In this document: piece after piece, positions 1 to 46,576 of the stretch
How positions within the stretch are numbered: the first letter of the stretch is position 1
Layout of the letters: the number at the start of each line of letters is the position of its first letter
IMG/VR virus record: IMGVR_UViG_3300025732_000004
DNA: 46,576 nucleotides
Direction: 5' to 3' (one strand)
Source: a virus
Program-made: the position numbers and the translations under genes
The notes under the pieces: model-generated
What the model was told of the DNA's origin: nothing
The model's database searches: none
The model's input: the letters and a program-made list of their open reading frames with translations, nothing else

Positions 1-127
1 CTGGTGCCGCCGCTGATGACGCCCAGTTGGTCGTCAACAATGACGCGCAGGCCGGCGAAGGTGTTGTAACCGACGCCGCTCAAGCCGGAGGCAGCTGAGA
101 CGGTGGAACCGCTCACCTGCACCTGCA
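1..127. repeat. Terminal direct repeat copy 1 (identical to 46450..46576); closure overlap of a circular or circularly permuted assembly
   Basis: Base-by-base comparison of both ends. The repeat lies inside one continuous capsid reading frame. Confidence 0.9.
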
Positions 128-764
128 CGTAGCCCGTCTCCTCCAGATAGGCGGCGACGTTGCTGTGCATGGCGATGGCGGTCAGCTCGGAACCGCGCTC
201 ACCCAGCTTGTTCTTCGCCTTGATGACGTTGGCCGCCGTCAGGTAGTTCGCGCTGGTGGCAGTGGTGGTGCCGCTGGCGTTGTAGGTGTTGGCACCAAGA
301 ACGCCGCTGCCGCTGATGTTGCCGAACAGGCCGCCCAGTTGGGCGATCAGGGTGGCAGTCTTCAGCTTCGCGATGGCGGCGGCAAGCTGGTTGCCGACAT
401 GGCCGAGGGGGTCGGCGGAGGAACCCATCTTCGCCAGATCGTCGGTTCCGTACATGAAACCGCGATGCAGAATCGTCATGATCTGCTCGTCGGCAGTGAC
501 GTTCTGGGCCGTCAGATAGCCGGCGCCGCTGGTGCCCCACGTGTTCCCCGAGGTGATGGTCTCCTCGGTCGGGGCGATGTAGTCGAGGAACGGCACGCGG
601 ACGCGGGTGCCGCCAGCGCGGCAGTCCAGGGCGCTGTTGCGCTGGATCACGCCGGAGCTGAGGAACGCCGATTGCTCAAAAATGCGCTCCGAGGTGTAAG
701 CGAGGAACTCGGGGCGGGTGATCAGGTTCGAGAGGAAAGTTCCTCCCATGTTCTGGAGCGACAT
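1..764 (-). CDS. Major capsid protein, 5' part (ATG at 764; the frame continues across the junction into 46449..46137; 358 aa in total)
   Basis: My translation from ATG 764 gives MSLQNMGGTFLSNLITRPEFLAYTSERIFEQSAFLSSGVIQRN... and runs without a stop to nt 1. It rejoins the supplied ORF 46137..46571 in frame (764+313 nt = 359 codons). The gene sits directly after the scaffold gene. It is missing from the ORF track because it hits the window edge. Confidence 0.8.
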   Translation of the reverse strand, partial: MSLQNMGGTFLSNLITRPEFLAYTSERIFEQSAFLSSGVIQRNSALDCRAGGTRVRVPFLDYIAPTEETITSGNTWGTSGAGYLTAQNVTADEQIMTILHRGFMYGTDDLAKMGSSADPLGHVGNQLAAAIAKLKTATLIAQLGGLFGNISGSGVLGANTYNASGTTTATSANYLTAANVIKAKNKLGERGSELTAIAMHSNVAAYLEETGYVQVQVSGSTVSAASGLSGVGYNTFAGLRVIVDDQLGVISGGT

Positions 765-791
765 GGCTCAAAAGTGCGGGGTTACCGTGGA

Positions 792-1520
792 TTAGCCGCG
801 GCCCGCCTCGGCCTTGAGGGCGCGGGCGAGGTCGGGTTGTTCTGCTTCCAGCCGCAGAGCCTCCGTCAGGTTGAAGGACTCCGCTTTGTAGGGGTTCACG
901 ACGCTGGAGAGGCCGTTGGCGCTGGGCGTGCTGCCCATGCCGCGGACGCCGTTGGCGGCGAAATGGTGCTCCCAGCCGGAGCCGGGGCTGCGCAACTGCG
1001 TGAGATAGGCGTTGAGCGGTTGCTCGATGCCGTTGTTGATCACCGTGGGGCCGCCGTCGCCGGTGCGGAGACGGTCGCGCAGGAGCCCGTACAGCTGTTC
1101 TGGGGCCAGCGCGTTGGCGCTGCTCATTTGCTGTAAGGCGGTGGCGCGGAGACGTTCGCTCTCGGCTTCGGCGTCCTTGGCTTGAAGCGCGGCTTCAAGC
1201 TCGGTGATGCGTTGCAGAAGGCGGGCGTTGTCGGCGTTGGCCTGCTCCCATAGCGTCTTGTACTCACCTTGATCGGCGAGTTGCTGCTGCTTGCCGCTCT
1301 TGAGTTCGCTCTCGCGATCTCGGAGCGCTTTCTCCAGTTCCCCCAGGCGCTCGTTCAGTCGCTTGTTCGCTTCGCCCTTGCTGAGATTGTCCGCCTGGAC
1401 AAGCTCTAGCTTCCGGCGCAGAGAAGCGCTGTCGTCGCTGGTGGTCGTCGGGGCGGGTTGCTGAGCCACGGACTCAACAGGCTCCTCCACAGGAGGAACA
1501 CCCTGGACTTGTTCAGTCAC
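792..1520 (-). CDS. Scaffolding protein
   Basis: 242 aa, rich in Glu/Leu/Ala/Gln and coiled-coil-like (RLNERLGELEKALRDRESELK, ITELEAALQAKDAEAESERL). It lies between the head-morphogenesis gene and the capsid gene. Confidence 0.6.
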   Translation of the reverse strand: MTEQVQGVPPVEEPVESVAQQPAPTTTSDDSASLRRKLELVQADNLSKGEANKRLNERLGELEKALRDRESELKSGKQQQLADQGEYKTLWEQANADNARLLQRITELEAALQAKDAEAESERLRATALQQMSSANALAPEQLYGLLRDRLRTGDGGPTVINNGIEQPLNAYLTQLRSPGSGWEHHFAANGVRGMGSTPSANGLSSVVNPYKAESFNLTEALRLEAEQPDLARALKAEAGRG

Positions 1521-1540
1521 ACAAAAGGCTGGAACTACAG

Positions 1541-1551
1541 CCGAGGTTGCC
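1541..1551 (-). promoter_or_regulatory. Leader motif copy GGCAACCTCGG, 20 nt upstream of the scaffold GTG
   Basis: Read on the minus strand. Confidence 0.45.
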
Positions 1552-1582
1552 GCCCGCTACTAACGCGATTTCGCTGGCTGAG

Positions 1583-2449
1583 TTACACGAACTCCGGTAG
1601 CACAACGCAGCGGCAGAGCGGGTGTAATGGCGGGGCGCCGCGGGGGAACTCCCGCGGCGACGGTGCCACCGTGCCGTGGAGCGGGCGGCATACGGGGCAG
1701 GTGCGGGGGTCCAACACCGCGTTCCAACGCCATTGGCGCAGTTGCGGGAGTGGGGGTGCGGGTTGTGCGCCCGGTGGTATTGGCTGATTGGAGGCCGCGG
1801 CCAATACTTCGGCGGCACGTTCCTGCGCGGGTGTGACCGGTGCCCATAGCGCGGCGGCGCTGATGGAGCGGTAGCGCTCTGCCCACGCGTTGGCGACTGT
1901 GCCCTTGCTCACCACCGGCACCTCGCGGCCGTTGCTGGTGCGGACACCCACCACCTTCCGCGCTACCTCCTCTGTGCTGGGGTCGTAGAAGAAGGTGGCG
2001 ATCACGCTGCGCTCCAGTAGCTGGAGCAGCTGTGACACAAATGGCGGGATGCCGGTGGTGGGGTTGGGCGTGAAGAGGCGCGAGACGCTGGTGCCCACCA
2101 CGCGGGTGGTGTCCAACACCTCCGTGACGGGGCGTGAGTTCAAGGCCCCCTCGGGGAGGCGGAAGTAGCGCTGCACGGGGGGCAGCACCAGCGTCTCCGT
2201 CGTGATCAGGCGCGAGAGCAGTGACTCGCGTAGGAGGTCGTTCGCCTCCAAGAGCCACAGCACGATCTGGCGGCGTAGCTCGGGCCAGCGCAGGTAGCGC
2301 TCAAAGCGGGTGGCGGGGAGGTCGCGCAGCAGCAACGCGTAAATGCGGAGCGCCAGCTCGTAGAGGACGTCGCGGGCGTCGGCGTTGGTGAGGTCCTCGT
2401 TGCGGGTGATGGCGACCGCCAGCTCCCGTAGGTACTCGTCCGGCGTCAC
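1583..2449 (-). CDS. Minor head morphogenesis protein, SPP1 gp7 / Mu F family
   Basis: The C-terminal motif CPVCRPLHGTV...PPLHPLCRCV is typical of the Mu F-like family, and the gene follows the portal. A GTG at 2449 overlaps the upstream stop (GTGA); the track start at 2494 is the alternative. Confidence 0.75.
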   Translation of the reverse strand: MTPDEYLRELAVAITRNEDLTNADARDVLYELALRIYALLLRDLPATRFERYLRWPELRRQIVLWLLEANDLLRESLLSRLITTETLVLPPVQRYFRLPEGALNSRPVTEVLDTTRVVGTSVSRLFTPNPTTGIPPFVSQLLQLLERSVIATFFYDPSTEEVARKVVGVRTSNGREVPVVSKGTVANAWAERYRSISAAALWAPVTPAQERAAEVLAAASNQPIPPGAQPAPPLPQLRQWRWNAVLDPRTCPVCRPLHGTVAPSPREFPRGAPPLHPLCRCVVLPEFV

Positions 2450-2637
2450 AGAGCCTCCCGCGCCTCCTCGTAGCCGGGAATCCCGGCCACGCATCTGGCG
2501 CGTTCGGCGTCGCGATCACGCACAACGGGGGCGTATGGCTCCATGAGCTGGTGGTGCAGCTCTTCGGCGGCCGCGGCTACCTCAGGGTCGCTGAGGTACT
2601 TCTCGCGGACCTCGCTCCAGGTGGGGTGGTGCGTCAT
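2446..2637 (-). CDS. Hypothetical small protein (63 aa)
   Basis: Compact ORF packed between the portal and MuF-like genes, with ordinary amino-acid composition. Confidence 0.5.
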   Translation of the reverse strand: MTHHPTWSEVREKYLSDPEVAAAAEELHHQLMEPYAPVVRDRDAERARCVAGIPGYEEAREAL

Positions 2638-2640
2638 GGC

Positions 2641-4212
2641 TCAGTTGGCATTGCGCCCAGGGCGGAGGGGGGTCTCCAGCGTCTGGCTGCTCAGTGACTC
2701 GCCCTGGCCGGCGCTGGGCGCTTGGAACGCCATGTCGGGACCGGCGGCGTTCAGGCGGTCCATCGCCTGTTGCTCCGCAAGGCGTTCGGCGGTGGCGCTC
2801 ACCTCCGCGTCGATGTCCATCGTGGCGGGTAACACCTCGCCGTCCTGCAAAATGCGCAGGAGCGTCTCCTGGCTGATCGCGCCCTGCATGTAGAGCTGGA
2901 GCATCGCCGTGATCTCGTTGCCGCTCAGCAGGCGGCTGTCGTAGTCGCGGGGGATGTGGACCGTGGGTGGCTCGATGCCCACGTACTCAGCCGCCAGCTC
3001 AAACAGCTGCGTGATGCTGCGCTCCAAGTCGCCGCTGATGACGGCCATGATCGAGTCGCTATCGACGCGATCAAGGCGGCGGGCCTCGGCGGCGGCGTTA
3101 GTGAGGTTGGCTTGGGTAAGGGTGTTGATGCCGAGGCGGCCGATCTGGTCCTCCAGCTCTTTGAGGCACTTGAGCTGGGAGTCGAAGGCTTCGGACGTGG
3201 GTTGCACCCATTCGGCGCCGCCATCTGGGGGCAAAAGCAGCGCTGTGTTGACGCTGATGCCGATGGGTGAGTCGGAGTCGGGGTCGAAGCCGCGTAGCAC
3301 CAGCATCGGGTTGGCGCCGACGTGGATGCTGTGGTGGAAGTCGCACCAGCGCTGCGCGTAGGCGATGCACAGATACGCCACTTCCTCCAGCGGGGGCGTG
3401 GACATCAAGTTGCCGGTGCGCTGGGCGTAGGTCGTCACCAGTGGGATGCGGCTCAAGCTGGTGCGGCCGCTGTCCACTAGCTCCCACTGGGGGCCCTGGC
3501 CGTAGGTGGTGGTCGTGGGACTGCGCCATAGCTCGTAGCCGCCCGGTGTCATCACGCGGATCTGGTCTTGTAGCTCCTCGCCGTAGGCGCCTTTGCTGGT
3601 GACCACGCGCTCGCGGATGCGTACCTGCGTCAACTCCGAGCTGGTGCTGTCGGTGGCTGTGCGCCAACCCAGGATCTGGGGCGGTGACACCGGCACCAAG
3701 TACGGCTTGCGGCGGAGGCGGCGCTCCTCGGCGAGGGTGCGGGGGGTGCCGTCGGCGGCGTAATCGACGATGGTGCTGCTGTGGCCGTACAGCAGGGCGG
3801 TGATCAGCTGGCGGCGGGCGTATTCGTTCAGGGTGGTGCCGTCGCCGCAGACGTCGAGGATCCACTGCTCCCAGTAGGGGTCGCCCTCAATGTGGATGCC
3901 TTTGCGCAGGATGATGCCGGCGGCTTGGCTGGCGAGGCGGTTCAGGAACGGGGGCAGCGTGGCGTGGAATATCCGGCGCTCGTAGCTCTCCTTGGCTTCC
4001 GAGGGTTCGCGGGGGACGATGCTCTCGGCGCGGGCGCGGAGGGCGCGGGTGCCGCCGACGCAAATGTCGATCGGCTCCCAATGCACCGCCATGTTCAAGA
4101 CGGCGCTGCTAAGAACGCTGGGGTCGTCGTTGTTGCCCTGCTGCAACAGACCCGGATACGGCGAAATGACGCGGGTGGGGTAGGTGCTATCGGCCACGCG
4201 GCGCCTAAACAC
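2641..4212 (-). CDS. Portal protein
   Basis: 523 aa. It lies between terL and the MuF-like gene, and its size and position are typical of a portal. The call rests on synteny rather than a recognised motif. Confidence 0.7.
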   Translation of the reverse strand: MFRRRVADSTYPTRVISPYPGLLQQGNNDDPSVLSSAVLNMAVHWEPIDICVGGTRALRARAESIVPREPSEAKESYERRIFHATLPPFLNRLASQAAGIILRKGIHIEGDPYWEQWILDVCGDGTTLNEYARRQLITALLYGHSSTIVDYAADGTPRTLAEERRLRRKPYLVPVSPPQILGWRTATDSTSSELTQVRIRERVVTSKGAYGEELQDQIRVMTPGGYELWRSPTTTTYGQGPQWELVDSGRTSLSRIPLVTTYAQRTGNLMSTPPLEEVAYLCIAYAQRWCDFHHSIHVGANPMLVLRGFDPDSDSPIGISVNTALLLPPDGGAEWVQPTSEAFDSQLKCLKELEDQIGRLGINTLTQANLTNAAAEARRLDRVDSDSIMAVISGDLERSITQLFELAAEYVGIEPPTVHIPRDYDSRLLSGNEITAMLQLYMQGAISQETLLRILQDGEVLPATMDIDAEVSATAERLAEQQAMDRLNAAGPDMAFQAPSAGQGESLSSQTLETPLRPGRNAN

Positions 4213-4220
4213 GGGTGTTA

Positions 4221-4233
4221 CCGAGGTTTCCGG
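4221..4233 (-). promoter_or_regulatory. Leader motif, exact CCGGAAACCTCGG (extended form CCGGAAACCTCGGTAACACCC), 8 nt upstream of the portal GTG
   Basis: Read on the minus strand. Confidence 0.55.
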
Positions 4234-4245
4234 CGAGGGGCGCCG

Positions 4246-4578
4246 TTAGGTGATGGTGCGCGTCTGGTAGTTCGGGTCGCTTTCGTCGAGGTGTGCCTCG
4301 GGGCCGAAGCCGGTGGCGAGTACCTCGGGGGAGATGCCTTCTGGGGCCTTGGGCTCTTTGCGGGTGGCGTCGGACTCCTGTAGCTCGGTGAGCCAGGCGT
4401 CGAAGGCGTCGCGGCTTGGGATGCCTTTGGGGAGCTTCAGGAAGCGCCGCAGCTCCTTCAGGTCGCGGGTGAAGATGCTGGCGCCACTGCTGTAGGCGAT
4501 GTAATAGCGGGCGTTCCAGTCGCGGCCCGTCTCTACGGTCTGGTGCGCAGAAATGCGGTGGGTGCTGCGTTTGGCCAT
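4246..4578 (-). CDS. Hypothetical protein (110 aa)
   Basis: ORF sits 7 nt downstream of the terL stop, with normal composition. Confidence 0.55.
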   Translation of the reverse strand: MAKRSTHRISAHQTVETGRDWNARYYIAYSSGASIFTRDLKELRRFLKLPKGIPSRDAFDAWLTELQESDATRKEPKAPEGISPEVLATGFGPEAHLDESDPNYQTRTIT

Positions 4579-4585
4579 GACGCCG

Positions 4586-5938
4586 TTAGTAGGTGCGGAA
4601 GTCGCTGCCGCCCGAGGCGTAGCGGCGCAGGGGGTTCAGGGCCCAGATCGCGTAGCCGGCGGCATCGACGGGGTGGCTGGGGTCGTCGAGGCCGGAGCCG
4701 CCTTTTTCTGGCTTGCCGCTTTTGTCGTATGCCTGTTGCTCCAGACTCTTGATCAGGTGCTTGCAGCGGGGGTGGACGCGGAGACGGTCGCTCATCAGCA
4801 GCACGTTCATCGCGTTTACGCGGTCCTCGATGGCGGGGTTGCTGCGTTGCTCCTTGAGGACGAAGCCGCCTTTGCGGAGGATGCTTAGGTCGCTCTCCTT
4901 GGCGTTGGTGGTGGTGCGTTGGCGGGAGGCGGCGTCGGGGATCACCACGACGTCGCCGCGTTCGTGCTGGGGTGCATAGCGCTCCTGCAGCAGTGACACG
5001 ATCGCGGGGGTGTCGCGGACAACGTGCTCCTCCACGAAGTGGAACTCGTTGCCGCGGCGTACCAAGACCTCGATCATGCAGTTGCCGACGTTGAGGTCAA
5101 TTCCGGCGTAGACGCGGTCTTCTGGGAGGACGCTTGCGTCCGACCAGTGGCGGTCGCGGTCAAAGTCCGGGTAGACGCTGGTGTTGGCGAGGTTGGTGAA
5201 CTCGCCCTCGATGTAGCTGCGGATTAGCTGGGGCGGGAAGTTGGCGTAGAGCGACTCGACGAAGCCCGGAGGGAGGTGCGGATTGTCGGTGGTCTTGGCT
5301 TTGATCAGGCGCCTGTCGCTGGCGTCGCTCTCGATGAAGGTGCGATACATCCACCGATAGCCCTCGGGCGTGGAGGCGACCGCGAGCTGGGGCTTGTTGC
5401 CGCCGCGGAGTCGCGCCAACACCATCTCGGAGGCTTTCTGGGCGACCTCCGTGGGGCTCGTGTCCACCTCGTCAATGCAGGCGAAGCTGAGGTTCTGGCC
5501 GCGGATGCGGTTCCATGTCTCCGTGGCACGGCACAAAATCGTGCAGGGGCCATGCGGCAGGTGCAGCGTGTAAATGGGCTGGGGTGAGATGCGGAAGTCG
5601 TAGGCGATGTTCTGCGCCTCCAGGAAGTCGTCGAAGCTCCGCACCCAGACGTCCAAAATCATCTGGAACGTCGGTTCAAACACCGCGCCGACGGTGTTGG
5701 GGTTGTCCATCGCCAGCGCCACCGTCTTGCAACACAGTGCGTGCGTCTTGCCGGCGCCAAAACCGGCGCAGTAGCCCACGATCTTCGCGTCCACTTCGTC
5801 CACGAAGGCACGCTGCGCCGGCAGCATTCCGCTTAAGAGCTGGTGCCGTAGCTCCTCGTACGTCTTGTCGCACCGCGTGTTCGTGATGATCGGCGGCTCT
5901 AAAACGCTGCCGCCCGAGATGACTCCGAGGATGGGCAC
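4586..5938 (-). CDS. terL: Terminase large subunit
   Basis: Walker A GYCAGFGAGKTHAL and Walker B-like LSFACIDEVD, followed by a C-terminal nuclease-type region. 450 aa. Confidence 0.9.
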   Translation of the reverse strand: MPILGVISGGSVLEPPIITNTRCDKTYEELRHQLLSGMLPAQRAFVDEVDAKIVGYCAGFGAGKTHALCCKTVALAMDNPNTVGAVFEPTFQMILDVWVRSFDDFLEAQNIAYDFRISPQPIYTLHLPHGPCTILCRATETWNRIRGQNLSFACIDEVDTSPTEVAQKASEMVLARLRGGNKPQLAVASTPEGYRWMYRTFIESDASDRRLIKAKTTDNPHLPPGFVESLYANFPPQLIRSYIEGEFTNLANTSVYPDFDRDRHWSDASVLPEDRVYAGIDLNVGNCMIEVLVRRGNEFHFVEEHVVRDTPAIVSLLQERYAPQHERGDVVVIPDAASRQRTTTNAKESDLSILRKGGFVLKEQRSNPAIEDRVNAMNVLLMSDRLRVHPRCKHLIKSLEQQAYDKSGKPEKGGSGLDDPSHPVDAAGYAIWALNPLRRYASGGSDFRTY

Positions 5939-5986
5939 GGGGCGCCGCCTGCAGCTTCTACGGCTGATTCTAGCTAGGTAGCTCGT

Positions 5987-6010
5987 GGGGGAGTGGGGGT
6001 AGGGGGAGGG
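5987..6010 (+). other. G-quadruplex-type motif GGGGGAGTGGGGGTAGGGGGAGGG
   Basis: Four G-runs (5, 5, 5 and 3 G) separated by 1-3 nt loops, read directly. It lies in the terL-proximal divergent intergenic region. Confidence 0.5.
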
Positions 6011-6235
6011 TGCGTGCGTAGGTAGTAAGTGGGGGTTGGTTATATCTAGGAGGCGCGGGGTATGGCTCTCCCCGCCGCGGCCGTTTGCCCGGGGGCAGGC
6101 CGGCGCCCGCGGCGCCCGCGGCGCCCGTGGCGCAAGCGATCCCGGCGGCTGCGCCTACTAGTGGCGGAGACTAATGCGGCTGGCGCGGTGTCAGAAACCC
6201 GGCGCGGATTGTCTGCGCGATCCGCGGCGCGGATA

Positions 6236-6266
6236 TTGGCAAACCTCCCTACATAGGTGATATCAT
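6236..6266 (+). promoter_or_regulatory. Candidate sigma-70-type promoter: TTGGCA, 19-nt spacer, TATCAT with an extended -10 TG
   Basis: ttggca at 6236-6241, tg at 6258-6259, tatcat at 6261-6266. An 8-bp inverted repeat (aacctccc 6242-6249 / gggaggtt 6277-6284) flanks it, and GCGCGGAT repeats (6202, 6227) lie upstream. Confidence 0.35.
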
Positions 6267-6418
6267 GGAGAAAGGCGGGAGGTTAGCGCTGGCGCAGCCG
6301 GTGCAACGGAGCCTCTCTAAAAGCCTTGCCCGCAAGCTCGACCCTTGCGGCTCTTGCGGCTCCGTTACCGGTTCAGCCGGCGCCATCCCTCCCGCCCCGT
6401 TCCACTGCTACCTGACCC

Positions 6419-6616
6419 ATGGCCACCACCTATGCCACCTTTCCGGACCTCGTGTACGACGGCGGCCGCTATGCGCAGACCGTCTGGCACGGCGCCAGCG
6501 TTGCCGATGCCGTAGCCGCCACGTTGCGCCTCACGCCCGATGCCGTCGTGATGCTGGCCAAGTCGCAAACAGAGCGCGTCGCCGGTTTCGGTCCCGCCGG
6601 TCTGGGCGCTCTGTGA
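6419..6616 (+). CDS. Hypothetical protein (65 aa), first gene of the plus-strand cassette
   Basis: ORF with balanced composition. Its stop overlaps the next ATG (ATGA). Confidence 0.5.
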   Translation: MATTYATFPDLVYDGGRYAQTVWHGASVADAVAATLRLTPDAVVMLAKSQTERVAGFGPAGLGAL

Positions 6617-6747
6617 TGGCGCGTCGCATCCTCGCCGGCGCCATTGCCGCCGTAGCGCTGGCGCTTTGGTCCGACATCCTCCGCCCAGGCGCCGTACCGC
6701 TCCGCGCCACATCCGGCGCCCCGATCCCCACGGCGCTAGCCGACTAG
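6616..6747 (+). CDS. Small membrane protein (43 aa, MARRILAGAIAAVALALWSDIL...)
   Basis: ATGA-coupled to the upstream ORF, with one hydrophobic helix. It is the in-frame tail of track ORF 6265..6747. Confidence 0.4.
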   Translation: MARRILAGAIAAVALALWSDILRPGAVPLRATSGAPIPTALAD

Positions 6748-6766
6748 CGCCCCCTCACTGCATAAC

Positions 6767-6783
6767 GGGCGCCGCTGGCGCCC
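6767..6783 (+). other. Perfect GC hairpin gggcgcc-gct-ggcgccc
   Basis: 7-bp stem and 3-nt loop, followed by ggcgcctttcc. Possibly a weak terminator or attenuator inside the cassette. Confidence 0.3.
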
Positions 6784-6831
6784 GGCGCCTTTCCTGCTAA
6801 CCACAATCCGGCGCACAGCGCCGCTCCTGCC

Positions 6832-7482
6832 ATGCCAACCACCAAACCCGCTCTAACCCTCACCATCACCACCACCAAGGGCCAGCGTGAGATCCCCGCC
6901 ATCTGGCGCGGTCGCAATATCGCGGTTCATGCGCGTTTCGCCAATGGCACGCTGTCGCCGCTGCGCGGTCAATACGGGATTACGCATCTCATCACCGGCT
7001 ACAGCTGCGGCGCCTTCCAATGCTCTAAGGCGCGTGTTCTGAAGCTGGCGCGGCTATGGGATACGCGTTTTGGCGACCTTACCGTCGCCGGTGCTGAGCG
7101 CAGCTGGCGCTACCGCGACACATATACGGCAGACGTTCGGCGCGTGATCGCTGGCGAGGCTCCGGAAGGTCCGGTGCTGCCCGACTTCCCCACTAGCGGC
7201 GACGTTGCCGCGGCCATCTCTCACGCCATCGGCGGCAGTTATGCGCCAGCGGCGCCCGATGATGCAGCAGCGCAATATCCGGCGCGCGAGACGGTAGCCG
7301 CTTCGCTGCTACGCGATGGCGCCGATAGCTTGGAGCTGCTGTGGCGCGGCAAGTGGTGGCCGGTGCCGACGTTCGGCGAGGTTGAAGCGTGGTGTTTCGA
7401 CAGCGTCGCCGAGACACCGGACGGACGCACGGTGGAATGTGACGCGCCGGACGCGTGGCCGCGGCTGCTAGGCGTCATTTGA
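6832..7482 (+). CDS. Hypothetical protein (216 aa) with a conserved-looking C-terminal ...ETPDGRTVECDAPDAWPRLLGVI tail
   Basis: ORF with normal composition. I recall the C-terminal D-G-x-x-V-E-x-D...W-x-x-L-L-G-(L/V)-I pattern from many uncharacterised phage and actinobacterial proteins; this is from memory and unverified. Confidence 0.6.
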   Translation: MPTTKPALTLTITTTKGQREIPAIWRGRNIAVHARFANGTLSPLRGQYGITHLITGYSCGAFQCSKARVLKLARLWDTRFGDLTVAGAERSWRYRDTYTADVRRVIAGEAPEGPVLPDFPTSGDVAAAISHAIGGSYAPAAPDDAAAQYPARETVAASLLRDGADSLELLWRGKWWPVPTFGEVEAWCFDSVAETPDGRTVECDAPDAWPRLLGVI

Positions 7483-7607
7483 CGCGCCGGCGCTACCCAA
7501 CCGCCTAGCGGGCGCTACGGCGCCCGCACCTAGTGCCATGCGCGCCGGCTGTCCCGGCGCGGCTTTGCGGTGCCGGCGTATAGCCGGCGCCCACTGCTAC
7601 GGGACAC

Positions 7608-8342
7608 ATGCCACGCACCACCACACAGCCGGCGCCAGACGTCGCTGGCTCCTATCGCTTCCACCTAACGGCGCGCAGCGCTAACGCCAAAACCGGCCCG
7701 ATACCGGTTTCGACATCGCCGGCGCAGACGTGTCCCACGGGCGACGTCTGCCCTTTTAAGGGCAATGGCTGTTACGCGGAACGGGGCCCGCTGGCGCTTC
7801 ATTGGCGCGCTGTCAGTGAAGGGCGCCGCGGTGTGCCGTGGGGCGCCTTTCTCAATGCGATCCGGGCGCTACCGGTGGGGACGCTATGGCGCCACAACCA
7901 GGCCGGCGACCTTTACAAGCCACAGACGGCTATCGGGCGCACAGCGCTGGCGGCGCTAGTCGACGCAAACCGCGGCCGGCGCGGGTTCACCTACAGCCAC
8001 CACCGGCGCACACCGGCGGTAGCGCAAGCGTTTTGCGCTGCTACCGCTAACGGCTTCACTGTTAACGCCAGCTGCCACAGTGAGGCAGAGGCAGACGCCG
8101 CCATCGCCAATGGCTTGCGCGCCGTGTTTGTGGTCGCCGCGGATGATCCCCGCACTATCTGGCGCACAGCTGGCGGCAACCGCGCCGTTGTCTGCCCGGC
8201 ACAGCGCTTTGATGCCATGACGTGCGAGCGGTGCCGTTTGTGTCATGCGCGGCCGCAGGAGGTGGCGGTGGTGTTCCGGGCGCACGGCACCGGTGCCGCT
8301 GCGATCGAACGCGCGATAGCCGCGGCCGGCGCCAATGGCTGA
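7608..8342 (+). CDS. Cys-rich phage protein, GP88-like (244 aa)
   Basis: AKTGPIPVSTSPAQTCPTGDVCPFKGNGCYA near the N-terminus and CPAQRFDAMTCERCRLCH near the C-terminus. This matches my memory of the GP88 family pattern. Function unknown. Confidence 0.5.
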   Translation: MPRTTTQPAPDVAGSYRFHLTARSANAKTGPIPVSTSPAQTCPTGDVCPFKGNGCYAERGPLALHWRAVSEGRRGVPWGAFLNAIRALPVGTLWRHNQAGDLYKPQTAIGRTALAALVDANRGRRGFTYSHHRRTPAVAQAFCAATANGFTVNASCHSEAEADAAIANGLRAVFVVAADDPRTIWRTAGGNRAVVCPAQRFDAMTCERCRLCHARPQEVAVVFRAHGTGAAAIERAIAAAGANG

Positions 8343-8778
8343 GCGGCACCGCGCCACTGACGCCGAGCGCCGCCAGCGGGAGGCGGACGCGCTGGCGCTG
8401 TTGAGCGCTGGAGCCGGTAGCGCCTTTGCGGCGCAGACGCTGGCGGAGCGCTACGGCTGCAGCCTGAGGCAAGCGCGCCGCTATGTGGCGGCCGCGTCCT
8501 TTGAGCTAGTAGAGCCAGCCACGCCGGCCGAGCTTGACCGACTGGCCATGCTGTCGTTGCACCGCTTGGATCTAGTGGCCGGCCGGGCGATGGCGGCCGG
8601 CGATGACACGCTGGCCGTGCGCGCTACGCGCGCGCAAGCTGCGGCGCTGGCGCAGTTCCGGCGCGCCATCACAGCGCCGGCCGTACGGTTCCGGCTGGCG
8701 GATGCCCGGCCGCTACCACGCGGCCAGCCGGCGCCGGGCGATGGCGCCGCGGATCCGGAGCCCATGCCATGGGACTAA
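8335..8778 (+). CDS. HTH DNA-binding protein (147 aa)
   Basis: The segment AFAAQTLAERYGCSLRQARRYVAAA is helix-turn-helix-like and is followed by a helical region. Last gene of the plus-strand cassette. Confidence 0.5.
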   Translation: MAERHRATDAERRQREADALALLSAGAGSAFAAQTLAERYGCSLRQARRYVAAASFELVEPATPAELDRLAMLSLHRLDLVAGRAMAAGDDTLAVRATRAQAAALAQFRRAITAPAVRFRLADARPLPRGQPAPGDGAADPEPMPWD

Positions 8779-8805
8779 GCCGGCTCCCCCGGCGCCCCAC
8801 CACTA

Positions 8806-8830
8806 GCGCCCCGGCATGGGGCGCCTTTTT
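8806..8830 (+). terminator. Rho-independent terminator of the plus-strand cassette
   Basis: gcgcccc (8806-8812), loop ggcat, ggggcgc (8818-8824), then c + ttttt (8826-8830). It starts 28 nt after the stop at 8778. Confidence 0.65.
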
Positions 8831-9191
8831 CATGCGCCGCCAGCGCCGGCCGCGGCTGTGCGCCATGGGCGGCGCTGGCGCCTTTTATGGCCTTGCTATG
8901 GCCGCCGCTGGCGCCGCGGTGCCGGTGCTGCGATCCGGTGCCCATGGCACGGGGCGGCGCCAGCGGCTGCCGCGCCGCGGTGCCGCTGTTGCGATTGCGT
9001 CTCAATAGCGTTAGCGCCCGTGGCTGTGGGCGGCTGTGGTTGGAGCGGCGCCGGTGGCACGAGGTGCCAGGCGCCGCAACGTCCACTGCTACGCAGACGC
9101 CCCCACGTTACCACCGCTGGAGCCGCCGCGGCCACCGGCGCTACCCCCACGATCTGGTGCCCAGCCGCTAGAGCCGCCAGAGCCATCCCCT

Positions 9192-9332
9192 TGAATGCGT
9201 TTTTGAGCCATGAATGGCATTACGCCATGAATGGCATTTGCGCGGTGAATGGCGCTGGCGCGGTGAATGCGTTTTGAGGCGGGGCGTGCCTTGAATGCGA
9301 ATCTGGTGCCCAGCAGCTCATGCAGTGAATGG
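9192..9332 (+). repeat. Iteron-like array: seven direct copies of TGAATG(G/C)
   Basis: Copies start at 9192, 9211, 9228, 9246, 9264, 9292 and 9326, all in the same orientation, with spacings of 19, 17, 18, 18, 28 and 34 nt. Longer sub-repeats: ccatgaatggcat x2 and gcggtgaatg x2. Confidence 0.8.
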
Positions 9333-9340
9333 CGCGGGCG

Positions 9341-9943
9341 CTACTGGTGGCGCGACAGCAGCTGTAGCAAGTCGGCTTGGAGGCGTAGGGCGCCGATGGC
9401 GTTGGAGCCCTGGCGCATCTGGAGCGCCTGCTCTAACACTTGCTCCAGCTGCTGAATCATCTGCGCCGCTTTGTCTTTGCGGACGTAGACGTCAACGTCG
9501 ACCACCATCTGCTTCCGCGCTTCGTGCATCCGTGACTCTGCGGCACGAGACAGGAGCCCCCACTCATCGGCACATAGCTGGCGTATCTGATTCGGGCGCT
9601 TGCCCATAGTTAGCCACTCCTGCACTTGCGCTACCTGTGCCGCAATCTCCATTGCGCTGTAGGCGTTGCGGCGCCTCTTGGCGGGTGGCGCGTCGGCGTC
9701 AATGGCTTCGGGGCTATCTGTAGAGGTAGCTTCTGTGGCTTCGGGGGCTGCGCTGCTATCTGGGGCCCCCGCGTCGTCAGCTTCGGTGGCGGCAGCGGCG
9801 ATGGCGCAAGCGGCGTCAGCGGCTTCGGGCTCCTCGGCGGTGGGTGGCTCTTGAGGTGGGGCGGCTTCGGGCGGCGTCTGTGGCTCCTCGAGCACTGGAG
9901 CTGGGGCCTTAGGGCTTGGCTCAGGTGGCGGGAGCGAGATCAT
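9341..9943 (-). CDS. HTH protein with a long acidic Pro/Ala/Glu N-terminal region; candidate terminase small subunit
   Basis: The C-terminal half (QVQEWLTMGKRPNQIRQLCADEWGLLSRAAESRMHEARK + helical tail) has the HTH-plus-oligomerisation layout common in small terminases. The gene carries the leader motif shared with the structural genes and abuts the iteron array. No motif-level proof. Confidence 0.35.
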   Translation of the reverse strand: MISLPPPEPSPKAPAPVLEEPQTPPEAAPPQEPPTAEEPEAADAACAIAAAATEADDAGAPDSSAAPEATEATSTDSPEAIDADAPPAKRRRNAYSAMEIAAQVAQVQEWLTMGKRPNQIRQLCADEWGLLSRAAESRMHEARKQMVVDVDVYVRKDKAAQMIQQLEQVLEQALQMRQGSNAIGALRLQADLLQLLSRHQ

Positions 9944-9953
9944 CGCGACTACA

Positions 9954-9973
9954 GCGTTACGCTATGTTTCCCC
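9954..9973 (-). promoter_or_regulatory. Leader motif copy GGGGAAACATAGCGTAACGC, 10 nt upstream of ATG 9943
   Basis: Read on the minus strand; aligns with the tail-tube copy GGGAAACCTAGCGGTAACCC. Confidence 0.5.
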
Positions 9974-10025
9974 GCCCACGCCCGCGAAGCGGGCAGCGGC
10001 GGTGGCTTGGGAGCGGTGAATGGGG

Positions 10026-10076
10026 ATCTAGCCTGCGGCTAGATACACCTTCCCCAATAATAGCTACTATAGCTAT
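10026..10076. promoter_or_regulatory. Two operator-like palindromes in an AT-rich patch
   Basis: atctagcc-tgc-ggctagat (10026-10044) and atagcta-cta-tagctat (10060-10076), upstream of gene 9341..9943. Confidence 0.4.
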
Positions 10077-10101
10077 AGGAGCCGCCCCCGCAAGGGGCGC
10101 C

Positions 10102-10281
10102 TTAGGAGCCGTAGAACGCCTCTAGAGCCTCACAGTGCTCCCGGAGCCACTCGTTAATGGCTACCTGAGCTAGATGCGATACAGAGACGCCCATAAGCTC
10201 CGAGAGCTGGGTGAGCTTGCGCTTGTCAGCAGGGTATGGGTTAAAGGCTACGCGCTTGGCGCAGGAGGTTGACTCAGTCAT
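10102..10281 (-). CDS. Ribbon-helix-helix (CopG/Arc-like) protein, 59 aa
   Basis: My translation is MTESTSCAKRVAFNPYPADKRKLTQLSELMGVSVSHLAQVAINEWLREHCEALEAFYGS, a strand-helix-helix layout. The ORF starts 3 nt after the upstream stop. Not in the ORF track (<60 aa). Confidence 0.5.
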   Translation of the reverse strand: MTESTSCAKRVAFNPYPADKRKLTQLSELMGVSVSHLAQVAINEWLREHCEALEAFYGS

Positions 10282-10284
10282 GGC

Positions 10285-10761
10285 TCAGCCCTCCTCGCCG
10301 GTGTCGTCTTTGGCGATGTCGTACTCTTCGCCGCCGACGACATCAAGCATGGCGGTCATCAGGTCGCCGGTGCTGGGAGCGTGCTCTAGCTGGGGCAGCA
10401 GCTTCACCAGCTTGGGAATGGTGATGGCGTAATGCACCTCGTTGATGAAAGTCGCCTCCGGGCCGTCGTGGACGTAGGTGACTTTGAGGATGCCCTTGTG
10501 CTCCGTTGGCTTGACGCTGGGGTCAACGGTGAACTCCACGCCGTACGGGTAGAAGTCAGGCGGGGTTTCGATTGCGTTGCGGAACTGGAGGCCGAAACCC
10601 ATCACCACCTTCTGGGGCGCTGGCGGGGCAAAGTCCTTGGCGTTGGTCTGGTTGGCGACGTAGGCGCAGTCGTAGTTGATCAGTAGCCCAAGCAGGTCCC
10701 AGAGAGCGATGCCGGTGTCGCGGTTCTCGGGCAGCAGTTGGCTAAAAAGCGGGTGGGTCAT
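10285..10761 (-). CDS. Hypothetical protein (start MTHPLF at 10761; the track start 10800 lies upstream of the proposed promoter)
   Basis: ORF with normal composition. Confidence 0.6.
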   Translation of the reverse strand: MTHPLFSQLLPENRDTGIALWDLLGLLINYDCAYVANQTNAKDFAPPAPQKVVMGFGLQFRNAIETPPDFYPYGVEFTVDPSVKPTEHKGILKVTYVHDGPEATFINEVHYAITIPKLVKLLPQLEHAPSTGDLMTAMLDVVGGEEYDIAKDDTGEEG

Positions 10762-10799
10762 GGCAGTAGCAGTGTCGGGCGTCCTGCGCCCGTGTGCCA

Positions 10800-10829
10800 A
10801 GTATGCACCCTGGCTAGCTAGGTAGTCAA
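10800..10829 (-). promoter_or_regulatory. Candidate sigma-70-type promoter: TTGACT, 18-nt spacer, CATACT (minus strand)
   Basis: On the plus strand, agtcaa is at 10824-10829 and agtatg at 10800-10805. The spacer contains CTACCTAGCTAG. Confidence 0.35.
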
Positions 10830-10842
10830 GGGGGCGTAGCGG

Positions 10843-11169
10843 CTAGGTTGCGTCAGCAGCATCAGCCGCGTAGTAATGGCTCACTAGGTCATCCATGTCC
10901 CAGCTGCCATCAGCGTGGTGCCAGAAAATGGTGATCTCGGTAAGTACCTCCTGGGAGCCATCAGTGGCGGGGACGTGCTCCTCCAGCAGGGCGTCTAAGG
11001 CGCTATCGAGCTGGTGCCCTGTGATGATGCCTCTCAGTACAAAGGTGCGATCCTCCAGCGCGGTGGCGTAGCAGGCGGTGGGCCAATGCAGCACGATCGC
11101 GGTATGCGATACCGGTGGCTCGTCCATAAGCCGGTGCCAGAGCCTCCTGATGGCGTTGAGTGGGTTCAT
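10843..11169 (-). CDS. Hypothetical protein (108 aa)
   Basis: ORF with normal composition. Confidence 0.6.
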   Translation of the reverse strand: MNPLNAIRRLWHRLMDEPPVSHTAIVLHWPTACYATALEDRTFVLRGIITGHQLDSALDALLEEHVPATDGSQEVLTEITIFWHHADGSWDMDDLVSHYYAADAADAT

Positions 11170-11212
11170 GCTGACTGATGCGGTCAGGTAGAGCGGAGAA
11201 CGTCGGGAAGGC

Positions 11213-11908
11213 TTAAGGCTCCTGTGGCATTGAGTAGTACGCCTTCAGGCGTGCTTTGAAGCGGGTGGTGGCCGCGGCCAACTCGTCGGCGTCTAGCTCC
11301 CAGATGTCTGGTGCCGGGCCCGCAGGGCGGGCAATCACGAGTAGCGCACGCTGGGGTACAACGCCGTACACGTACTTGAGCCCCAACGCGTATCCGGCGA
11401 GCTGACAGAAGTAGTCCTCGACGAGGGTGGCGTCACGCTTGCGCTTTGACGTCTTCCAGTCCAGCAGCGTTAGCGCCTCAGGGGCTTTGCCGTAGTTGAC
11501 GTAGCCGAGTGCGTCAAAGGTGCCTGCGAAGCCCAGGGGGCTATACACAGTTCGCTCAATCGCCACTTTCTGGTCCCAGTGGTTCTGGAGCCAGGGGCGA
11601 ATGTTGCGCCAGTAGCCGCTAAAGGCGAAGTGCTGGGGGTCAGTGAATGGCTCGCCAGCGCTGTGCGCGTTGATCCAGCCCTCGATGGCTTTGTGCGTCC
11701 AGGTGCCGCGCTGCTTCGCAGCGGTGCTGATGGCTTCGGCGTCGGGGCGCTGGAGCCACTGTTGGAGGCGCTCCTTGCCGGCGCTGGTGGCGCCGAGGAT
11801 CGTCGTCATCGGCGGTTGGCGGCCCAGCGGCGTCTTGTACGTCTTGTGATCTGGGGCGCAGATCGCAATGCCGCGGGCGGGGGGTAGCTCTAACAGGCGC
11901 TCAGGCAT
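11213..11908 (-). CDS. PD-(D/E)XK nuclease (RecB/Cas4-like exonuclease)
   Basis: GTFDALGYV ... LTLLDWKTSKRKR ... QLAGYALGL corresponds to the D...(D/E)xK...QxxxY motif order of this superfamily. Confidence 0.6.
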   Translation of the reverse strand: MPERLLELPPARGIAICAPDHKTYKTPLGRQPPMTTILGATSAGKERLQQWLQRPDAEAISTAAKQRGTWTHKAIEGWINAHSAGEPFTDPQHFAFSGYWRNIRPWLQNHWDQKVAIERTVYSPLGFAGTFDALGYVNYGKAPEALTLLDWKTSKRKRDATLVEDYFCQLAGYALGLKYVYGVVPQRALLVIARPAGPAPDIWELDADELAAATTRFKARLKAYYSMPQEP

Positions 11909-12092
11909 CGGTGTGGTCCGCGCACCAGTCCTCAGGCAGCGTCATCGGCCAGGTGCCCCAACCCTTGGCGTCAATGGAGCTGGGGCTGTGGTGGCGACAC
12001 TCGCCAACGGCTCCGGTGCCAGCGTCGCCCTCGCGCCAATAGTTGCAGTTGGCGCAGGAGGCTTTCGCCAGTGCTTCGTCAAGGACGCCCAT
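11901..12092 (-). CDS. Small Cys-rich protein (63 aa; CANCNYW...GECRHH...WCADH)
   Basis: The four-Cys pattern is common in small phage proteins. Overlaps its neighbours by a few nt. Confidence 0.55.
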   Translation of the reverse strand: MGVLDEALAKASCANCNYWREGDAGTGAVGECRHHSPSSIDAKGWGTWPMTLPEDWCADHTDA

Positions 12093-12294
12093 AGATCAGC
12101 TCCGAAAATGGGGTGAGGCGGGTGCCGTCGCGGACGACAACCGTTAGCTGTTGCTGGTGGTGGTCAAGCCAGCGGCGGCGGGCGTTATGTGCCTCCTCGC
12201 TGGTGCTCCACCAATGCGCCTCGTCGGCGTGTTGTGTCCAGTCGACGTGGGTGCCTACATAGCCCTGGGGGCCTCGTAGCAAGTAGCGGGTCAC
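12079..12294 (-). CDS. Hypothetical protein (71 aa)
   Basis: ORF in an operon-like arrangement. Confidence 0.5.
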   Translation of the reverse strand: MTRYLLRGPQGYVGTHVDWTQHADEAHWWSTSEEAHNARRRWLDHHQQQLTVVVRDGTRLTPFSELIYGRP

Positions 12295-12593
12295 GGTGTC
12301 TCGTAGCAGTGGTCGCCACGGCGTTCACGCGTCTCAAAGAAGCCGTCTAGCTCTGGGCAGCGGTCCATCAAGAGGCGGGCGTAGTACGCCGTGTGGTTGT
12401 TGTTCAGGCGGAAGGTGCGGGCGCTGGCGCTGGTGCGGAGCATCAGCTCATAGCGGCACACCTCCCACAACGCCTTGATGCCCCAGCGGTGAATGCCCCC
12501 GCGATACAGCTGGAGTGCCAGGCGCTCCAGCGTTTCGTAGATGTGTGGGTTCTGTTCGTGAAACTCCCAGAACGCACGCTCGTGGCGGTTCAT
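12291..12593 (-). CDS. Hypothetical conserved phage protein (start MNRHERAFWEFHEQNPHIY)
   Basis: The ORF's N-terminal extension to 12662 overlaps the upstream gene and looks non-coding. Confidence 0.55.
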   Translation of the reverse strand: MNRHERAFWEFHEQNPHIYETLERLALQLYRGGIHRWGIKALWEVCRYELMLRTSASARTFRLNNNHTAYYARLLMDRCPELDGFFETRERRGDHCYETP

Positions 12594-12612
12594 AGCTGGG
12601 GCGGGGCGGCGT

Positions 12613-13215
12613 TCAGCTTTTGGTGCCGCCGAATGGGTTGCCGCCCTCGTACAGGGCTTCAAGATCCGCGCCGGCGCTGCACACCTCGTCCCAGGCGTTG
12701 ATCACCGCCTGCGCCACCTTCGTGTTGGAGCGCTTGGTGGGCACCATGTCCACGCTGTACTTCGTGTCGGTGCCTTTGCCGCGGCGGGTGATCTTCATGT
12801 CCCACTGGGGCAGGTCGGCGTAGTCCTCATCCGACGTCAGGCGCTCGATCTCAGCCAGCAGCGTCTTCTGGTTGGCGCTAAAGACTTTGACGGCTTCAGC
12901 TTCGTAGTCGTACACGAAGAAAGCGCTGCAGGGCTTGATGGCTTTGCGGCCGTCGCGCTCGGTGACGGTGCCGCCTACTTGCTTCTCAAGCTGGGCCAAC
13001 AGCTCGGCGTCGGGGTGCTGGGGCGTGATGCGCTTCGTCATCCCGCCGTCGTTCTTGGTGAACCAGATCTCCACGCCCTCCAAAGGCGCTTCAGACAGGA
13101 TGCAGAAACGGACGCTGTCGCCGTCAGAAATAGAGCTGGGGTTCAGATAGCCACCGCCGCTGCTCTCCTTGGGTGCCAGGGCAGTGGCGGTGAAGTCTTT
13201 GCTGAAAAAGGGCAC
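12613..13215 (-). CDS. Hypothetical protein; possible ssDNA-binding or annealing protein
   Basis: 200 aa, adjacent to the nuclease. The functional guess rests on position only. Confidence 0.3.
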   Translation of the reverse strand: MPFFSKDFTATALAPKESSGGGYLNPSSISDGDSVRFCILSEAPLEGVEIWFTKNDGGMTKRITPQHPDAELLAQLEKQVGGTVTERDGRKAIKPCSAFFVYDYEAEAVKVFSANQKTLLAEIERLTSDEDYADLPQWDMKITRRGKGTDTKYSVDMVPTKRSNTKVAQAVINAWDEVCSAGADLEALYEGGNPFGGTKS

Positions 13216-13247
13216 TGGACTCTGCGAGCCGTTAGGTCGGCTCCATC

Positions 13248-13472
13248 CTACCCAACCTGTGCAGGTAGGTCAACGCCGCTGAGGCTGGTGCTCTTGGTGG
13301 CTTCGCGGACCATGCGCTCGATGGCTTCGCTGCGGTTGATGCCGTTGTAGGCCGCGATGCGGGTGATCAGATCCCAGCACTCATCCGTCATGGACAGGCT
13401 TCTGCAGCGCTTGGGCGAGTTCCAGTGGGTGCGGGCTTGGCTGTCGCCCAGGCGGCGGGCACTGTCGGTCAT
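13248..13472 (-). CDS. Ribbon-helix-helix protein (74 aa)
   Basis: SLSMTDECWDLITRIAAYNGINRSEAIERMVRE has the RHH pattern. Confidence 0.5.
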   Translation of the reverse strand: MTDSARRLGDSQARTHWNSPKRCRSLSMTDECWDLITRIAAYNGINRSEAIERMVREATKSTSLSGVDLPAQVG

Positions 13473-13485
13473 CTGGGGGCATTAG

Positions 13486-14172
13486 CTACTTAGGGAGAGT
13501 AGCGGCAATGACCTCCCACAGGGCGTCCTCCGTCGTCTCAGCGATGGCCGCCAGCTTCGGTAGCTGGCCGAGGAGCCGGTCGCCGTGGATGGTGCGGCCC
13601 ATCAGCACGTCCTCCGCTATCGCGCAGCTGGTGCGGAGTTCTGGCATGGAGCTGAGCCAGTCAATGCCGAGGGTGGGGAGGCGCAGGCGCAGGTAGCGGC
13701 CTAGCTCTTCGCAGGCCGCGGCCTCGGCTTCGGAAGGGATCTGGCGGTCGATGCGGGCGGCCAGAGCTCTAAGGCCCGTGAACGCCTCGAAGAGGCCCAC
13801 AGGGCCCATCACCACCCCAGCAGCGTCACGGAGGGGCTCTCGGCCCTCCCAGATGCCTCTGAGCGTGTCTGGCAGCTTCTTAGGCAGTCCGATGTCCGCC
13901 ACCTCCTCGATTTGATCTGGGGCGATGCCGAGGGAGGTGGCGTGGGCGACGTTCAGGTAGCCCACGGCGAGGAAGACGCGAGGGGCGGGGTCGCGCAACT
14001 TGCGGGTGCTGAAGCCGCCCATCTGGCTGGAGTGGAACAGGCGCCCTTGGAGGTACGCCTCCGAGAGCTTCAGGAGCTGGGGCTGTGTGAACTGCGAGAG
14101 CCAAGCACGCCACACCGGCGCAAAGGCGGCACTGCCTTGGTCGAGCACCATCAGTACGGGGTTGAGACTCAT
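13486..14172 (-). CDS. Hypothetical protein (228 aa)
   Basis: ORF with normal composition. First gene after the 400-bp non-coding region. Confidence 0.65.
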   Translation of the reverse strand: MSLNPVLMVLDQGSAAFAPVWRAWLSQFTQPQLLKLSEAYLQGRLFHSSQMGGFSTRKLRDPAPRVFLAVGYLNVAHATSLGIAPDQIEEVADIGLPKKLPDTLRGIWEGREPLRDAAGVVMGPVGLFEAFTGLRALAARIDRQIPSEAEAAACEELGRYLRLRLPTLGIDWLSSMPELRTSCAIAEDVLMGRTIHGDRLLGQLPKLAAIAETTEDALWEVIAATLPK

Positions 14173-14507
14173 TGGAGCTATGTAGGTAGGAACTACCGTA
14201 CTGCTAACAGGGGCATTTGGGCAAAGTCCCTTAGATACTCTGGTCCGTACAGTGACTTACCTATCCCCACACACGTTGTGGGGGAAGGGATTTGGGTGCG
14301 GCACTAGGGGTAAGTCGAGATGAGGCGGTGACTCATGTCCTGCCTCATCTCACCTGTATCAGTGGTGAGACAGGCCACCAGCACAGGTGCGGCATGAGGT
14401 GAGGCGCTGCCGCACCCCTGACTGACGCCCCTGCCGCACCTAAATCCACTGCAGCGCAAAGGGTCTCAGCGAGATGAGTCAAAAATAGACCGAGTGTATA
14501 TAGGGAA

Positions 14508-14550
14508 AACCCCCTGCCGCAGGCGCCGGATGGTGCCGCAGCAGGGGGTT
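14508..14550 (-). terminator. Terminator-like hairpin after the primase-helicase gene
   Basis: aaccccctgc (14508-14517) pairs with gcagggggtt (14541-14550). On the minus strand the stem runs into tttt(cc). It begins 27 nt after the stop at 14577. Confidence 0.5.
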
Positions 14551-14576
14551 GTGCGTGAGACGCGTGTGTCGCGCCG

Positions 14577-16835
14577 TCAGACTTCGTTGATGCCTTCGCC
14601 GCGGTTGCCGACCATGGCGCGGGCGGCGTCTCGGATGTGCAGCACTGGCCGGTAGTGCGTGTCATCCTTGCGGCCGGTGATGGGGCTATGGCGGCGGCTG
14701 CTCTCCAGAACCGTGCCCACCAGCTGGTCGAGGTGGCGCCGCAGCGTCCTGTCCTTGAACTCCAGCTCAAGCACCTTGCGCCACTCGCTGGCAATCCGCC
14801 ACTCGTCGTCCTTCACCTCGCGGAACGCCTGCGTCAACTTCTCAACGGGGGCCTGCGTCATCAGGTCCGGGCGCCGGAACTGCCAAATGCCTTGGTACGC
14901 GTTGCGAGTGATCGCAAGGCTGCGTCCGGCGTAACCAGAGCGGCTCTTCTCCAGCACCAGATGCCGCGTATCGCCAATGGTGGGCCGCGGCTGGCCCTTG
15001 CGCCACTTCAGCAGCTCAGGTGGGTAGTACAGCCACATCTCCTCGCAAGCGGCTTTGATCTGTTCGGTGCCGCTGAAGCGGGTGGGCTCGTCGCGGGTGG
15101 TGTGGTGCAGCACCAGATGGGCGCACTTCGGCCATGCCATGCCGTTGTGGCGCACGAGGAGGCGGATGGGGTCGGCATACGCCGGATCGCCTACGCGTAC
15201 GTCGCTGCACGCCATTGAGCTGAGGCAGTCGTAGATCACCAGATCGGGGGCGTACTGCTCCAGTGATCGGCAGATGAACAGCAGATCGTCGAAGGTGGTG
15301 CCGCTGCAGATCCGTAGCCGATCCCCAGCAGCATCGGGGTCAACGCCCTCAAGCGCCAACTCACGCGCCAGATCCTGGTCGCTGCAGTCGCTGGTGAAGA
15401 TCAGTACCTTGCCGGGGGTCTGCGTGCTGTGCCGGGTGCCCTCGATGTCCACCGGCAAGCCGTGGATCACGCGGTTGGCCAAGAAGCAGGCGAGGGTCGT
15501 TTTGCCGCTGTGGCTGGCGCCCGCCAGCAAATGCACCCGGCGCCCGAGAAAGCCGTCGATGACGTCTGTCAGAACGTTGTCCTTACGGCTGTTCGCCTCC
15601 AGCTCGGCCAGGGTTCGCGGCTTGGCGCGTTCCACGCCCCCCAGAAAGTGCTCCAAGGTCAGGCGGCGGAACACTTCGGGTTCAATTCCGAACTCACGCC
15701 GAACTTTCCCCAACGTCAAGGCCGTTGCCGCTTTGTCGCTCTGATCCTGCAGCGTTTGGTTGATCAGCTTCTTCAGCGTCTCCACCTGCACCTTCATGTC
15801 CACCGGTGGGATGGCCCAGCTCGGGGGCTGCCATCCCGCCTCTCGGGCGAAGTGGAACACCGAGGCGATCCGTGCCTTGTGGTCGTCTGAGACGCGGCTC
15901 TTGGCCAGAGACGCCAGCGTTCTGGCGCAGTCGTTGCCTGCGTCCCACTCGTTCTTCTCGTCCCACTTTGAGTTGCACAGCAGGCGCTCTGCCCACTGCT
16001 GGCCGAACTCGTTGAGTACGCCGCACATGACCCGGCGTACCTTCTCGTATGTGCCGGAGCCTCTCTCTAGGCGGTTAGGGCAGAACGGGAGCGCAGACTC
16101 CACCAGCTCAGCGCGCTCTACAGACGTGAGTCGCTCCCATGGGGTGGCGTCGTCCTCGCCGCTGCGCAGGCGTTCCTCGCGGGTGCGCTCGTGGTGGCCA
16201 CCTTCAATCTGGGCCAGGATGCCCAGCACCAACCACTCGGGTGCCTCGGCCACAGGCACCTCGCCAGGGGCGCGGCCCGGCAACCACCGGTAGTACAGCG
16301 GCCTCTGGTGGCTGCTCTCGGGGTGGTCGCCGGCAATGACGGCATGGCGACCGTGGCCGGTGCTGTTCTGCCAAATCGCCTCCAAGACCACGTTGCCAGC
16401 GGCATTGCGCCAGCTCGCACTGTGCTTTGAAATCTGGGGCCAGACGTTCGGCGGCACCGTGAAGTACAGCTTGGCGCGCCCTTTCTTGCCGCTGATGTTG
16501 GCCACCGTCTGCGGTAGGTCTCGCGGCGAATGGCGGAAATGGCTGTGAAAGGCGCGGACGGCTTCGCTGCCGACTCCGTCGAAGTCCATCACCAGCAGGC
16601 CGCCGCTCTCCTCACCGGTGATGACGCCGACGCCCAGCAGCTTGCGGCTCTTCCAGCGCTCGGCTGGGCCGGGGTTGTCATTGATTTGGCGCACCGACTC
16701 CAACGTGCGGCCATTGCCGGGGGCGTTCCACGCATCCTCAAAACAGCGCTTGGCGTCTTCGTTGCCACCGGTCAGAGCGAAGCGCCAATGCGATGGCGCG
16801 CCCTCCAATAGCTGCATCTGATCAGGTCTGAGCAT
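14577..16835 (-). CDS. Bifunctional primase-polymerase / helicase
   Basis: The N-terminal part has prim-pol motifs (GGLLVMDFDG, STGHGRHAVIAGDH). The C-terminal part is a RecA/DnaB-like P-loop (LLAGASHSGKTTLACF, LVIYDCL). Confidence 0.85.
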   Translation of the reverse strand: MLRPDQMQLLEGAPSHWRFALTGGNEDAKRCFEDAWNAPGNGRTLESVRQINDNPGPAERWKSRKLLGVGVITGEESGGLLVMDFDGVGSEAVRAFHSHFRHSPRDLPQTVANISGKKGRAKLYFTVPPNVWPQISKHSASWRNAAGNVVLEAIWQNSTGHGRHAVIAGDHPESSHQRPLYYRWLPGRAPGEVPVAEAPEWLVLGILAQIEGGHHERTREERLRSGEDDATPWERLTSVERAELVESALPFCPNRLERGSGTYEKVRRVMCGVLNEFGQQWAERLLCNSKWDEKNEWDAGNDCARTLASLAKSRVSDDHKARIASVFHFAREAGWQPPSWAIPPVDMKVQVETLKKLINQTLQDQSDKAATALTLGKVRREFGIEPEVFRRLTLEHFLGGVERAKPRTLAELEANSRKDNVLTDVIDGFLGRRVHLLAGASHSGKTTLACFLANRVIHGLPVDIEGTRHSTQTPGKVLIFTSDCSDQDLARELALEGVDPDAAGDRLRICSGTTFDDLLFICRSLEQYAPDLVIYDCLSSMACSDVRVGDPAYADPIRLLVRHNGMAWPKCAHLVLHHTTRDEPTRFSGTEQIKAACEEMWLYYPPELLKWRKGQPRPTIGDTRHLVLEKSRSGYAGRSLAITRNAYQGIWQFRRPDLMTQAPVEKLTQAFREVKDDEWRIASEWRKVLELEFKDRTLRRHLDQLVGTVLESSRRHSPITGRKDDTHYRPVLHIRDAARAMVGNRGEGINEV

Positions 16836-16955
16836 GGTCTCCCGAATGCGACGCGGTGAGGCTAGGGGGCATTTGCCGCACCGCAGATGGGGCTGGGTGA
16901 GTCCCTTGGGATAAGTGGCTAGACAGGTAGCCTGCGCTAGGGTCTACCTAAACGC

Positions 16956-17198
16956 GTGTGGCCCATGGCCCTGACTGCTCCAGAGCGGGACGCCCTCATT
17001 GGCGACTGGCTCGCAACCCGATTCCCGCAGGTGCCCCCTGAACAGGTGCGCAAGATCACGCAGTGGGCGCTGCTCATGAATTGCGCTGAGCAGGAGGACG
17101 ATCTGCTCGTGCAGCGGTGGCGGGAGGTGCCGCTGGAGCTGCGCTCACACACCTCTAAGGAGGCAGTGGCCCGCCACTACGCGAGGGCGCTTGCGTGA
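16956..17198 (+). CDS. Hypothetical protein (80 aa)
   Basis: ORF overlapping the polymerase start by 4 nt. Confidence 0.55.
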   Translation: MWPMALTAPERDALIGDWLATRFPQVPPEQVRKITQWALLMNCAEQEDDLLVQRWREVPLELRSHTSKEAVARHYARALA

Positions 17199-19027
17199 AC
17201 GCGGCTTCGCCTCTCCCCTCAACCAACGCCCAGAAGCTGGAGCTGCTCAGCAAGCTCGGCAACGCCTTTTGCCTCGATACCGAGACGGCCATGGCGCCGC
17301 TCTGTTTCAAGCCGGGGCAGTGGCGCCTGCTCCAGCTTCACAACGACAACGTCAGCGTCTGGTTTGACATTCCGACGCTGACGCCCGATGAAATGCGGCG
17401 CCTGCGCAGCTTCCTGCAGGAGCCGGGGCACCAGATCTACGCGCAAAACGTCGCGTTTGACTATCGCGTCCTGATGGCGAATGGCATCACCCTGCGCGGG
17501 GAGCTGTTTGACACCATGATCGCCAGCTCACTGCTCCACAACGGTGAGGCCAAGGTGTCGCACGCGCTTGATGCCATTGCGCGGCGTGAGCTGGGCGTGG
17601 TGCTGGATAAGACCCTGCAGAAGCAGGACTGGATGAACGCCGAACTCAATGAGGCGGACATGCACTACGCCATGGAAGACGTCCGCGTCACATGGGAGGC
17701 GGCGCATGTGCTTCACGAGAAGGTGGCGGCGCAGAAGCTCTACGACGTCTATCGGCTGGAGTGTGCTCTGGTGCCGGCGGTGGTGCAGATGGAGCACCAC
17801 GGCATCTACCTCGACCCCAGCGCCATCGCTGACACCGTCGACTTCTACAGCGGTGAGTCGGTGGCGGCGAAGGAGTGCTTCCTGGAGACGCTGGATAGCC
17901 GCCTTGAGGATGAAGGGGCGCCGCGGTTGCCACGGGAGGAGGACGGCTCTTTCAACACCCGCGTGAAGGACTCCGGCAGCATCCGGCTGGGCACCAAGCG
18001 CTTCGCCGGCTTCAACATCAACAGCTCTCAGCAGGTGCTCGCGTGGTTTCGTTACCTCGGCATTGAGCCGGTGGATGACGCCAAGAAGCCGTCTCTGGAC
18101 AAGAAGGTGCTGGCGCGGTTTCAGTCTGATGAGCTGGTGCGCCTGTTCCTGCAGTACAAGCGCGTTGAGAAGCGGCTGGGGATGGCTCAGAAGCTGGTGG
18201 AACACTGCGATGACGACGGGCGCATCCGCGCCCGCTTCATGCCCTTGGCCACTGGCACAGGGCGGTTCAGCAGCTCGTCGCCGAACCTCCAGCAGGTGCC
18301 CCGCGACCCTGAGTTCAGGGGGGCGTTCAAGGCGCCGGAGGGGCGCGTTCTGGTGCAGGCCGACTACAGCGCCATGGAGCTGCGGGTGGCCGCGGCCCTT
18401 GCCGCTGAGCAGCGCATGATCGACGCCTTCAACGAAGGCGCTGACATTCACACCCGTAGCGCCTCCCTCATGTACGGCATCAAGCCGTCCGAGGTGGACA
18501 AGGCAAAGCGCCAAGCCGCAAAGGCGCTGAACTTTGGCGCTCTCTACGGATCGGGTGCTAAGGGCGTCCAGCAATACTGCGCCACCCTCAGCCTCTTCAT
18601 CTCGTTCAACGAGGCGTTTGATCTGCTGGCGCGGTGGCACGAGGCGTACCCCGCCTTTGGCGTCTGGCACGAGAAGTGCGACGCACGCGCTCAAGCCGGG
18701 GAGCCGGTGCGGACGGTGACGGGGCGGCGCCGCAAGCTCTTTGGCGATGACAACCGCCTCACGACGCAGGCCAACAACGTCGTGCAGGGCACCAGCGCGG
18801 ACATCATGAAGGCGGCGCTTGTTGAGATCCATTCGCAACTGCCGCTGAGCGCCTTTCTGGTGGCCACCGTCCATGACGAGGTGCTGGTGGAGTGCGATGA
18901 GGCAGACGGCGATGCCGTTCTGGCGATCGTGCTGCGGGAGATGGAGGAGGCTGCGGTGCCGGTGCTGGGCACTGGGATTCGCATCACCGCTGAAGGTGGC
19001 GTGCTCACCAGCTGGGGCGATAAGTAG
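17195..19027 (+). CDS. polA: Family A DNA polymerase with a 3'-5' exonuclease domain
   Basis: RFSSSSPNLQQVPR, ADYSAMELRVAA, KALNFGALYG, QGTSADIMK and VHDEVLVE (motifs A, B and C), plus an N-terminal exonuclease-like region. Confidence 0.95.
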   Translation: MNAASPLPSTNAQKLELLSKLGNAFCLDTETAMAPLCFKPGQWRLLQLHNDNVSVWFDIPTLTPDEMRRLRSFLQEPGHQIYAQNVAFDYRVLMANGITLRGELFDTMIASSLLHNGEAKVSHALDAIARRELGVVLDKTLQKQDWMNAELNEADMHYAMEDVRVTWEAAHVLHEKVAAQKLYDVYRLECALVPAVVQMEHHGIYLDPSAIADTVDFYSGESVAAKECFLETLDSRLEDEGAPRLPREEDGSFNTRVKDSGSIRLGTKRFAGFNINSSQQVLAWFRYLGIEPVDDAKKPSLDKKVLARFQSDELVRLFLQYKRVEKRLGMAQKLVEHCDDDGRIRARFMPLATGTGRFSSSSPNLQQVPRDPEFRGAFKAPEGRVLVQADYSAMELRVAAALAAEQRMIDAFNEGADIHTRSASLMYGIKPSEVDKAKRQAAKALNFGALYGSGAKGVQQYCATLSLFISFNEAFDLLARWHEAYPAFGVWHEKCDARAQAGEPVRTVTGRRRKLFGDDNRLTTQANNVVQGTSADIMKAALVEIHSQLPLSAFLVATVHDEVLVECDEADGDAVLAIVLREMEEAAVPVLGTGIRITAEGGVLTSWGDK

Positions 19028-19129
19028 CGCCTGTGGCTGCCTAGGCAAGCTCGGGGGTGCGCCCGGTTGGGATGACCCCTGAGACTCGGCTCCAGCGGCT
19101 GCAGGCGGCGCTGGAGATCGCCCAGCGCC

Positions 19130-19402
19130 ATGGCAACGCCTTCATGGCGGCCAACATCCAGGCCGCCATCGCCGAAGAGCAACGCCGCCTGCAGCGCGGT
19201 GGCTGACGTCGATCTGCGCGACATCCAGCTCCGGCGCCTGCGGCGGGCCATGGCAATGGCCACCGCGGGGGAGCTTCATCGGGCCGCCGATCTATTGGAG
19301 TTCGCCGCAGACGTCAGGCGCGGCAAAAGGAAGCAACGCGCCGGATGGCGCGGTAGAGCGGGGGCCGCGCCACTTCCCGCACCGGGGACGCTGCGGGCTT
19401 AA
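19130..19402 (+). CDS. Possible small ORF(s); the likely true start is GTG 19198 (67 aa), preceded by a 44-aa ORF at 19073..19207
   Basis: Reading frames only; both are Arg/Ala-rich. Confidence 0.25.
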   Translation: MATPSWRPTSRPPSPKSNAACSAVADVDLRDIQLRRLRRAMAMATAGELHRAADLLEFAADVRRGKRKQRAGWRGRAGAAPLPAPGTLRA

Positions 19403-19509
19403 GGCTTTCTCAAGGCGGGGCGGCTGAGACTCGGGAAAATATGGCGTAGCCTATGGACATAGGCAGCCGGAGCTGCTTAATTGGGTCGCCCCCTAGTGGT
19501 TGACACTAA

Positions 19510-19719
19510 ATGGACGCCGCCCTTCAAGAGCGCATCCACACCTGCTCCGAGCTGCTGCAGTCCCTCCACCAGCATCTTGACCGTGTATCCGACGCCCCCA
19601 GCCAGTCCGCCACGCAGGTGGACCTGCGCAACCTCTCAGAGACCCTCATGGCCCTGCACGGCGTTCTCGCCGGGGCGGATGCCGTCCTCACCCACGAGGT
19701 GAAGCGATGGGGGCTCTGA
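19510..19719 (+). CDS. Hypothetical protein (69 aa)
   Basis: ORF with normal composition. Confidence 0.55.
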   Translation: MDAALQERIHTCSELLQSLHQHLDRVSDAPSQSATQVDLRNLSETLMALHGVLAGADAVLTHEVKRWGL

Positions 19720-19973
19720 ACGCGCCGGACCTCGTGAACCAGCCACCCCACTACAAGGAGGGTGCGGTGGAGTGCATCACTGCGCTTGAATCTGCGCTGG
19801 GACGCGATGCCTTCATCGGTTACTGCCAGGGGAACTGCATCAAGTACCTGTGGCGCTGGAAACACAAGGGCGGAATGCAAGATCTGCATAAAGCTCGCTG
19901 GTATCTAGACCGTCTGATCGCTGCTGCTGCTGCTGCTGCCGTATCAGACACTGACGCACCGAGGTGGCCATGA
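19707..19973 (+). CDS. DUF3310 (SaV-like) protein
   Basis: PPHYKEGAVECI...GNCIKYLWRWKHKGGMQDLHKARWYLDRLI matches the family signature. Confidence 0.75.
   Translation: MGALNAPDLVNQPPHYKEGAVECITALESALGRDAFIGYCQGNCIKYLWRWKHKGGMQDLHKARWYLDRLIAAAAAAAVSDTDAPRWP
19920..19937 (+). repeat. (GCT)6 microsatellite encoding a poly-Ala run
   Basis: gctgctgctgctgctgct read directly; with the following GCC it gives seven Ala. Confidence 0.9.
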
Positions 19974-20827
19974 CTGCGCTCACAATCCAAGACGGCACCA
20001 GGCGGTGGGTTGACGAAAAAGCCATCTCGCTGTGCCCGACGTCTCTGACGTCCGACTACCGGCAGTTTCTGACGTGGGTCGATCGGGCGCCGTACACGCG
20101 GCTTGAGGAGGGACGTGACCTCATCGGCTGGGTGCTCAATCAGGAGCCGCCCAAAGCCGCTCGGCGGGTGGCGATGCTCACTAAGGCGTTCTATCGCTGG
20201 GCCGCGGCGGAAGACGTTGGGCTCGTCGCCGTCAATCCGGTGGCCTCGTTCAAGTTCCCCAAGGCGCCACAGAACGACCACGAGGTGACGATCATCCCCA
20301 AGGATCAGGAGCCTTTCGTGATGGCGGCGCTCACGCGGCGGGAGCGTCGTGGGCCCCTCTGGCATCACTGGGCCATGGTGCAACTGCAGCTGGGGCTTCG
20401 CACCGGCGAGGTGCGTGCAATCAGGGCCGATGACATCCGGGGCGAGCGCCTGCGAGTGCATCAAAACTTCACATTGACGCACGGCCTTAAAACCAGCACC
20501 AAGACCAATAAGCCGCGCTGGGTGCCGCTCAACTCCCTGGCGAGAGGAATCCTTGAAGAGCTGACACCAGATGCCGATGGTTTCCTGCTGCCGTGGAATC
20601 GCTCAACCTTCCAGAGCTTCTTCCATGACCGTATGCAGGAACTGCATAACCTCGGCCTGATCACACGCGTGTTCCGCCCTTACGACCTCCGGCACACCGC
20701 TATCACCCGCTGGCTTGAAGCCGGGGTGAGTGTTGCAACCGCCGCTAGCTGGGCTGGCAACACGCCTGAGGTCATCTGGCGGCATTACGCCGGTGCCGAT
20801 GACACCACCCCGCTCCCCGTTATCTGA
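19964..20827 (+). CDS. int: Tyrosine recombinase / integrase
   Basis: LRTGEVRAI (Arg I), YDLRHTAITRW (HxxR), and VIWRHYAG (catalytic Tyr). Confidence 0.9.
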   Translation: MAMTALTIQDGTRRWVDEKAISLCPTSLTSDYRQFLTWVDRAPYTRLEEGRDLIGWVLNQEPPKAARRVAMLTKAFYRWAAAEDVGLVAVNPVASFKFPKAPQNDHEVTIIPKDQEPFVMAALTRRERRGPLWHHWAMVQLQLGLRTGEVRAIRADDIRGERLRVHQNFTLTHGLKTSTKTNKPRWVPLNSLARGILEELTPDADGFLLPWNRSTFQSFFHDRMQELHNLGLITRVFRPYDLRHTAITRWLEAGVSVATAASWAGNTPEVIWRHYAGADDTTPLPVI

Positions 20828-20846
20828 GCCGCGCTGCGGCTTTTTT
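20827..20846 (+). terminator. Rho-independent terminator after int
   Basis: agccgc-gct-gcggct followed by tttttt. Confidence 0.6.
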
Positions 20847-20854
20847 GTTCCGCC

Positions 20855-21034
20855 ATGCCTACCTCACCGCATCCCATGCGCGAATGCGACCCAACCGAGC
20901 AACAGGCGCGTCAAGACCTGCTCGACGACCTCTACCACCGCTCCGGTCGTGACCGCAAAAGCCACCCCATGCACGCCCTCTACACCGGCCTGTGGCAGGA
21001 GTGGACCCAATCCACGCCCACACCCACGCCATGA
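20855..21034 (+). CDS. Hypothetical small protein (59 aa, MPTSPHPMRECDPTEQQARQDLL...)
   Basis: My translation. Its stop overlaps the next ATG (ATGA). Not in the track (<60 aa). Confidence 0.4.
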   Translation: MPTSPHPMRECDPTEQQARQDLLDDLYHRSGRDRKSHPMHALYTGLWQEWTQSTPTPTP

Positions 21035-21204
21035 GCTGGCCGCAACTGCATCGGGTGGTGGTGGCGCAGTTCTCTGAGCCCGACATCACGCTCTGGCTGT
21101 ACGCCTTTGACACCCAACACGCTCTGACCACCGTTCAGGAGCTGTGCCCCAACTCCCGCATCGTCTCCGTAACCCTCGCCCCTGAGTGGGATGACCTCAC
21201 CTAG
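21031..21204 (+). CDS. Hypothetical small protein (57 aa, MSWPQLHRVVVAQF...)
   Basis: In-frame tail of track ORF 20992..21204, ATGA-coupled. Confidence 0.45.
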   Translation: MSWPQLHRVVVAQFSEPDITLWLYAFDTQHALTTVQELCPNSRIVSVTLAPEWDDLT

Positions 21205-21385
21205 CTCGCACCAACGCATCGCTGACGCCTTCGACGCCTGGTGGCAGGAGTCCTATCCGATGGCACCCGCTAACGCCCAAGCCCGGGAGCGCTTCATCGC
21301 CTTTGGCATCCATCTGGAGCGCCAGCTCCTCGCCGACATGTTCCCAACGCAGCCTCCCGGCTACGGCGCCTCGGAGCCGCTGTGA
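21191..21385 (+). CDS. Hypothetical small protein (64 aa)
   Basis: ORF in the tightly packed early operon. Confidence 0.5.
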   Translation: MTSPSSHQRIADAFDAWWQESYPMAPANAQARERFIAFGIHLERQLLADMFPTQPPGYGASEPL

Positions 21386-21558
21386 GTTGGCAAGACAAGG
21401 CGCTCGCCGCGTTCTGGGCGGATGCCTGGGCTAACGAGCCGCTTGATTCACACCGCCGCATTGAAGCCGCCATCGCTGCGGCTGCCGCCTCATTACTGCC
21501 CTCTACAGACGCACCCATGGCTGAGACTTCACCGCCGGAGCTGCAGAGCAATGGCTGA
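21382..21558 (+). CDS. Hypothetical small protein (58 aa, VSWQDKALAAFWADAW...)
   Basis: GTGA coupling to the upstream stop. Its composition is better than that of the overlapping part of the track ORF. Confidence 0.4.
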   Translation: MSWQDKALAAFWADAWANEPLDSHRRIEAAIAAAAASLLPSTDAPMAETSPPELQSNG

Positions 21559-21766
21559 CATCACGACTTACAAGCTTGATGCTGCCTTTGTGGCACTGGA
21601 AAAGTTTGACCACTGCGCCAAACCCGACGCCTTCATCGAGGTATCGCTATGGCACAACGGCGAAGGCTTTGATGCACACCTGAGCAGCTACGGCGATCAG
21701 AGCTTCAAGCTCACTTGGGGAGAGTTCAAGGCACTGAAGAAGCTTGTGAAGGAGTTGGACAAATGA
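21551..21766 (+). CDS. Hypothetical small protein (71 aa, MADITTYKLDAAF...)
   Basis: In-frame tail of track ORF 21422..21766. Confidence 0.5.
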   Translation: MADITTYKLDAAFVALEKFDHCAKPDAFIEVSLWHNGEGFDAHLSSYGDQSFKLTWGEFKALKKLVKELDK

Positions 21767-22110
21767 CTGACCAACACCCGATCACCCCACCGCCTGAGCT
21801 AGTGGAGCAGTGGACAAACCAATGGCACCAAGTCCAGGTAAAGCACGTTGAGCTTGAGGATTTCGTTGCCATCCAGGCCGCCCATTGGGGCGCCGACCAG
21901 GAGCTGGAGGCGTGCTGTGAGTGGCTGCGCGAATCTCTGGCGACACCTTCATTGGTGGAGTGCTTTCTCTCCAACCGCCGCCCCAAGCCGCCGAGCTTGA
22001 AGGAGCAGGCGCTGGCTGCTTTGAGCGAAGCAGATCAAGGGTTAAATAAATCTGAATGGCAACAACGCTCCAACACAATCCGCCGCGCACTGGAGCAACT
22101 CACCGACTGA
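21763..22110 (+). CDS. Hypothetical protein, paralog A of the HPITPPPELV family (115 aa)
   Basis: MTDQHPITPPPELVEQW...AIQAAHWGADQELEACCEWL. A paralog lies at 22287..22631. Confidence 0.6.
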   Translation: MTDQHPITPPPELVEQWTNQWHQVQVKHVELEDFVAIQAAHWGADQELEACCEWLRESLATPSLVECFLSNRRPKPPSLKEQALAALSEADQGLNKSEWQQRSNTIRRALEQLTD

Positions 22111-22115
22111 CTACC

Positions 22116-22277
22116 ATGAAAAGCCTTGACGACTACACAGCACTTGGCGCCATTGTCTTAGTGCTTTTGCTAATGATTGCAACAGCTTGGTGGTGGATCC
22201 CCCAAAAGTGGCGGGCATGCGAACGGCTTTACGACAATAAACCAGCGCAGATTTTCTGCCTGCTGGCATCTAAGTGA
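22116..22277 (+). CDS. Small membrane protein (53 aa, one TM: GAIVLVLLLMIATAWWWI)
   Basis: ATG at 22116, in the frame of track ORF 22056..22277. Confidence 0.45.
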   Translation: MKSLDDYTALGAIVLVLLLMIATAWWWIPQKWRACERLYDNKPAQIFCLLASK

Positions 22278-22286
22278 AGAGAACCA

Positions 22287-22631
22287 ATGACTAACCAACA
22301 CCCGATCACCCCACCGCCGGAGCTGGTGCAGCAGTGGTACAACGAGTGCCCTGAAGCGAACGAGGCTTCCCTTCCTTACGTCGCCATCCAAGCCGCCCGC
22401 TGGGGAGCCGACCAGGAGTTGCTGGCTTGCGGAAAATACCTTGAGCGATGCGCCGCATGGGAAGAAGAAGATGTGACCGAGATGTATGACTACCGCCGAC
22501 CGAGACCGTTGAGCCTGAAGGAGCAGGCACTAGAAGCAGCGCGGCGGTTCTACGCAAAGGGTCATGAAGACTGCACTGACGAAGAGGTCAAAGATGACTT
22601 CGACACCATCCGCCGCGCCCTGGAGGCTTAA
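22287..22631 (+). CDS. Hypothetical protein, paralog B of the HPITPPPELV family (114 aa)
   Basis: MTNQHPITPPPELVQQW...AIQAARWGADQELLACGKYL. Confidence 0.6.
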   Translation: MTNQHPITPPPELVQQWYNECPEANEASLPYVAIQAARWGADQELLACGKYLERCAAWEEEDVTEMYDYRRPRPLSLKEQALEAARRFYAKGHEDCTDEEVKDDFDTIRRALEA

Positions 22632-22862
22632 ATGGCTGACCTAAGCCCCGCCGCGCAGGGTGTCCATGACGCCGCTGATGTACTCACGGCATTTGTCGAA
22701 GAATGGACTGACGGCGATCACGAAAAAGCTCAATCAGCATTAGGAGCCGCTTTGTACGCAGCGTTTCGCCAAGCACCGCACCGCTACATCAGCGGAAGGC
22801 GCTGGGTTGACTTTGGAGTCATCGCTGCTGTCTGTAGAAAAATGGAAGGCGTCTATGACTGA
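22632..22862 (+). CDS. Hypothetical protein (76 aa, MADLSPAAQGV...)
   Basis: ORF that shares its N-terminal MxDLSPAAQxV with the next gene. Confidence 0.5.
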   Translation: MADLSPAAQGVHDAADVLTAFVEEWTDGDHEKAQSALGAALYAAFRQAPHRYISGRRWVDFGVIAAVCRKMEGVYD

Positions 22863-23130
22863 CCTCTCCCCCGCCGCCCAGGCGGTGCTGACAGCGGTGA
22901 CATGTAAGCAGTACGACGTGCCGCCAGAGGGGCTGCCTGCTTTCGCTGAAGAAATGACACCGCTGATCGCCGCCGCCCTGCGTGCTGCTGCGAACGCTGT
23001 CACCCCCGAGCCTCCCGACTCAAAGCCAGGCACCTCGCCCGTGCTGAAGGCCATTCGCTGGGAGAGAAAGACAACCCGCGAACAACTCCTCGCCATCGCC
23101 GCCGAGCTGGAGGGTGCCGGTGCTGAGTGA
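22855..23130 (+). CDS. Hypothetical protein (91 aa, MTDLSPAAQAV...)
   Basis: ATG at 22855, inside track ORF 22807..23130. Confidence 0.5.
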   Translation: MTDLSPAAQAVLTAVTCKQYDVPPEGLPAFAEEMTPLIAAALRAAANAVTPEPPDSKPGTSPVLKAIRWERKTTREQLLAIAAELEGAGAE

Positions 23131-23290
23131 CATCACCCGCTGCCACGGCATCGACTGCCACCAGAAACACCAGTGCGCCAGGCACACCGCGCCGGTCCCC
23201 GACAACGTGCTGTTGTCTTGGGTTGCCACATTGAACCCTGAGCGAGCGCACCTCTGCCCTGACTTCATCGCCACCCGCTCCGCTGACTAA
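23120..23290 (+). CDS. Small Cys/His-rich protein (about 56 aa, ...SDITRCHGIDCHQKHQCARH...LCPDF)
   Basis: My translation. Its stop TAA shares one nt with the sigma ATG (TAATG). Not in the track. Confidence 0.4.
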   Translation: MLSDITRCHGIDCHQKHQCARHTAPVPDNVLLSWVATLNPERAHLCPDFIATRSAD

Positions 23291-24405
23291 TGACAACCCG
23301 CCAGCCTCAGACCAAATCATCCATCTCTCAGTACCTCAACGAGATTGGGGCGCATCCGCTGATGTCACCCAGTGAGGAGATTGAGTGCGGCAGAGCCGTG
23401 AAGCGCATGACAGAGCTGAAACAGGAGGCGCAAGAACGCACCCTCACCAGCAAAGAGCGCCACGCCATCCGCCGCGGCGAACGCGCCAAGAAGCGTTTCA
23501 TCGAAGCCAACCTGCGGCTGGTGGTGCATTGCGCCAAGAAGTACGCCCGCAACTCGCTCCAGTTCACCGAGCTGGGCGACCTCATCCAAGAGGGCTCAAT
23601 CGGCTTGGTGCGGGCGGTGGAGCTGTTTGACCCCGAACGCGGCTACAAGTTCTCCACCTACGCCTACTGGTGGATCCGCCAGGCGATGACCCGCTCTATC
23701 GCTGTCACGGAGTGGGCCATCAAACGCCCATCCACCGTGGGAGAGCTGGCGATGCGGCTGCCCAAGCTGGTGCATACGCTCTCGCACGAGCTGGGGCGGA
23801 CGCCGACCTCCGCTGAGATCGCCAAGGCGGCCAAGGTTTCACTGAGCGAGCTGAACCTGATGTACGAACGGGGGCGGGGGCTGGTGTCCCTTGACGCCTC
23901 CGTCTTGGATCGCGAAGACGGCAGCGGCCTTATCGAGATCATCGCGGACCCCGCCTCCTTCAACAGCGAAGACAACGACGCCGCTCTGGATCTGGAGCTG
24001 AACGAGGCGCGGCTCATTCCCGTCATCGATCAGCTCACCGACGTGGAGCGCCGCATCGTTGAGCTGCGCTATGGGCTCAACGGCAATCAGCCGCAGGCGC
24101 TCAACGCCATCGGCAGGGAGATCGGCGTGTCACGGGAGCGCATCCGGCAGGTGCTGGAGCGGTCCATTCGCCGGATGCGCTTCCTGCTCAATCAGCCTGT
24201 GCTGCCCGGTAACCGTACAGACGAAGCACCAGCCGTAGAAGCCACGGAACACGCGCCGGAACGCAGTAATCAGGCGCTATGGGGGCATCTTGTGCTGGAG
24301 GGGTTGCCGCTTGCGACTCGTAAAGCACAGTGGCAATCTCCAGCTCCGCAATACGGTGCGTGGCCTTCTTCACAATGCTCTGATACAGCATCAGTTGCTG
24401 CGTGA
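23290..24405 (+). CDS. Sigma-70 family sigma factor with regions 1.2, 2, 3 and 4
   Basis: YLNEIGAHPLMSPSEE (region 1.2), FIEANLRLVVHCAKKY...DLIQEGSIGLVRAVELFDPERGYKFSTYAYWWIRQA (region 2), LTDVERRIVELRYGL...IGREIGVSRERIRQVLERSIRRMR (region 4). About 70 codons follow region 4.2. Confidence 0.9.
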   Translation: MTTRQPQTKSSISQYLNEIGAHPLMSPSEEIECGRAVKRMTELKQEAQERTLTSKERHAIRRGERAKKRFIEANLRLVVHCAKKYARNSLQFTELGDLIQEGSIGLVRAVELFDPERGYKFSTYAYWWIRQAMTRSIAVTEWAIKRPSTVGELAMRLPKLVHTLSHELGRTPTSAEIAKAAKVSLSELNLMYERGRGLVSLDASVLDREDGSGLIEIIADPASFNSEDNDAALDLELNEARLIPVIDQLTDVERRIVELRYGLNGNQPQALNAIGREIGVSRERIRQVLERSIRRMRFLLNQPVLPGNRTDEAPAVEATEHAPERSNQALWGHLVLEGLPLATRKAQWQSPAPQYGAWPSSQCSDTASVAA

Positions 24406-24535
24406 GGCTGCACGCAAGCTCCCCTATTTCTTCAGGTTTCTCGCGACTGTTGGCGCGGATAAGTCGCCGCGAATACTCCAGCTGTAACTCCGCGTTAACG
24501 CTGAGTTCTGGCACCATCCACTCGCCGAAACTCAT
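24188..24535 (-). CDS. NblA-like (phycobilisome degradation) domain protein, 115 aa
   Basis: The N-terminal 60 aa (MSFGEWMVPELSVNAELQLEYSRRLIRANSREKPEEIGELACSLTQQLMLYQSIVKK) align by eye with NblA as I recall it (LSVEQQFDLQKYRQQVRDISREDLEDLF...Q.M). The first ATG is at 24535; the track start 24550 is TTG. Confidence 0.4.
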   Translation of the reverse strand: MSFGEWMVPELSVNAELQLEYSRRLIRANSREKPEEIGELACSLTQQLMLYQSIVKKATHRIAELEIATVLYESQAATPPAQDAPIAPDYCVPARVPWLLRLVLRLYGYRAAQAD

Positions 24536-24575
24536 CGTGTCACAAAGCAACCTAGGGCTAACGCAAGGTTGCCCC

Positions 24576-24737
24576 GTGCCGGCTCCAACGATTGAACGCC
24601 TGGAGACACCTGACGGCTACATCTGGCGCGTCACTTACGCCGGCATGACGCGCTACCACCGTCAGGACTGGCAAGCGTGGTGGCTGTTTGAGCTGGCGCG
24701 GGCTGCCTATTACGCCGGTGGCGGCTCGTGGTCTTAG
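24576..24737 (+). CDS. Possible small ORF (53 aa, VPAPTIERLETPDGYIWRVTYAGMTRYHRQDWQAWW...)
   Basis: GTG start, with G/C-rich third codon positions by my tally. Confidence 0.3.
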   Translation: MPAPTIERLETPDGYIWRVTYAGMTRYHRQDWQAWWLFELARAAYYAGGGSWS

Positions 24738-24907
24738 GCGGCTTCGGGGCCTGGGCCGCACTCGCGCTCCAACCACTCCCGCGCATACGCCTCGGAATAC
24801 GACATCAATGTGATGCCGTTGGCCGCGGCGATCCAGACCACCGCGCCGGTCTCCACTCGATCCATGCGGAACAAGCCGGGGGCGACTTCAACAGCAGAGG
24901 GGCGCAT
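24734..24907 (-). CDS. Small ORF (57 aa) translationally coupled to the endolysin stop (TGATG)
   Basis: My translation is MRPSAVEVAPGLFRMDRVETGAVVWIAAANGITLMSYSEAYAREWLERECGPGPEAA. Third codon positions are mostly G/C. Not in the track. Confidence 0.35.
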   Translation of the reverse strand: MRPSAVEVAPGLFRMDRVETGAVVWIAAANGITLMSYSEAYAREWLERECGPGPEAA

Positions 24908-26082
24908 CAGCCGTTCGCGAGGATTGCCCAGCCGGTGCCAGGCCCTTCCACCATCCAGCGGGGGCCCAGGTTCGCCTTGGAATACGCCAGGCCGGCGCCC
25001 TTGGCGTTGAGATAGCCGCCGCGCACCAGATCCATCTCGCCGTAGGGGTCGTTCACCAGCACGTGCGAGGAGGTCACGCCGATGCTCAGGAGCCAGTGGC
25101 CGCCGCCCTGAGGCTTGGCGCTGGGGCCGTGGTGGAGGACGCCGATCGGCACCGGAATGCCGCGGCCGATGCTGCGCTCAATGTCCTCCCAGCCGCAGTT
25201 CTCTCGGTACTTGGCGCTGATGCCGTAACTCGCCAGCGCCTTGAGCTGAGCGTCGGCGCTGGTGGTGTCGCCATAGCTCAAGACGCGCTTGAGGTAGTCG
25301 TCATCGGCGTTGGCGCCGCTCAGTGCGCTCGGCTTCAGGTAGGCCACCAACATGGCGCAGGTGCTGCTGAAGCACATGCGCGGCCCCTGCCCCGGCACTT
25401 GGCTGTCGCGCTGGGAGTAGTACGGCACCCGCAGCGGATTGCTCACCGTCTGTTGCTGGAGCGGGGTGCTCACGTTGGCGGTGAACAGTGCCACCTCCGC
25501 TGCACGGCGGCGCTCCAACCCGACGCTCACCGCTTCACCGGCGTAAACCCACTTCGGTAGCTCCTCGGCCACCACCTTCGCCGGATCCTCCCCCGCCAAT
25601 AGCCGCTTGCGCAGCGTGGACTCCTCCAAGGCGCCAGCGCCCAGATTGAAGGTGAACGACAGCAGCGCCGCGATGCGGTTGGGGCTCCACTTCTGCGCTA
25701 TTGGCAGCAGGCGGAACACCGCCGGCGCATAGGTCTCCAGCACCTGCTGGCGCAGGAGCTTCTCGGCGGCTTCCTTGGTGCAGGTGTCACCGAGCTGCAC
25801 GGCTCTGCCGCTGATGCTGGTGGCGCCATAGCCGATGGTGGGTACACCCGCGCTGCAGCGGTATGCCTCCAGCCGCAAGCCCTCCCACTGGCGCAGGAAC
25901 GTCAGCGTCGGTGCCAACCACGCCGGATCAAGTGGCTCCTTGGCAGCAGGGGCGGAGCGGTATAGCTCCTCAAACTCCTTCAGCGCCTCGGGGGGCACCT
26001 GTTCCTGTAGGGCGTTCCACGCCGCGATCTGGTGCGGTAGCTCTCGGTAGAACCGCGCTGCGTCGGTGAGGCGGATCGTCAC
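24907..26082 (-). CDS. Two-domain endolysin: GH24 lysozyme plus a C39-like cysteine peptidase domain
   Basis: WEGLRLEAYRCSAGVPTIGYG (T4-lysozyme-type E...T motif region), then PYYSQRDSQ...RMCFSSTCAML ... GGGHWLLSIG (Cys/His peptidase_C39_2-like). Confidence 0.8.
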   Translation of the reverse strand: MTIRLTDAARFYRELPHQIAAWNALQEQVPPEALKEFEELYRSAPAAKEPLDPAWLAPTLTFLRQWEGLRLEAYRCSAGVPTIGYGATSISGRAVQLGDTCTKEAAEKLLRQQVLETYAPAVFRLLPIAQKWSPNRIAALLSFTFNLGAGALEESTLRKRLLAGEDPAKVVAEELPKWVYAGEAVSVGLERRRAAEVALFTANVSTPLQQQTVSNPLRVPYYSQRDSQVPGQGPRMCFSSTCAMLVAYLKPSALSGANADDDYLKRVLSYGDTTSADAQLKALASYGISAKYRENCGWEDIERSIGRGIPVPIGVLHHGPSAKPQGGGHWLLSIGVTSSHVLVNDPYGEMDLVRGGYLNAKGAGLAYSKANLGPRWMVEGPGTGWAILANG

Positions 26083-26321
26083 TGGCGCGACTCCAGCACA
26101 GCCACCCGCTGCTCCAGCGTGTTTAGCCGGGGATACAGCTCCTGGCGGTCGGCCTTGATCTCAGCGCGGAGGAGGCTCACCTCACCGGCGATGTGCTCGA
26201 CGGCAGCGGTGAGCCGCACCACCGACTTTGCGGACTCTTCATCACGACGCACAAAGCTGCCGAGACCACCTGCGCCCACAGCCACAGCGGCTCCAACCAA
26301 CGCTGCCCAGATTTCAATCAC
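26079..26321 (-). CDS. Membrane-anchored coiled-coil lysis-cassette protein (spanin- or antiholin-like), about 80 aa
   Basis: A GTG at 26321 overlaps the holin stop (GTGA). A TM segment IWAALVGAAVAVGAGGLG is followed by a heptad-like region. Its stop overlaps the endolysin ATG (ATGA). Confidence 0.5.
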   Translation of the reverse strand: MIEIWAALVGAAVAVGAGGLGSFVRRDEESAKSVVRLTAAVEHIAGEVSLLRAEIKADRQELYPRLNTLEQRVAVLESRQ

Positions 26322-26497
26322 CGGCGGCGGCCCTTCTTTTTGTCGTTGCTGGCCTCCTGGGCAGCAGCGGCAATGCCTTTCAGCGCTGCCAGCACCAGCT
26401 GCACCCAACCGTTGGCCCGGACGCTGGGGATGTAGCTCAACAGCTCAGAGCCGGCCAACAGCGCAATGGCTAGGCCGGCGACTTCCTCAGGCGTCAT
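26318..26497 (-). CDS. Holin candidate (59 aa)
   Basis: My translation is MTPEEVAGLAIALLAGSELLSYIPSVRANGWVQLVLAALKGIAAAAQEASNDKKKGRRR, with two hydrophobic helices and a basic C-terminus. It lies first in the lysis cassette. Not in the track (<60 aa). Confidence 0.55.
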   Translation of the reverse strand: MTPEEVAGLAIALLAGSELLSYIPSVRANGWVQLVLAALKGIAAAAQEASNDKKKGRRR

Positions 26498-26515
26498 GGG
26501 GCGCTGGTGTCTATG

Positions 26516-26528
26516 CCAAGGTTTCCCC
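26516..26528 (-). promoter_or_regulatory. Leader motif copy GGGGAAACCTTGG, 18 nt upstream of the holin ATG
   Basis: Read on the minus strand, in the fibre-holin gap. Confidence 0.45.
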
Positions 26529-26557
26529 GCGCCCTAGTTGCTCCCCTCTACCGCGGC

Positions 26558-29440
26558 TTAGAAGACCAGCACGTTGCGGCGCCTCACATTGGTCGTTTTG
26601 CTCAGCGCTGCGGCGTAACCCGTCAGAACATAGGTGCCGGTTGCGGCGAGTAGCTCGTCGGTATCTGACAGGTTGGCGTTGTTGCCGGTGAGCACAAAGC
26701 TGCCGAACGTCGCAGAAAGCAGGCGGCTGGTGCGGAGAGTGGCTGCATTGCCGCCAACCGTGAAAACGCCTGCGGTGGCAGTGAGCTGAACGGCTCTGAA
26801 CGCTGACAGCGTGGCGGCGTTTCCGGTGAGGCTGAACGCTCCAGCGGTTACCGGCAAAGTGCGGCTCTGGGCCAGGCTGGCATCGTTGCCAGACAGCGCG
26901 AAGCTGCCGTTACCTGCTTCAACGCCGAACGCGCCCTGTTCCGTAAGGACAGCCGGGAAGCCGGTGAGCGCGAAGGCGCCGCTATCAGGGGCTACAGCCC
27001 AGGTACGGCGGAACGCTGCCCCGTTGGAGGCCAAACCAAATGCGCCCGCCGCAGCTCCGAGCTGACGGGCGTGCGTCTGCACCGCCGGCTGGCCTGTCAG
27101 TGCAAATGCACCGACATCCGCCAGAAGCTGCTTGGCCGACAGCTTGGTCAGCGTCGCGGCATTGCCAGCAACACTGAAGTTGCCTGCGGCGCAGCTGAGC
27201 TGGTATCCCTGCGTCAGCCCCGCTGGTTGTCCGGTGAGCGTGAAGGCGCCGACAATCGCGTCGATCTCGTAGGCGCCCAGCTCGGTGAGGCCGGCCGGGT
27301 TGCCGGTGAGGGTGAACGCGCCAGTGCCGCCTTGGATTGCCCACGTCCGGCGGAAGGTGGCGGGTTGGCCGGTTTCGGTGAAAGTGCCCGAGCCGCCGCT
27401 CAGGTACCAGCCGCGCAGCAGGGCAGGGGCGCCACCGCTTAGTGCGAAGCTGCTGGTGTTGGCCTCGATGCGCGGGTTGTGGCGGAGCGTGGCCGGTTGG
27501 CCGGTGGTGGTGAAGGTGCCAGCGGTGGCGCTAAGCACATACCCCTTCCGCACGGTGGCAGGGTTGCCAGTAAGCGTGAACGCACCGGTTTCGGCAGTGA
27601 TGCGATCGGTGTCCGCCAACGTGGCGGGGTTGCCGGTGAAGCTGAACGCCCCACGCTCACCCGTCAATTTGACGGCGACCGTTAGCGATGGGGCACCGCC
27701 TGCAAGCGCAAATGCACCAGTGTTTGCTGCTATTGCACGCCCCTTGGCCAGCGTTGCAGGATGGCCAGTGGCGGTAAAGGTGCCAACACCCCCGTCAAGT
27801 CGGAAGTTTTGTCGAGTGCTGGCTGGTTGGCCGGTAAGCGTAAACGCACCAATGCCGCCATCAATTTTTGGGTTGTGGCGTGTTGTGGCTTGGTTGCCTG
27901 TAAGGGTGAAGCTGCCGGTGTCGGCGGTCAGTACCTTTGCTGCCGCCTTGGTCAGCGTGGCGGGGTTGCCGGTGAAGCTGAACGCACCAGTGCCACCCTC
28001 GATGCGGACGTTGTGGCGGGTGTCGGCGGGTTGGCCGGTTAATGCAAAAGCTGCTGTTTCTGCGGATAGTGTGGCTGGCTGAAACTCGGTAAGCGTTGCA
28101 GGCTGTCCGGTTAAAGAGAAACTGCCTACCTGCCCAGTGAGACTCCAGCCAATAAGTAGGTCCGTTGAACGGACCAGGCCACGCACCGCAGCGTCATAGT
28201 CATAAGTAGGGTCATAATCGCTATATGGACCTTCCTCAAATTGCCATCCCCAGACATATACGCCGGCGTCGCTAACGCCTGTATAGCTAGTAGAGGCACC
28301 TGAAACCAAGCCCGAAAATAATGCAACAGTCCCGGCGCTGTCAGTGCCTGTATAAATCGCGGTGCTATAAGCCCTGTACCAGCCGTTGCCTACGCTGGTG
28401 ATGCCGCTAGCTATAACATTAGAACCCGTTCGAGTGATTGTGCCGGATGCAGGATCTACGCGGACGCCTACACTGCTCCATCCGCTTACAAGACTTAGCA
28501 GTTCAAATTGACGCGACGCTGCGCCAGCATAGTCTTTGATATAGCCAGATAGTGTGTAGGTCTTGCCCGAGCGAAGAAATGATCTGGCATTGAAACCATG
28601 GATACTTAACGCAGTTGTTTCTAAAAGAAGTGCGCCGGTGTTAGTTCCATCAGGTGCAGTTGTTGAAGCTCCTGTGAGTGTTGCGTTACTAACTGAGTAG
28701 TACGGCGCGGGCTGTTTAGAGAAGTCGTCGCTATATGGAACGATGTTCCGCTCAGGTAGGCGGAAGTCGCCGCGATCTGCAGGGAGATTGAACTGTGCAA
28801 GCTCGCGGACCGCCACGTGGACGGCGGCGCGGTCGTCGCTGGCGGTCGTAAAACCAACTAAGCGGGCACCTTGGCCGGCGGTGGTCTCGCGGACCATCGC
28901 GGCTGTGTAGTTGCCGAAATCAATACTGGTGAGCGATGTGCTGTTCGCGCCAGTCGTCGGGGGTGCGTTAAGACCTGAGTAGGCGGCTGCATAGCGCAGG
29001 CTGTTTGTGCCAGGAGTGCCGTCATCGACACTCTGCTGGGCCATCGTGCCATCGCCTGCCAGCAGCACGATGCCGGTGACGTTGGTGTTGGTTAGCGCCG
29101 TGACCGTGGCCGCCGACGCGTACATGATCGCGGCGTTGCTGGTCCGGTTGACCGTGATCGTCTGGTTGCCGCTGGGTAGCCCGGATCCGGCAAAGAACAG
29201 ATCCGTCCGGCCAGCTTCACCGGCGCCATCGATTGCGGCGCCGCCTTCAACTCGCGTCAGTGTGACGCTGCCGTAGGTGACGATACCAACCGGATCAAGA
29301 GTGCTGTTGGCGACATGCACAAAAACGAGCACACCCTGAGGCGTGCCCGTCTGTGTATGCGTCCAGCTGAACGCCGTCTGGTTGGTTGAGCCTGTCGTCC
29401 CTGTATGGGACTCCGAGGCAGAGCTATGGGCAACAGCCAT
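26558..29440 (-). CDS. Tail fibre with three parts: N-terminal domain, central jelly-roll-like receptor-binding-type domain, and a C-terminal array of about 23 repeats of about 22 aa
   Basis: 960 aa. The repeats follow G(A/S/T)F(T/S/A)LTG(Q/N)PA(T)L + 8-10 aa. The central segment ...APDGTNTGALLLE...YTLSGYIKD...NGWYRAY...VYVWGWQFEEGPY resembles fibre tip domains. A good SD (ggagg) precedes the ATG. Confidence 0.8.
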   Translation of the reverse strand: MAVAHSSASESHTGTTGSTNQTAFSWTHTQTGTPQGVLVFVHVANSTLDPVGIVTYGSVTLTRVEGGAAIDGAGEAGRTDLFFAGSGLPSGNQTITVNRTSNAAIMYASAATVTALTNTNVTGIVLLAGDGTMAQQSVDDGTPGTNSLRYAAAYSGLNAPPTTGANSTSLTSIDFGNYTAAMVRETTAGQGARLVGFTTASDDRAAVHVAVRELAQFNLPADRGDFRLPERNIVPYSDDFSKQPAPYYSVSNATLTGASTTAPDGTNTGALLLETTALSIHGFNARSFLRSGKTYTLSGYIKDYAGAASRQFELLSLVSGWSSVGVRVDPASGTITRTGSNVIASGITSVGNGWYRAYSTAIYTGTDSAGTVALFSGLVSGASTSYTGVSDAGVYVWGWQFEEGPYSDYDPTYDYDAAVRGLVRSTDLLIGWSLTGQVGSFSLTGQPATLTEFQPATLSAETAAFALTGQPADTRHNVRIEGGTGAFSFTGNPATLTKAAAKVLTADTGSFTLTGNQATTRHNPKIDGGIGAFTLTGQPASTRQNFRLDGGVGTFTATGHPATLAKGRAIAANTGAFALAGGAPSLTVAVKLTGERGAFSFTGNPATLADTDRITAETGAFTLTGNPATVRKGYVLSATAGTFTTTGQPATLRHNPRIEANTSSFALSGGAPALLRGWYLSGGSGTFTETGQPATFRRTWAIQGGTGAFTLTGNPAGLTELGAYEIDAIVGAFTLTGQPAGLTQGYQLSCAAGNFSVAGNAATLTKLSAKQLLADVGAFALTGQPAVQTHARQLGAAAGAFGLASNGAAFRRTWAVAPDSGAFALTGFPAVLTEQGAFGVEAGNGSFALSGNDASLAQSRTLPVTAGAFSLTGNAATLSAFRAVQLTATAGVFTVGGNAATLRTSRLLSATFGSFVLTGNNANLSDTDELLAATGTYVLTGYAAALSKTTNVRRRNVLVF
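26561..28108 (-). repeat. Coding tandem repeat region, about 63-66 nt period and about 23 units
   Basis: Counted from the protein sequence of ORF 26558..29440. Confidence 0.8.
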
Positions 29441-29462
29441 GGTCCTGCCTCCGTCTCAGTTA

Positions 29463-29882
29463 TCAGGCCAATGTCAGGATGCCAGCAGCGTCCCAGGTGA
29501 TCGTGAAGGTTTCGCCGTTCAGCAGGTCAACGGCCGCACCGTAGTCGTACCAGCCGATCAGTTCGTCGTTGGTGGCAGTGTCGTTGTAAAGCACGACGTA
29601 GCGGAACGTCGGCACCGTGCCGGTGGCAGTCAGCACCAGATCGTTGGCGTCCAGCTTGTAGGTGCCGCTGGTCTGAGCGGAAGTTACGCCGGCTAGGTTG
29701 CGGCCGGTGGTCGTGCCGTTCTGGATGTTGGTATAGCTGATCTGGGTAATGTTGCTCAGCTGCGTGTTGGTCGCCAGCGGAGCGCTGTTGGTCAAGGCCA
29801 CCGTGAGGGTGTCGCTGCCGAGGTTGTGGGTCTTCTCGGCCAGTGCCTCAACGAAGGACTGGAACTTGTTGAAGGTGGCCAT
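29463..29882 (-). CDS. Small tail-module protein (139 aa), paralog of 34367..34798
   Basis: The C-terminal halves align: YNDTATNDELIGWYDYGAAVDLLNGETFTITWDAAGILTLA against FNDTNANDPPLAFIDFGGSQTAGDGTQFKIVWNASGIFTFTVA. Confidence 0.65.
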   Translation of the reverse strand: MATFNKFQSFVEALAEKTHNLGSDTLTVALTNSAPLATNTQLSNITQISYTNIQNGTTTGRNLAGVTSAQTSGTYKLDANDLVLTATGTVPTFRYVVLYNDTATNDELIGWYDYGAAVDLLNGETFTITWDAAGILTLA

Positions 29883-29903
29883 TTAGCGGCGACGGGGCAG
29901 GTG

Positions 29904-29915
29904 CCCTAAGTTGCC
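29904..29915 (-). promoter_or_regulatory. Leader motif copy GGCAACTTAGGG, 21 nt upstream of ATG 29882
   Basis: Read on the minus strand. Confidence 0.4.
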
Positions 29916-29920
29916 CGCGC

Positions 29921-30376
29921 TCAAAAGCCGACCGAGACGTTGAACTCAGCCACCGTGCCGGTCACCGCCAGGATCTTGACCCATACATAGGCGCCGGATG
30001 GCACTGGCTGATTCTGAAGCGTGGCGCTGTCGCCGGTGGTGGTGTTCGTCACCGTGTCCGTCGTCGCCAGCGTGCCAGCCGTCGTGCGGTCCGCGCCATA
30101 ACGCAGCTCATACTCCACACTGCCGCTGCTCACCAGTGCCGTAACGCTGGTGATGGTGGTTTCTGCCACGGTGCGGAAGAACGTGAAGCTGTCGCCCACC
30201 TGAGGGCCAGCAATCGTGATGCTGCGCGGCAGCGACGGGGCTGCCGGACCCTGCGGGCCGGGGGTAGCGACCTCAAGCGTTACGGGGGCAGCCGGTGCCG
30301 TTAGCTCAATGACCTGCTCCGATACCTGCTGCACCAGCACATGGCCGGTGCTCACCAGCTCAACGCTGTTGCTCAT
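29921..30376 (-). CDS. Small tail-module protein (151 aa) with a short PGPQGPA collagen-like element
   Basis: ORF with Thr/Val/Ser-rich, beta-type composition. Confidence 0.6.
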   Translation of the reverse strand: MSNSVELVSTGHVLVQQVSEQVIELTAPAAPVTLEVATPGPQGPAAPSLPRSITIAGPQVGDSFTFFRTVAETTITSVTALVSSGSVEYELRYGADRTTAGTLATTDTVTNTTTGDSATLQNQPVPSGAYVWVKILAVTGTVAEFNVSVGF

Positions 30377-30720
30377 GGCGTCGTAAAGCCCTCACTCGGG
30401 CGCACCAGTCCCTCCAAGTAATACTCGCGGAGACCGCTCGGGTTCACCAGCATCACGTCGTAGTGCGCGTAGCCGCCCAGCGGCAACGTGGCGGTGATGG
30501 CATAGGGCAGCTTCAGCTGCACCGCGCCGGTGGCAGCGCTCGTGACCGTCACCACAAAGTCGCCGTACTTGTTCGCGCGGTCCTTGTCCCAGCAGCTGGC
30601 GTACACGCTCCAGCCGGTGAGGTTGATGCCGGTGCCGGTGGAGTCCTTGAACTGGAGCGTCAGCACGTAGTCCGCCCGGCGCTGGGGGCGGATGTTGTAC
30701 GTGGCGGGCGAGACGGGCAT
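30373..30720 (-). CDS. Small Ig-like/beta-sandwich tail-module protein (115 aa)
   Basis: The pattern ...DSTGTGINLTGWSVYA...ATGAVQLKLPYAITATLPLGGYAHYDVML resembles BppU-type Ig-like domains (from memory). Confidence 0.5.
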   Translation of the reverse strand: MPVSPATYNIRPQRRADYVLTLQFKDSTGTGINLTGWSVYASCWDKDRANKYGDFVVTVTSAATGAVQLKLPYAITATLPLGGYAHYDVMLVNPSGLREYYLEGLVRPSEGFTTP

Positions 30721-30722
30721 AG

Positions 30723-30733
30723 CCGAGATTGCC
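30723..30733 (-). promoter_or_regulatory. Leader motif copy GGCAATCTCGG, 2 nt upstream of ATG 30720
   Basis: Read on the minus strand. Confidence 0.45.
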
Positions 30734-30742
30734 TGCAGCGCC

Positions 30743-30985
30743 TCACTTGGTGTCGTTCAACTGCTGCTGCAGGTACTGGCGCATCGCCTTGTCCGCTGCT
30801 GTGGGGTTCGGCTTGAGATCCAGCTCAAAGATCCGGTCGCGCAGCTGCTGGCGGCGGGCCTCACGGAACTGCGCCTCCACCTCCTGCGACTTCGCGTAAC
30901 GGCTATCCAGCGCGACAGAGGTGGTGACGATGGTAGTCAGCAGCGCAAGGGCAGTGCCAAGTGCCGTAATGACTTTGGGGCTCAT
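30743..30985 (-). CDS. Membrane-anchored coiled-coil protein (80 aa)
   Basis: N-terminal TM segment VITALGTALALLTTIVTTSVAL, followed by a charged helical region. Confidence 0.55.
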   Translation of the reverse strand: MSPKVITALGTALALLTTIVTTSVALDSRYAKSQEVEAQFREARRQQLRDRIFELDLKPNPTAADKAMRQYLQQQLNDTK

Positions 30986-31392
30986 GTGGCGCCCTCGCCT
31001 TGGAGGCCGTCTGGGCCAGTCGTGATGGTGAGGCGCACCTGATGCTGGGGGCCCGCGCCCTCCGGCACCGCCACCGTCTGTGCCTCAGAGCCGGGGTACG
31101 CCCAGATGATACGGCCGCTGAGCTGGTCGAGGTCACCATCGCCCTCCCAGTCCACCAGATACACCCGCCACTTGCGCAGCGCCACCTCACGCTGGTAGCT
31201 GTTGATCGGCTCTAAGTCGGGGTTGCGGCGGATCACCACCTCCACCCCTCTGACTTTTGTGCCGGTGCTCATGCCCTCGCCCGTGGCGCGGACGCTAATA
31301 GCGGGGGTCTTGACACCATTGCCCAGCGTGTACTCGCCCAGCTGCTCCACCAGCAGGCTTTCCAGTTCCTGGCGCAGGGTGAGCACGTCCAT
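30982..31392 (-). CDS. Hypothetical structural protein (136 aa; start MDVLTLRQEL at 31392)
   Basis: The track N-terminal extension overlaps the upstream gene. Confidence 0.55.
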   Translation of the reverse strand: MDVLTLRQELESLLVEQLGEYTLGNGVKTPAISVRATGEGMSTGTKVRGVEVVIRRNPDLEPINSYQREVALRKWRVYLVDWEGDGDLDQLSGRIIWAYPGSEAQTVAVPEGAGPQHQVRLTITTGPDGLQGEGAT

Positions 31393-31396
31393 GTGC

Positions 31397-31927
31397 CTAG
31401 GATTCCGCCGTTCGCAGCAGGTGGCCTGCCTCGATCCATCCCACGCCGGGGCGCTCGGGCAGCACAAAACGGTGCGTCAACAGCGGCTTGTCAATGTCGC
31501 GCATCAGCACATCGCCGCTGATGCGGCCCTGCACCAGCACCAAGCCGCCACGACAGTTCTGGCCTTCCCAGACCGGTGCCAACACCCACACTGCACCGTC
31601 GTCACTCTTGAAGGCGCGGGTCTCAGGTGTCGCCACCACCTCCTTGGCGGACGCCAAGATCTGGGGCCAGACCGTGAGCAACAGCGGCGGGTGGGCGTTC
31701 TCCGCCTTCAGCGCCAGCGCTACTGCCGCTACCTCCGGCTTGAAGGCGTCCTCGGCTCGCTCGCGTTCGCGGTAGCAGCAGAAGTCAGCAGCGCTGAACG
31801 GCTCCGGCTTGCGCTTGCTGTCGCGATTCAAGTTGGCGGTGAGCGCCATCATCTGGGCCTGCGGTAGTTCCGCAATGGCCGCGGCGTCGCGCTGGATCCG
31901 GTGCAGTTCGCGCCACGCCACCAACAC
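31397..31927 (-). CDS. Hypothetical protein (176 aa)
   Basis: ORF with a GTG start and a gggagg SD-like element upstream. Confidence 0.55.
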   Translation of the reverse strand: MLVAWRELHRIQRDAAAIAELPQAQMMALTANLNRDSKRKPEPFSAADFCCYRERERAEDAFKPEVAAVALALKAENAHPPLLLTVWPQILASAKEVVATPETRAFKSDDGAVWVLAPVWEGQNCRGGLVLVQGRISGDVLMRDIDKPLLTHRFVLPERPGVGWIEAGHLLRTAES

Positions 31928-31998
31928 CTCCCGCCGTAGTTCGCGGTGGAAGGTGCTGCGGTGGTACTGGCCGGGGAAGCCGGCGAATAGGTCAAACG

Positions 31999-32565
31999 CT
32001 ATTGCGGGCCAGTTGGTTTCGGGTCGCTTCCACGTCCCCGCCGCCGCTTTCCCAAGTCATCCGCGCTAGGTGGCTCGGAAGGCATGTCCTCCGCCGCTTG
32101 CTCGTCCTGCGCCAGCTTCCAGAAGTCGTCGAACAGCGGCTTGGCCATGCCGTGGGTGTCCTCAACGCTCCACTCCGGTAGGCCGCAGCGCGATCGCACC
32201 AGCGCCGTGACGGTCGCCACCAAATTGCGTTGACCTGCTGCGGCGTAGACCTTCGCTACCTCGTTGATGCGCTCGGCGTGCTTGACGCGGATGGCCTCAG
32301 CTGCAGGCTCCAACTCCAGGCCGCTGATGGCTTTTTCGACGATCGCAAACGCCTCGGACAGGCTGATGCTCTCCTCGGTGGCGATGGCGTCCGCGATCTG
32401 GGCGCCCCGCACAAAGCTGCTCTGCTCAGACGCCAACAGCTCAGAAATGGTGGCGGATTCGCCGACCGTTAAGCCGCCACGGACTTCCACCTCCAGCTCG
32501 CCCACCTGCGGATTGCCCAGACGACGCTTCTGCGTGGGTGCTGGTGGTGTGATGAACGGCAGCAT
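31999..32565 (-). CDS. Hypothetical protein (188 aa) with an acidic then basic C-terminus
   Basis: ORF only. A tail-assembly-chaperone role is possible but unsupported. Confidence 0.55.
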   Translation of the reverse strand: MLPFITPPAPTQKRRLGNPQVGELEVEVRGGLTVGESATISELLASEQSSFVRGAQIADAIATEESISLSEAFAIVEKAISGLELEPAAEAIRVKHAERINEVAKVYAAAGQRNLVATVTALVRSRCGLPEWSVEDTHGMAKPLFDDFWKLAQDEQAAEDMPSEPPSADDLGKRRRGRGSDPKPTGPQ

Positions 32566-32568
32566 GAA

Positions 32569-32700
32569 TTAACGGGCAGTGATTTGTTGTACCAGCCTAA
32601 GGTCAGATTGCTTGCGAAGGAATGCGTAGCGATTGGCTTGGGTTTGCTGCTGCGCACGCTGCAGCAGGGCTTGGGCGTTGGTGGGGGTGGGCTCGGGCAT
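32569..32700 (-). CDS. Small Gln-rich ORF (43 aa, MPEPTPTNAQALLQRAQQQTQANRYAFLRKQSDLRLVQQITAR)
   Basis: It fills the gap exactly: 2 nt after the upstream stop and 3 nt before the next ATG. Not in the track. Confidence 0.4.
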   Translation of the reverse strand: MPEPTPTNAQALLQRAQQQTQANRYAFLRKQSDLRLVQQITAR

Positions 32701-32702
32701 GG

Positions 32703-33959
32703 CTAGGCGAGGCGGGTGATGGAGGTTGGTGGGGTGAAGCTAGCGCCGGTGTAGAGGGCTTTGCCGGCGGTGTAGCGGATGCACTTAACAGCCGGCCTAA
32801 TGCTCGGCACTCCTGCTGCCTCAGGATCCTGCTGTTGGCGCAAAACTGGGATATAATAGTTGTAGCCACCGAACATCCAGAAGCTATTACTGCTAGTGCC
32901 GCTAAAGGTTAAAGGAGTGTATAAAATGTCTTCTGGGGAAATCGGTGCGTTGAATCCCCAGTTGCCAATAGGGGCCGCAGCCAAGAGTTTGCCATCAGCG
33001 TAAAACCTAAATTGCAGGCCGTCATAGACAAACGCAAAGTGGAAAAAGCCGGTGCCTATTGTTCTTGGGAATGCTATATTGGAGTAAGAAGGTTGCCCTA
33101 CGTAGCCTTCCCCCGTTGCCGCCGTCAAGAGGCGGATGACATTTGTAACATTCTTTGTCAATGGGTCAACACTTAAAGCCCTAAAGTCAGTACCGGAAGA
33201 TGGTATGTGGGACAACTCTATTCTAACCGTGACAAACTCCGAAAAGAAACTAATAAAGTTATAGGCAGATGAACTCCCAATTCTGCAGATTGCTTCGTAT
33301 GTCAGCTTCTCGGGAACTTGGTTAAATCGAGACGTTATTTTGGCGTCTATAGTAGAGCCTGGCCTAATAAATAATCTGTTATACCCCAGATAATTCTCAG
33401 GCGGGCTGAAGTGCTCCCAGCTGCCCTCGGTAACGATGGGCAGATTGGGCGCTACTTTTACTCCAGCAAGAGCAGGGTGTCCGTTTGGGTCGGGGCCAAA
33501 TATGTAAGTAGGACCAAGTTTAGGCCCTGCCTTAATACTGCTTCCGTACAAGGCTGTCCCTTGTGCTGTGCTGTCGGATTCTCCGCTAAATGCCAAAGGC
33601 CAGGTATAAGGAAGCGTCGTGTATGGCCGCGGCAGCGCTAGATAGCTGTCATCGTTTGTGTTTGTGTTTGTGCCCGACGCGCCAGCGCCACCAAGCTGCG
33701 GCAGGGGCTTGCGCTTAAAAGGCGCTGTGACTGGGGACGTTGGCACGGCCCGCCCACCGGTTTGTGTGCCGGTGCGGCTGCTGCGGACGCGATTCTCGCC
33801 TCCAGCGGCACCAGACTTCGCCACCTGCTCCTGTCCGCTAGCGGCCGCCTTCTGCTGACCAGTGCCCTCAAGCGCCACTTGGCGCTGCGCTTGGCGCTGC
33901 ACGCGATCACGCTGGAGCAGCAGCTCACGATCAACTCGGACGTTGATCTCGGTGCTCAT
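32703..33959 (-). CDS. Tail protein with a LamG/concanavalin-like C-terminal domain (418 aa)
   Basis: The C-terminal ...VKCIRYTAGKALYTGASFTPPTSI mirrors the typical LamG_3 ending (V-R-I-T-x-x-x-A-R-Y-T-x-x-F-T-P-P). The body of the domain is markedly AT-rich. Confidence 0.6.
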   Translation of the reverse strand: MSTEINVRVDRELLLQRDRVQRQAQRQVALEGTGQQKAAASGQEQVAKSGAAGGENRVRSSRTGTQTGGRAVPTSPVTAPFKRKPLPQLGGAGASGTNTNTNDDSYLALPRPYTTLPYTWPLAFSGESDSTAQGTALYGSSIKAGPKLGPTYIFGPDPNGHPALAGVKVAPNLPIVTEGSWEHFSPPENYLGYNRLFIRPGSTIDAKITSRFNQVPEKLTYEAICRIGSSSAYNFISFFSEFVTVRIELSHIPSSGTDFRALSVDPLTKNVTNVIRLLTAATGEGYVGQPSYSNIAFPRTIGTGFFHFAFVYDGLQFRFYADGKLLAAAPIGNWGFNAPISPEDILYTPLTFSGTSSNSFWMFGGYNYYIPVLRQQQDPEAAGVPSIRPAVKCIRYTAGKALYTGASFTPPTSITRLA

Positions 33960-34363
33960 CAGTCGTCCGTCCGCAGGCTGATGCGATATGTCTGCGTCTG
34001 GCCCACTGCCAACGCAATATTGGGTGACTCCGTGATGATGCTATGCGGGTACGTCGCCCCGTCGATGTAGATCACCACAGTGTCATAGCTGTAGGACGTA
34101 CCGCTGCAGGTAAACTCTGCGTCGATGTCAGGCAGCACATACGCCAGCGCTGTGCCGTCCCATGCGCCGGTGCCGATCACCTCGCTATAGCGCACGTAGC
34201 CGTTGCCGCTCTTCTCAACGCTCTGCCAGTTGGTTACCGTGCTGTTCGCCGTATAGCCGGTGACCCCCACCTCACACAGCATCACCTTCAGCGTTTCGCC
34301 CTCGTAGGCGAGCCCCGCTAGGCGCTCCAGCTCTTTCTGGCTGATCGTTGTGGTTTGGGCCAT
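33959..34363 (-). CDS. Small tail-module protein (134 aa), a possible distant member of the 139/143-aa family
   Basis: Same size and position; weak similarity (YDTVVIYIDGATYPHSIITE...). Confidence 0.55.
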   Translation of the reverse strand: MAQTTTISQKELERLAGLAYEGETLKVMLCEVGVTGYTANSTVTNWQSVEKSGNGYVRYSEVIGTGAWDGTALAYVLPDIDAEFTCSGTSYSYDTVVIYIDGATYPHSIITESPNIALAVGQTQTYRISLRTDD

Positions 34364-34366
34364 GGA

Positions 34367-34798
34367 TCAAGCCACCGTGAAGGTGAAGATGCCCGAGGCG
34401 TTCCAGACGATCTTGAACTGGGTGCCGTCGCCAGCTGTCTGGCTACCGCCGAAGTCGATGAACGCCAGCGGGGGGTCGTTGGCGTTTGTGTCGTTGAACA
34501 AAATGCCGTAGGACGCTGTGAGGTTCCCGCCGCTGGCCGTCCAGGTCACGTCGTCTGCGTCAAACTTGGCGTCGTTGGTGGTGACGGTGCTCACCGCCAC
34601 GTTGGCGAGGGCCTGACCCCCAGTGGTGTAGCCGTTGGCGCCAGCGACCTCAGTGCCACCGGTCGCGGCCAGAGTGGTGTTGGTGGCGTCGAAGGTGGCA
34701 GCGGTCAGCAGCTTGACCTTGTAGGTGTGACTCACTGCGAAGCTGCCGTCCGCAAACTTGGCTGCCGTGTGGTTGTAGACGCTGATTGTGACGGCCAT
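34367..34798 (-). CDS. Small tail-module protein (143 aa), paralog of 29463..29882
   Basis: See the alignment under 29463..29882. Confidence 0.65.
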   Translation of the reverse strand: MAVTISVYNHTAAKFADGSFAVSHTYKVKLLTAATFDATNTTLAATGGTEVAGANGYTTGGQALANVAVSTVTTNDAKFDADDVTWTASGGNLTASYGILFNDTNANDPPLAFIDFGGSQTAGDGTQFKIVWNASGIFTFTVA

Positions 34799-34806
34799 GT
34801 AGCGGA

Positions 34807-34826
34807 CGCTTTGCCGCTAGGTTGCC
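34807..34826 (-). promoter_or_regulatory. Leader motif copy GGCAACCTAGCGGCAAAGCG, 8 nt upstream of ATG 34798
   Basis: Read on the minus strand, in the 30-nt gap after the 1217-aa gene. Confidence 0.5.
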
Positions 34827-34828
34827 TG

Positions 34829-37800
34829 TTAGGCATCTGGGAACGGTTGGCTCGGTGGCGTGAAGGCGCTGGTGTAGCGGGCGACGTCCTTGGTGATCCG
34901 CACTTCGTCGATATAGCCAGCAAAATCGCCACTCCAGTACCGGCCGATGCGAAGGTTTGTTGCTGACGTGGTGAAGGTCGCAGAGGTGGTGGCAGAAGTG
35001 CCGGCGACACCATCTAAGAAGGCAGTGAGAGTAGTTCCAGAGCGAACGAAAGCCGCGTGATACCAAGTTGCGGTGCTCAACGTGCCTGTGGCACACAGCG
35101 CACTCGACGAGCTGGACGGATAATTCCAGATTGAAAGCTTGTTGGACTGCTGAGGATGATTCAAGACGATCACAAAAGCAGTCCCGCCGAAGGAGCCTGC
35201 GCCGTTTGAGATGACGCCGGACTGTTTCATGGTATTGATGTATAGCCAGAACTCAATCGTGAAATCACCGCTAAAGGTGAACGCTGCGTCGCTGGCTGCC
35301 GTGAGCCAGTCGGTGGTGCCGTCAAACAGGGCGCTTGCGCCACCGAACTTACTTTGCGCGGTGCTGATCTGAGCGTTGCCGTTGACTGTGATGGCCCTCG
35401 CGGCAGCACTGCTATCAGTAAATGTTGTTGAACCGTTGCTGCCATTCATGTGGAGTAGCAAGCTGACGTTGCTGAACTCGGGATCGCCATCGGGGCCGGC
35501 CTGAGCTGGTGCCAGGCTCGCGCACGCAATGTCGATTGCAGGCACAGCAATGCTTGTTCCTGTTGCTATCAGTGGGACAAGCGCAGCAACCGCCACGTCC
35601 GCCACCGGAGCAAACAGCAGAGCCCCGGAGCTTCCTGCCGACAGCGGCACCAAGGCCGCGATCGCTACGTCGGCCGCGGGCACAGCCATTGACGCTCCGG
35701 TCTGCACCAATGGCGCGACCCCGGCCACAGCGATCACAAGGGTCGGTACGTTCAGGCTCACGTCGTTGATTACATCCGGCGCAAGCGCTGTCAGCACGAT
35801 GCCGCTCACGCCAGCGGGCACAACAGCACCTATAGAGACCAAAGGTGCTAACCCTGCCATGCTGATGTCAATGGCTGTTGGCACATTTACCAACAGCACG
35901 CGGTAGCCCAGCACCTTTGCCTTGACCGCCGGTGTCAGCGTCACCAAGGGGCGCGTCAGGGCATACGGGATGCTCGTCACTTGCACCGATGCCCGAGTGC
36001 GGCCGTTGACGGTCACGCGCTCGTTGGCCACAGGCACCAGCGTCTCCACATTCAGCGTCACGCCAGGCGTTGGGCCACGGTTGACCCAAGCGCCGCTTTC
36101 CTTCACCCAGATGTCACTGGTGGCCAGATCCACTACGCCGTCACCATTGACCGCGCTGGGGAACGCAGCGTTGAGCGTGGTCTGGGCGTTGGTGCCGACT
36201 GTGGCGACGTCGCCAATGATCTGGCTGGGGGCTGTGTTCGTTGTCGCTGGGGTGGTAGGCAGCGTCGTGATGCCCGGCGCCACAGGGAACCATGTGTCGG
36301 TGCTCCCACCAATGGCGCCTGCCCCGCCCATGAACAGCGCATCGGTCGAGACCACAATGCCGTTGGAGTCGAACGTCCAGCTGGTGCCGTTGGTGCGGTA
36401 GGAAGCCGTGACACCACCCACCGAGATGTAGAACGGCGCGAACGGCGCGGTCGGCAGATACTCGGGTGCCGTCTGGACGTTCAGCCCGTAGCGGTTGCCA
36501 TGCAGCAGCTGGTTCTGGGCACGGCCAAATGCCCGAGCCTTGGACGCTGCGTCACTGGGGATTGCCAGGTAGGTGACGTTGGGGCAGGTGCCGGTGCGCA
36601 GGAACGTGTCATCCGGTGCATATGGCATGGACAGCAACACGACGCTGTCGCCGGAGCCGCCGGTAATCAGCTCAATCTTCGACTCTGAGGCGGTGCTGTA
36701 CCCCCCGCTTTCATTGCTGGGGCTGGTGCCGCTGTCGTCCTTCTTGGCCGTGGCGTTGTAAACCTGATCGGCTTGGGACGGCCGTGCCTGCAGCGCCGCC
36801 TCTCGCCCTGAGCTGTGCGAGCGCTGCACCCCGACATAGGCAAGGCTGGTGCAGGAACTCAGGAAGTCGTTGAGGTTCTGGCCGTTGGCCACACGCGCTG
36901 CGATGTCCTGCTGACCTCCCGGCGTGTACGCATACGCCCGATAGGTCACCGTCGTTGAACCGGTGATCGGGATGTCAAGCGTGTCGGTCTTTGATGGGTC
37001 AAAGGCGTTCTGCTTCACTACAGCTCGGTTGCCGTGCTTATACGTCGTCTCCGTTCTCTCGCTCAGAACCACGCCGCCGGGAATGGTAATGAAGTCGTCG
37101 TTCTCGTCCACGTAGCCAGGGGCTACAGCGCCGACGATGGCGATCACAGGCTCATAGCGCTCCGTGATTTCGCTTGACACTTGGTCGTAACCGTCTGGCA
37201 GCACCTTCTTGCCGTAGTTCTGCTCCAGCCGTTGAGTGTTGTCGCGCTCAACCCAGCTGGAGCCATCCCACACATACTCTTTGCCGCACTCGCTGGTGAC
37301 CTTGTAAACCCGATCCGACATGCCGGGGGTTGGCAAGTCACCAACGTTGCTGACGGTGTAGACGAATAGCGCCGGCGGTGCTGATGTGGTGGCAAAGCTC
37401 GGTGACTTGTAATAGCTGTAACGCGTGACGGTTGTCGTCTCATAGGTGGCACTACCGCTTGCTGGCGCACTGCTGCCGGTGCGGTCGGCGTACTCCAGTG
37501 CGGCCACGATGTAGGAGGCGTTGACTGCCGCAGCACAGACTCGCTCTGTAGTGGTACGGGTTACAACGCGATCAAAGGCGTCGTAGGTCTGATGGGTGGT
37601 TGAGCGGGGGATGTAAGAGAACGATTTTGTGACACTGGTGCCGTTTGCTTTGTTGAACGTGACCGTGACATCCGTTGACGAACCCGTCACGGTGTCGCCA
37701 GAGCCAGCCCCCCATCCGCCGACTTCCTGCTGCTGCTGCCCCTCGGCCGTGCCGTCTGGAATCGGCTCCTGCGTGACAGGCTCCGGATCCTTGAGCTTCA

Positions 37801-38482
37801 GCGTGCTGTAGTTGACGTAGACCGTTTCACCAGGCAGCTCGCCAACGCCGATCGGGGCGATGTCAATGATCTTGCTCTGATCCAGTACCGGACCGCTGCC
37901 ACCGGATTCGCTAAGCGAGAAGGACGCCAAAGAGATGGTGCCCTGCATGTATCCACACTTGCACTCAGAGACCATCAGATCGCTGAGGATGGAGACGTAG
38001 CCGGCGCTGAAGTCGAACGCTGAGATCGAAAACTTGTTCGTCAGGCCGGGTACGCCGCCGATGCCAAGGCGGCTGGCGCACTGTGCTGCCACCGAGGAGG
38101 CAAAGATCGGACGCGTGACGATCGCCAGCTCCTCCTCTGTGACATCGCTATTCAGCGGGTCGCTGAAGATGCTCCATAGGATCGGCTCACGCTTGTTCTG
38201 CTGCAGCGTCAGCTTGCAGCCCACCTGCACTGTCGTCGTGCGGCGGAATGGATCGGCAAAACTGCTGATCACCACCAGACCACGCGGGATCGTGCGCGTC
38301 ACGCCACTCTTGACGTAGGTGAAGGTCACAGCAGTGCCCACCGCTGGGCTGATCAGGCCGTCAATGACGCAGTTGCCCTTGGTCTTGATCAGACCGGTGC
38401 CTTGGATGTAGTCGTCCGAGACGCTGCCACTGATCAGCGTGCCGAGGTTGCAGGTGACAGTGGCGCGGATGTCGATGGCCAT
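34829..38482 (-). CDS. Large tail-tip/baseplate protein (1217 aa) with internal 21-23-aa repeats and a C-terminal LamG_3 domain
   Basis: The position follows the tape measure and the distal tail protein. The C-terminus (FSNVSLLLHMNGSNGSTTFTDSS...SKFGGASALFDGTTDWL...GDFTIEFWLY...IDEVRITKDVARYTSAFTPP) is a textbook LamG_3 pattern. Confidence 0.8.
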   Translation of the reverse strand: MAIDIRATVTCNLGTLISGSVSDDYIQGTGLIKTKGNCVIDGLISPAVGTAVTFTYVKSGVTRTIPRGLVVISSFADPFRRTTTVQVGCKLTLQQNKREPILWSIFSDPLNSDVTEEELAIVTRPIFASSVAAQCASRLGIGGVPGLTNKFSISAFDFSAGYVSILSDLMVSECKCGYMQGTISLASFSLSESGGSGPVLDQSKIIDIAPIGVGELPGETVYVNYSTLKLKDPEPVTQEPIPDGTAEGQQQQEVGGWGAGSGDTVTGSSTDVTVTFNKANGTSVTKSFSYIPRSTTHQTYDAFDRVVTRTTTERVCAAAVNASYIVAALEYADRTGSSAPASGSATYETTTVTRYSYYKSPSFATTSAPPALFVYTVSNVGDLPTPGMSDRVYKVTSECGKEYVWDGSSWVERDNTQRLEQNYGKKVLPDGYDQVSSEITERYEPVIAIVGAVAPGYVDENDDFITIPGGVVLSERTETTYKHGNRAVVKQNAFDPSKTDTLDIPITGSTTVTYRAYAYTPGGQQDIAARVANGQNLNDFLSSCTSLAYVGVQRSHSSGREAALQARPSQADQVYNATAKKDDSGTSPSNESGGYSTASESKIELITGGSGDSVVLLSMPYAPDDTFLRTGTCPNVTYLAIPSDAASKARAFGRAQNQLLHGNRYGLNVQTAPEYLPTAPFAPFYISVGGVTASYRTNGTSWTFDSNGIVVSTDALFMGGAGAIGGSTDTWFPVAPGITTLPTTPATTNTAPSQIIGDVATVGTNAQTTLNAAFPSAVNGDGVVDLATSDIWVKESGAWVNRGPTPGVTLNVETLVPVANERVTVNGRTRASVQVTSIPYALTRPLVTLTPAVKAKVLGYRVLLVNVPTAIDISMAGLAPLVSIGAVVPAGVSGIVLTALAPDVINDVSLNVPTLVIAVAGVAPLVQTGASMAVPAADVAIAALVPLSAGSSGALLFAPVADVAVAALVPLIATGTSIAVPAIDIACASLAPAQAGPDGDPEFSNVSLLLHMNGSNGSTTFTDSSAAARAITVNGNAQISTAQSKFGGASALFDGTTDWLTAASDAAFTFSGDFTIEFWLYINTMKQSGVISNGAGSFGGTAFVIVLNHPQQSNKLSIWNYPSSSSSALCATGTLSTATWYHAAFVRSGTTLTAFLDGVAGTSATTSATFTTSATNLRIGRYWSGDFAGYIDEVRITKDVARYTSAFTPPSQPFPDA

Positions 38483-39234
38483 CAGAGGATCTGTAGCACT
38501 GTCAGAGTCACGTTGTAACGGGTGGTCTTCACACCGGACACCACCGCAACCTCAGCCGTTGAGGTCGGGGGGCTGATCGGGAACCAACTGCCCGCACTCG
38601 GCACTGCGCCAATGGTGCTGTCGTACCACGCCAGCAAGTTGGGGTAGGTGCCGCTGGAGATGTAGCCCTCCACTTGGCGAACCTTGTGCGCCACCAGCGG
38701 CCCCGTGACGTAGCTGGTGCCTGTTGCGGTCAGCGCCACGTTCGGACCGTCCTGGCGGGTGTCCATGGGCTTGGTCAGCGTCACCGTGACTGCGGTGCCG
38801 CCACTGCCAAAGGTGATCGTGCCGAGGTTGGGCTTGTCCTTGTCTTTGTCCTTCTCGATGCCGCGCAGCAGCACCTGCAGCGCTTGAGCGGCATCCACCA
38901 TCACCACCGTGGCGGAGACAAAGGCGCCGGCTTGCTCACCAGATGGTGGGTCCGCAAACCAACAGGCGAGGTTGGTGACGCTCAGGTTGTTGGTGTTGGT
39001 GATCGTCAGCGCGATCGTGGTGCCGACCACGCCGGAGAGCAGCGTGTCCTGATCCTGGATGCGGGTGCTGCGCCAGCTGTTGTACTCGCTCACCAGCGTC
39101 TGCCACTCGGCGGGGGTGAGCAGACCGCTGATGCGGAATGTGCGGGCGGTGAGGCCGGAGCGGGCTTCACCCTCGTAGCCGAAGGGCTGGGCCGTCAGGC
39201 GGTTGGTGCTGAAGCTGCCGATTGTGACTGTCAT
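38482..39234 (-). CDS. Distal tail protein candidate (250 aa; ATG 39234 overlaps the tape-measure stop, ATGA)
   Basis: Position immediately after the tape measure. Confidence 0.45.
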   Translation of the reverse strand: MTVTIGSFSTNRLTAQPFGYEGEARSGLTARTFRISGLLTPAEWQTLVSEYNSWRSTRIQDQDTLLSGVVGTTIALTITNTNNLSVTNLACWFADPPSGEQAGAFVSATVVMVDAAQALQVLLRGIEKDKDKDKPNLGTITFGSGGTAVTVTLTKPMDTRQDGPNVALTATGTSYVTGPLVAHKVRQVEGYISSGTYPNLLAWYDSTIGAVPSAGSWFPISPPTSTAEVAVVSGVKTTRYNVTLTVLQIL

Positions 39235-42200
39235 TGGACTGCAGAGTTGAGGACGTTGCCAAAGGTCGTAACGCCGCCGCCCGAATCGACGTTCACAGTG
39301 ACCGCCCACGTCTTCTCGGCGAGCTTGCCAACCTGCTTTGCCAAGACACTGTTGACGCCCAGCAGCTCTTTGTTAATAGCTGCAACGTCGGCTTGTGCGG
39401 TTGAGAGGTTATTCCTGCTTTCGTTCTCTTTTTGTACGGCAGTAATAAAGTCGTCAACCTTCTTGAAGCTTGCTACGGATGCGTCTGGGCCGGCAGCGCC
39501 AAAAAAGGGTTTGCCGTTGATAGTGCCGAACTGCTTCTTATCGCCGCGAGAGCCGGCAATAATGCTGCGTAGCTCATTGATCAGACTGTTATCAAGACTG
39601 AGCCCTTGTTCCTTTAGTATCTTGGATGCTATTGATATGGAACGTTCAAGATCCGGGCCAAGGCGTGCGGTGGCTGTATTTAGCCTGACCTGCCGTTGTT
39701 CTGGGCGCAAGAACCGATTAAGCCCCTCGTCAGGATTGGCTTGGATGCCTGATAGCTCAAGCCGTGCTTGCGTCAGGCGATTTGCTGCGCCGGTCACAAC
39801 GTCAGCGATTTGGCGGGCGCCATCAACCATTGCAGTCTTAAAAGCAATCGCAGCAGCTACAAGCTCCTTGCCAGCGGCAAGTTGTTCTGGGCGTGAAGCC
39901 TTTGGATCGTTCAGGAGATTAGAGTAGTTGGTAAAGGCTGCCTGCCTGTCCTTTCGTGCGGCGTCAATAGTGGCCCGGATGTTGTTGATTTCTTGAACTG
40001 GGGCGGGCTTTAGGCGCTCAACCTGCTGCCTTAAATAAGCTCTGCGCTCTTCTTGGTTGGCAAACAGGTCTTTCTTGGCTTGCTCGCGAATGCTGGCGGC
40101 CTTGCTGGGGTTATCTTTGATGGCAAGATCACGGTCGCGAATGATCTTTTGCTGTTGCAGGTAGAACAGCTGGAGCTTGTACCCCTGCGCGGTGGCTTGG
40201 GTGATCCTGTAGTCCAGTTGGCTGGCAGCAGCTCTCTCCTTTGCCAGAGCAACGGCGCGGGCCTCAAGGGCGTTGATCTCCTGCTGAGTTCGGCGCTGAC
40301 GGTCAGCGATGACCCCACGCTGCCGTGCTTCGTCTAGCGCAACCTTGTTGGCGGTTTCGACATCAGGGACAACCTTAAAAGCGGCTAGCGTATTACGTCT
40401 CAGCAGAATCTGAGCCGCGGCCTGTTGACCATACTGAGCTTTAACGTCATCAACAGTTGTACGAAAATCTCCCTCCCCTATGCGCTGATTAGCTCCGGGC
40501 CCTGTGGGTTTACCCCCTAAGGCGCGATTTAGCACTCCCAGCAAAGCCGCCATTGGTCCTGCTACTAGCTTTGCTGTGGTAACTCCCAGCTCCGAGTAGG
40601 TGCGGTTCAACTCGTCCTGAGCTGCGGCCAGATTATTGATTTCCTTGGTGCTGCCAAAACGCTTGACAAAGTCTATTTGGATCTGGAGCGCAGCCTCTGC
40701 TGTCTTTCCGTTATCAATAAGGTTCTGGATATTCTTCTCAACAGCACGCGACGACAGTAGAGCGGCTTCCTTAAGTGCCTGGAAGCTTTCTACTGGCTTG
40801 TTTAACGCGTCGCCAATGGTCTTCAGCTTGGCAAGGGCGGCATCAAACTGGGCGCCAACGGCGGTGCCGAGCAGCGACAGTCCAAAGCCAAAGTTTCCGC
40901 CCAGCTTGCCGCCGGTGAAGCCGCCCAAGCTACCGCCCAAGCTGGCGCCCAGACCTTGACCAAATAGCAGCGGGAATGCGCCACCAATCAGGGCGTCGCC
41001 CAGTGCAGCATTGGAACGCTGCGCACCCTGCAGCCGACGCTGCGCACCCTGCAGCCGACGCTGCCGCGCCAGATCCGCAGGTGAGCCTGGAATCACTTGT
41101 CCGTTAATCAGGCGTCCGCTGACGGGGATCGCTGGACCTCGTATCTGAGCTTGCGTTGCTTGCCGGGCAATGTCTGCTGGTGAGCCCGGTATCACGCGCC
41201 CGTTGATCAGGCGCCCAGAAACGGGTAGCGATGGGCCACCACGACGCTCAAGGTCGCGTTGAGCTTTGGCTTGCGCTTGTGTTGCGGCTAGCTTTTCTCT
41301 CGCAACGGTCAGCTGGTCACGGAGCTGTTGCGTGATCTGTTTGGCCGTGCCAAGTTCACCAGTCCTAAGTGCACTATCTAGATCTGCGTATAGCTTCTTG
41401 ATCTGCGTTACATCAGCGCCTTGGCGTTGAAGTTGTAGCCCTGCTGCGCCAATGCTCAACTGCGCCGATTGCAGCGAAGCTCTTGTCGCTAAGGAGCTAG
41501 CGGGGCCACCCTGCCCGGCGCGGCGTGCTTCTTGGCGACGCTGCTCCTCAAGAAACGCTGGTGAGCCAGGTAGATCCTTGCGACCACGAATGGGCTCGCT
41601 AGGCCCACCGACTCGGGCAGCGCGATCCGTCAGACGCTGCAGTTCGCGGGTGCGGCGGAGGCGCGCCTCGGTCAGCGTCACTTGCTGTCCAAGCTGAGCA
41701 GTGATCTGACGGGCGCTGCCAAACTGGCGCTCAGCTAATGCGGTATCAAGCTGCGCCAGCCGAATCTGGAGCGCCCCCACATTTGCGCCTTGCTGCTGCA
41801 GCCGCGCAATTCGCTGGTCAAGTGCGAATCGACGCTGCTGAGCACGCTCGTTTGCCAACAGTGACTCCGAAGCGCCGCCCTGACGCGCACCACGATCCAA
41901 GATCTGGCGGCGCAGACGCTCCCGGGCTTCTAGAAACGCCGGAGAGCCAGGGATGTTTCGGCTGCCGCGAATAGAGTCACGCGGACCTCCAGCAGTAGCC
42001 GATGCTCTGAGCTGGCGTTCTTCGCGACGGCGCTGCTCCGCAAGGAACCGCGGAGATCCGGGGAGGTCAAGCCGCCCTTGGATGGGCTCGCGGGGGCCTC
42101 CGAGCCGAGCTGTGCGCTCAACTGCACGCTGAACATCGCGCTCACGCCGAGCGCGTGCTTCCGTCAAAGTGACTTGCCGCTCCAGCTCACGGGACAGCTG

Positions 42201-42911
42201 GCGGGCAGTTCCGAACTGACGCTGCGCATAGGAGGTGGTCAGCTCGCCCAGCTGGCGCCGGAGCGACTGTGTTGCGACACCACGCTCCTCAAGCCGCTCA
42301 ATTCGCTGCGAAATCTTGAAGCGGCGATCCTGCGCTCGCTCCAACGCAAAGATTGACTCGCGGGCTCCCCCCATCGCAGCACCGACCGCTGCGTTCTGGC
42401 GCTGCACACGCTCCTGACGCCGGAGGGTAGCTAATCGGCGCTCCTCCAACGTGATCTGGCGGGCTAGCTCCTGCCCACGCTGCCGGAATGACCCAAACTG
42501 ACGGCGGGATTGCGCCTCGGTCAAAGCGCCCAGTTGGACGCGCAGACGGGCGACATTGGCGCCCTGCTCCTCCAGCGTGTCAATCCGCCGGGCCAGGCGG
42601 AACCGGCGCTCTTGCGCAATCTCTAGGGCGCGTACACCTTCACGCGCACCACCCTGTCGCGCTGCTCGGTCAATGCGCCGTTGCTCCTCTGCGTCTGCCC
42701 TACGGCGACGCCGATCCGCAGCTTCTTGTTGACGCTGCTGGCGGTTGATCTCGTTGGCAGCAGCGCTGGCAGAAGAACGGGTTTGGCCAGGACGCCCAGT
42801 GACGTCGCCCAGCTGCTGCTGAATTAGCTGACGCGCCTGCCGAAGGCTCTCCTCAAACGCACGGATGTCAACTGTTAGCCGTAGCTGAGCCTCGCCTAGG
42901 TTCTCCGCCAC
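39231..42911 (-). CDS. Tape measure protein (1226 aa)
   Basis: Very long, Arg/Gln/Ala/Leu-rich and coiled-coil-like, with modular repeats. It has a Gly-rich hydrophobic block GGAFPLLFGQGLGASLGGSLGGFTGGKLGGNFGFGLSLLG and lies upstream of the tail-tip genes. Confidence 0.85.
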   Translation of the reverse strand: MAENLGEAQLRLTVDIRAFEESLRQARQLIQQQLGDVTGRPGQTRSSASAAANEINRQQRQQEAADRRRRRADAEEQRRIDRAARQGGAREGVRALEIAQERRFRLARRIDTLEEQGANVARLRVQLGALTEAQSRRQFGSFRQRGQELARQITLEERRLATLRRQERVQRQNAAVGAAMGGARESIFALERAQDRRFKISQRIERLEERGVATQSLRRQLGELTTSYAQRQFGTARQLSRELERQVTLTEARARRERDVQRAVERTARLGGPREPIQGRLDLPGSPRFLAEQRRREERQLRASATAGGPRDSIRGSRNIPGSPAFLEARERLRRQILDRGARQGGASESLLANERAQQRRFALDQRIARLQQQGANVGALQIRLAQLDTALAERQFGSARQITAQLGQQVTLTEARLRRTRELQRLTDRAARVGGPSEPIRGRKDLPGSPAFLEEQRRQEARRAGQGGPASSLATRASLQSAQLSIGAAGLQLQRQGADVTQIKKLYADLDSALRTGELGTAKQITQQLRDQLTVAREKLAATQAQAKAQRDLERRGGPSLPVSGRLINGRVIPGSPADIARQATQAQIRGPAIPVSGRLINGQVIPGSPADLARQRRLQGAQRRLQGAQRSNAALGDALIGGAFPLLFGQGLGASLGGSLGGFTGGKLGGNFGFGLSLLGTAVGAQFDAALAKLKTIGDALNKPVESFQALKEAALLSSRAVEKNIQNLIDNGKTAEAALQIQIDFVKRFGSTKEINNLAAAQDELNRTYSELGVTTAKLVAGPMAALLGVLNRALGGKPTGPGANQRIGEGDFRTTVDDVKAQYGQQAAAQILLRRNTLAAFKVVPDVETANKVALDEARQRGVIADRQRRTQQEINALEARAVALAKERAAASQLDYRITQATAQGYKLQLFYLQQQKIIRDRDLAIKDNPSKAASIREQAKKDLFANQEERRAYLRQQVERLKPAPVQEINNIRATIDAARKDRQAAFTNYSNLLNDPKASRPEQLAAGKELVAAAIAFKTAMVDGARQIADVVTGAANRLTQARLELSGIQANPDEGLNRFLRPEQRQVRLNTATARLGPDLERSISIASKILKEQGLSLDNSLINELRSIIAGSRGDKKQFGTINGKPFFGAAGPDASVASFKKVDDFITAVQKENESRNNLSTAQADVAAINKELLGVNSVLAKQVGKLAEKTWAVTVNVDSGGGVTTFGNVLNSAVQ
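41017..41058 (-). repeat. Perfect 21-bp tandem duplication inside the tape measure (encodes RRLQGAQ twice)
   Basis: cgctgcgcaccctgcagccga occurs twice (41017-41037 and 41038-41058), followed by a partial third unit. Confidence 0.9.
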
Positions 42912-42934
42912 GTCTACCGGTTGGGGCCTGTATT

Positions 42935-42945
42935 GCGAGATTGCC
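42935..42945 (-). promoter_or_regulatory. Leader motif copy GGCAATCTCGC, 23 nt upstream of the tape-measure GTG
   Basis: Read on the minus strand; sits back-to-back with the plus-strand copy at 42947. Confidence 0.45.
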
Positions 42946-42946
42946 G

Positions 42947-42959
42947 CCGGAAACCTCGG
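42947..42959 (+). promoter_or_regulatory. Leader motif, exact CCGGAAACCTCGG, 2 nt upstream of ATG 42962
   Basis: Read directly. Confidence 0.55.
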
Positions 42960-42961
42960 TC

Positions 42962-43351
42962 ATGGCTTCCGCTCTCTCCGCTTTATCCAACGCCACCGCC
43001 ACTTTTCAGGTGGCGGGCACGGGCGTGGTCACTGACCCGGAAACAGGGAACGTGTCGCCCGCGGGAGCCACGGTCACAGTGGCGTTGTTCCTGAGCGCCG
43101 CACAGACGCGGGTGCTGCGGTACCCAGGAGTTGATACCACGGAGACCGTCTACGAAGGCTATGCCTTGGACGCGCTAGACCCTCGTATTGAGATCGGCGT
43201 TACAGGTGTCCTGACGTTTGCGGGGGAGCCGACGCTTGATTGCGAAGTGCGCTCTGTTCGTCTGCCTTACGGGAAGACGGGGCTGCTCGGCGAGACCCTC
43301 AACAGCGTGCTTGGCGAGAAGGTGCAGCTGGTGAGCAGAGGCCAAGCGTGA
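42962..43351 (+). CDS. Hypothetical head-tail joining-region protein (129 aa from ATG 42962; the track TTG start is 42941)
   Basis: ORF with good composition, in the opposite orientation to the surrounding structural genes. Confidence 0.55.
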   Translation: MASALSALSNATATFQVAGTGVVTDPETGNVSPAGATVTVALFLSAAQTRVLRYPGVDTTETVYEGYALDALDPRIEIGVTGVLTFAGEPTLDCEVRSVRLPYGKTGLLGETLNSVLGEKVQLVSRGQA

Positions 43352-43836
43352 CGGTCGCCATCAAGCAGTGGAACGCCGCAAGGTTGCTAGCGAAAGTTGC
43401 AACCACGCTTGAGAAGTCCGGTGCCGTCTACAGCGAGACGGCAGTGCTACAGATGTCCAACCCCATATGGGACTGGGACTGGGCGACGCTGCGCTATGAA
43501 AGCCTGTTGATGGGGGGTACGCGTGAGCCCGGTCGTCTTGGCGTAATCGTTGGTAAGGGGCCGCGGGACATCGTAGATACAGGGCGCCTGCTGGATTCGA
43601 TGACGAAACCACTCGTGATCCGAGAGCGAGGCAAAGCGTCTATGGTCATTGCGTGGACAGCTCCTTATGCCGAGCGGGTGCGGACCGGTGGGTATTACGG
43701 TTCCTACATCAACCCGCGTGGCCAAGAAGTCACTGTCGGCTACAGGCCGGGCCGCGATTGGATCGCCGCCACCTTCAAAGCCAGGCCGGCAGAGCGGGTG
43801 TTTGCCGACATCTGGCGCAGTTTCAAGGGCACATAA
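43348..43836 (+). CDS. HK97 gp10-like neck/tail-completion protein (162 aa; GTG 43348 overlaps the upstream stop)
   Basis: GPRDIVDTGRLLDSM resembles the P-x-D-T-G-x-L-x-x-S signature of the HK97 gp10 family. Confidence 0.5.
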   Translation: MTVAIKQWNAARLLAKVATTLEKSGAVYSETAVLQMSNPIWDWDWATLRYESLLMGGTREPGRLGVIVGKGPRDIVDTGRLLDSMTKPLVIRERGKASMVIAWTAPYAERVRTGGYYGSYINPRGQEVTVGYRPGRDWIAATFKARPAERVFADIWRSFKGT

Positions 43837-43839
43837 AAA

Positions 43840-43870
43840 GGCCAGCCCCCACGCTGGGAAGGGGCTAGCC
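43840..43870 (-). terminator. Terminator after the tail tube gene (bidirectional position)
   Basis: ggccagcccc (43840-43849) pairs with ggggctagcc (43861-43870) with one mismatch. The aaaaa at 43835-43839 becomes a U-run after the hairpin on the minus strand. Confidence 0.5.
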
Positions 43871-43898
43871 ATCAGAGTCCCGAGTCCCTTGGCTTAGA

Positions 43899-44375
43899 TC
43901 AGACGTTGGTCTCTGCGGTCCAAGTGTAGGCGCCGTAGCCGGTGAGAGTGAAGCTCACCTGGGCAATGTTGCCGGCTTGGATGTCCTCAGAGAAGTCGGT
44001 TACGAACGCAACGCCGGCGTGCTTCTCTGGGTTGCCGGTGGCGCTCATCTCGGGCGACTCGCGATACCACTCCACCGTCTTGGTGCTGGAGTTGAGTGCC
44101 GCGTCCTTCAGAATGGCGTAGCCGGCGTCATTCAGGTCCAGGTTCATCTGGCACGGAATGCTGTAGCTCTGCGATACCGGAATCTGGGCCTTGAAGCCCT
44201 GGGTCGAGCCGTAGTCCAGCACTTCCTGGGTGTCGGTGCTGCCTTGGATGCCGGCATTCACCAGCGACAGCACCTCGGTCATGCCGGTGCTAGTCGTTGG
44301 TGCGGTGCTGGAGGTGGTGCCAGCCTTCACGTAAAACTTATACCCCAGCGAGGCAAAAAAGGCGCCGGTGGCCAT
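43899..44375 (-). CDS. Major tail (tube) protein
   Basis: 158 aa with beta-rich composition, lying between the connector-region genes and the tape measure. It has a strong terminator downstream, as the capsid gene does. Confidence 0.55.
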   Translation of the reverse strand: MATGAFFASLGYKFYVKAGTTSSTAPTTSTGMTEVLSLVNAGIQGSTDTQEVLDYGSTQGFKAQIPVSQSYSIPCQMNLDLNDAGYAILKDAALNSSTKTVEWYRESPEMSATGNPEKHAGVAFVTDFSEDIQAGNIAQVSFTLTGYGAYTWTAETNV

Positions 44376-44390
44376 TGGTGGGTCGGGAAC

Positions 44391-44410
44391 GGGTTACCGC
44401 TAGGTTTCCC
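44391..44410 (-). promoter_or_regulatory. Leader motif copy GGGAAACCTAGCGGTAACCC, 15 nt upstream of the tail tube ATG
   Basis: Read on the minus strand, in the 36-nt gap. Confidence 0.55.
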
Positions 44411-44411
44411 T

Positions 44412-44966
44412 CTAGGCGCAGTCCTCGGCTTCCAAAACGTCCCATGGCGTGGGGCGGGGGCAGACGTAGAGGTCGAAGCCGCGCACGTCGTGGTCTGTGG
44501 GGCTGGTGGCCACTAGCGCCAACTTCACCTGCTCCTGCGTCACGCCCAGCTCTATGCACACCTCGGGCAGGGCGCGGCCACGCTCCAGCATCTTTCGCGC
44601 CAGCTGCCCGATCCGGCGTACAGCGCCTGGCGCCTTCACAGACCAGTTGCCGTCCCGGATGAAGTGCAGCACGTCGCCCTCGCTGAAGGCGGTGAGGAGC
44701 GTGGAGAAGCGGCCCTTGGCGGGGTCGAAGGCGCGGCAGCACTTCACAAACGCTTGGTCAATGCAGCTAAAGACGTCGCTGCTATCGACGAAGGGGTACT
44801 TGCGGCACAGCTTGCGGCCCAGCAGGCGCAACAGCCCTTGGTGTTCGCGGTACATCCGCGCCACATGGCGCTGCTCTTCCGGTGTCAGTGGCGTGGCTAA
44901 GTAACCGGTGCGGGGGCGTCGCCGGACCGGTTGAGCACTACCTGTAGTGGGGGTGCAGTTTGCCAT
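44412..44966 (-). CDS. Sigma-70 region 2/region 3-like protein lacking region 4 (184 aa)
   Basis: LLRLLGRKLCRKYPFVDSSDVFSCIDQAFVKCCRAFDPAKGRFSTLLTAFSEGDVLHFIRDGNWSVKAP...GRALPEVCIELGVTQEQV aligns with regions 2 and 3 of the 371-aa sigma in this window (LVVHCAKKY...[21 protein letters not shown]...IKRPS...GRTPTSAEIAKAAKVS). The protein ends before any region 4. Confidence 0.6.
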   Translation of the reverse strand: MANCTPTTGSAQPVRRRPRTGYLATPLTPEEQRHVARMYREHQGLLRLLGRKLCRKYPFVDSSDVFSCIDQAFVKCCRAFDPAKGRFSTLLTAFSEGDVLHFIRDGNWSVKAPGAVRRIGQLARKMLERGRALPEVCIELGVTQEQVKLALVATSPTDHDVRGFDLYVCPRPTPWDVLEAEDCA

Positions 44967-44997
44967 CCACTACCCATAGTAGCGGCTAGATGCGTAC

Positions 44998-45567
44998 CTA
45001 ACTGCGTTGGACTGCGCAGACGCCACCTAGCCCGCCGCGGGTCGTGCTGGTGCATAGGCAGCCCAAGATGGTGGCGAGGTGCGGCAGCACTGTCAGGGGC
45101 GTCACCGCCTCGGTCGTGGAGTTACCGACGTTGGTATTCCACTCAAGCTCCATGACGTCGAGCTTCAGGCGCTTCAGGTCGCGGTTGGGGATGCCGGGCA
45201 CCAGCGCGGTAGAGGCGTTGGCGCTCCGCAGCAGCGTCGGTGTCGTCAGCAGCGCATTGGCGAGGTCAAACGTCGCTAGCTCGATCTCGCGGGGGATCTC
45301 GTCGTCAGCGGGGGCCTTGTCGCCGCACTCGGCGTCGGTGCGGGGCCACGACAGCGCTTGTGTCGGAGTGGCGCGGTCGCCGATCCAGCTCAGCGTCTCT
45401 AGGCCGTTGGTGGCGGTGATCAGGGCGCGGGCTTTGTCGTCGCTGGTGGCGGTGCTCCACGCCAAGGTGCCCAACATGCCGTTGGCGATGCTGTCGGCAC
45501 CGGCGACGCTCAGGTAGCTGTTGGCGCTGGCGCTGCCGGCAGTCGCAACAATCGCAGGGGCGGGCAT
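44998..45567 (-). CDS. Head-tail connector/adaptor protein
   Basis: N-terminal ...ANSYLSVAGADSIA...W...DDKARALITATNGLE...LSWPR resembles gp6-like/DnaT_2-type head-tail adaptors. The position also fits. Confidence 0.5.
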   Translation of the reverse strand: MPAPAIVATAGSASANSYLSVAGADSIANGMLGTLAWSTATSDDKARALITATNGLETLSWIGDRATPTQALSWPRTDAECGDKAPADDEIPREIELATFDLANALLTTPTLLRSANASTALVPGIPNRDLKRLKLDVMELEWNTNVGNSTTEAVTPLTVLPHLATILGCLCTSTTRGGLGGVCAVQRS

Positions 45568-45582
45568 CGCTTTGCGTTATTC

Positions 45583-45595
45583 CCGAGGTTTCCGG
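45583..45595 (-). promoter_or_regulatory. Leader motif, exact CCGGAAACCTCGG, 15 nt upstream of the connector ATG
   Basis: Read on the minus strand. Confidence 0.55.
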
Positions 45596-45597
45596 TG

Positions 45598-45729
45598 TCA
45601 GCCGCGGCCCTGGCCGCGCCACTTCTTGCGGCCGTGGTTCGCCTTGCTGTGCTGGCCCTGGCCTTGGCGGGTGCGCTTTGGCTTGCCCGGCACATGCTCA
45701 GTGCGGGTGGCGGCTTTGGCTTTGGCCAT
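45598..45729 (-). CDS. Very basic small protein (43 aa, MAKAKAATRTEHVPGKPKRTRQGQGQHSKANHGRKKWRGQGRG)
   Basis: My translation, verified codon by codon. Third positions are G/C-rich and the leader motif lies 9 nt upstream. Not in the track. Confidence 0.45.
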   Translation of the reverse strand: MAKAKAATRTEHVPGKPKRTRQGQGQHSKANHGRKKWRGQGRG

Positions 45730-45738
45730 GGCGTTTCC

Positions 45739-45751
45739 CCGATCTTTCCGG
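45739..45751 (-). promoter_or_regulatory. Leader motif copy CCGGAAAGATCGG, 9 nt upstream of ATG 45729
   Basis: Read on the minus strand. Confidence 0.45.
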
Positions 45752-45757
45752 TGTCGG

Positions 45758-45769
45758 GGCAACTTCGGG
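45758..45769 (+). promoter_or_regulatory. Leader motif copy GGCAACTTCGGG, 19 nt upstream of ATG 45789
   Basis: Read directly; sits back-to-back with the copy at 45739-45751. Confidence 0.45.
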
Positions 45770-45788
45770 TAGTGCTTTTGCCGCTGTA

Positions 45789-46088
45789 ATGACTGAAAAC
45801 GCCCCCGAAATCAGCAACGAGCTGGTGTCAGAAGCACCTAAGCCGGTGCGTAAGAAAGCGGCGAAGGCGGCTCCTGCGGCTGAGGGTGGTGGGAAGCGCG
45901 ACTGGCAGAAGGTGGTGCCTGAGATCCGGCGTTTGCGCGATGAAGGGCGCAATGTGCCTGAGATCGCGGAGGAGCTGGAGTTGCCCTACGTGCTCGTCAA
46001 TCAGGTGATGCTCCAGAGCTACAAGATGACCGTCAACACCATTGAGCACTTTGAGCGGCACGAAGAGCGTCGCATTGCTGGGGAGTGA
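45789..46088 (+). CDS. Small HTH protein (99 aa from MTENAPEISNE)
   Basis: VVPEIRRLRDEGRNVPEIAEELELPYVLVNQVM resembles a sigma region 4 or resolvase-type HTH. The upstream part of the track ORF (from 45678) looks non-coding. Confidence 0.5.
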   Translation: MTENAPEISNELVSEAPKPVRKKAAKAAPAAEGGGKRDWQKVVPEIRRLRDEGRNVPEIAEELELPYVLVNQVMLQSYKMTVNTIEHFERHEERRIAGE

Positions 46089-46099
46089 GGCATAAAAAA

Positions 46100-46120
46100 G
46101 CCCCCGCTTGTGGCGGGGGC
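46100..46120 (-). terminator. Rho-independent terminator after the major capsid gene (between convergent genes)
   Basis: gcccccgc (46100-46107), loop ttgtg, gcgggggc (46113-46120). The aaaaaa at 46094-46099 gives a U-run on the minus strand. Confidence 0.7.
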
Positions 46121-46136
46121 CTGAGTGATTCGCAAC

Positions 46137-46576
46137 TCAAGCGTAGGTGCCGCTGTCGTATGCCGTGTTGACGAGCATCCGCACCAGAGGCACGTTCTTG
46201 GCGTTCTGGTAAGCCAAGGCCCAAGAGCCGGTGGCGCCCAGGTTGCCGGTGGTTGCCAGGTTGCTGGGGTTGTCGCCGGCGGCGGCCCAGCGGGTGCCGT
46301 TGACGTGGTAACCGTAGTGGTAGTCCACGATCAGCAGATCCTGGAAGGACGGCTTGTTGCGGTCCGTCTCCAGACGCAGCTCCTGCTGCACACCTTCGGC
46401 AATAACGCCGGAGCCGAACAGGTACACGGGGTACTTGTTCAGGTGGGTGCTGGTGCCGCCGCTGATGACGCCCAGTTGGTCGTCAACAATGACGCGCAGG
46501 CCGGCGAAGGTGTTGTAACCGACGCCGCTCAAGCCGGAGGCAGCTGAGACGGTGGAACCGCTCACCTGCACCTGCA
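46137..46576 (-). CDS. Major capsid protein, 3' part (the non-redundant part is 46137..46449)
   Basis: ORF 46137..46571 continues the frame that starts at 764; see the feature at 1..764. Confidence 0.8.
   Translation of the reverse strand, partial: QVQVSGSTVSAASGLSGVGYNTFAGLRVIVDDQLGVISGGTSTHLNKYPVYLFGSGVIAEGVQQELRLETDRNKPSFQDLLIVDYHYGYHVNGTRWAAAGDNPSNLATTGNLGATGSWALAYQNAKNVPLVRMLVNTAYDSGTYA
46450..46576. repeat. Terminal direct repeat copy 2 (identical to 1..127)
   Basis: Same as copy 1. Confidence 0.9.

Follow-up and report, generated by a model that had tools for sequence, protein, structure and literature searches.

A co-oriented 11-nucleotide motif before the virion and lysis genes of an uncultured siphovirus: a candidate late promoter for a small phage sigma factor

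The genome and its motif sites

The window analysed here, namely the whole stretch of 46,576 nucleotides, is a circular genome of about 46.4 kb, which belongs to an uncultured siphovirus with the cyanosiphoviruses as distant relatives. A nucleotide-level search of the phage collection gave 0 matches to the window, and the nearest isolates, S-2L, S-H1 and KBS-S-2A, share only 31-43% identity with it in portal, terminase and capsid. When bacterial genomes were scanned with the capsid, only contigs of metagenome bins labelled Gammaproteobacteria and Rhodoferax were matched, and these are probably mis-binned phage contigs. Scans of the window with Rfam and for tRNA found nothing. The genome has a tyrosine recombinase gene and, as the initial annotation had supposed, genes for two phage sigma proteins: a small sigma-like protein of 184 aa (44412..44966, minus strand), whose gene lies in the neck region of the structural module, and an RpoD-like protein of 371 aa (23290..24405, plus strand). 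Directly 3' of the capsid gene there is a strong intrinsic terminator (46098..46122, minus strand) with a 10-bp stem, 8 GC pairs and a T run, and therefore a new promoter is needed for the genes lying 3' of it.

The motif is an ungapped 11-mer, GGMAAYCTMGG, which recurs ahead of virion and lysis genes. At the portal gene it reads GGAAACCTCGG (4221..4231, minus strand) and had been placed 8 nt before a GTG at 4212; considering that GTGGCNGATAA is conserved in the relatives, the GTG at 4197 is the more likely start, which gives a spacing of 26 nt, and the site itself is syntenically kept in five relatives (L001, L081, L083, L085 and L109). On the same strand we find GGCAACCTCGG at 1541..1551, 23 nt before the scaffold GTG at 1520, and GGAAACCTAGC at 44399..44409, 26 nt before the tail tube ATG at 44375, both kept in relatives, as well as a second GGAAACCTCGG at 45583..45593, 18 nt before the ATG at 45567 of the head-tail adaptor gene, which matches PHROG 477 (adaptor). 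The tape-measure gene (GTG 42911) is preceded at 26 nt by GGCAATCTCGC (42935..42945, minus strand), one half of a divergent back-to-back pair whose other half is a plus-strand GGAAACCTCGG at 42949..42959; the pair as a whole (42935..42959) is kept in L083, L085, L109 and L213. For the plus-strand site the ATG at 42962 is position 13 of the motif, that is, a leaderless geometry, and its spacing is also kept in relatives (d=5 in 11 unique contexts). The other back-to-back pair consists of a weak minus-strand variant, GGAAAGATCGG (45739..45749, score 8.8), 12 nt before a 43-aa basic ORF, and of the plus-strand GGCAACTTCGG (45758..45768), 23 nt before the ATG at 45789 of a 99-aa antisense gene which is kept in both clades.

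Further minus-strand sites are GGCAACCTAGC at 34816..34826, 20 nt before the ATG at 34798 of a 143-aa gene; GGCAACTTAGG at 29905..29915, 25 nt before the ATG at 29882 of a 139-aa gene; and GGAAACCTTGG at 26516..26526, 21 nt before the ATG at 26497 of a 59-aa holin-like gene. In two others the start codon nearly abuts the motif: the ATG at 30720 is position 13 of GGCAATCTCGG (30723..30733), and the ATG at 31392 is position 14 of GGAATCCTAGG (31396..31406), which overlaps the stop codon of the upstream gene and has orthologues in L162 and L197 with the ATG still at position 14. The early/middle arm has one strong site only, the plus-strand GGCAAGCTCGG (19044..19054) right after PolA, for which a GTG at 19057 is position 13 and which is kept after PolA in L196 and L197. 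A motif-like GGCAACCTTGC (24563..24573, minus strand) lies 3' of the lysis genes as one arm of an inverted repeat (24546-24573), with a comparable site in L197/L198, and a weak variant, GGAAACATAGC (9961..9971, minus strand, score 9.5), stands 20 nt before the ATG at 9943 of a 200-aa gene and corresponds to a strong match in L197.

All 15 sequences listed in the initial annotation are present at their positions and on their strands, and the list can now be amended at both ends. The sites at 31396-31406 (minus), 19044-19054 (plus) and 24563-24573 (minus) had been missed; the entry at 10839-10851 is a weak match (8.4) adjoining a sigma-70-like promoter and is probably no site; and the half site before the capsid gene (779-787) belongs to a separate, motif-like element, GGTAAACCC, which also occurs in relatives without the motif. 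The large terminase gene has no motif. A canonical hexamer, TAGAAT (5967..5972, minus strand), lies 28 nt before its GTG at 5938, and relatives carry TAACCT or TACCCT at the same place.

The counts show directly that the motif preceding the virion and lysis genes is real. GGMAAYCTNG has 11 matches in the window vs 1.44 +/- 1.27 expected from 100 dinucleotide-preserving shuffles, none of which reached 11, and all 8 matches of the strict form GGMAAYCT(0-2)YGG lie just 5' of a start codon. The gap of 0-2 nt in this form, as originally described, is unneeded because a G two bases past the T is constant (98%), which puts CCT-C-G-G and CCT-A-G-C in one register. Gene junctions hold 10 of the 13 GGMAAYCT octamers, despite a non-coding share of only 14% in the genome, and the claim that the motif points with the gene holds for all 10 of these. 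With a score above 13.5 there are 13 matches, 11 directly 5' of late-region genes (virion and lysis genes, or the two plus-strand genes embedded among them) and 2 within late genes, while the next one below (13.0) is the sole match in the early/middle arm; the early genes at 6832, 7608, 16956 and 19510, said to lack the motif, indeed have no upstream match scoring above 7. Across 68 non-redundant sites, the A at position 3 and the T at position 7 each reach 96%.

No fixed partner element had been noticed, and none was found here: the information is at most about 0.2 bit throughout the 60 positions before the motif (-60 to -1), and between +16 and +30 it nowhere rises above 0.16 bit, a stretch which includes the place of a downstream partner 16-17 nt past the motif. 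In fact both divergent junctions within the late region are filled by back-to-back motif pairs, one of the junctions being only 50 bp long, and therefore no room is left there for a -35 element. Taken with the terminator behind the capsid gene, these junctions imply that the transcription units need promoters exactly at the motif positions. Motif sites directly behind a terminator are few (3 of 209). Two other descriptions of the motif were dropped, namely a tandem GGNAAC direct repeat (GGAAAC...GGTAAC), which is true of only a few sites, and a likeness to 16S helix 45 or the anti-SD region, which is inconsistent between sites. In a full-text literature search for the motif, all results were primers or unrelated papers.

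Distribution in relatives and the small sigma gene

Conservation at syntenic positions, which had been proposed as a check, is indeed observed, as the motif is kept at matching gene junctions in dozens of related contigs and always co-oriented with the gene. A sense-strand motif is present in 68 of 161 non-redundant upstream regions of relatives vs 0-1 in shuffled controls. The consensus is kept across phages with capsids only about 70% identical, and phages further removed, with a small sigma of 54-55% identity, still have GGnAAACTAGG. Moreover, the occurrence of the motif follows that of the small sigma gene: its density is 0.44/kb in 32 loci having the gene vs 0.02/kb in the 35 loci where the absence of the gene is meaningful, and, of the upstream regions, 35 of 61 contain GGMAANYT where the gene is present vs 0 of 89 where it is absent. 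In the small-sigma-less relatives, TAnnnT hexamers (TAAACT, TAACCT, TAGAAT) peak 22-25 nt before the start codons, which is the slot taken by the motif's T, 20-26 nt, in the sigma-bearing ones. For example in the capsid tree, a sigma-less subclade (L091, L105-107) is nested within a sigma-bearing clade, and its homologous head genes carry canonical hexamers. S-2L and S-CBS1 have no motif at their gene junctions, and KBS-S-2A has TAAACT-like hexamers in place of it. The small sigma gene covaries with the tail module, with the tail tube gene and with the 129-aa gene of the plus strand, and therefore the motif-sigma transitions are few and linked, and the co-occurrence is partly confounded.

This distribution bears on the proposal that the sites are stoperator-like roadblocks, at which a repressor of asymmetric sites would stop elongation in the lysogen. 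Numerous asymmetric 11-13-mers lying in short junctions and co-oriented with transcription are what such a system would present, and a tyrosine recombinase gene agrees with it. We nevertheless hold it to be very improbable, because the sites are almost confined to the late genes, with one only in the early/middle arm, because they keep fixed distances to the start codons, and because they track a sigma and not a repressor. No repressor was recognised in the genome, where only weak HTH hints are found at 8335-8778 and 45789-46088; also against it are the consensus kept across about 70% identical capsids and 54% identical small sigmas, and the canonical -10 hexamers which replace the motif in relatives.

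The 184-aa protein with which the motif co-occurs matches PHROG 351, a sigma factor (1.6e-8), and its sequence matches in the PDB are of the sigma B/F type. Pfam alone gave no match to the copy in the window, while Sigma70_r2 is found by Pfam in some of its homologues, for which there are 143 matches at E <= 0.001 (132-196 aa among the 120 listed). In the AlphaFold model the folded helices, which form domains 2 and 3, extend no further than residue 153 and are followed by a disordered tail with one short helix, and the top Foldseek matches are all sigma factors. By its sequence and predicted fold, the protein is a sigma factor with sigma2 and sigma3 and without domain 4, and therefore a -35 element cannot be read by it. 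Its own gene is preceded by a canonical -10-like hexamer, TACTAT (44976..44981, minus strand), 9 nt before the ATG, and among 22 unique relatives 17 have a TAnnnT hexamer 5-6 nt before the start codon of this gene. Such a geometry matches that of the motif sites with the start codon at position 13/14.

A candidate late promoter and other readings

The initial annotation offered three readings without choosing among them, and we favour one of these, a late promoter core giving short or leaderless mRNAs and read by a phage sigma, since the motif co-occurs with the small sigma gene and takes the place of -10 hexamers. More specifically, we infer that the motif is probably a late promoter of the extended -10/discriminator type, lacking a -35 element, for the 184-aa small sigma. 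The hexamer MAAYCT (motif positions 2-7) would then be the -10 hexamer from -12 to -7, with the invariant A at -11 and the T at -7; the two leading Gs would form the extended -10 region (-14/-13), and the near-invariant G two bases past the hexamer would belong to the discriminator. G(-14), A(-11), T(-7) and a discriminator G are the positions of a sigma-70-type extended -10 promoter. Two features count against reading the motif as a -10 element: position -12 is A or C where a T would be expected, and position -8 is C.

A likeness of the core to ECF-type -35 elements had been remarked upon initially. In a register of this kind GGMAAC would be a -35 element with its AAC motif, combined with a degenerate -10 near the start codon, and the genes at 20-26 nt would be leaderless. 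GGMAAC resembles the GGAAC/TGAAAC boxes at -35 of ECF sigmas, and at the sites 20-26 nt from the start codon the first G of the motif lies 28-34 nt from it, near to a -35 geometry. Of all readings weighed here this one appears the most improbable: the conserved partner 16-17 nt downstream is missing, the genes with the start codon at position 13/14 would have transcription starting well within the ORF, a -35 box would leave the conserved T (position 7) and G (position 9) without a role, and relatives have a -10 hexamer in the homologous slot. As for the candidate readers, the small sigma has no domain 4, and the large one is RpoD-like and not of the ECF type.

In the -10 register, transcription by host core RNA polymerase with the 184-aa protein would start about 6-7 nt past the T, at motif position 13/14. 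The spacing from the motif's last T to the start codon is bimodal, 5-6 nt vs 18-26 nt. Leaderless mRNAs, already suspected, would be expected for three or four genes, as the start codons at 42962, 30720, 31392 and possibly 19057 stand at motif position 13/14, while the remaining genes, with the start codon at motif positions 21-34, would have leaders of about 5-21 nt. Only 15 of 63 leaders have any SD-like tetramer, and genes without a Shine-Dalgarno sequence could in this way be translated from a 5'-proximal start codon.

The same leaders could be taken to mean that the motif acts in the mRNA, either as an SD-independent translation enhancer or operator, or as a site at which an endoribonuclease cuts the late transcript into units with short leaders. 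The strict co-orientation with the genes, and the position in short junctions right past stop codons at 18-26 nt from starts without SD, agree with an element of this kind; the narrow 18-26 nt spacing, in particular, also suits an RNA-level element and counts to that extent against the -10 reading. We consider it unlikely, because the motif lacks a GGAG core and is not complementary to the anti-SD sequence, because its spacing falls into two classes, and because no consistent folding signal is seen at the motif leaders (z-scores from -0.95 to +1.05). Moreover, it leaves unexplained both the DNA -10 hexamers in the same slot of the relatives and the tracking of the sigma gene, and the 50-bp divergent junction would still require two promoters.

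Returning to the late promoter, a cascade of two steps may be envisaged. In the first, the canonical TAnnnT promoters of the small sigma gene, of the early genes and of the large terminase gene would be read by the host sigma or the RpoD-like sigma; in the second, some 13-16 motif promoters at the virion and lysis genes would be read by the small sigma. A bolder form of this proposal can be advanced only tentatively, namely that the two-domain sigma alone redirects host RNA polymerase to the 11-nt element, that transcripts start 0-20 nt before a dozen late genes, that in this phage group the placement of this start and not an SD sequence selects the translation start, and that sister phages, on gain or loss of the sigma, exchanged the entire set of late promoters, from the 11-nt element to canonical -10 hexamers or the reverse. 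Counting against the small sigma as reader, the capsid-gene element GGTAAACCC is present in relatives with and without the small sigma gene; moreover, the RpoD-like sigma could be the reader instead.

The latter case deserves attention, that is, a late promoter of the -10 type whose reader is the RpoD-like sigma of 371 aa, or else a host sigma assisted by a further phage factor, the 184-aa protein being otherwise employed. The RpoD-like sigma has regions 1.2, 2, 3 and 4 by Pfam, and is kept in the phage group, its gene adjoining the lysis end of the late region. Region 1.2 of sigma-70 contacts the discriminator. Its region 3.0 departs from cellular sigmas in that the equivalent of H455 is T, which could alter the reading of an extended -10. 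In contrast, the key residues of its regions 2.3/2.4 and 4.2 are identical to those of a cyanobacterial SigA, and the residues recognising -12 and -35 are those of primary sigmas, for which canonical TAnnnT/TTGACA fits better than a -35-less GG-MAAYCT. S-CBS1, KBS-S-2A and S-2L (with a sigma fragment) have related RpoD-like sigmas and no motif, and the motif tracks the small sigma gene. We find this assignment of the reader rather improbable. In a profile search of viral contigs with the RpoD-like sigma, none of the best 80 of more than 568 matches was on a contig without the small sigma.

If the small sigma is indeed the reader, our analysis defines a sigma/promoter pair, GGMAAYCTMGG and a sigma of about 146-190 aa without domain 4, in a widespread group of uncultured siphoviruses. 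The relatives would then provide a natural experiment, in which close head modules carry either the motif or a canonical -10 in the same slots according to the presence of the sigma gene. The pair would be a case for how -10/discriminator recognition can be re-specified without -35 contact. Such a compact and possibly orthogonal pair has a potential use in synthetic biology, and the motif may serve as an annotation rule for the late transcription units and the start codons of these genomes, which are poor in Shine-Dalgarno sequences.

Comparison with known systems

T4 and SPO1 already exemplify the general principle of a phage sigma combined with simple late promoters. The late promoters of T4 (TATAAATA; read by gp55 with gp33 and gp45) are alike in being many short and simple promoters of late genes on either strand, placed at -10 and having no conserved -35, with about 50 listed late sites vs about 13-16 here. 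Their sequences are unrelated, an A+T-rich TATA box, TATAAATA, in T4 and the G+C-rich GGMAAYCTMGG here. T4 gp55 is a very small and diverged phage protein of the sigma-70 family without domain 4 (PMC2988020). The small sigma of our phage likewise lacks domain 4, a likeness in domain content, but differs in having recognisable domains 2 and 3 and resembles group-3 sigmas. No gene for a gp33-like co-activator or a clamp was recognised by Pfam/PHROGs among the scanned ORFs, and T4 represents the T4-like myoviruses whereas the phage here is a siphovirus.

In the Bacillus phage SPO1, phage sigmas (gp28, then gp33/gp34) successively redirect the host RNA polymerase, and the canonical promoter before the late sigma gene here is reminiscent of that cascade. 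The late promoters of SPO1 have both -35 and -10 elements, while here there is a -10-type element only, and the structural module contains the gene of the late sigma.

Among repeated elements of mycobacteriophages, the stoperators of cluster A are similarly numerous, asymmetric sites of about 13 bp in short junctions, co-oriented with transcription. They bind a repressor, occur in the early as well as the late arm and have no tie to start-codon distance, whereas the sites here are late-specific, keep fixed distances and are linked to a sigma gene. The SAS of cluster K are alike in that a conserved 13-mer recurs just 5' of some start codons. With the Shine-Dalgarno core in their sequence, they are located 3-8 nt before the start codon, whereas the motif here is without an SD core and either lies 18-26 nt away or has the start codon at position 13/14.

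Extended -10 promoters of sigma-70 with a G-rich discriminator have a G at -14, an A at -11, a T at -7 and a G at two bases past the hexamer, all of which coincide with conserved positions of the motif. They need no -35, and the related phages hold an ordinary TAnnnT in the same slot. The motif departs from them by GG for TG, by A/C for T at -12 and by a conserved C at -8, and its specificity seems linked to a dedicated sigma of the phage.

The late-gene motif in the window and its relatives

The first and last 127 bases of the window are identical (a direct repeat, 1-127 and 46450-46576), thus it closes into a circle of about 46.4 kb, with a G+C content of 64%. No nucleotide-level relative was found among sequenced phages; the cyanosiphoviruses S-2L, S-H1 and KBS-S-2A share 31-43% identity with the window in terminase, portal and capsid. 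The long minus-strand late arm starts with terminase at 5938 and ends with lysozyme at 26082-24907, in the order terminase, portal, MuF-like, scaffold, capsid (from 764 over the contig junction to 46137), adaptor, tail tube, tape measure, tail genes, holin-like gene and lysozyme; a replication block holds a primase-helicase, a PD-(D/E)XK nuclease and an SSB-like protein, and a plus-strand arm PolA, a tyrosine recombinase and a 371-aa RpoD-like sigma (23290-24405). The closest cellular homologues of this sigma are cyanobacterial, while a few related contigs (L208, L209, L210, and also P0207) lie in metagenome bins labelled Rhodoferax, Limnohabitans and Gammaproteobacteria; as these indications point differently, the host may be either Comamonadaceae or picocyanobacteria.

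Between minus-strand blocks, a plus-strand island (6000-9300) encodes a DUF7227 protein and two ORFs of 216 aa and 147 aa, the latter with weak HTH and 'late transcriptional activator' matches; its genes are surrounded by GC-rich hairpins, and it may be a moron or lysogeny module. GGCGCC is strongly enriched genome-wide in non-coding DNA (54 of 184 copies). In the relative L214, a diversity-generating retroelement (bAvd, reverse transcriptase and Lcl_C target-like genes) and a tyrosine integrase, together at 6058-7802 and 8233-9171, are inserted between capsid and adaptor.

All the motif sequences listed in the initial annotation were found in place in the window. The pattern GGMAAYCTNG (M, A or C) has 11 occurrences, where 100 shuffled versions gave 1.44 +/- 1.27 and none reached 11, and 10 of the 13 GGMAAYCT octamers fall within the non-coding 14% of the genome, all ten aimed at the following gene. 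Relatives were gathered via the capsid (about 80 contigs), and further ones via terminase, PolA and the sigmas. Conservation at syntenic junctions, the check proposed with the motif, is borne out by these contigs, which share it before portal, scaffold, adaptor, tail tube, tape measure and several tail and lysis genes. A matrix was seeded with the annotated pattern, circularity being guarded against by refinement and by shuffled and reverse-complement controls. After refinement it matches the sense strand in 68 of 161 non-redundant upstream regions, against 0-1 in shuffled controls; the reverse complement of the same regions gives 26 matches, which are taken to be largely partners of divergent pairs. 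The refined motif reads c-GG-(A/C)-A-A-C-(C/T)-T-(A/C)-G-g, with a weak A-rich patch at positions 13-15, and the 0-2 nt gap originally allowed is not needed, because a G stands two bases after the T with 98% conservation. Scanning the window added three missed sites (31396-31406, 19044-19054 and 24563-24573), and one listed site, 10839-10851, was downgraded.

Two motif-like elements may be recorded here. The inverted repeat AGCAACCTAGGGCTAACGCAAGGTTGCC (24546-24573), between the sigma gene end and the lysis genes, has two motif-like halves and may form a hairpin acting in both directions or comprise two weak convergent sites. Another element, CAC-G(G)TAA(A)CC, precedes the capsid ATG by 14-19 nt (779-787, minus, in the window; about 9940 in L085, about 3595 in L106, 25570 in S-2L and 24964 in KBS-S-2A); it is similar to the motif, with a final C in place of T, and phages have it whether or not they carry the small sigma, S-2L and KBS-S-2A included.

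The small sigma factor and its association with the motif

Between adaptor and tail tube lies the gene of the small sigma, a 184-aa sigma-like protein (44412-44966, minus), which matches a PHROG sigma family at 1.6e-8 and aligns to regions 2.3-3.1 of the sigma B and sigma F structures. A protein search gave 143 matches (E <= 0.001), the 120 listed spanning 132-196 aa; several carry Pfam Sigma70_r2, and some are named 'specialized sigma subunit' by JGI. Its AlphaFold model (mean pLDDT 77.5) shows four domain 2 and three domain 3 helices ending at residue 153, followed by a disordered tail and one short helix, and domain 4 is absent from the model. The top Foldseek matches listed from the PDB (50 shown) are all sigma factors.

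Only loci holding the region after the capsid were counted for co-occurrence, and a locus was scored as lacking the small sigma gene only if at least 2.5 kb was present past the capsid. The 32 loci with the gene have 0.24-0.71 strong motif matches per kb (mean 0.44), against a mean of 0.02 in the 35 loci without it. Even where the small sigma has diverged to 54-55% identity, phages use GGnAAACTAGG, 22-26 nt from start codons. Moreover, a subclade lacking the small sigma (L091 and L105-107) nests inside the sigma-bearing clade in the capsid tree, and its head genes have canonical hexamers in front despite their homology to those of the window (terminase 69%, portal 56-60%, scaffold about 50%, capsid 75-77% identity). 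The tail tube, a 129-aa plus-strand gene and the tail module co-vary with the small sigma, and therefore the association of the motif is with a module and reflects few independent events.

Register, spacing and promoter need

Sigma-70-type promoters without a -35 element have their key positions at G -14, A -11, T -7 and, two bases past the hexamer, a further G. Set against this established scheme, the invariant positions of the motif coincide with G -14, A -11, T -7 and the discriminator-side G. At the same junctions, both the subclade above and a sister clade (capsid identity about 64%) have TAAACT, TAACCT, TAGAAT or TAGACT, and the last T of TAnnnT peaks 22-25 nt before start codons, the very slot of the motif's T; GGMAANYT occurs in 35 of 61 upstream regions of phages with the small sigma gene, against 0 of 89 of those without it. 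The proposed -10 register is thus directly supported by relatives that hold TAnnnT hexamers in the same slot. In KBS-S-2A, TAAACT-type elements stand about 24 nt before several late genes, two of them directly behind a terminator.

Neither a conserved upstream element at -35 nor one 16-17 nt downstream of the motif was found, and the lack of a -35 fits the small sigma, since a sigma without domain 4 cannot read such an element. Two classes of spacing are seen: the T lies 18-26 nt before the start codon, with a peak at 23-24, or the start codon is at motif position 13 or 14 (ATG 42962, ATG 30720, ATG 31392 and perhaps GTG 19057), a spacing kept in orthologues. Throughout, gene starts in relatives come from our simple gene caller. 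We infer that transcription starts at the motif, and some of the resulting mRNAs would be leaderless. An ECF-type -35 reading fails, as no partner element is present, some genes have their start codon at position 13/14, and domain 4 is lacking in the candidate sigma. Stoperator-like repressor sites have asymmetry and orientation in common with the motif; however, the sites here are late-specific, keep fixed distances to start codons and persist across distant relatives, and no repressor was recognised.

The late arm contains two small plus-strand genes (42962-43351 and 45789-46088). The two divergent junctions that result each hold a back-to-back pair of motifs, separated by 1-8 nt in the window and each directed at its own gene, and these pairs are conserved in relatives; one such junction is only 50 bp, and both of its genes begin predicted transcription units there. 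Past the capsid gene there is a strong terminator (46122-46098, minus), therefore a new promoter is needed for the neck and tail genes. The 99-aa gene at 45789-46088, directly after this terminator and antisense to the late arm, is conserved in both clades (43-74% identity); its product has an HTH-like C-terminal half (IRRLRDEGRNVPEIAEELELPYVLVNQ) and gave no family or PDB sequence match.

An RNA-level element, namely a translation enhancer or processing site, would account for the orientation and narrow spacing of the motif. Yet it leaves unexplained why relatives have canonical -10 hexamers in the same slot, why the motif is linked to a sigma gene, why its spacing is bimodal and how the promoter need at divergent junctions is served. 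The leaders show no Shine-Dalgarno signal (any SD-like tetramer in 15 of 63), and folding of 11 sites gave neither excess stability nor a common structure (z-scores -0.95 to +1.05). A small hairpin with a T-run, GGCTGTAGTTCCAGCC-TTTTGT (1527-1542, minus), between the scaffold motif and the scaffold start is probably incidental, because relatives do not conserve it.

A putative cascade and its relation to T4 late transcription

The small sigma gene itself does not have the motif in front; a TAnnnT hexamer precedes its start codon by 5-6 nt in 17 of 22 non-redundant relatives, and in the window TACTAT stands 9 nt before the start. A canonical TAGAAT (5967-5972, minus) precedes the large terminase gene, and good sigma-70-like promoters, TTGACC-17-TAGGAT at 13273 and TTGACT-18-CATACT at 10829, precede replication-block genes. 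The RpoD-like sigma keeps the primary-sigma residues reading -12 and -35, and its region 3.0 differs. Given these residues and the TAnnnT hexamer of the small sigma gene, the simplest scheme is a two-step cascade: the host sigma and/or the RpoD-like sigma would read canonical promoters, the one ahead of the small sigma gene among them, and the small sigma, as the likely reader of the motif, would then serve the putative motif promoters of virion and lysis genes. It is also possible that the RpoD-like sigma reads the motif instead.

Other repeated elements were noticed. The 17-mer CCACTGCTACNNGACMC has three copies against 0 expected (6402-6418 and 7591-7607, plus; 12296-12312, minus), each ending 1-2 nt from an early or island start codon (6419 and 7608, plus; 12294, minus), and is a start-associated element distinct from the motif. 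The exact 12-mer CTACCTAGCTAG, with two copies against 0.04 expected, overlaps the TAGAAT hexamer ahead of terminase (5970-5981, minus) and follows the TTGACT box of the promoter at 10829 (10814-10825, minus); it may be an operator. CTACCT-type words recur at early junctions.

The nearest functional analogue is T4 late transcription, where about 50 promoters have an 8-bp box at the -10 position without -35 conservation; the box is recognised by gp55, a diverged and very small member of the sigma family (PMC2988020). The motif differs in being G+C-rich where the T4 box is TATA, and the small sigma in having recognisable domains 2 and 3 of group-3 type, no known co-activator or clamp, and a gene within the structural module of a siphovirus. 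Phage sigma factors with late promoters of their own are a kind already known from T4, of which the motif and the small sigma would be a new variant.

Follow-up and report, generated by a model that had tools for sequence, protein, structure and literature searches.

What is the function of a tight run of seven identical hexamers in a phage genome? The window analysed here, 46,576 nucleotides of viral DNA (IMG/VR record IMGVR_UViG_3300025732_000004), is a circular assembly of a 46.4-kb phage genome, with an exact end overlap of 127 nt and a mean GC content of about 63%. The initial annotation had noted seven same-strand copies of TGAATG in 141 nt, which it read as the iterons of a replication origin or as a pac/cos site. 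All seven were present on one strand, starting at 9192, 9211, 9228, 9246, 9264, 9292 and 9326. The successive spacings of 19, 17, 18, 18, 28 and 34 nt bear out the 17-19 nt described for the first five copies, and Tandem Repeats Finder detected an 18-nt period at 9211-9269. The longer sub-repeats that had been listed were also in place, namely ccatgaatggcat at 9208-9220 and 9225-9237, gcggtgaatg at 9242-9251 and 9260-9269, tgaatgcgtttt(t)gag at 9192 and 9264, and atctggtgcccagc at 9152 and 9301, as was an eighth copy of the hexamer within gcggtgaatgg at 10013-10023.

Over the whole window TGAATG showed no excess: the two strands together hold 16 copies, where 14.1 would be expected. No other hexamer of the window is so strongly clustered; TGAATG reaches seven copies per 141 nt, the others at most five. 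In 100 dinucleotide-preserving shuffles the largest non-trivial hexamer cluster held 3-5 copies and never six or more, so the clustering exceeds chance, as had been claimed. Three independent assemblies of the same phage carried an identical array sequence; samples containing the phage are ENA ERZ27275061, JGI 3300006917 and 3300006641, and IMG 3300042691. The array is a genuine cis-element and under selection.

The array lies in a 562-nt non-coding gap where convergent operons meet (Table 1). No intrinsic terminator was found for the leftward operon that faces the array. The spacer between the rightward terminator and the array contains lineage-specific repeats, namely GCGCCGCGGTGCCG at 8911 and 8972, an ATGGCC-N5-ATGGCC element at about 8884-8906 and the first of the two atctggtgcccagc copies. 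A counterpart of the TGAATG copy at 10017 was positionally conserved in the relatives L012-L018. The best matches of TerL were from cyanosiphoviruses, and the phage sigma factor was nearest to the cyanobacterial RpoD family.

Table 1. Features of the window around the TGAATG array
Feature	Position	Strand	Remarks
Large terminase TerL (Terminase_6N/6C)	4586..5938	-	Domain match
147-aa HTH protein (HTH147)	8335..8778	+	HTH, helical hairpin and disordered acidic tail
Intrinsic terminator, GCGCCCCGG-CAT-GGGGCGC then T-run	8806..8832	+	Closes rightward operon; kept in relatives
GC-rich (75%) non-coding spacer, terminator to array	8833..9191	.	Candidate site for lineage-specific proteins
Dense array of seven co-oriented TGAATG	9192..9331	+	Motif count, repeat finder, relatives
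200-aa protein, small-terminase candidate (phrog_34910)	9341..9943	-	3' end 9 nt from array
Eighth co-oriented TGAATG	10017..10022	+	Leader/promoter gap, 74 nt upstream of the start codon of 9341..9943
PD-(D/E)XK exonuclease	11213..11908	-	Right-hand neighbour of the array in 48 of 65 loci, more constant than any other
Dispersed co-oriented TGAATG	11644..11649	+	Inside the exonuclease gene; the window's part of the one-sided gradient
Dispersed co-oriented TGAATG	12490..12495	+	Inside gene 12291..12662

A pattern scan recovered the same array in 65 non-redundant viral loci with GC contents of 25-66%; three hits that proved to be coding tandem repeats (L068, L085 and L106) were left out as false positives. 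The arrays of the relatives hold 3-15 copies in units of 17-26 nt with the consensus GCN-TGAATG-SS-N-TTTT, in which T-runs are separated by G+C. On one flank there is always the packaging-gene side, with the TerL gene 1.9-5.5 kb to the left of the array in 46 of the 65 loci (median 4.2 kb), and on the other the exonuclease, SSB and primase-helicase module. TGAATG is invariant across this GC range and where terminase and replication proteins share only 22-38% identity, which would be unexpected for a small-terminase or an initiator site; L055 has TGAAAG (6:0) instead. The phages form a large, uncultured, aquatic group that probably infects cyanobacteria. None of the cultured picocyanophages KBS-S-2A, MED4-184 and S-SRP02 carries the array, and the DNA and proteins of the region had no match among 50,697 phage records. 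An attempt at prophage or host assignment via genome contigs was given up, with a single short MAG contig matched.

The main feature of the locus, overlooked in the initial annotation, is the strict single direction of the motif together with a one-sided tail of copies that thins out through coding sequence. In the 3 kb beyond the arrays 135 copies were co-oriented and one was opposite; on the upstream side the ratio was 2:8. Inside the neighbouring exonuclease genes it was 102:3; the copies there fall in each of the three frames and occupy over 40 different codon positions. The density fell with distance, from one copy per 240 nt in the exonuclease gene to one per 2900 nt in ssb, and nothing outside the hexamer was conserved around the dispersed copies. 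The late region of the window has no TGAATG on the strand of the array, and the tail in the window ends short of the repeat region near the primase-helicase gene. Motif direction follows position and not transcription: the exonuclease gene of L097 lies on the other strand, and in L070 and L100 the gene orientation relative to the motif also differs, which argues against a transcription-based role. The array is the dense core of a DNA signal with a single orientation, placed at the boundary between packaging and recombination-replication genes, and selection targets its DNA, neither a peptide nor an RNA. Terminase and replication genes often have repeat arrays beside them, which as a rule are lineage-specific; the present one stands out by a core that is invariant in at least 65 viral lineages (25-66% GC), runs in one direction and recurs in all frames of coding sequence. 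The invariant core, the strict direction and the all-frame coding copies indicate a reader that is itself conserved and direction-sensitive.

Such a reader could be an enzyme that moves along DNA. The motif shows the single-strand polarity and the clustering toward one end or site by which Chi sequences are recognised, and a Chi-like role, although we consider it unlikely, would work as follows. A helicase-nuclease, either host RecBCD or a phage RecB-family exonuclease, would enter at the array-side DNA end and read CATTCA on the bottom strand; array and tail together would turn it from degradation to recombination, which would shield the concatemer end that terminase leaves open. In the lambdoid phage LLS, Chi is terminally clustered, with 20 of 23 copies in the active orientation and a concentration at the open end, and Pseudomonas phage MD8 has a Chi ratio of 32:0.(PMC12315714) The anatomy seen here matches these terminal clusters in its extreme strand polarity (135:1 beyond the arrays, 102:3 in exonuclease genes, all frames, falling density), its concentration toward one end and its copies within coding sequence. 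That the dispersed copies keep only the hexamer, and that orientation is tied to position rather than to transcription, as in L097, also speaks for it. A host reader would explain why the motif is independent of the neighbouring phage DNA-binding genes and, provided that all hosts are picocyanobacteria, why it is invariant over 25-66% GC. Marine Prochlorococcus and Synechococcus carry recBCD, unlike other cyanobacteria,(PMC5101192) and the RpoD-like sigma factor and the cyanosiphovirus matches of TerL hint at such hosts. A recombination hot zone past the array would moreover account for the mosaic gene content and for the pile-up of contig ends described below.

Several observations do not fit this role. 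The LLS and MD8 motifs are G-rich Chi octamers of known hosts without regular tandem units, whereas the array motif is an AT-rich hexamer with a tandem core and T-tracts. Known Chi sequences are without exception G-rich, and this hexamer would be atypical. Chi does not require regular 17-26-nt units with conserved T-runs, and L055 has TGAAAG in place of TGAATG. The cultured picocyanophages show no TGAATG polarity (KBS-S-2A 12:15, MED4-184 13:12, S-SRP02 5:8). Furthermore, the phages with the array encode their own exonuclease and SSB module, which the Chi-rich lambdoid phages lack.(PMC12315714) In a more general form, which we hold to be doubtful, TGAATG/CATTCA would serve not as a site for a neighbouring regulator but as a polar 'traffic' signal, addressed to an enzyme that processes DNA ends or translocates along DNA. 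It has two versions, a Chi-type signal for picocyanobacterial RecBCD and one for the phage's own RecB-family exonuclease; the signal would be stacked in tandem beside the maturation cut and seeded along the exonuclease gene. No Chi sequence is known for picocyanobacteria. If this reading were true, cyanobacteria would have their first candidate Chi, and the terminal clustering of Chi that was recently reported for lambdoid phages would gain a new, tandem form; the motif would identify a recombination hotspot of RecBCD-bearing picocyanobacteria and make the question testable.

The 200-aa protein encoded next to the array, previously described as a terminase-small-like HTH protein, consists of a disordered Pro/Glu-rich N-terminal part followed by a conserved 105-aa domain with an HTH and long helices. 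It is a credible small-terminase candidate on the strength of these features and of its membership of phrog_34910, which also includes a 109-aa relative directly upstream of TerL in L011; the adjacency to the array holds in only about half of the loci. TerS-like genes, which have in common an HTH, long helices, a C-terminus of the ...QxxAQxLDSLGK type and phrog_34910, abut the array by their 3' end in about 23 of the 65 loci and adjoin TerL in about 24. In roughly one locus out of two the array and the TerS-like gene are 2-4 kb apart and separated by an operon of opposite orientation. Arrays of 13-15 copies in L105, L076 and L111 are abutted by genes of a second family, unrelated to the first, which has a single cultured relative: in Synechococcus phage S-SRP02 it lies upstream of the maturase B (TerL) gene. 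Divergence among the TerS-like proteins is so strong that they are hardly linked by tblastn or profile comparison. The 200-aa protein had no Pfam, PDB-sequence or significant Foldseek match. Searches with both flanking proteins in Pfam, NCBIfam, PHROGs, PDB sequences, PDB folds and BFVD gave nothing significant except HTH_11 for HTH147, with weak TerS-like or DNA-binding neighbours in BFVD. Synteny and architecture make it plausible that the 200-aa protein is the small terminase.

Our tentative best explanation, which we hold with well under even confidence, is that the array is the pac-type DNA-maturation region of this phage group. A ring-shaped small terminase, the product of 9341..9943, would dock on the phased TGAATG/T-tract units, whose shared orientation would fix the direction; TerL would cut near the array, and packaging would set out in the direction of the terminase and structural genes. 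On the exonuclease side, the increasingly sparse co-oriented copies would work on that DNA end too, as secondary registers for docking or cutting or, alternatively, as signals to a nuclease entering there. The identity of the 200-aa protein as TerS, the reading of the array by terminase, the cut position and the packaging direction are all four points that we infer. Relative to TerL and the TerS-like genes the array keeps a constant synteny. The array adjoins the terS candidate at a distance of 9 nt, with TerL about 4 kb off in 46 of 65 loci, and in the pac phages P22, SPP1 and P1 terS likewise lies apart from terL yet against the array.

In phage P1, pac consists of seven TGATCA/G hexamers within 162 bp that are bound by PacA; these contain GATC, the Dam site, and stand in two groups on either side of the cut. 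Both there and here a hexamer is repeated about seven times over some 150 bp, within or beside a gene of the small-terminase type. The present array differs in that GATC is absent (9186-9340), all copies point in one direction and further copies continue for kilobases on one side. The end sites of the P22 packaging series form six clusters of cuts that are spaced about 20 bp apart and span about 120 bp; the array shares with this initiation region of a headful phage a register of about 20 bp over 120-140 bp, but in P22 the register is not encoded by sequence repeats. The pac region of SPP1/SF6 contains boxA, boxB and boxC direct repeats, and its bendable DNA of AT-runs and GC is wrapped on the TerS ring.(PMC4737164) It shares with the array several sets of direct repeats, T/A runs split by G+C and a position next to terS, and by analogy the 3-15 direct units of 17-26 nt with G+C-split T-runs match such bendable pac DNA.(PMC4737164) SPP1-type repeats diverge between sister phages, whereas TGAATG is invariant over distant lineages and beside two TerS-like families. 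This invariance in the face of strongly diverged TerS-like proteins counts against a pac site, since small-terminase specificity normally shifts fast. Moreover, we know of no pac site with a polar tail reaching 1-5 kb into neighbouring genes and, to our knowledge, neither classical iterons nor pac sites show a one-sided thinning spread into coding sequence. The origin and pac functions proposed in the initial annotation both stand as the classical readings, but neither led one to expect the strict polarity, the coding tail and the invariance across lineages.

Of 81 contigs, 20 ended no more than 1 kb to the right of the array and 3 began no more than 1 kb to its left, an excess that suggests a DNA end or a recombination boundary on the right, although the distances are variable, often falling within the exonuclease gene, and may reflect microdiversity rather than physical termini. 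The contig start points of complete relatives were also considered as termini and set aside for their inconsistent positions. If the array is a packaging signal, it would help to predict where the genomes of this large, uncultured and probably cyanobacterial phage group end, in which direction they are packaged and how far the phages can transduce.

The other classical function, an iteron-type origin, is in our view not likely. An initiator, here HTH147, would bind the repeats, bend the T-tracts and recruit a T7-like replisome of primase-helicase, PolA and SSB. Tandem direct repeats at about two helical turns are found in known iteron origins (lambda ori, P4 ori/crr and P1/F/RK2) as in the array, with its seven copies and 17-19-nt core spacing (iterons being at least three tandem direct repeats of about 17-22 bp), and in every locus they lie beside the replication and recombination module. 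Iteron origins often adjoin the initiator gene, and extra copies elsewhere are known (P4 crr, P1 incA). The HTH147 gene lies 250-700 nt upstream of the array on the same strand in 31 of the 65 loci and is far better conserved than the genomic background: its product shows 69-80% identity where TerL, exonuclease, SSB and primase-helicase show 22-38%, and a dN/dS of about 0.13 at a dS of 1.2-1.5 indicates strong purifying selection. Its acidic tail ends in [LMIP]PF in most members and may be likened to the C-termini of SSB and T7 gp2.5, which recruit parts of the replisome. In L055 a 61%-identical HTH protein without that tail is paired with TGAAAG (6:0), a covariation confined to one locus, and two perfect cyanobacterial-type DnaA boxes lie where the array would be.

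Other observations count against an origin. HTH147 is absent from 34 of the 65 array loci; an unrelated gene takes its place in L099, a complete 14.7-kb contig close to L004, and likewise in L083, L072 and L114. Confined to 31 of the 65 loci, HTH147 is ruled out as obligate reader; after the unbiased pattern scan it was rejected as obligate binder, and it is possibly an accessory binder of the array. In the window its tail ends in PWD instead of PF. No Rep-like homology was found, and HTH147 gave no Rep-family match. No AT-rich unwinding element accompanies the array, the lowest 40-nt GC fraction being 0.40 and inside it, next to the spacer of 75% GC, and no DnaA box within one mismatch was found near the array in the window. 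The label 'iteron' would call for an initiator, and in the window no Rep-like protein, unwinding element or DnaA box goes with the array. Iterons also do not spread polarly into neighbouring genes; here the copies are strictly polar, form a gradient into genes and adjoin an HTH gene that half of the loci do without. The gap at 14173-14576 beside the primase-helicase gene looks more like a typical origin, with at least six TGCCGCA/TGCGGCA in both orientations and an AT-rich patch; equivalent regions occur in L016 and L007. This gap is the better origin candidate, which counts for the pac reading of the array. GC skew was of no use as an origin indicator and followed gene orientation only.

The position at a convergent junction, with the leftward operon lacking an intrinsic terminator and one TGAATG in the leader of 9341..9943, also suggests an operator or roadblock, a role to which we give very little credence. 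HTH147, which has weak matches to transcription-regulator HTH families, or another regulator would insulate the operons, shut off the leftward early operon or arrest leftward forks in the manner of Tus/Ter, forcing unidirectional rolling-circle replication. Polar Ter sites adjoin the tus gene and resemble the co-oriented TGAATG sites, which are located between the origin-like gap at 14173-14576 and the array. HTH147 is absent from half of the loci, however, no conserved promoter element accompanies the copies, and no universal binder was found.

Other candidates were rejected. The ORFs over the array look spurious, being Arg/Trp-rich and of low complexity, and the motif occurs in all three frames, which disposed of a coding repeat or peptide; mini-ORFs using TGA-ATG as stop-start would read inconsistently from unit to unit. 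A structured RNA, tRNA or RNA sponge was dismissed in view of the absence of Rfam and tRNA matches and of a conserved stem, and of an orientation that is free of transcription. A sigma-70 scan found no promoter cluster; only the hexamer is kept, and copies on that strand are missing from the late region.

HTH147 and the 200-aa protein were not accepted as clear paralogues; HMM cross-hits occur, but profile comparison gave an E value of only 0.12. As a side product, the analysis brought out in HTH147 a strongly conserved HTH family with an SSB-like tail and without known function, which comprises at least 198 clusters.

The window was found to be a complete phage-like genome in a circular assembly, with 46,449 unique bp (about 46.4 kb) and ca. 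63% GC. An exact 127-nt direct repeat (1-127 = 46450-46576) joins its ends; since 127 nt is a common assembler k-mer length, this overlap is uninformative on physical ends. A gene map constructed from third-position GC and family searches gave four blocks. The TGAATG array is located in a 562-nt non-coding gap where a rightward and a leftward operon meet convergently, and the spacer to its left has 75% GC and repeats of its own. No Rfam family or tRNA was matched across the entire window.

Features of the genome with their coordinates along the window
Feature	Position	Direction	Description
Late operon		leftward	TerL (4586-5938), portal, MuF-like, then structural genes wrapping round the circle
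Divergent gap between TerL and the rightward operon	6101-6133; 6200 and 6225		CGGCGCCCG tandem repeat of 3.7 copies with overlapping palindromes; two copies of CGGCGCGGAT
Short operon	6419-8778	rightward	last genes DUF7227 (7608-8342), then HTH147 (8335-8778)
Intrinsic terminator	8806-8832		closes the short operon after HTH147
TGAATG array	starts 9192, 9211, 9228, 9246, 9264, 9292, 9326	+ strand	seven copies; another at 10017
Early operon	16835 to 9341	leftward	primase-helicase, SSB-like, exonuclease, putative ribbon-helix-helix protein, 200-aa protein (9341-9943) last
Gap downstream of 59-aa gene	9944-10101		hairpins 10023-10050 and 10078-10100, AT-rich patch 10038-10078, eighth TGAATG
59-aa protein gene	10102-10281	- strand	ribbon-helix-helix look
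PD-(D/E)XK exonuclease	11213-11908	leftward	in the early operon
Gap directly 3' of primase-helicase gene	14173-14576		404 nt, non-coding; local AT-rich minimum at 14470-14510
Rightward operon	starting 16956	rightward	PolA, tyrosine recombinase, full sigma-70-family factor (23290-24405, + strand)
ORF of 1226 aa	39231-42911		perfect 21-nt tandem repeat, 2.3 copies, at 41016-41064

All seven copies of the array reported in the initial annotation, the further copy and every one of the longer sub-repeats were found in place. Their clustering had been called far beyond chance, and in 100 dinucleotide-preserving shuffles no non-trivial hexamer exceeded 5 copies per 141 nt, confirming the repeat observation. 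TGAATG is the most clustered hexamer in the genome and is not over-represented genome-wide (16 observed on both strands, 14.1 expected). Tandem Repeats Finder called a period of 18 nt.

Related loci were gathered via HTH147, the 147-aa HTH protein encoded left of the array, and independently by an unbiased IMG/VR DNA-pattern scan for three extended units, from which L068, L085 and L106 were left out as coding tandem repeats. Pooling both routes gave 65 non-redundant loci whose arrays have 3-15 copies spaced 17-26 nt. The consensus within arrays is longer than the hexamer, GCN-TGAATG-SS-N-TTT(T), and the sequence between the cores and across the remaining gap is poorly conserved. The array is ancient and widespread: the loci span 25-66% GC, and proteins common to the relatives and the window frequently share just 22-38% identity. 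Of the 65 loci, 48 have the exonuclease gene directly right of the array and 46 have TerL at about 4.2 kb on its left; SSB-like and primase-helicase genes are further constant neighbours, farther right. Searches of 50,697 phage records gave no DNA or protein match to the array region and no cultured phage with an array. In KBS-S-2A, MED4-184 and S-SRP02, the nearest cultured phages by TerL or the protein in the TerS slot, TGAATG is neither clustered nor polar, and a literature search turned up no earlier account of TGAATG arrays. One lineage (L004, 3982-4268; L007, 6895-7182; L099) has an inserted rightward 95-aa gene (phrog_2267) separating the array from one extra TGAATG, indicating that the array zone tolerates gene insertion. 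The terminator-array spacer of L012, L013, L014, L016, L039 and L053 contains a conserved TGATAACGATTCTCA (alignment columns ca. 625-645), which resembles a Fur/Zur-type 7-1-7 box (TGATAATNATTATCA) and is absent from the window.

The hexamer also occurs as a dispersed, one-sided tail. In the 3 kb right of the arrays (30 loci, 69.8 kb) TGAATG is the most over-represented hexamer, with 135 copies on the array strand and 1 on the opposite strand, whereas 84.6 kb on the left contained 2 and 8, respectively. The exonuclease genes (46) hold 102 copies in array orientation vs 3 opposite, in all three reading frames and at more than 40 codon positions, while the SSB genes, 2-3 kb farther out, have 7. 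The density thus drops from one copy in ca. 240 nt to one in ca. 2900 nt. Conservation of dispersed copies is limited to the hexamer itself. In L097, where the exonuclease is on the opposite strand, the motif is nonetheless directed from the array into this gene; in L070 and L100 the genes around the motif share its orientation. Together, the polarity, the all-frame spread and these orientations show selection at the DNA level for a direction-sensitive signal. The signal is set by position relative to the array, independent of transcription or translation. The window itself has a weak tail (10017, 11644 and 12490), after which the next 34 kb hold a single same-strand copy (22053). The element is best classed as a cis-acting repeat signal at a junction of phage modules, unusual in its deeply invariant six-base core, its strict polarity and its gradient within coding DNA.

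The 200-aa protein encoded right of the array has at least 105 homologue clusters. Its N-terminal half is disordered and Pro/Glu-rich, and the C-terminal domain, rich in invariant residues, was confidently modeled as an HTH, then a 44-residue helix and one last helix; many members carry the C-terminal motif GQLQxxAQxLDSLGK. The protein gave no Pfam, NCBIfam or PDB-sequence matches and no significant Foldseek match. It does match phrog_34910, as do a 109-aa protein of L011, encoded on the TerL strand 370 nt upstream of TerL, and a 167-aa protein of L004, encoded right of the array. The initial annotation had likened its gene to that of a small terminase (TerS): synteny and architecture, rather than proven homology, make the label "small-terminase-like" reasonable. 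Weak HMM and motif matches place TerS-like genes against the array in about 23 loci and on the side of TerL in about 24. A distinct small winged-HTH-like gene adjoins the 13-15-copy arrays of L105, L076 and L111; its sole cultured-phage relative, in Synechococcus podovirus S-SRP02, directly precedes maturase B (TerL). The gap that separates the 200-aa gene from the 59-aa gene probably contains a separate promoter for the former. The ribbon-helix-helix look of the 59-aa product was judged by eye only, and Pfam, PHROG and NCBIfam gave no match to it.

We tentatively read the array as a pac-type maturation signal. TerL is consistently near it, and two terS-like families adjoin it even where this parts them from terL. 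P1 pac hexamers, of which GATC is the defining feature, are a close formal analogue, but GATC is not a feature of the array. The pac repeats of SPP1/SF6 are another, and the tandem units with T-runs between G+C resemble this repeat-rich, bendable DNA (PMC4737164). A stronger origin candidate is present elsewhere, 3' of the primase-helicase gene. Contig ends also pile up asymmetrically: of 81 array-bearing contigs, 20 end within 1 kb right of the array, long ones (19.8, 22.4 and 41.8 kb) among them, and only 3 do so to its left (13-14 vs 2 in the unbiased subset). A physical end, a recombination hot zone or microdiversity could underlie the pile-up. Against a pac site, the right-hand ends vary in position (7-1000 nt from the array) and are frequently inside the exonuclease gene, the motif is invariant although TerS diverges, the 200-aa protein is only a candidate TerS, and we know of no pac site with a polar tail. 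The repeats in the divergent gap beside TerL are possibly a regulatory or alternative packaging region.

Terminal clusters of co-oriented Chi sites, recently reported for lambdoid phage LLS and Pseudomonas phage MD8 (PMC12315714), are a close formal analogue whose anatomy and polarity the TGAATG signal shares. Recognition by a conserved host enzyme would account for the invariance of the motif and its independence from adjacent phage genes, and recBCD is present in marine picocyanobacteria (PMC5101192). A Chi-like signal nevertheless appears rather unlikely, as TGAATG is AT-rich, three cultured picocyanophages lack the signal and the array phages carry their own exonuclease/SSB module. The pac-type and Chi-like readings are compatible: a cut would be made in or beside the gap, after which the terminase would stay on the TerL side and the array would guard the open end.

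Iteron origins are also a close formal analogue, and the array had initially been likened to them. The tandem-repeat geometry and the neighbourhood of the array fit, as do the properties of HTH147, which has at least 198 homologue clusters (HTH_11 matched by 25 of 36 members). It was modeled as an HTH, a helical hairpin and a disordered tail, which in most members has an acidic stretch and a final [LMIP]PF like the SSB C-terminal tip (DDDIPF); the window copy ends in PEPMPWD. HTH147 keeps 69-80% identity in lineages that are otherwise at 22-38%, and its dS of ca. 1.2-1.5 (saturated) and dN/dS of ca. 0.13 indicate long-term purifying selection, not recent transfer. The DnaA boxes of L055 fit as well. 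This locus has a 61%-identical HTH147 variant without the tail and no TGAATG; at the expected array site (5630-5672) it carries two perfect boxes of the cyanobacterial type (TGTGGAAAA), spaced by 31 nt, and TGAAAG occurs 6:0 on the corresponding side (5884-6912). However, a universal initiator is lacking, the window array has neither an AT-rich element nor a DnaA box, and a polar tail is foreign to iterons. The gap 3' of the primase-helicase gene is more origin-like, with at least six TGCCGCA/TGCGGCA in both orientations and an AT-rich patch, and has the appearance of a classical origin or operator. L016 (11958-12212; TGTCCGAG/CTCGGACA, at least 10 copies) and L007 (12249-12348; four TTGTCCCA with a 10-nt period) have lineage-specific counterparts. 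We therefore give an iteron origin at the array a low probability.

The pattern scan ruled out HTH147 as obligate array reader: it is missing upstream of the array in 34 of the 65 loci. One of them, L099 (a complete contig of 14.7 kb), is a close relative of L004 by its TerS-like and 95-aa genes and has an unrelated protein family in this slot. HTH147 is thus at most an accessory or lineage-specific partner, and genomes without the upstream copy could encode it elsewhere. An operator, or a polar roadblock to transcription or replication forks, is quite improbable given the varying gene orientation and the failure to find a universal binder.

The host is probably a cyanobacterium, as judged from sequence similarity. 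The sigma factor has regions 1.2, 2, 3 and 4, scores highest against the cyanobacterial RpoD family and has cyanobacterial nearest named cellular homologues. The best matches of TerL are cyanosiphoviruses, and one homologue of the 200-aa protein is located in a Cyanobacteriota MAG. Relatives of the sigma factor are present on many contigs of about 45 kb. The 21-nt tandem repeat in the 1226-aa ORF probably encodes a peptide repeat of a tail or tape-measure-type protein.

Follow-up and report, generated by a model that had tools for sequence, protein, structure and literature searches.

Two short intergenic regions in the structural module of the virus recorded as IMGVR_UViG_3300025732_000004 separate divergent genes and each carry two back-to-back copies of one asymmetric motif, which raises the question of whether this motif is a promoter and, if so, which factor reads it. 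The window, i.e. the whole stretch of DNA that was analyzed, is a complete circular phage contig of 46,576 nt (63% G+C). The exact direct repeat of 127 nt found at its ends (1-127 and 46450-46576) is the assembly overlap of the circular genome, which in reality measures 46,449 nt and whose major capsid gene spans the contig junction (764..1 joined to 46449..46137, minus strand). The long late operon lies on the minus strand and includes the genes of the terminase, portal, scaffold, capsid, head-tail adaptor, a small sigma-like protein, the major tail protein, a putative tape measure of 1226 aa, further tail proteins and endolysin. The genes encoding DNA polymerase, a primase-like protein, an integrase and a full-length sigma factor of 371 aa are located outside this operon. 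A megablast search with 6.6 kb of the window gave no match among cultured phage records; the nearest cultured relatives, detected at the protein level only, are distant cyanosiphoviruses (S-2L and KBS-S-2A for the capsid, and S-CBS1, S-CBS3 and KBS-S-2A as best cultured matches of the 371-aa sigma factor). Shine-Dalgarno sequences are almost absent among the predicted gene starts of the window, which are typically preceded by C-rich stretches (e.g. ...ccATG). Since the large sigma factor and the capsid are cyanosiphovirus-like and Shine-Dalgarno sequences are nearly absent, the host is probably a picocyanobacterium; the host labels of the metagenome bins disagree (Rhodoferax, Limnohabitans and Cyanobacteriota).

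The motif has a core of 11 nt, GG[A/C]AA-N-Y-T-[A/C]-G-[G/C], whose consensus can also be written GGMAAYCTMGG. Its invariant positions include A4, A5, T8 and G10. The pattern GGMAANNTCGG has nine matches in the window compared to 0.75 expected, a number that none of 100 shuffles reaches. With the relaxed pattern GG[AC]AA..T[CA]G, 16 matches were found; in 13 of them, a predicted start on the same strand follows within 35 nt. A weight matrix (PWM) sets apart 14 strong sites and a weaker one that precedes the lysis cassette (Table 1). Besides the portal, scaffold, adaptor, tail tube and tape-measure genes, the 43-aa ORF and several tail genes, the sites precede the lysis genes, both inverted cassettes and two other genes. 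They are found in gene orientation upstream of late genes, at the heads of transcription units, and copies come after conserved terminators. Their distance from the start codon varies from 2 to 23 nt overall and from 8 to 23 nt at genes other than the two that show a spacing of 2 nt. The T9 variant carried by the weaker copy also occurs at orthologous putative promoters in relatives. The gene following the putative tape measure probably starts at 39234, as indicated by synteny with relatives. A search of the literature for the motif strings returned only unrelated primer sequences.

Table 1. Motif copies, sigma factor genes, terminators and inverted genes of the window (PWM, weight-matrix score of the motif copy)
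Feature	Position	Strand	Context	PWM
Motif copy, scaffold gene	1541..1551	-	upstream of scaffold gene (GTG 1520)	17.0
Motif copy, portal gene	4221..4231	-	upstream of portal gene (GTG 4212)	20.7
Motif copy, 200-aa gene	9961..9971	-	upstream of 200-aa gene (ATG 9943)	16.8
Motif copy past DNA polymerase stop	19044..19054	+	17 nt upstream of 44-aa ORF (ATG 19072)	14.7
Full-length 371-aa sigma factor	23290..24405	+	regions 1.2, 2, 3 and 4	
GGAAACCTTGG, weaker copy	26516..26526	-	upstream of lysis cassette (ATG 26497)	10.8
Motif copy, 139-aa gene	29905..29915	-	upstream of 139-aa phrog_644 paralogue (ATG 29882)	17.7
GGCAATCTCGG	30723..30733	-	2 nt before ATG 30720 (115-aa phrog_1084 gene)	19.0
Motif copy, 143-aa gene	34816..34826	-	upstream of 143-aa phrog_644 gene (ATG 34798)	
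Motif-like copy, uncertain status	39319..39329	-	within 3' end of putative tape-measure gene	15.2
GGCAATCTCGC	42935..42945	-	faces putative tape-measure gene (GTG 42911), 23 nt upstream of start	14.5
CCGGAAACCTCGG	42947..42959 (core 42949-42959)	+	faces 129-aa gene; ATG 42962 2 nt after	19.4
Two inverted genes (129 aa and 162 aa)	42962..43836	+	between tail tube and tape-measure genes; conserved, independently called in relatives	
Terminator-like hairpin and T-run	43842..43857	-	after major tail protein gene stop; ends adaptor-sigma-tail tube unit before gap 1	
GGAAACCTAGC	44399..44409	-	faces major tail protein gene (ATG 44375)	16.0
184-aa sigma-70-family protein	44412..44966	-	domains 2 and 3, no domain 4; between adaptor and tail-tube genes	
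CCGGAAACCTCGG, second occurrence	45583..45595	-	faces head-tail adaptor gene (ATG 45567), 15 nt upstream	21.2
CCGGAAAGATCGG	45739..45751 (core 45739-45749)	-	faces 43-aa basic ORF (ATG 45729), 9 nt upstream	18.2
GGCAACTTCGGG	45758..45769 (core 45758-45768)	+	faces 99-aa HTH-like gene (ATG 45789), 20 nt upstream	17.8
Inverted 99-aa gene	45789..46088	+	C-terminal half HTH-like; in nearly all relatives, motif-less ones included	
Intrinsic terminator	46098..46122	-	directly after capsid gene stop; flanked by A and T runs; ends head transcript before gap 2	

The two gaps measure 50 nt (gap 1, 42912-42961) and 59 nt (gap 2, 45730-45788). The four motif copies that the sequence-only reading had reported in them were all recovered, at the same positions and on the same strands. 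Its claim that pairs occupy both divergent gaps of the structural module also holds: two of the four divergent junctions of the window carry a pair, both inside this module, and no motif pair is present at the other two (5938/6419 and 16835/16965). The gene model of gap 1 was kept, since the plus-strand genes 42962-43351 and 43348-43836 are protein-like and the gene calls in relatives agree. We rejected the idea that they are shadows of minus-strand tail chaperones: the ORFs of the minus strand are not protein-like, whereas the plus-strand genes are conserved and independently called. Two gene labels given earlier call for caution. For the tape measure, size and position agree with the label and a significant family match was not found; for the 99-aa protein, the fold resembles HTH domains, but all matches have E values above 0.6, so that HTH-like remains a weak assignment. 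Furthermore, the earlier argument that divergent genes must each own a promoter in the gap between them was too strong. In distant relatives (L037-L078; e.g. L039 near 4080 and L062 near 6130), there is no gap at this place: the HTH-like gene and a divergent, small and conserved plus-strand ORF overlap at their start codons (CATG), and promoters must therefore lie inside coding sequence in these genomes.

What requires transcription to start in the two gaps is the presence of terminators. The capsid gene of the window is directly followed by a strong intrinsic terminator (46098-46122), probably a bidirectional one, and 24 of 25 distinct relatives also have a terminator at this place, with different stem sequences. 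GC-rich hairpins are also found after the tail-tube gene in most relatives, 11 of 26 passing a strict hairpin-plus-T rule. Each inverted cassette thus has a terminator at its convergent end and a motif pair at its divergent end. Since terminators are conserved after the capsid and the tail-tube genes, the late genes located downstream must re-initiate at the two gaps. Read-through into these genes is possible in principle, and it is these conserved terminators, not the geometry alone, that rule it out here. A scan for the sigma-70 promoter consensus from 39000 to 46576 found no candidates. RNA folding of both gaps, on both strands, revealed no stability beyond that of shuffles (z from -0.6 to +1.6), and a structural-RNA or hairpin role of the inverted pairs was therefore dropped.

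Relatives were collected by retrieving 373 viral contigs with the capsid protein, 80 of which were kept; six extra loci were added by means of distant homologues of the 184-aa sigma factor. Both back-to-back pairs are kept in dozens of uncultured relatives whose flanks have diverged. In the alignments of 15 relatives made for each gap, the invariant non-coding columns are those of the motif, other invariant columns being found only in tape-measure codons or flanks. The copy facing the tape-measure gene reads GGCAA[T/C]CTCGG in these 15 relatives, with seven of 11 columns invariant and an eighth conserved in at least 90%, and the GGCAAC of the copy facing the HTH-like gene is invariant in 15 relatives. 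By contrast, the spacer between the paired copies varies among orthologous pairs (1, 2, 3, 5, 6, 7, 8 or 19 bp). This variation indicates that each copy acts alone and that a pair is not one palindromic operator; the operator of a dimeric HTH regulator was rejected on this ground, as it would need a fixed spacing of half-sites. Moreover, since the copies are only 1-19 bp apart, two polymerases could not occupy both at once.

Gap 2 also shows some features of its own. The 43-aa basic ORF (phrog_516) is found in few relatives only (L003, L004 and L007) and looks like an inserted small gene that would have brought or duplicated a promoter. The minus-strand copies upstream of the adaptor gene (45583-45600) and of the 43-aa ORF (45739-45756) have the upstream flank gACACC in common.

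The surroundings of the core resemble those of a transcription start site that depends on a single element. From -25 to -1 upstream of the core, no position has an information content above 0.35 bit (87 non-redundant sites), and no conserved -35-like element was found in this interval of the same sites. Downstream, the core is followed by the patch n-T-A-W-A, positions 13-16 being T/A-rich in a G+C-rich genome. The ATG of the 129-aa gene is located exactly 2 nt past the 11-mer in 12 of 15 relatives, and the same core-to-ATG spacing is found at the unrelated gene 30373-30720 in all motif-bearing orthologous contexts (8/8). This abutment at ATG 42962 and ATG 30720 corresponds to the geometry of leaderless mRNAs, and transcripts that start there would be leaderless. 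A spacing that is generally variable but fixed at 2 nt at abutted ATGs only fits a promoter that produces some leaderless mRNAs, not a ribosome-binding signal. When the start is set at the A of the ATG, the core extends from -13 to -3, so that the A/C position, which is variable, corresponds to the canonical -11. We also tried a Shine-Dalgarno-like or start-associated element as an explanation and rejected it because of the spacing of 2-23 nt, of the lack of any GGAGG-type sequence in the core and of the separate AGGAGG found downstream in relatives.

This AGGAGG is located about 12 nt upstream of the tape-measure GTG in many relatives (alignment A2, columns 60-68), directly after the predicted start site. 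It has been lost in the window, which has ACAGGCCCC instead. The first tape-measure codons of the window, GTG GCG GAG AAC CTA GGC (42894-42911, minus strand), spell the motif-like GAGAACCTAGG; the invariant CT.GG columns seen at the tape-measure start of relatives are most simply explained by a conserved Leu-Gly.

The window encodes two sigma factors, the smaller of which lies within the late operon. This 184-aa protein matches phrog_351 (E 1.6e-8), and its family profile matches sigma-B of Staphylococcus aureus (8x6g_H; E 1e-6 over residues 27-150, i.e. domains 2 and 3). Its AlphaFold model has a mean pLDDT of 79 and each of the top 50 Foldseek matches is a sigma factor; several homologues of the protein are annotated with PF04542. 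Sigma domain 2 (regions 2.1-2.4) is therefore detected in this ORF both by sequence and by fold, which places it in the sigma-70 family, where it resembles group-3 factors of the sigma-B and sigma-F type. Domain 4 is absent from the protein: after the three-helix domain 3, the model only has a disordered linker and one short helix, and sequence alignment with sigma-B and sigma-F does not extend beyond about residue 155-160 of 243-256. As domain 4 recognizes the -35 element, a protein devoid of it is expected to read an element of the -10 region alone, which fits the single motif of 11-16 nt. Environmental phages have more than 140 protein clusters of this small sigma-like type. Within the family (alignment A1), C68, C77, H101, H159, H167 and C169 are invariant or nearly so and the C-terminal tail CPRPTPW is conserved; these Cys/His residues and the tail could be a metal site or a partner-binding motif. 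The complete 371-aa sigma factor probably serves another class of promoters.

Comparison of loci that do or do not encode the small sigma factor links it to the motif. All 36 loci that carry its gene have motif matches (2.78 per 10 kb) compared to 0.21 per 10 kb in the 35 loci devoid of it. For example, L025-L027 have a capsid 75-77% identical to that of the window, as do many motif-bearing loci, yet they possess neither the small sigma gene nor the motif. It should be emphasized that this correlation is confounded, since the loci are phylogenetically related and the whole tail module (tail tube, inverted genes and tape measure) is swapped together with the small sigma gene. The loci devoid of this gene carry another motif, GCTARAMT, with 34 copies on the late strand versus one on the other strand, whereas loci with the small sigma gene have none on the late strand and two on the other. 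GCTARAMT resembles a sigma-70 -10 hexamer such as TAGACT (e.g. L062:6270, L075:6173 and, in L104-L112, upstream of position 1501). In sigma-less loci, it sits at the positions of the first motif upstream of the adaptor gene and of the orthologue of the 30720 gene. The latter shows the arrangement GCTAGACT-N6-ATG, a geometry that suggests leaderless transcripts in the sigma-less lineages too. The putative promoters of the head genes also change their motif along with the small sigma gene, and contigs sampled at both places agree: L001/L097 and L008/L102 carry the first motif, L052/L108 and L049/L110 GCTARAMT.

Taken together, these data make a promoter the well-supported reading of the motif, as judged from comparative sequence analysis. 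The earlier preference for a promoter over a purely translational signal is strengthened by several lines of evidence: (i) the terminators upstream of both gaps, (ii) the co-occurrence with a sigma factor lacking domain 4, (iii) the lack of any -35 element, (iv) a spacing that ranges from 2 to 23 nt but is fixed at 2 nt at abutted ATGs, and (v) the sigma-70-type -10 hexamers found at the same positions in sigma-less lineages. The 11-base signal is most likely read by the shortened sigma factor of the virus itself. In the mechanism that we propose, the motif and its n-T-A-W-A patch would form a single-element late promoter devoid of a -35 element, and its reader would be the RNA polymerase core of the host associated with the 184-aa phage sigma factor (44412-44966); as a whole, we regard this mechanism as likely. 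We infer that the small sigma factor would bind the element and that transcription would start after it, probably 3-5 nt past the 11-mer, i.e. at position 14-16 counted from the first G. The intrinsic terminators that follow the capsid and tail-tube genes would split the late region into units. Beyond each terminator lies an inverted gene cassette, with back-to-back copies of the putative promoter at its far, divergent end. In gap 2, one copy would restart late transcription of the unit comprising the 43-aa ORF and the adaptor, sigma and tail-tube genes; in gap 1, one copy would restart that of the tape-measure unit. The other copy of each pair would drive the inverted cassette. Several points count against this mechanism. 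The 184-aa sigma gene itself lies downstream of a motif copy, so that another promoter or leak-through at the terminator would be needed to prime the circuit. The variable base at the canonical -11 blurs the register of the core relative to standard -10 recognition, the paired copies are too close to be occupied simultaneously, and most of the predicted 5' leaders, with a length of only 6-21 nt, would be devoid of Shine-Dalgarno sequences.

Part of the evidence would also be compatible with a promoter read by another factor, as neither the positions of the motif nor the terminators tell which factor acts. The reader could be the 371-aa phage sigma factor, an alternative sigma factor of the host, or the host polymerase together with a motif-binding activator made by the phage, and the 184-aa protein would then do something else. 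The window does encode this second, complete sigma factor, and the co-occurrence of the motif with the small one is confounded by the co-inherited tail module. However, no -35 element is conserved, although a sigma factor endowed with domain 4 should depend on one; the small sigma gene is the sole co-inherited gene whose product has a transcription-related fold; and the promoters of the head genes switch motif together with it. We therefore consider a different reader rather unlikely. As for the 99-aa HTH-like protein in the role of specificity factor, it was discarded as unlikely, since it is also present in motif-less relatives and its HTH assignment is weak.

The two other explanations that we weighed do not involve a promoter. 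The motif could act in the RNA, either as a processing site or as an element of 5' leaders that governs translation initiation or mRNA stability (comparable to the Cluster K start-associated sequences of mycobacteriophages), with the promoters located elsewhere. Such a role would agree with the position of the motif on the coding strand, close to start codons (2-23 nt away), and with the almost complete lack of Shine-Dalgarno sequences in the phage genes. However, the spacing to the start codon is unconstrained overall, the gaps have no stable RNA structure (z from -0.6 to +1.6) and, for the motif to be part of a transcript in these gaps, the promoter would have to lie within the partner motif or within the opposite gene, nothing else being conserved there. 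Furthermore, the AGGAGG located downstream of the tape-measure copy in many relatives places the motif upstream of the ribosome-binding site, and DNA elements of the -10 type occupy the same positions in sister lineages, all of which leaves a role in the RNA very little likelihood. A similarly low likelihood can be granted to binding by a phage repressor or another regulator, e.g. the 99-aa HTH-like protein, with single copies acting like stoperators and pairs as palindromic operators. The sites are indeed asymmetric, follow the direction of transcription and occupy short intergenic spaces; an integrase is encoded by the phage; and the pairs are imperfect inverted repeats that adjoin the HTH-like gene. 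However, a distance of 1-19 bp between copies among relatives is unfit for a fixed dimer operator, the HTH-like gene is present in nearly all relatives including motif-less ones, and the sites cluster in late structural and lysis genes and right after terminators. In addition, a regulator site would leave unexplained both the fixed abutment of 2 nt at ATGs and the patch resembling a start site.

The promoter-sigma pair that we propose has counterparts among known phages. The gp36 protein of phage phiEco32 is a sigma factor devoid of region 4 that recognizes, at middle/late promoters, a single element, tAATGTAtA, with starts 6-8 bp downstream (PMC8948821; PMC12276001). Our putative system is similar in that a sigma factor without region 4 would read one element near -10, without any -35, upstream of late genes. 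It differs from phiEco32 by its promoter, which is unrelated in sequence, G+C-rich and predicted from sequence alone, by its sigma factor, which is group-3-like and keeps domain 3, and by the location of the sigma gene, which is part of the late structural operon and has the adaptor and tail-tube genes as its neighbours; no gp79-like partner was identified here. In phage T4, gp55 is a small late sigma factor of about 185 aa that reads only an A+T-rich element of the -10 region, TATAAATA, of which many copies precede late genes. It only has a domain-2-like part, and T4 late transcription also needs gp33 and the sliding clamp gp45. The 184-aa protein shares with gp55 its small size and the many single-element copies in front of late genes, but its putative element is G+C-rich and it possesses domain 3; the searches made detected no homology between the two proteins. 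The consensus GGMAAYCTMGG matches neither tAATGTAtA nor TATAAATA. The putative promoter thus resembles those of gp36 and gp55 in its working and is not a member of the same promoter family.

Two classes of repeated sites in mycobacteriophages were also compared with the motif. Start-associated sequences of Cluster K contain a Shine-Dalgarno core constrained to 3-8 nt from the start. Like them, the motif is a conserved asymmetric sequence of 11-13 nt located just upstream of a subset of start codons; unlike them, it shows no Shine-Dalgarno complementarity, has a spacing of 2-23 nt, follows terminators and co-occurs with a sigma factor. The stoperators of Cluster A (the gp71 sites of L5) are scattered over the two genome arms, where the immunity repressor binds them. 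They share with the motif an asymmetric sequence, a location in short intergenic regions and an orientation with transcription. However, the sites reported here are associated with late units, are set at a fixed distance from the ATGs that they abut, and appear to track the sigma gene instead of a repressor. The sole HTH-like gene nearby is also present in motif-less relatives and no repressor was identified.

The mechanism proposed here would add a new sequence and a new factor to a type of gene control that phages are known to use; it would overturn no principle since phage sigma factors with single-element promoters have been described before. If confirmed, it would provide a function for the conserved motif and for the small sigma-like gene of environmental phages, as well as a compact pair from a G+C-rich system, consisting of a promoter of 11-16 bp and a sigma factor of 184 aa. 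It would also offer a natural comparison between homologous late genes driven by host-type -10 elements or by a phage sigma factor, useful for understanding how phages rewire late regulons and how a -10 element alone is recognized without domain 4. This apparent natural swap, at homologous late genes, between host-type -10 promoters and a phage sigma-promoter pair is the most valuable point of the present work. A broader reading joins these elements, and we give it about even chances. In this reading, a widespread lineage of uncultured freshwater phages, probably cyanosiphovirus-like, would encode a previously uncharacterized family of sigma factors lacking domain 4, whose gene is located inside the late structural operon. 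This factor would read G+C-rich, -10-only promoters, including that of its own unit (a self-reinforcing circuit), and at least two genes would have leaderless mRNAs as a result. In sister lineages with shared head genes but devoid of the sigma gene, sigma-70-like TAGACT elements would be used at the same positions, amounting to a natural, module-linked swap of sigma factor and promoter across the whole late regulon.

Some additional observations concern other parts of the window or the relatives. No match was obtained when the window was scanned against Rfam and for tRNAs. The tail region contains two paralogous phrog_644 genes on the minus strand, 29463-29882 (139 aa) and 34367-34798 (143 aa), each with its own upstream motif copy. 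A cassette resembling a diversity-generating retroelement, with bAvd, reverse transcriptase (RVT_1) and Lcl_C-domain genes, is located between the head genes and the integrase gene in one relative (L085:6058-7802); its near-identical sibling L084 is devoid of the reverse transcriptase. In the window, a short tandem repeat, GGCGCCCGC (6080-6130), occurs in about three copies in the long non-coding region that separates the plus-strand early genes from the terminase gene, and a (CTG)n run is located directly upstream of the integrase gene (about 19925-19945).

Follow-up and report, generated by a model that had tools for sequence, protein, structure and literature searches.

A conserved sigma-70-family protein without region 4 in the head-tail module of uncultured siphoviruses and a candidate late-promoter motif

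The IMG/VR virus record IMGVR_UViG_3300025732_000004 (46,576 nucleotides, the whole of which is referred to below as the window) contains at 44412..44966 on the minus strand a gene with an ATG start for a 184-aa protein, here called sigma184. A preliminary description made from the sequence had read this product as sigma regions 2 and 3, ending where region 4 should begin and encoded in the middle of the head-tail genes. If the protein is a sigma factor, one has to ask which sites it could read without region 4, whether a second protein supplies the missing part and what role it would have between an adaptor and a tail gene.

Sigma similarity and domain layout of the 184-aa protein

The composition of the reading frame is of the coding type (GC3 0.82, GC2 0.49) and its product matched PHROG 351 'RNA polymerase sigma factor' over residues 37-152 (E=1.6e-8). 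In a BLASTP comparison sigma184 aligned with the 371-aa full-length sigma encoded in the same window (23290..24405, plus strand; E=5e-5), and the alignment included the FDPxxGxFST stretch that had been pointed out earlier as a hallmark common to both proteins. When a sigma184 family profile was used in hhalign, residues 44-149 were aligned with residues 76-190 of the 371-aa sigma, a span corresponding to its Pfam r2 domain (70-138) and to the N-terminal half of r3 (156-226), and a search of the PDB with the family profile gave S. aureus SigB (8x6g_H, chain residues 31-159; E=6e-7). These significant profile matches to regions 2 and 3 support the reading given in the preliminary description. 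The Pfam results were divided: Sigma70_r2 was matched by 30/34 family members, but a search with the single sigma184 sequence gave no sigma match (the signal came from PHROGs, the family profile and structure only), and Sigma70_r3 itself was matched neither by sigma184 nor by the family members. The AF2 model of sigma184 had a pLDDT of 76.7 and, when it was compared with the PDB and BFVD using Foldseek, the top matches were all sigma factors (probability 1.0, E ~1e-4 to 4e-3).

The protein starts with a basic extension (residues 1-27; 44886..44966, minus strand) that carries a conserved RPRTGYLATPL and lies outside the sigma match; in the family alignment G21, L23, P26 and L27 are nearly invariant, and a similar motif, PLT..Q, is found in the distant short relatives P0143-P0149. 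Residues ~28-105 (44652..44885, minus strand) form a region 1.2-like segment and regions 2.1-2.4, including FDPAKGRFST and GDVLHFIRD, as delimited by the alignments to SigB, SigF and the 371-aa sigma and by Pfam r2, and were modelled as helices (29-105, pLDDT 86-90). Residues ~106-155 (44502..44651, minus strand) make up region 3.0/3.1, consisting of the WSVKAPGAVRRIG helix and a small HTH; this segment was aligned by profile with SigB residues ~110-159 and with SigF, and by hhalign with residues 144-190 of the 371-aa sigma, and was modelled as helices 114-154 with pLDDT up to 95. From the model and the alignment, the end of the protein (44415..44501, minus strand) is a region 3.2-like flexible linker (DHDxRGFDLxxCPRPTPW), with pLDDT below 50 at residues 158-169, followed by a short acidic C-terminal helix (174-183). 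In this C-terminal part H159, F164, C169, R171 and P174 are invariant, and acidic C-terminal tails are also found in the wider clade of short sigma184 relatives.

The presence of region 2 was evident from PHROG 351, the Pfam r2 matches in the family, the SigB/SigF alignment and the fold matches, and that of region 3 (the 3.0 helix and the 3.1 HTH) from the model helices and from profile alignments extending to SigB residue 159 and to residue 190 of the 371-aa sigma. For region 4, no r4 Pfam model was matched by any of the 34 family members, the region 3.1 match is followed by just 35 residues, the stop codon is only 36 nt away from the next gene, and the relatives are without exception of comparable length (~146-196 aa in more than 140 protein clusters). 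These data confirmed that sigma184 is a real sigma-70-family protein with regions 2 and 3.0/3.1 and a short 3.2-like linker, and that it ends before region 4 as had been claimed.

Conservation was strong in regions 2.3, 2.4 and 3.0 (F87, S88, T89, G97, H101, I103, R104, D105, W108, A112, P113 and R117). In the sigma184 family L and V/A stand in place of the melting aromatics of region 2.3 (Y430 and W433 in sigma70), and SC(I/D) in place of the core-binding QEG of region 2.2. By profile, structure and family matches the closest cellular relatives are the group-3 sigmas SigB, SigF and SigG (TIGR02980), with which sigma184 shares a GEIxxF(I/L)RD...VxAP pattern; the match to TIGR02980 (20.1 bits, E=4e-4) covers model positions 32-130 only and is below the curated cut-off of 234 bits.

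Genomic setting, distribution and host

PHROG matches identified the two flanking genes and bore out the location of sigma184 among the head-tail genes. Upstream is the head-tail adaptor Ad1 (44998..45567, minus strand; PHROG 477, E=2e-29; Pfam DnaT_2, E=6e-25) and downstream the major tail (tube) protein MTP (43899..44375, minus strand; PHROG 38654, E=1e-14; PHROG 1407, E=2e-11). The terminator scan and the sequence revealed an intrinsic terminator after the capsid gene (46098..46122, minus strand), which parts the capsid operon from the Ad1-sigma184-MTP unit, and another after the MTP gene (43842..43857, minus strand), where the MTP and antiA genes converge. The unit is isolated by these terminators, and none is located directly after the sigma184 gene. 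The products of antiA and antiB, the antisense genes beside the tail tube gene, could not be matched by sequence to Pfam, PHROG or the PDB, no neck genes besides those named were recognisable in the window, and nothing was detected there by Rfam and tRNA scans.

The sigma184 family was found in 167 IMG/VR loci from many metagenomes, and in 85/85 related loci the gene was located between Ad1 and MTP. In the distant relative L096 the sigma184 homologue has moved away from the tail genes and is divergent from the portal gene, and two antisense genes remain with the tail module. Half of the window gave no megablast match in INPHARED, and no isolate homologue of sigma184 was obtained, the tblastn matches being only the full-length sigmas of S-CRES1/2. 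The closest isolate, KBS-S-2A, has an RpoD-like sigma and lacks sigma184. A scan of GTDB genomes returned only three MAG contigs with conflicting bins (Rhodoferax, unclassified and a cyanobacterium), and the host was therefore taken from the phage relatives and from the 371-aa sigma. This protein contains regions 1.2, 2, 3 and 4 (Pfam r1.2, r2, r3 and r4), its best NCBIfam model is Sig70-cyanoRpoD (263 bits), making it cyanobacterial RpoD/SigD-like, and homologues are present on two other sigma184-bearing contigs. The carrier is probably a tailed phage of cyanobacteria, and the clade probably one of uncultured freshwater cyanobacterial siphoviruses. The phage encodes an integrase.

No late motif of the kind described below is found directly upstream of the sigma184 gene. 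From reading the sequence, a -10-like TAnnnT hexamer, TACTAT, is located 9 nt upstream of its ATG (44976..44981, minus strand) and is a candidate for a separate promoter; hexamers of this type (TACACT, TAGACT, TACTAT, TAGTAT or TAGGCT) precede the ATG by 5-9 nt in most of 44 distinct relatives. A strict sigma-70 promoter scan of the interval 42.8-46.3 kb called no promoter, the sigma184 hexamer included. A late sigma encoded within a late operon would need such an extra TAnnnT promoter, which is putative here and is not called by the strict consensus.

A motif upstream of late genes

An 11-nt motif, GG[A/C]AA[C/T]CT[A/C]GG, was found 13 times in the window versus 2.1 expected. All copies are in late regions, 12/13 are intergenic and precede the start of a late gene by 13-38 nt, and there is none between 6 and 24 kb (early region). 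One copy, GGAAACCTCGG (45583..45593, minus strand), precedes the Ad1 start by 26 nt at the head of the Ad1-sigma184-MTP unit and is conserved in position among relatives. A second copy, GGAAACCTAGC (44399..44409, minus strand), immediately follows the sigma184 stop, 34 nt before the MTP start; it is kept in essentially all relatives and also in L089 and L094, two distant loci. Two copies are arranged back-to-back, a layout that is kept in relatives: GGAAACCTCGG (42949..42959, plus strand), 13 nt (G1 to the A of the ATG) upstream of antiB, whose true start is 42962, with a spacing kept in 33 distinct antiB orthologues, and GGCAATCTCG (42936..42945, minus strand), 34 nt upstream of the tape-measure gene. 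The motif scan also detected GGCAACTTCGG (45758..45768, plus strand) 31 nt upstream of a gene for a 99-aa HTH protein, GGAAACCTCGG (4221..4231, minus strand) 19 nt upstream of the portal gene, a copy at the scaffold gene (1541..1551, minus strand) and further copies on the minus strand at 24564..24573, 26516..26526, 29906..29915, 30723..30733 and 34817..34826.

In 368 motif contexts there was no conserved -35-like block beside the motif, and with one dubious exception the distance to the start codon was never below 13 nt. In the two very short divergent intergenic regions, in which opposite-strand genes require promoters of their own, the motif is the sole conserved element. As 33/34 cases of the 13-nt spacing come from one orthologous gene (antiB), the spike at this spacing was down-weighted as independent evidence for leaderless starts. 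A function as a Shine-Dalgarno site was rejected since the motif resembles the anti-SD strand and not its complement, is spaced 13-38 nt from the start codons and is absent from early genes.

The motif co-occurs with the sigma184 gene. Relatives down to 42% identity have it (L089), as does the P0146 clade (L094), and in L096 the divergent P0143 sigma goes with a shifted variant; KBS-S-2A, a phage without sigma184, has one match versus 2.9 expected. The RpoD-like 371-aa sigma keeps a YWWIRQAMTRSI motif, which is typical of TATAAT-reading sigmas. Given this co-occurrence within the clade, with KBS-S-2A as one real negative control, and the elimination of the RpoD-like sigma, the motif is a plausible target of sigma184, although the link between the two is weak. 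The motif was identified independently of the one mentioned in the preliminary description, and its assignment to sigma184 agrees in spirit with the inference made there. It could also act at the RNA level, as a signal for translation or processing within long late transcripts, and it is found in nearly every late intergenic spacer of at least 25 nt. The G+C-rich composition of the motif would be unusual for a -10 element.

Proposed late transcription and alternative roles

We consider the chances about even that sigma184 is a late sigma that, without region 4, reads a -10-only promoter and is functionally similar to T4 gp55. In the mechanism that we propose, sigma184 would have been derived from a group-3 (SigB/SigF/SigG-type) sigma with permanent loss of region 4 and would use regions 2 and 3 to bind the core of the host RNA polymerase. 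Initiation would take place at single-element late promoters of the extended -10 type, GG-NAAYYT-(A/C)GG, in which GG would be the extended -10 position read by region 3.0 and NAAYYT the -10 hexamer read by regions 2.3/2.4, and a -35 contact would be dispensable. Such promoters would serve the portal, scaffold, adaptor, tail-tube, tape-measure and other virion genes together with three opposite-strand genes, with leaders of 0-25 nt and a leaderless antiB mRNA. Given that the sigma184 gene has its own TAnnnT hexamer, the protein could be made initially by host SigA or by the phage RpoD-like sigma, which is a candidate early/middle sigma upstream in the cascade, and the late promoter in front of Ad1 could then boost its synthesis.

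A broader version of this proposal, which we put forward tentatively and rate somewhat below an even chance, is that a minimal sigma (regions 2 and 3) arose from a cyanobacterial-type group-3 sigma independently of gp55 and alone reprograms the host RNA polymerase to an 11-bp, -35-less, G+C-rich late promoter yielding short-leader or leaderless mRNAs. This would be the late system of a widespread clade of uncultured siphoviruses, with the basic N-terminal and acidic C-terminal motifs replacing region 4 or a gp33-type co-factor. If true, it would represent a second, independently evolved answer to the problem solved by T4 gp55, that is, a late programme without a -35-reading domain in which region 3 is kept and there are no obvious co-activators. 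The compact sigma/promoter pair (184 aa and 11 bp) could be used to study region-4-independent initiation on cyanobacterial RNA polymerase and possibly as an orthogonal expression part, and the motif would be a candidate late-promoter signature for annotating this large group of uncultured phages.

T4 gp55 is a small phage sigma-family protein without region 4 that binds the clamp helices of the host RNA polymerase and reads a -10-only late promoter repeated before many late genes (PMC7892883, PMC2988020). The comparison with gp55 in the preliminary description was apt. Region 4 is likewise missing throughout the sigma184 family, and a single-element motif precedes many late genes. There are also clear differences: sigma184 keeps region 3 and has clear group-3 sigma similarity, gp55 was absent from its PHROG matches and from the top 50 BFVD fold matches, no gene for a gp33-like flap-binding co-activator or a gp45-type clamp was recognised in the window, the motif is G+C-rich and not TATAAATA as in the T4 gp55 system, and the carrier is a temperate-type siphovirus with the sigma184 gene inside the structural module. 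The start of the motif, GG-N-AA, with GGTAA variants in some relatives, resembles the -12 element GGTAA read by Synechocystis SigF (PMC2532724), but SigF also needs a -32 element, which the motif sites lack, and sigma184 has no region 4. A mechanistic basis for how sigma184 could work is offered by the sigmaA holoenzyme without region 4.2, which initiates at -10-only promoters lacking a -35 element (PMC3173786); such region-4-deleted sigmas are laboratory truncations of group-1 proteins, whereas sigma184 is natural, conserved and group-3-derived and has extra N- and C-terminal motifs. As in SPO1, for which gp28 and gp33/gp34 have been named as phage sigmas (PMC9429907), more than one sigma-like protein is encoded, plausibly used in succession, the order here being deduced, unlike in SPO1, from promoter-like sequences only. 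The sigma cascade of SPO1 runs from gp28 to gp33/gp34.

Alternatively, sigma184 might bind the core, a host anti-sigma or a SigF-dependent site without initiating. As such a competitor or decoy it would switch host transcription off or re-tune it, e.g. the SigF regulon (type IV pili, motility), as a moron-like gene of a temperate phage with its own promoter, and the motif would be read otherwise or be an RNA signal. The separate TAnnnT hexamer without a late motif, the integrase and the descent from SigB/F/G-type sigmas are all compatible with this, as are the acidic tails of the wider short clade, and a non-initiating competitor could tolerate the loss of region 4 and of the region 2.3 aromatics. 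We regard this role as unlikely, given that the DNA-contacting regions 2.4 and 3.0 are among the most conserved parts of sigma184, that the gene is not followed by a terminator as a self-contained moron would be, and that a conserved, non-RpoD-like late motif, co-occurring with sigma184 down to distant clades, needs a reader, for which sigma184 is the only other sigma-like protein.

If sigma184 is a late sigma, the missing DNA-reading region could still be supplied by a partner, as in the two-subunit sigma SigO-RsoA of B. subtilis, in which sigma function also resides on a polypeptide without one of the two DNA-reading domains. The preliminary description had suggested such a split sigma, with the 99-aa protein encoded in inverted orientation 0.8 kb away (45789..46088, plus strand) as a region-4-like, -35-reading and flap-binding module. 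The reading frame with the quoted peptide exists, the late motif precedes it and the product does have a helix-turn-helix, but the similarity attributed to region 4 or resolvases was generic: the family profile matched only generic HTH proteins in the PDB, and in Pfam 5/20 members weakly matched HTH_23 and just 2/20 touched Sigma70_r4_2 (E ~0.1), with no significant similarity to region 4. Among 74 related loci covering capsid, Ad1 and sigma, the HTH gene was missing from 34, in 24 of which a capsid-Ad1 gap of at most 280 nt is too short to accommodate it; its occurrence goes with the capsid type and not with the sigma gene, and in L096 no HTH gene has moved with the sigma gene. None of the 24 other small ORFs of the window had a region-4 match, and no region-4, gp33-like or clamp protein was recognised among the other ORFs of the window, where divergent analogues could be missed. 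Unlike SigO-RsoA, sigma184 has no obligatory co-conserved partner gene supplying the missing region, the HTH gene being facultative. These comparative data, and the lack of a -35-like element beside the motif, speak against the split sigma, which we consider very improbable.

Least credible of all is recruitment of the sigma fold as a neck or tail-completion component, for although the gene, syntenic in 85/85 loci and accompanied by no further recognisable neck genes, takes the place in which head-closure and tail-completion proteins of siphoviruses are usually encoded, the all-helical sigma fold retains conserved DNA- and core-contacting regions, the gene lacks the late motif of its structural neighbours, and the L096 homologue lies apart from the tail genes. 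The products of antiA and antiB are likelier neck or chaperone proteins than sigma184, and their genes stay with the tail module in L096.

A sigma factor that ends before region 4

The ORF at 44412..44966 (-) encodes a 184-residue product, here called sigma184, and shows the G+C bias at third codon positions that is expected of real genes (GC3 0.82 in a window of 63% G+C). The preliminary description had read it as a sigma region 2/3 protein and the profile searches bear this out. The single protein matched no Pfam model, but residues 37-152 matched PHROG 351 'RNA polymerase sigma factor' (E=1.6e-8), Pfam Sigma70_r2 was matched by 30 of the 34 members of the family alignment, and the alignment profile matched S. 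aureus SigB (8x6g_H, chain residues 31-159, E=6e-7) as well as Geobacillus SigF. The proposed alignment with regions 2 and 3 of the window's own 371-aa RpoD-like sigma (23290..24405 (+), with Pfam r1.2, r2, r3 and r4 all present) was also recovered, at E=5e-5 and spanning the FDPxxGxFST stretch, and hhalign placed residues 44-149 on residues 76-190 of the longer protein, that is, regions 2 through 3.1. The AF2 model of sigma184 was all-helical (pLDDT 76.7), with disorder at residues 158-169 and a final helix at 174-183, and its top Foldseek matches (PDB and BFVD) were all sigma factors. The region 2.3 aromatics are substituted (L90, A/V93).

Region 4 models in Pfam were matched by 0/34 alignment members, and homologues found by homology search (>140 clusters, 51-96% identity) were every one 146-196 aa long. 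Given that the protein ends 35 residues past region 3.1 and that its stop lies 36 nt from the next gene start, region 4 is truly absent and not lost by frameshift. Sigma184 is a sigma factor without region 4, as had been observed from the sequence. The nearest models are SigB/F/G, but sigma184 falls outside that group both by score (20 bits, cut-off 234 bits) and by lacking region 4. Automated pipelines already label its relatives 'sigma subunit' (some carry the JGI label 'specialized sigma subunit'), and literature searches returned no description of this region-4-less family, of its constant position among the head-tail genes or of the associated motif. Three longer proteins (P0153, P0155 and P0156, 291-359 aa) matched cyanobacterial SigF models over regions 2-3 only, followed by unrelated C-terminal sequence, and could represent further sigma derivatives without region 4 that carry other C-terminal domains.

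A late-gene motif and its possible reader

Reading the intergenic regions revealed GGAAACCTCGG upstream of the head-tail adaptor gene Ad1 (44998..45567 (-)), the major tail protein gene MTP (43899..44375 (-)) and antiB, an opposite-strand gene near MTP. The window contains 13 copies of GG[AC]AA[ACT][CT]T[ACT]G against 2.1 expected, and 24 copies of the 11-mer with at most two mismatches against 12.4 expected, a number reached in 0/100 shuffles. Twelve of the 13 copies are intergenic, 13-38 nt upstream of gene starts, and precede the scaffold, portal, Ad1, MTP, tape measure, antiB and 99-aa HTH genes as well as five further late genes; the capsid gene has a variant upstream. The early region (6-24 kb) has no copy, and neither do the upstream regions of sigma184, terL and the RpoD-like sigma. 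In two divergent intergenic regions two copies stand back-to-back, one for each direction, and relatives keep this arrangement despite diverged flanks. The motif was enriched 4-10 fold in relatives with 49-61% G+C and in the 42%-identical L089, while the isolate KBS-S-2A, which has an RpoD-like sigma and no sigma184 homologue, had 1 match against 2.9 expected. In the clade of the distant short homologue P0146, GGCAAGCTAGG lies directly 3' of the sigma-like gene, and in the distant locus L096 shifted variants, GGCACCTTTG, GGAACCTTAG and GGAACATTCGG (the last at 13 nt), stand in front of the genes for tape measure, portal and MTP and of the antisense genes.

No conserved block was found upstream of the motif across 368 distinct contexts, so that it has no -35 partner. 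Its first G lies exactly 13 nt or 26-37 nt from the start codon and shorter spacings are practically absent, with 33 of the 34 cases of 13 nt being antiB orthologues, i.e. one gene. In known sigma factors, the -10 element is read and melted by region 2, which also binds the beta' clamp helices; the extended -10 is the target of region 3.0, and region 4 recognises the -35 and binds the flap (PMC7892883, PMC3173786). A holoenzyme whose sigmaA has lost region 4.2 works on -10-only promoters (PMC3173786), T4 gp55 is a natural late sigma without region 4 (PMC7892883), and the -12 element of the group-3 sigma SigF of Synechocystis is GGTAA (PMC2532724).

We consider with about even confidence that sigma184 is a late sigma reading a -10-only promoter and working like T4 gp55, although it is not a gp55 homologue in PHROG and BFVD fold searches. 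It would bind the host core and initiate at GG-NAAYYT-(A/C)GG, with A4 and T8 as the -11A and -7T positions and the GG serving as the extended -10; transcription of antiB would then begin, after a 5-nt discriminator, on the A of its ATG. It is less probable, though still conceivable, that sigma184 is expressed as a moron and acts as a non-initiating RNAP competitor or a decoy of host SigF. Weak spots of the late-sigma reading are the substituted region 2.3 aromatics, the high G+C content of the motif and the failure to find a flap-binding co-factor; the motif may also act at the RNA level.

If sigma184 is the late sigma, it would be the middle step of a cascade that begins with an RpoD-type sigma of host or phage and ends with the late genes. 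The spacer between Ad1 and sigma184 lacks the late motif and has instead, 5-9 nt upstream of the ATG, a TAnnnT hexamer (TACTAT, 44976..44981; TACACT, TAGACT, TAGTAT or TAGGCT in relatives), conserved in most of 44 distinct sequences. A strict consensus promoter scan made no call there, and the hexamer as candidate promoter of sigma184 is therefore suggestive only. The RpoD-like sigma retains YWWIRQAMTRSI, the motif of TATAAT readers, and would more plausibly read TAnnnT sites such as this one. The region upstream of the terminase gene (5939..6010 (-)) has no late motif and contains CTACCTAGCTAGAAT with a -10-like TAGAAT, whose CTAG-rich flanks resemble the region upstream of sigma184; it may represent a second class of promoter.

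The proposed 99-aa partner

The preliminary description suggested a split sigma in which region 4 is supplied by a nearby 99-aa protein (45789..46088 (+)). This ORF is real and has a helix-turn-helix, but its region-4 nature did not hold up: the family profile matched only generic HTH proteins in the PDB, and Pfam gave weak HTH_23 matches in 5/20 members and Sigma70_r4_2 in 2/20 (E ~0.1). The gene is missing in 34 of the 74 loci that cover capsid, Ad1 and sigma (in 24 of the 34, a gap of ≤280 nt leaves no room for it), and its presence follows capsid type (capsid identity 69-86%, or 47-48%, with the gene and 28-50% without). The pairing was rejected on these grounds and we regard it as very improbable. 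Neither a region-4 or co-activator domain in 24 other small ORFs nor a flap-binding co-factor was found in the window. Sigma184 is not of the two-subunit type.

Genome setting and gene order

The window behaves as a circularly permuted siphovirus genome of ~46.6 kb, its capsid gene running off both ends. One strand carries terminase, portal, MuF, scaffold, capsid, Ad1, sigma184, MTP, tape measure, tail genes and endolysin, and the rest encodes primase, family-A DNA polymerase, integrase, exonuclease, SSB and the RpoD-like sigma. The closest isolates are cyanosiphoviruses for both terminase (KBS-S-2A, S-H1 and P-HS2, 40-43% identity) and full sigma (S-CBS1/3 and KBS-S-2A), and the best NCBIfam model for the latter is the cyanobacterial RpoD/SigA subfamily, which makes a cyanobacterial host likely; MAG bins conflict over the host.

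The placement of a sigma gene among head-tail genes proved general, with Ad1, sigma184 and MTP adjacent and colinear in 85/85 related loci, and P0146 again follows an Ad1-like gene. The distant homologue P0143 in L096 is oriented divergently to the portal gene and lies away from the tail module, where the two antisense genes have stayed; this displacement argues against a structural neck piece, and a co-opted structural protein is barely credible. Intrinsic terminators lie 3' of the capsid gene (46098..46122) and of MTP (43842..43857), so that a small ORF, Ad1, sigma184 and MTP make up a unit of their own. The product of a small ORF just upstream of Ad1 (45598..45762 (-), probable start 45728) is extremely basic (MAKAKAATRTEHVPGKPKRTRQGQGQHSKANHGRKKWRGQGRG), conserved in some relatives and without a family match.

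Two conserved opposite-strand genes separate MTP from the tape-measure gene: antiB (42962..43351 (+), ~129 aa, beta-rich) and antiA (43348..43836 (+), ~162 aa, carrying an invariant R-D-I-V-D-T-G motif), the antiB stop overlapping the antiA start (GTGA). They had no sequence match in Pfam, PHROG or PDB and could represent the neck, tail-completion or chaperone proteins that are otherwise missing. The tape-measure candidate (39231..42911 (-), 1226 aa) has a GTG start 34 nt past a late motif, almost no family match and many Arg/Gln-rich repeats (...RFxLxQRIxxLEExGA...GGPxExIxGRxDLPGSPxFLE...) in its N-terminal half.

A 115-aa ORF on the late strand (24188..24535 (-)), preceded by a late motif at 24564..24573, overlaps the last ~70 codons of the RpoD-like sigma ORF, a stretch that follows region 4 (end at residue 297). 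Of these two gene models, one has probably been drawn too long. The ORFs 21715..22110 (+) and 22287..22631 (+) are neighbouring paralogues that start ...DQHPITPPPELV.QW... and end ...LKEQAL...IRRALE... The phage is probably temperate given its tyrosine integrase gene (19964..20827 (+), PHROG 1, E=1e-32), just upstream of which lies a (CAG)n-type run, gcagcagcagcagcagcag, at ~19930-19960. More distant relatives have an insertion hotspot at the junction of capsid and Ad1 (L004 4176..9171, L005 3255..9171, L006 1829..9351), which holds a diversity-generating retroelement (bAvd, RVT_1 and Lcl_C target-like genes) and a tyrosine integrase.
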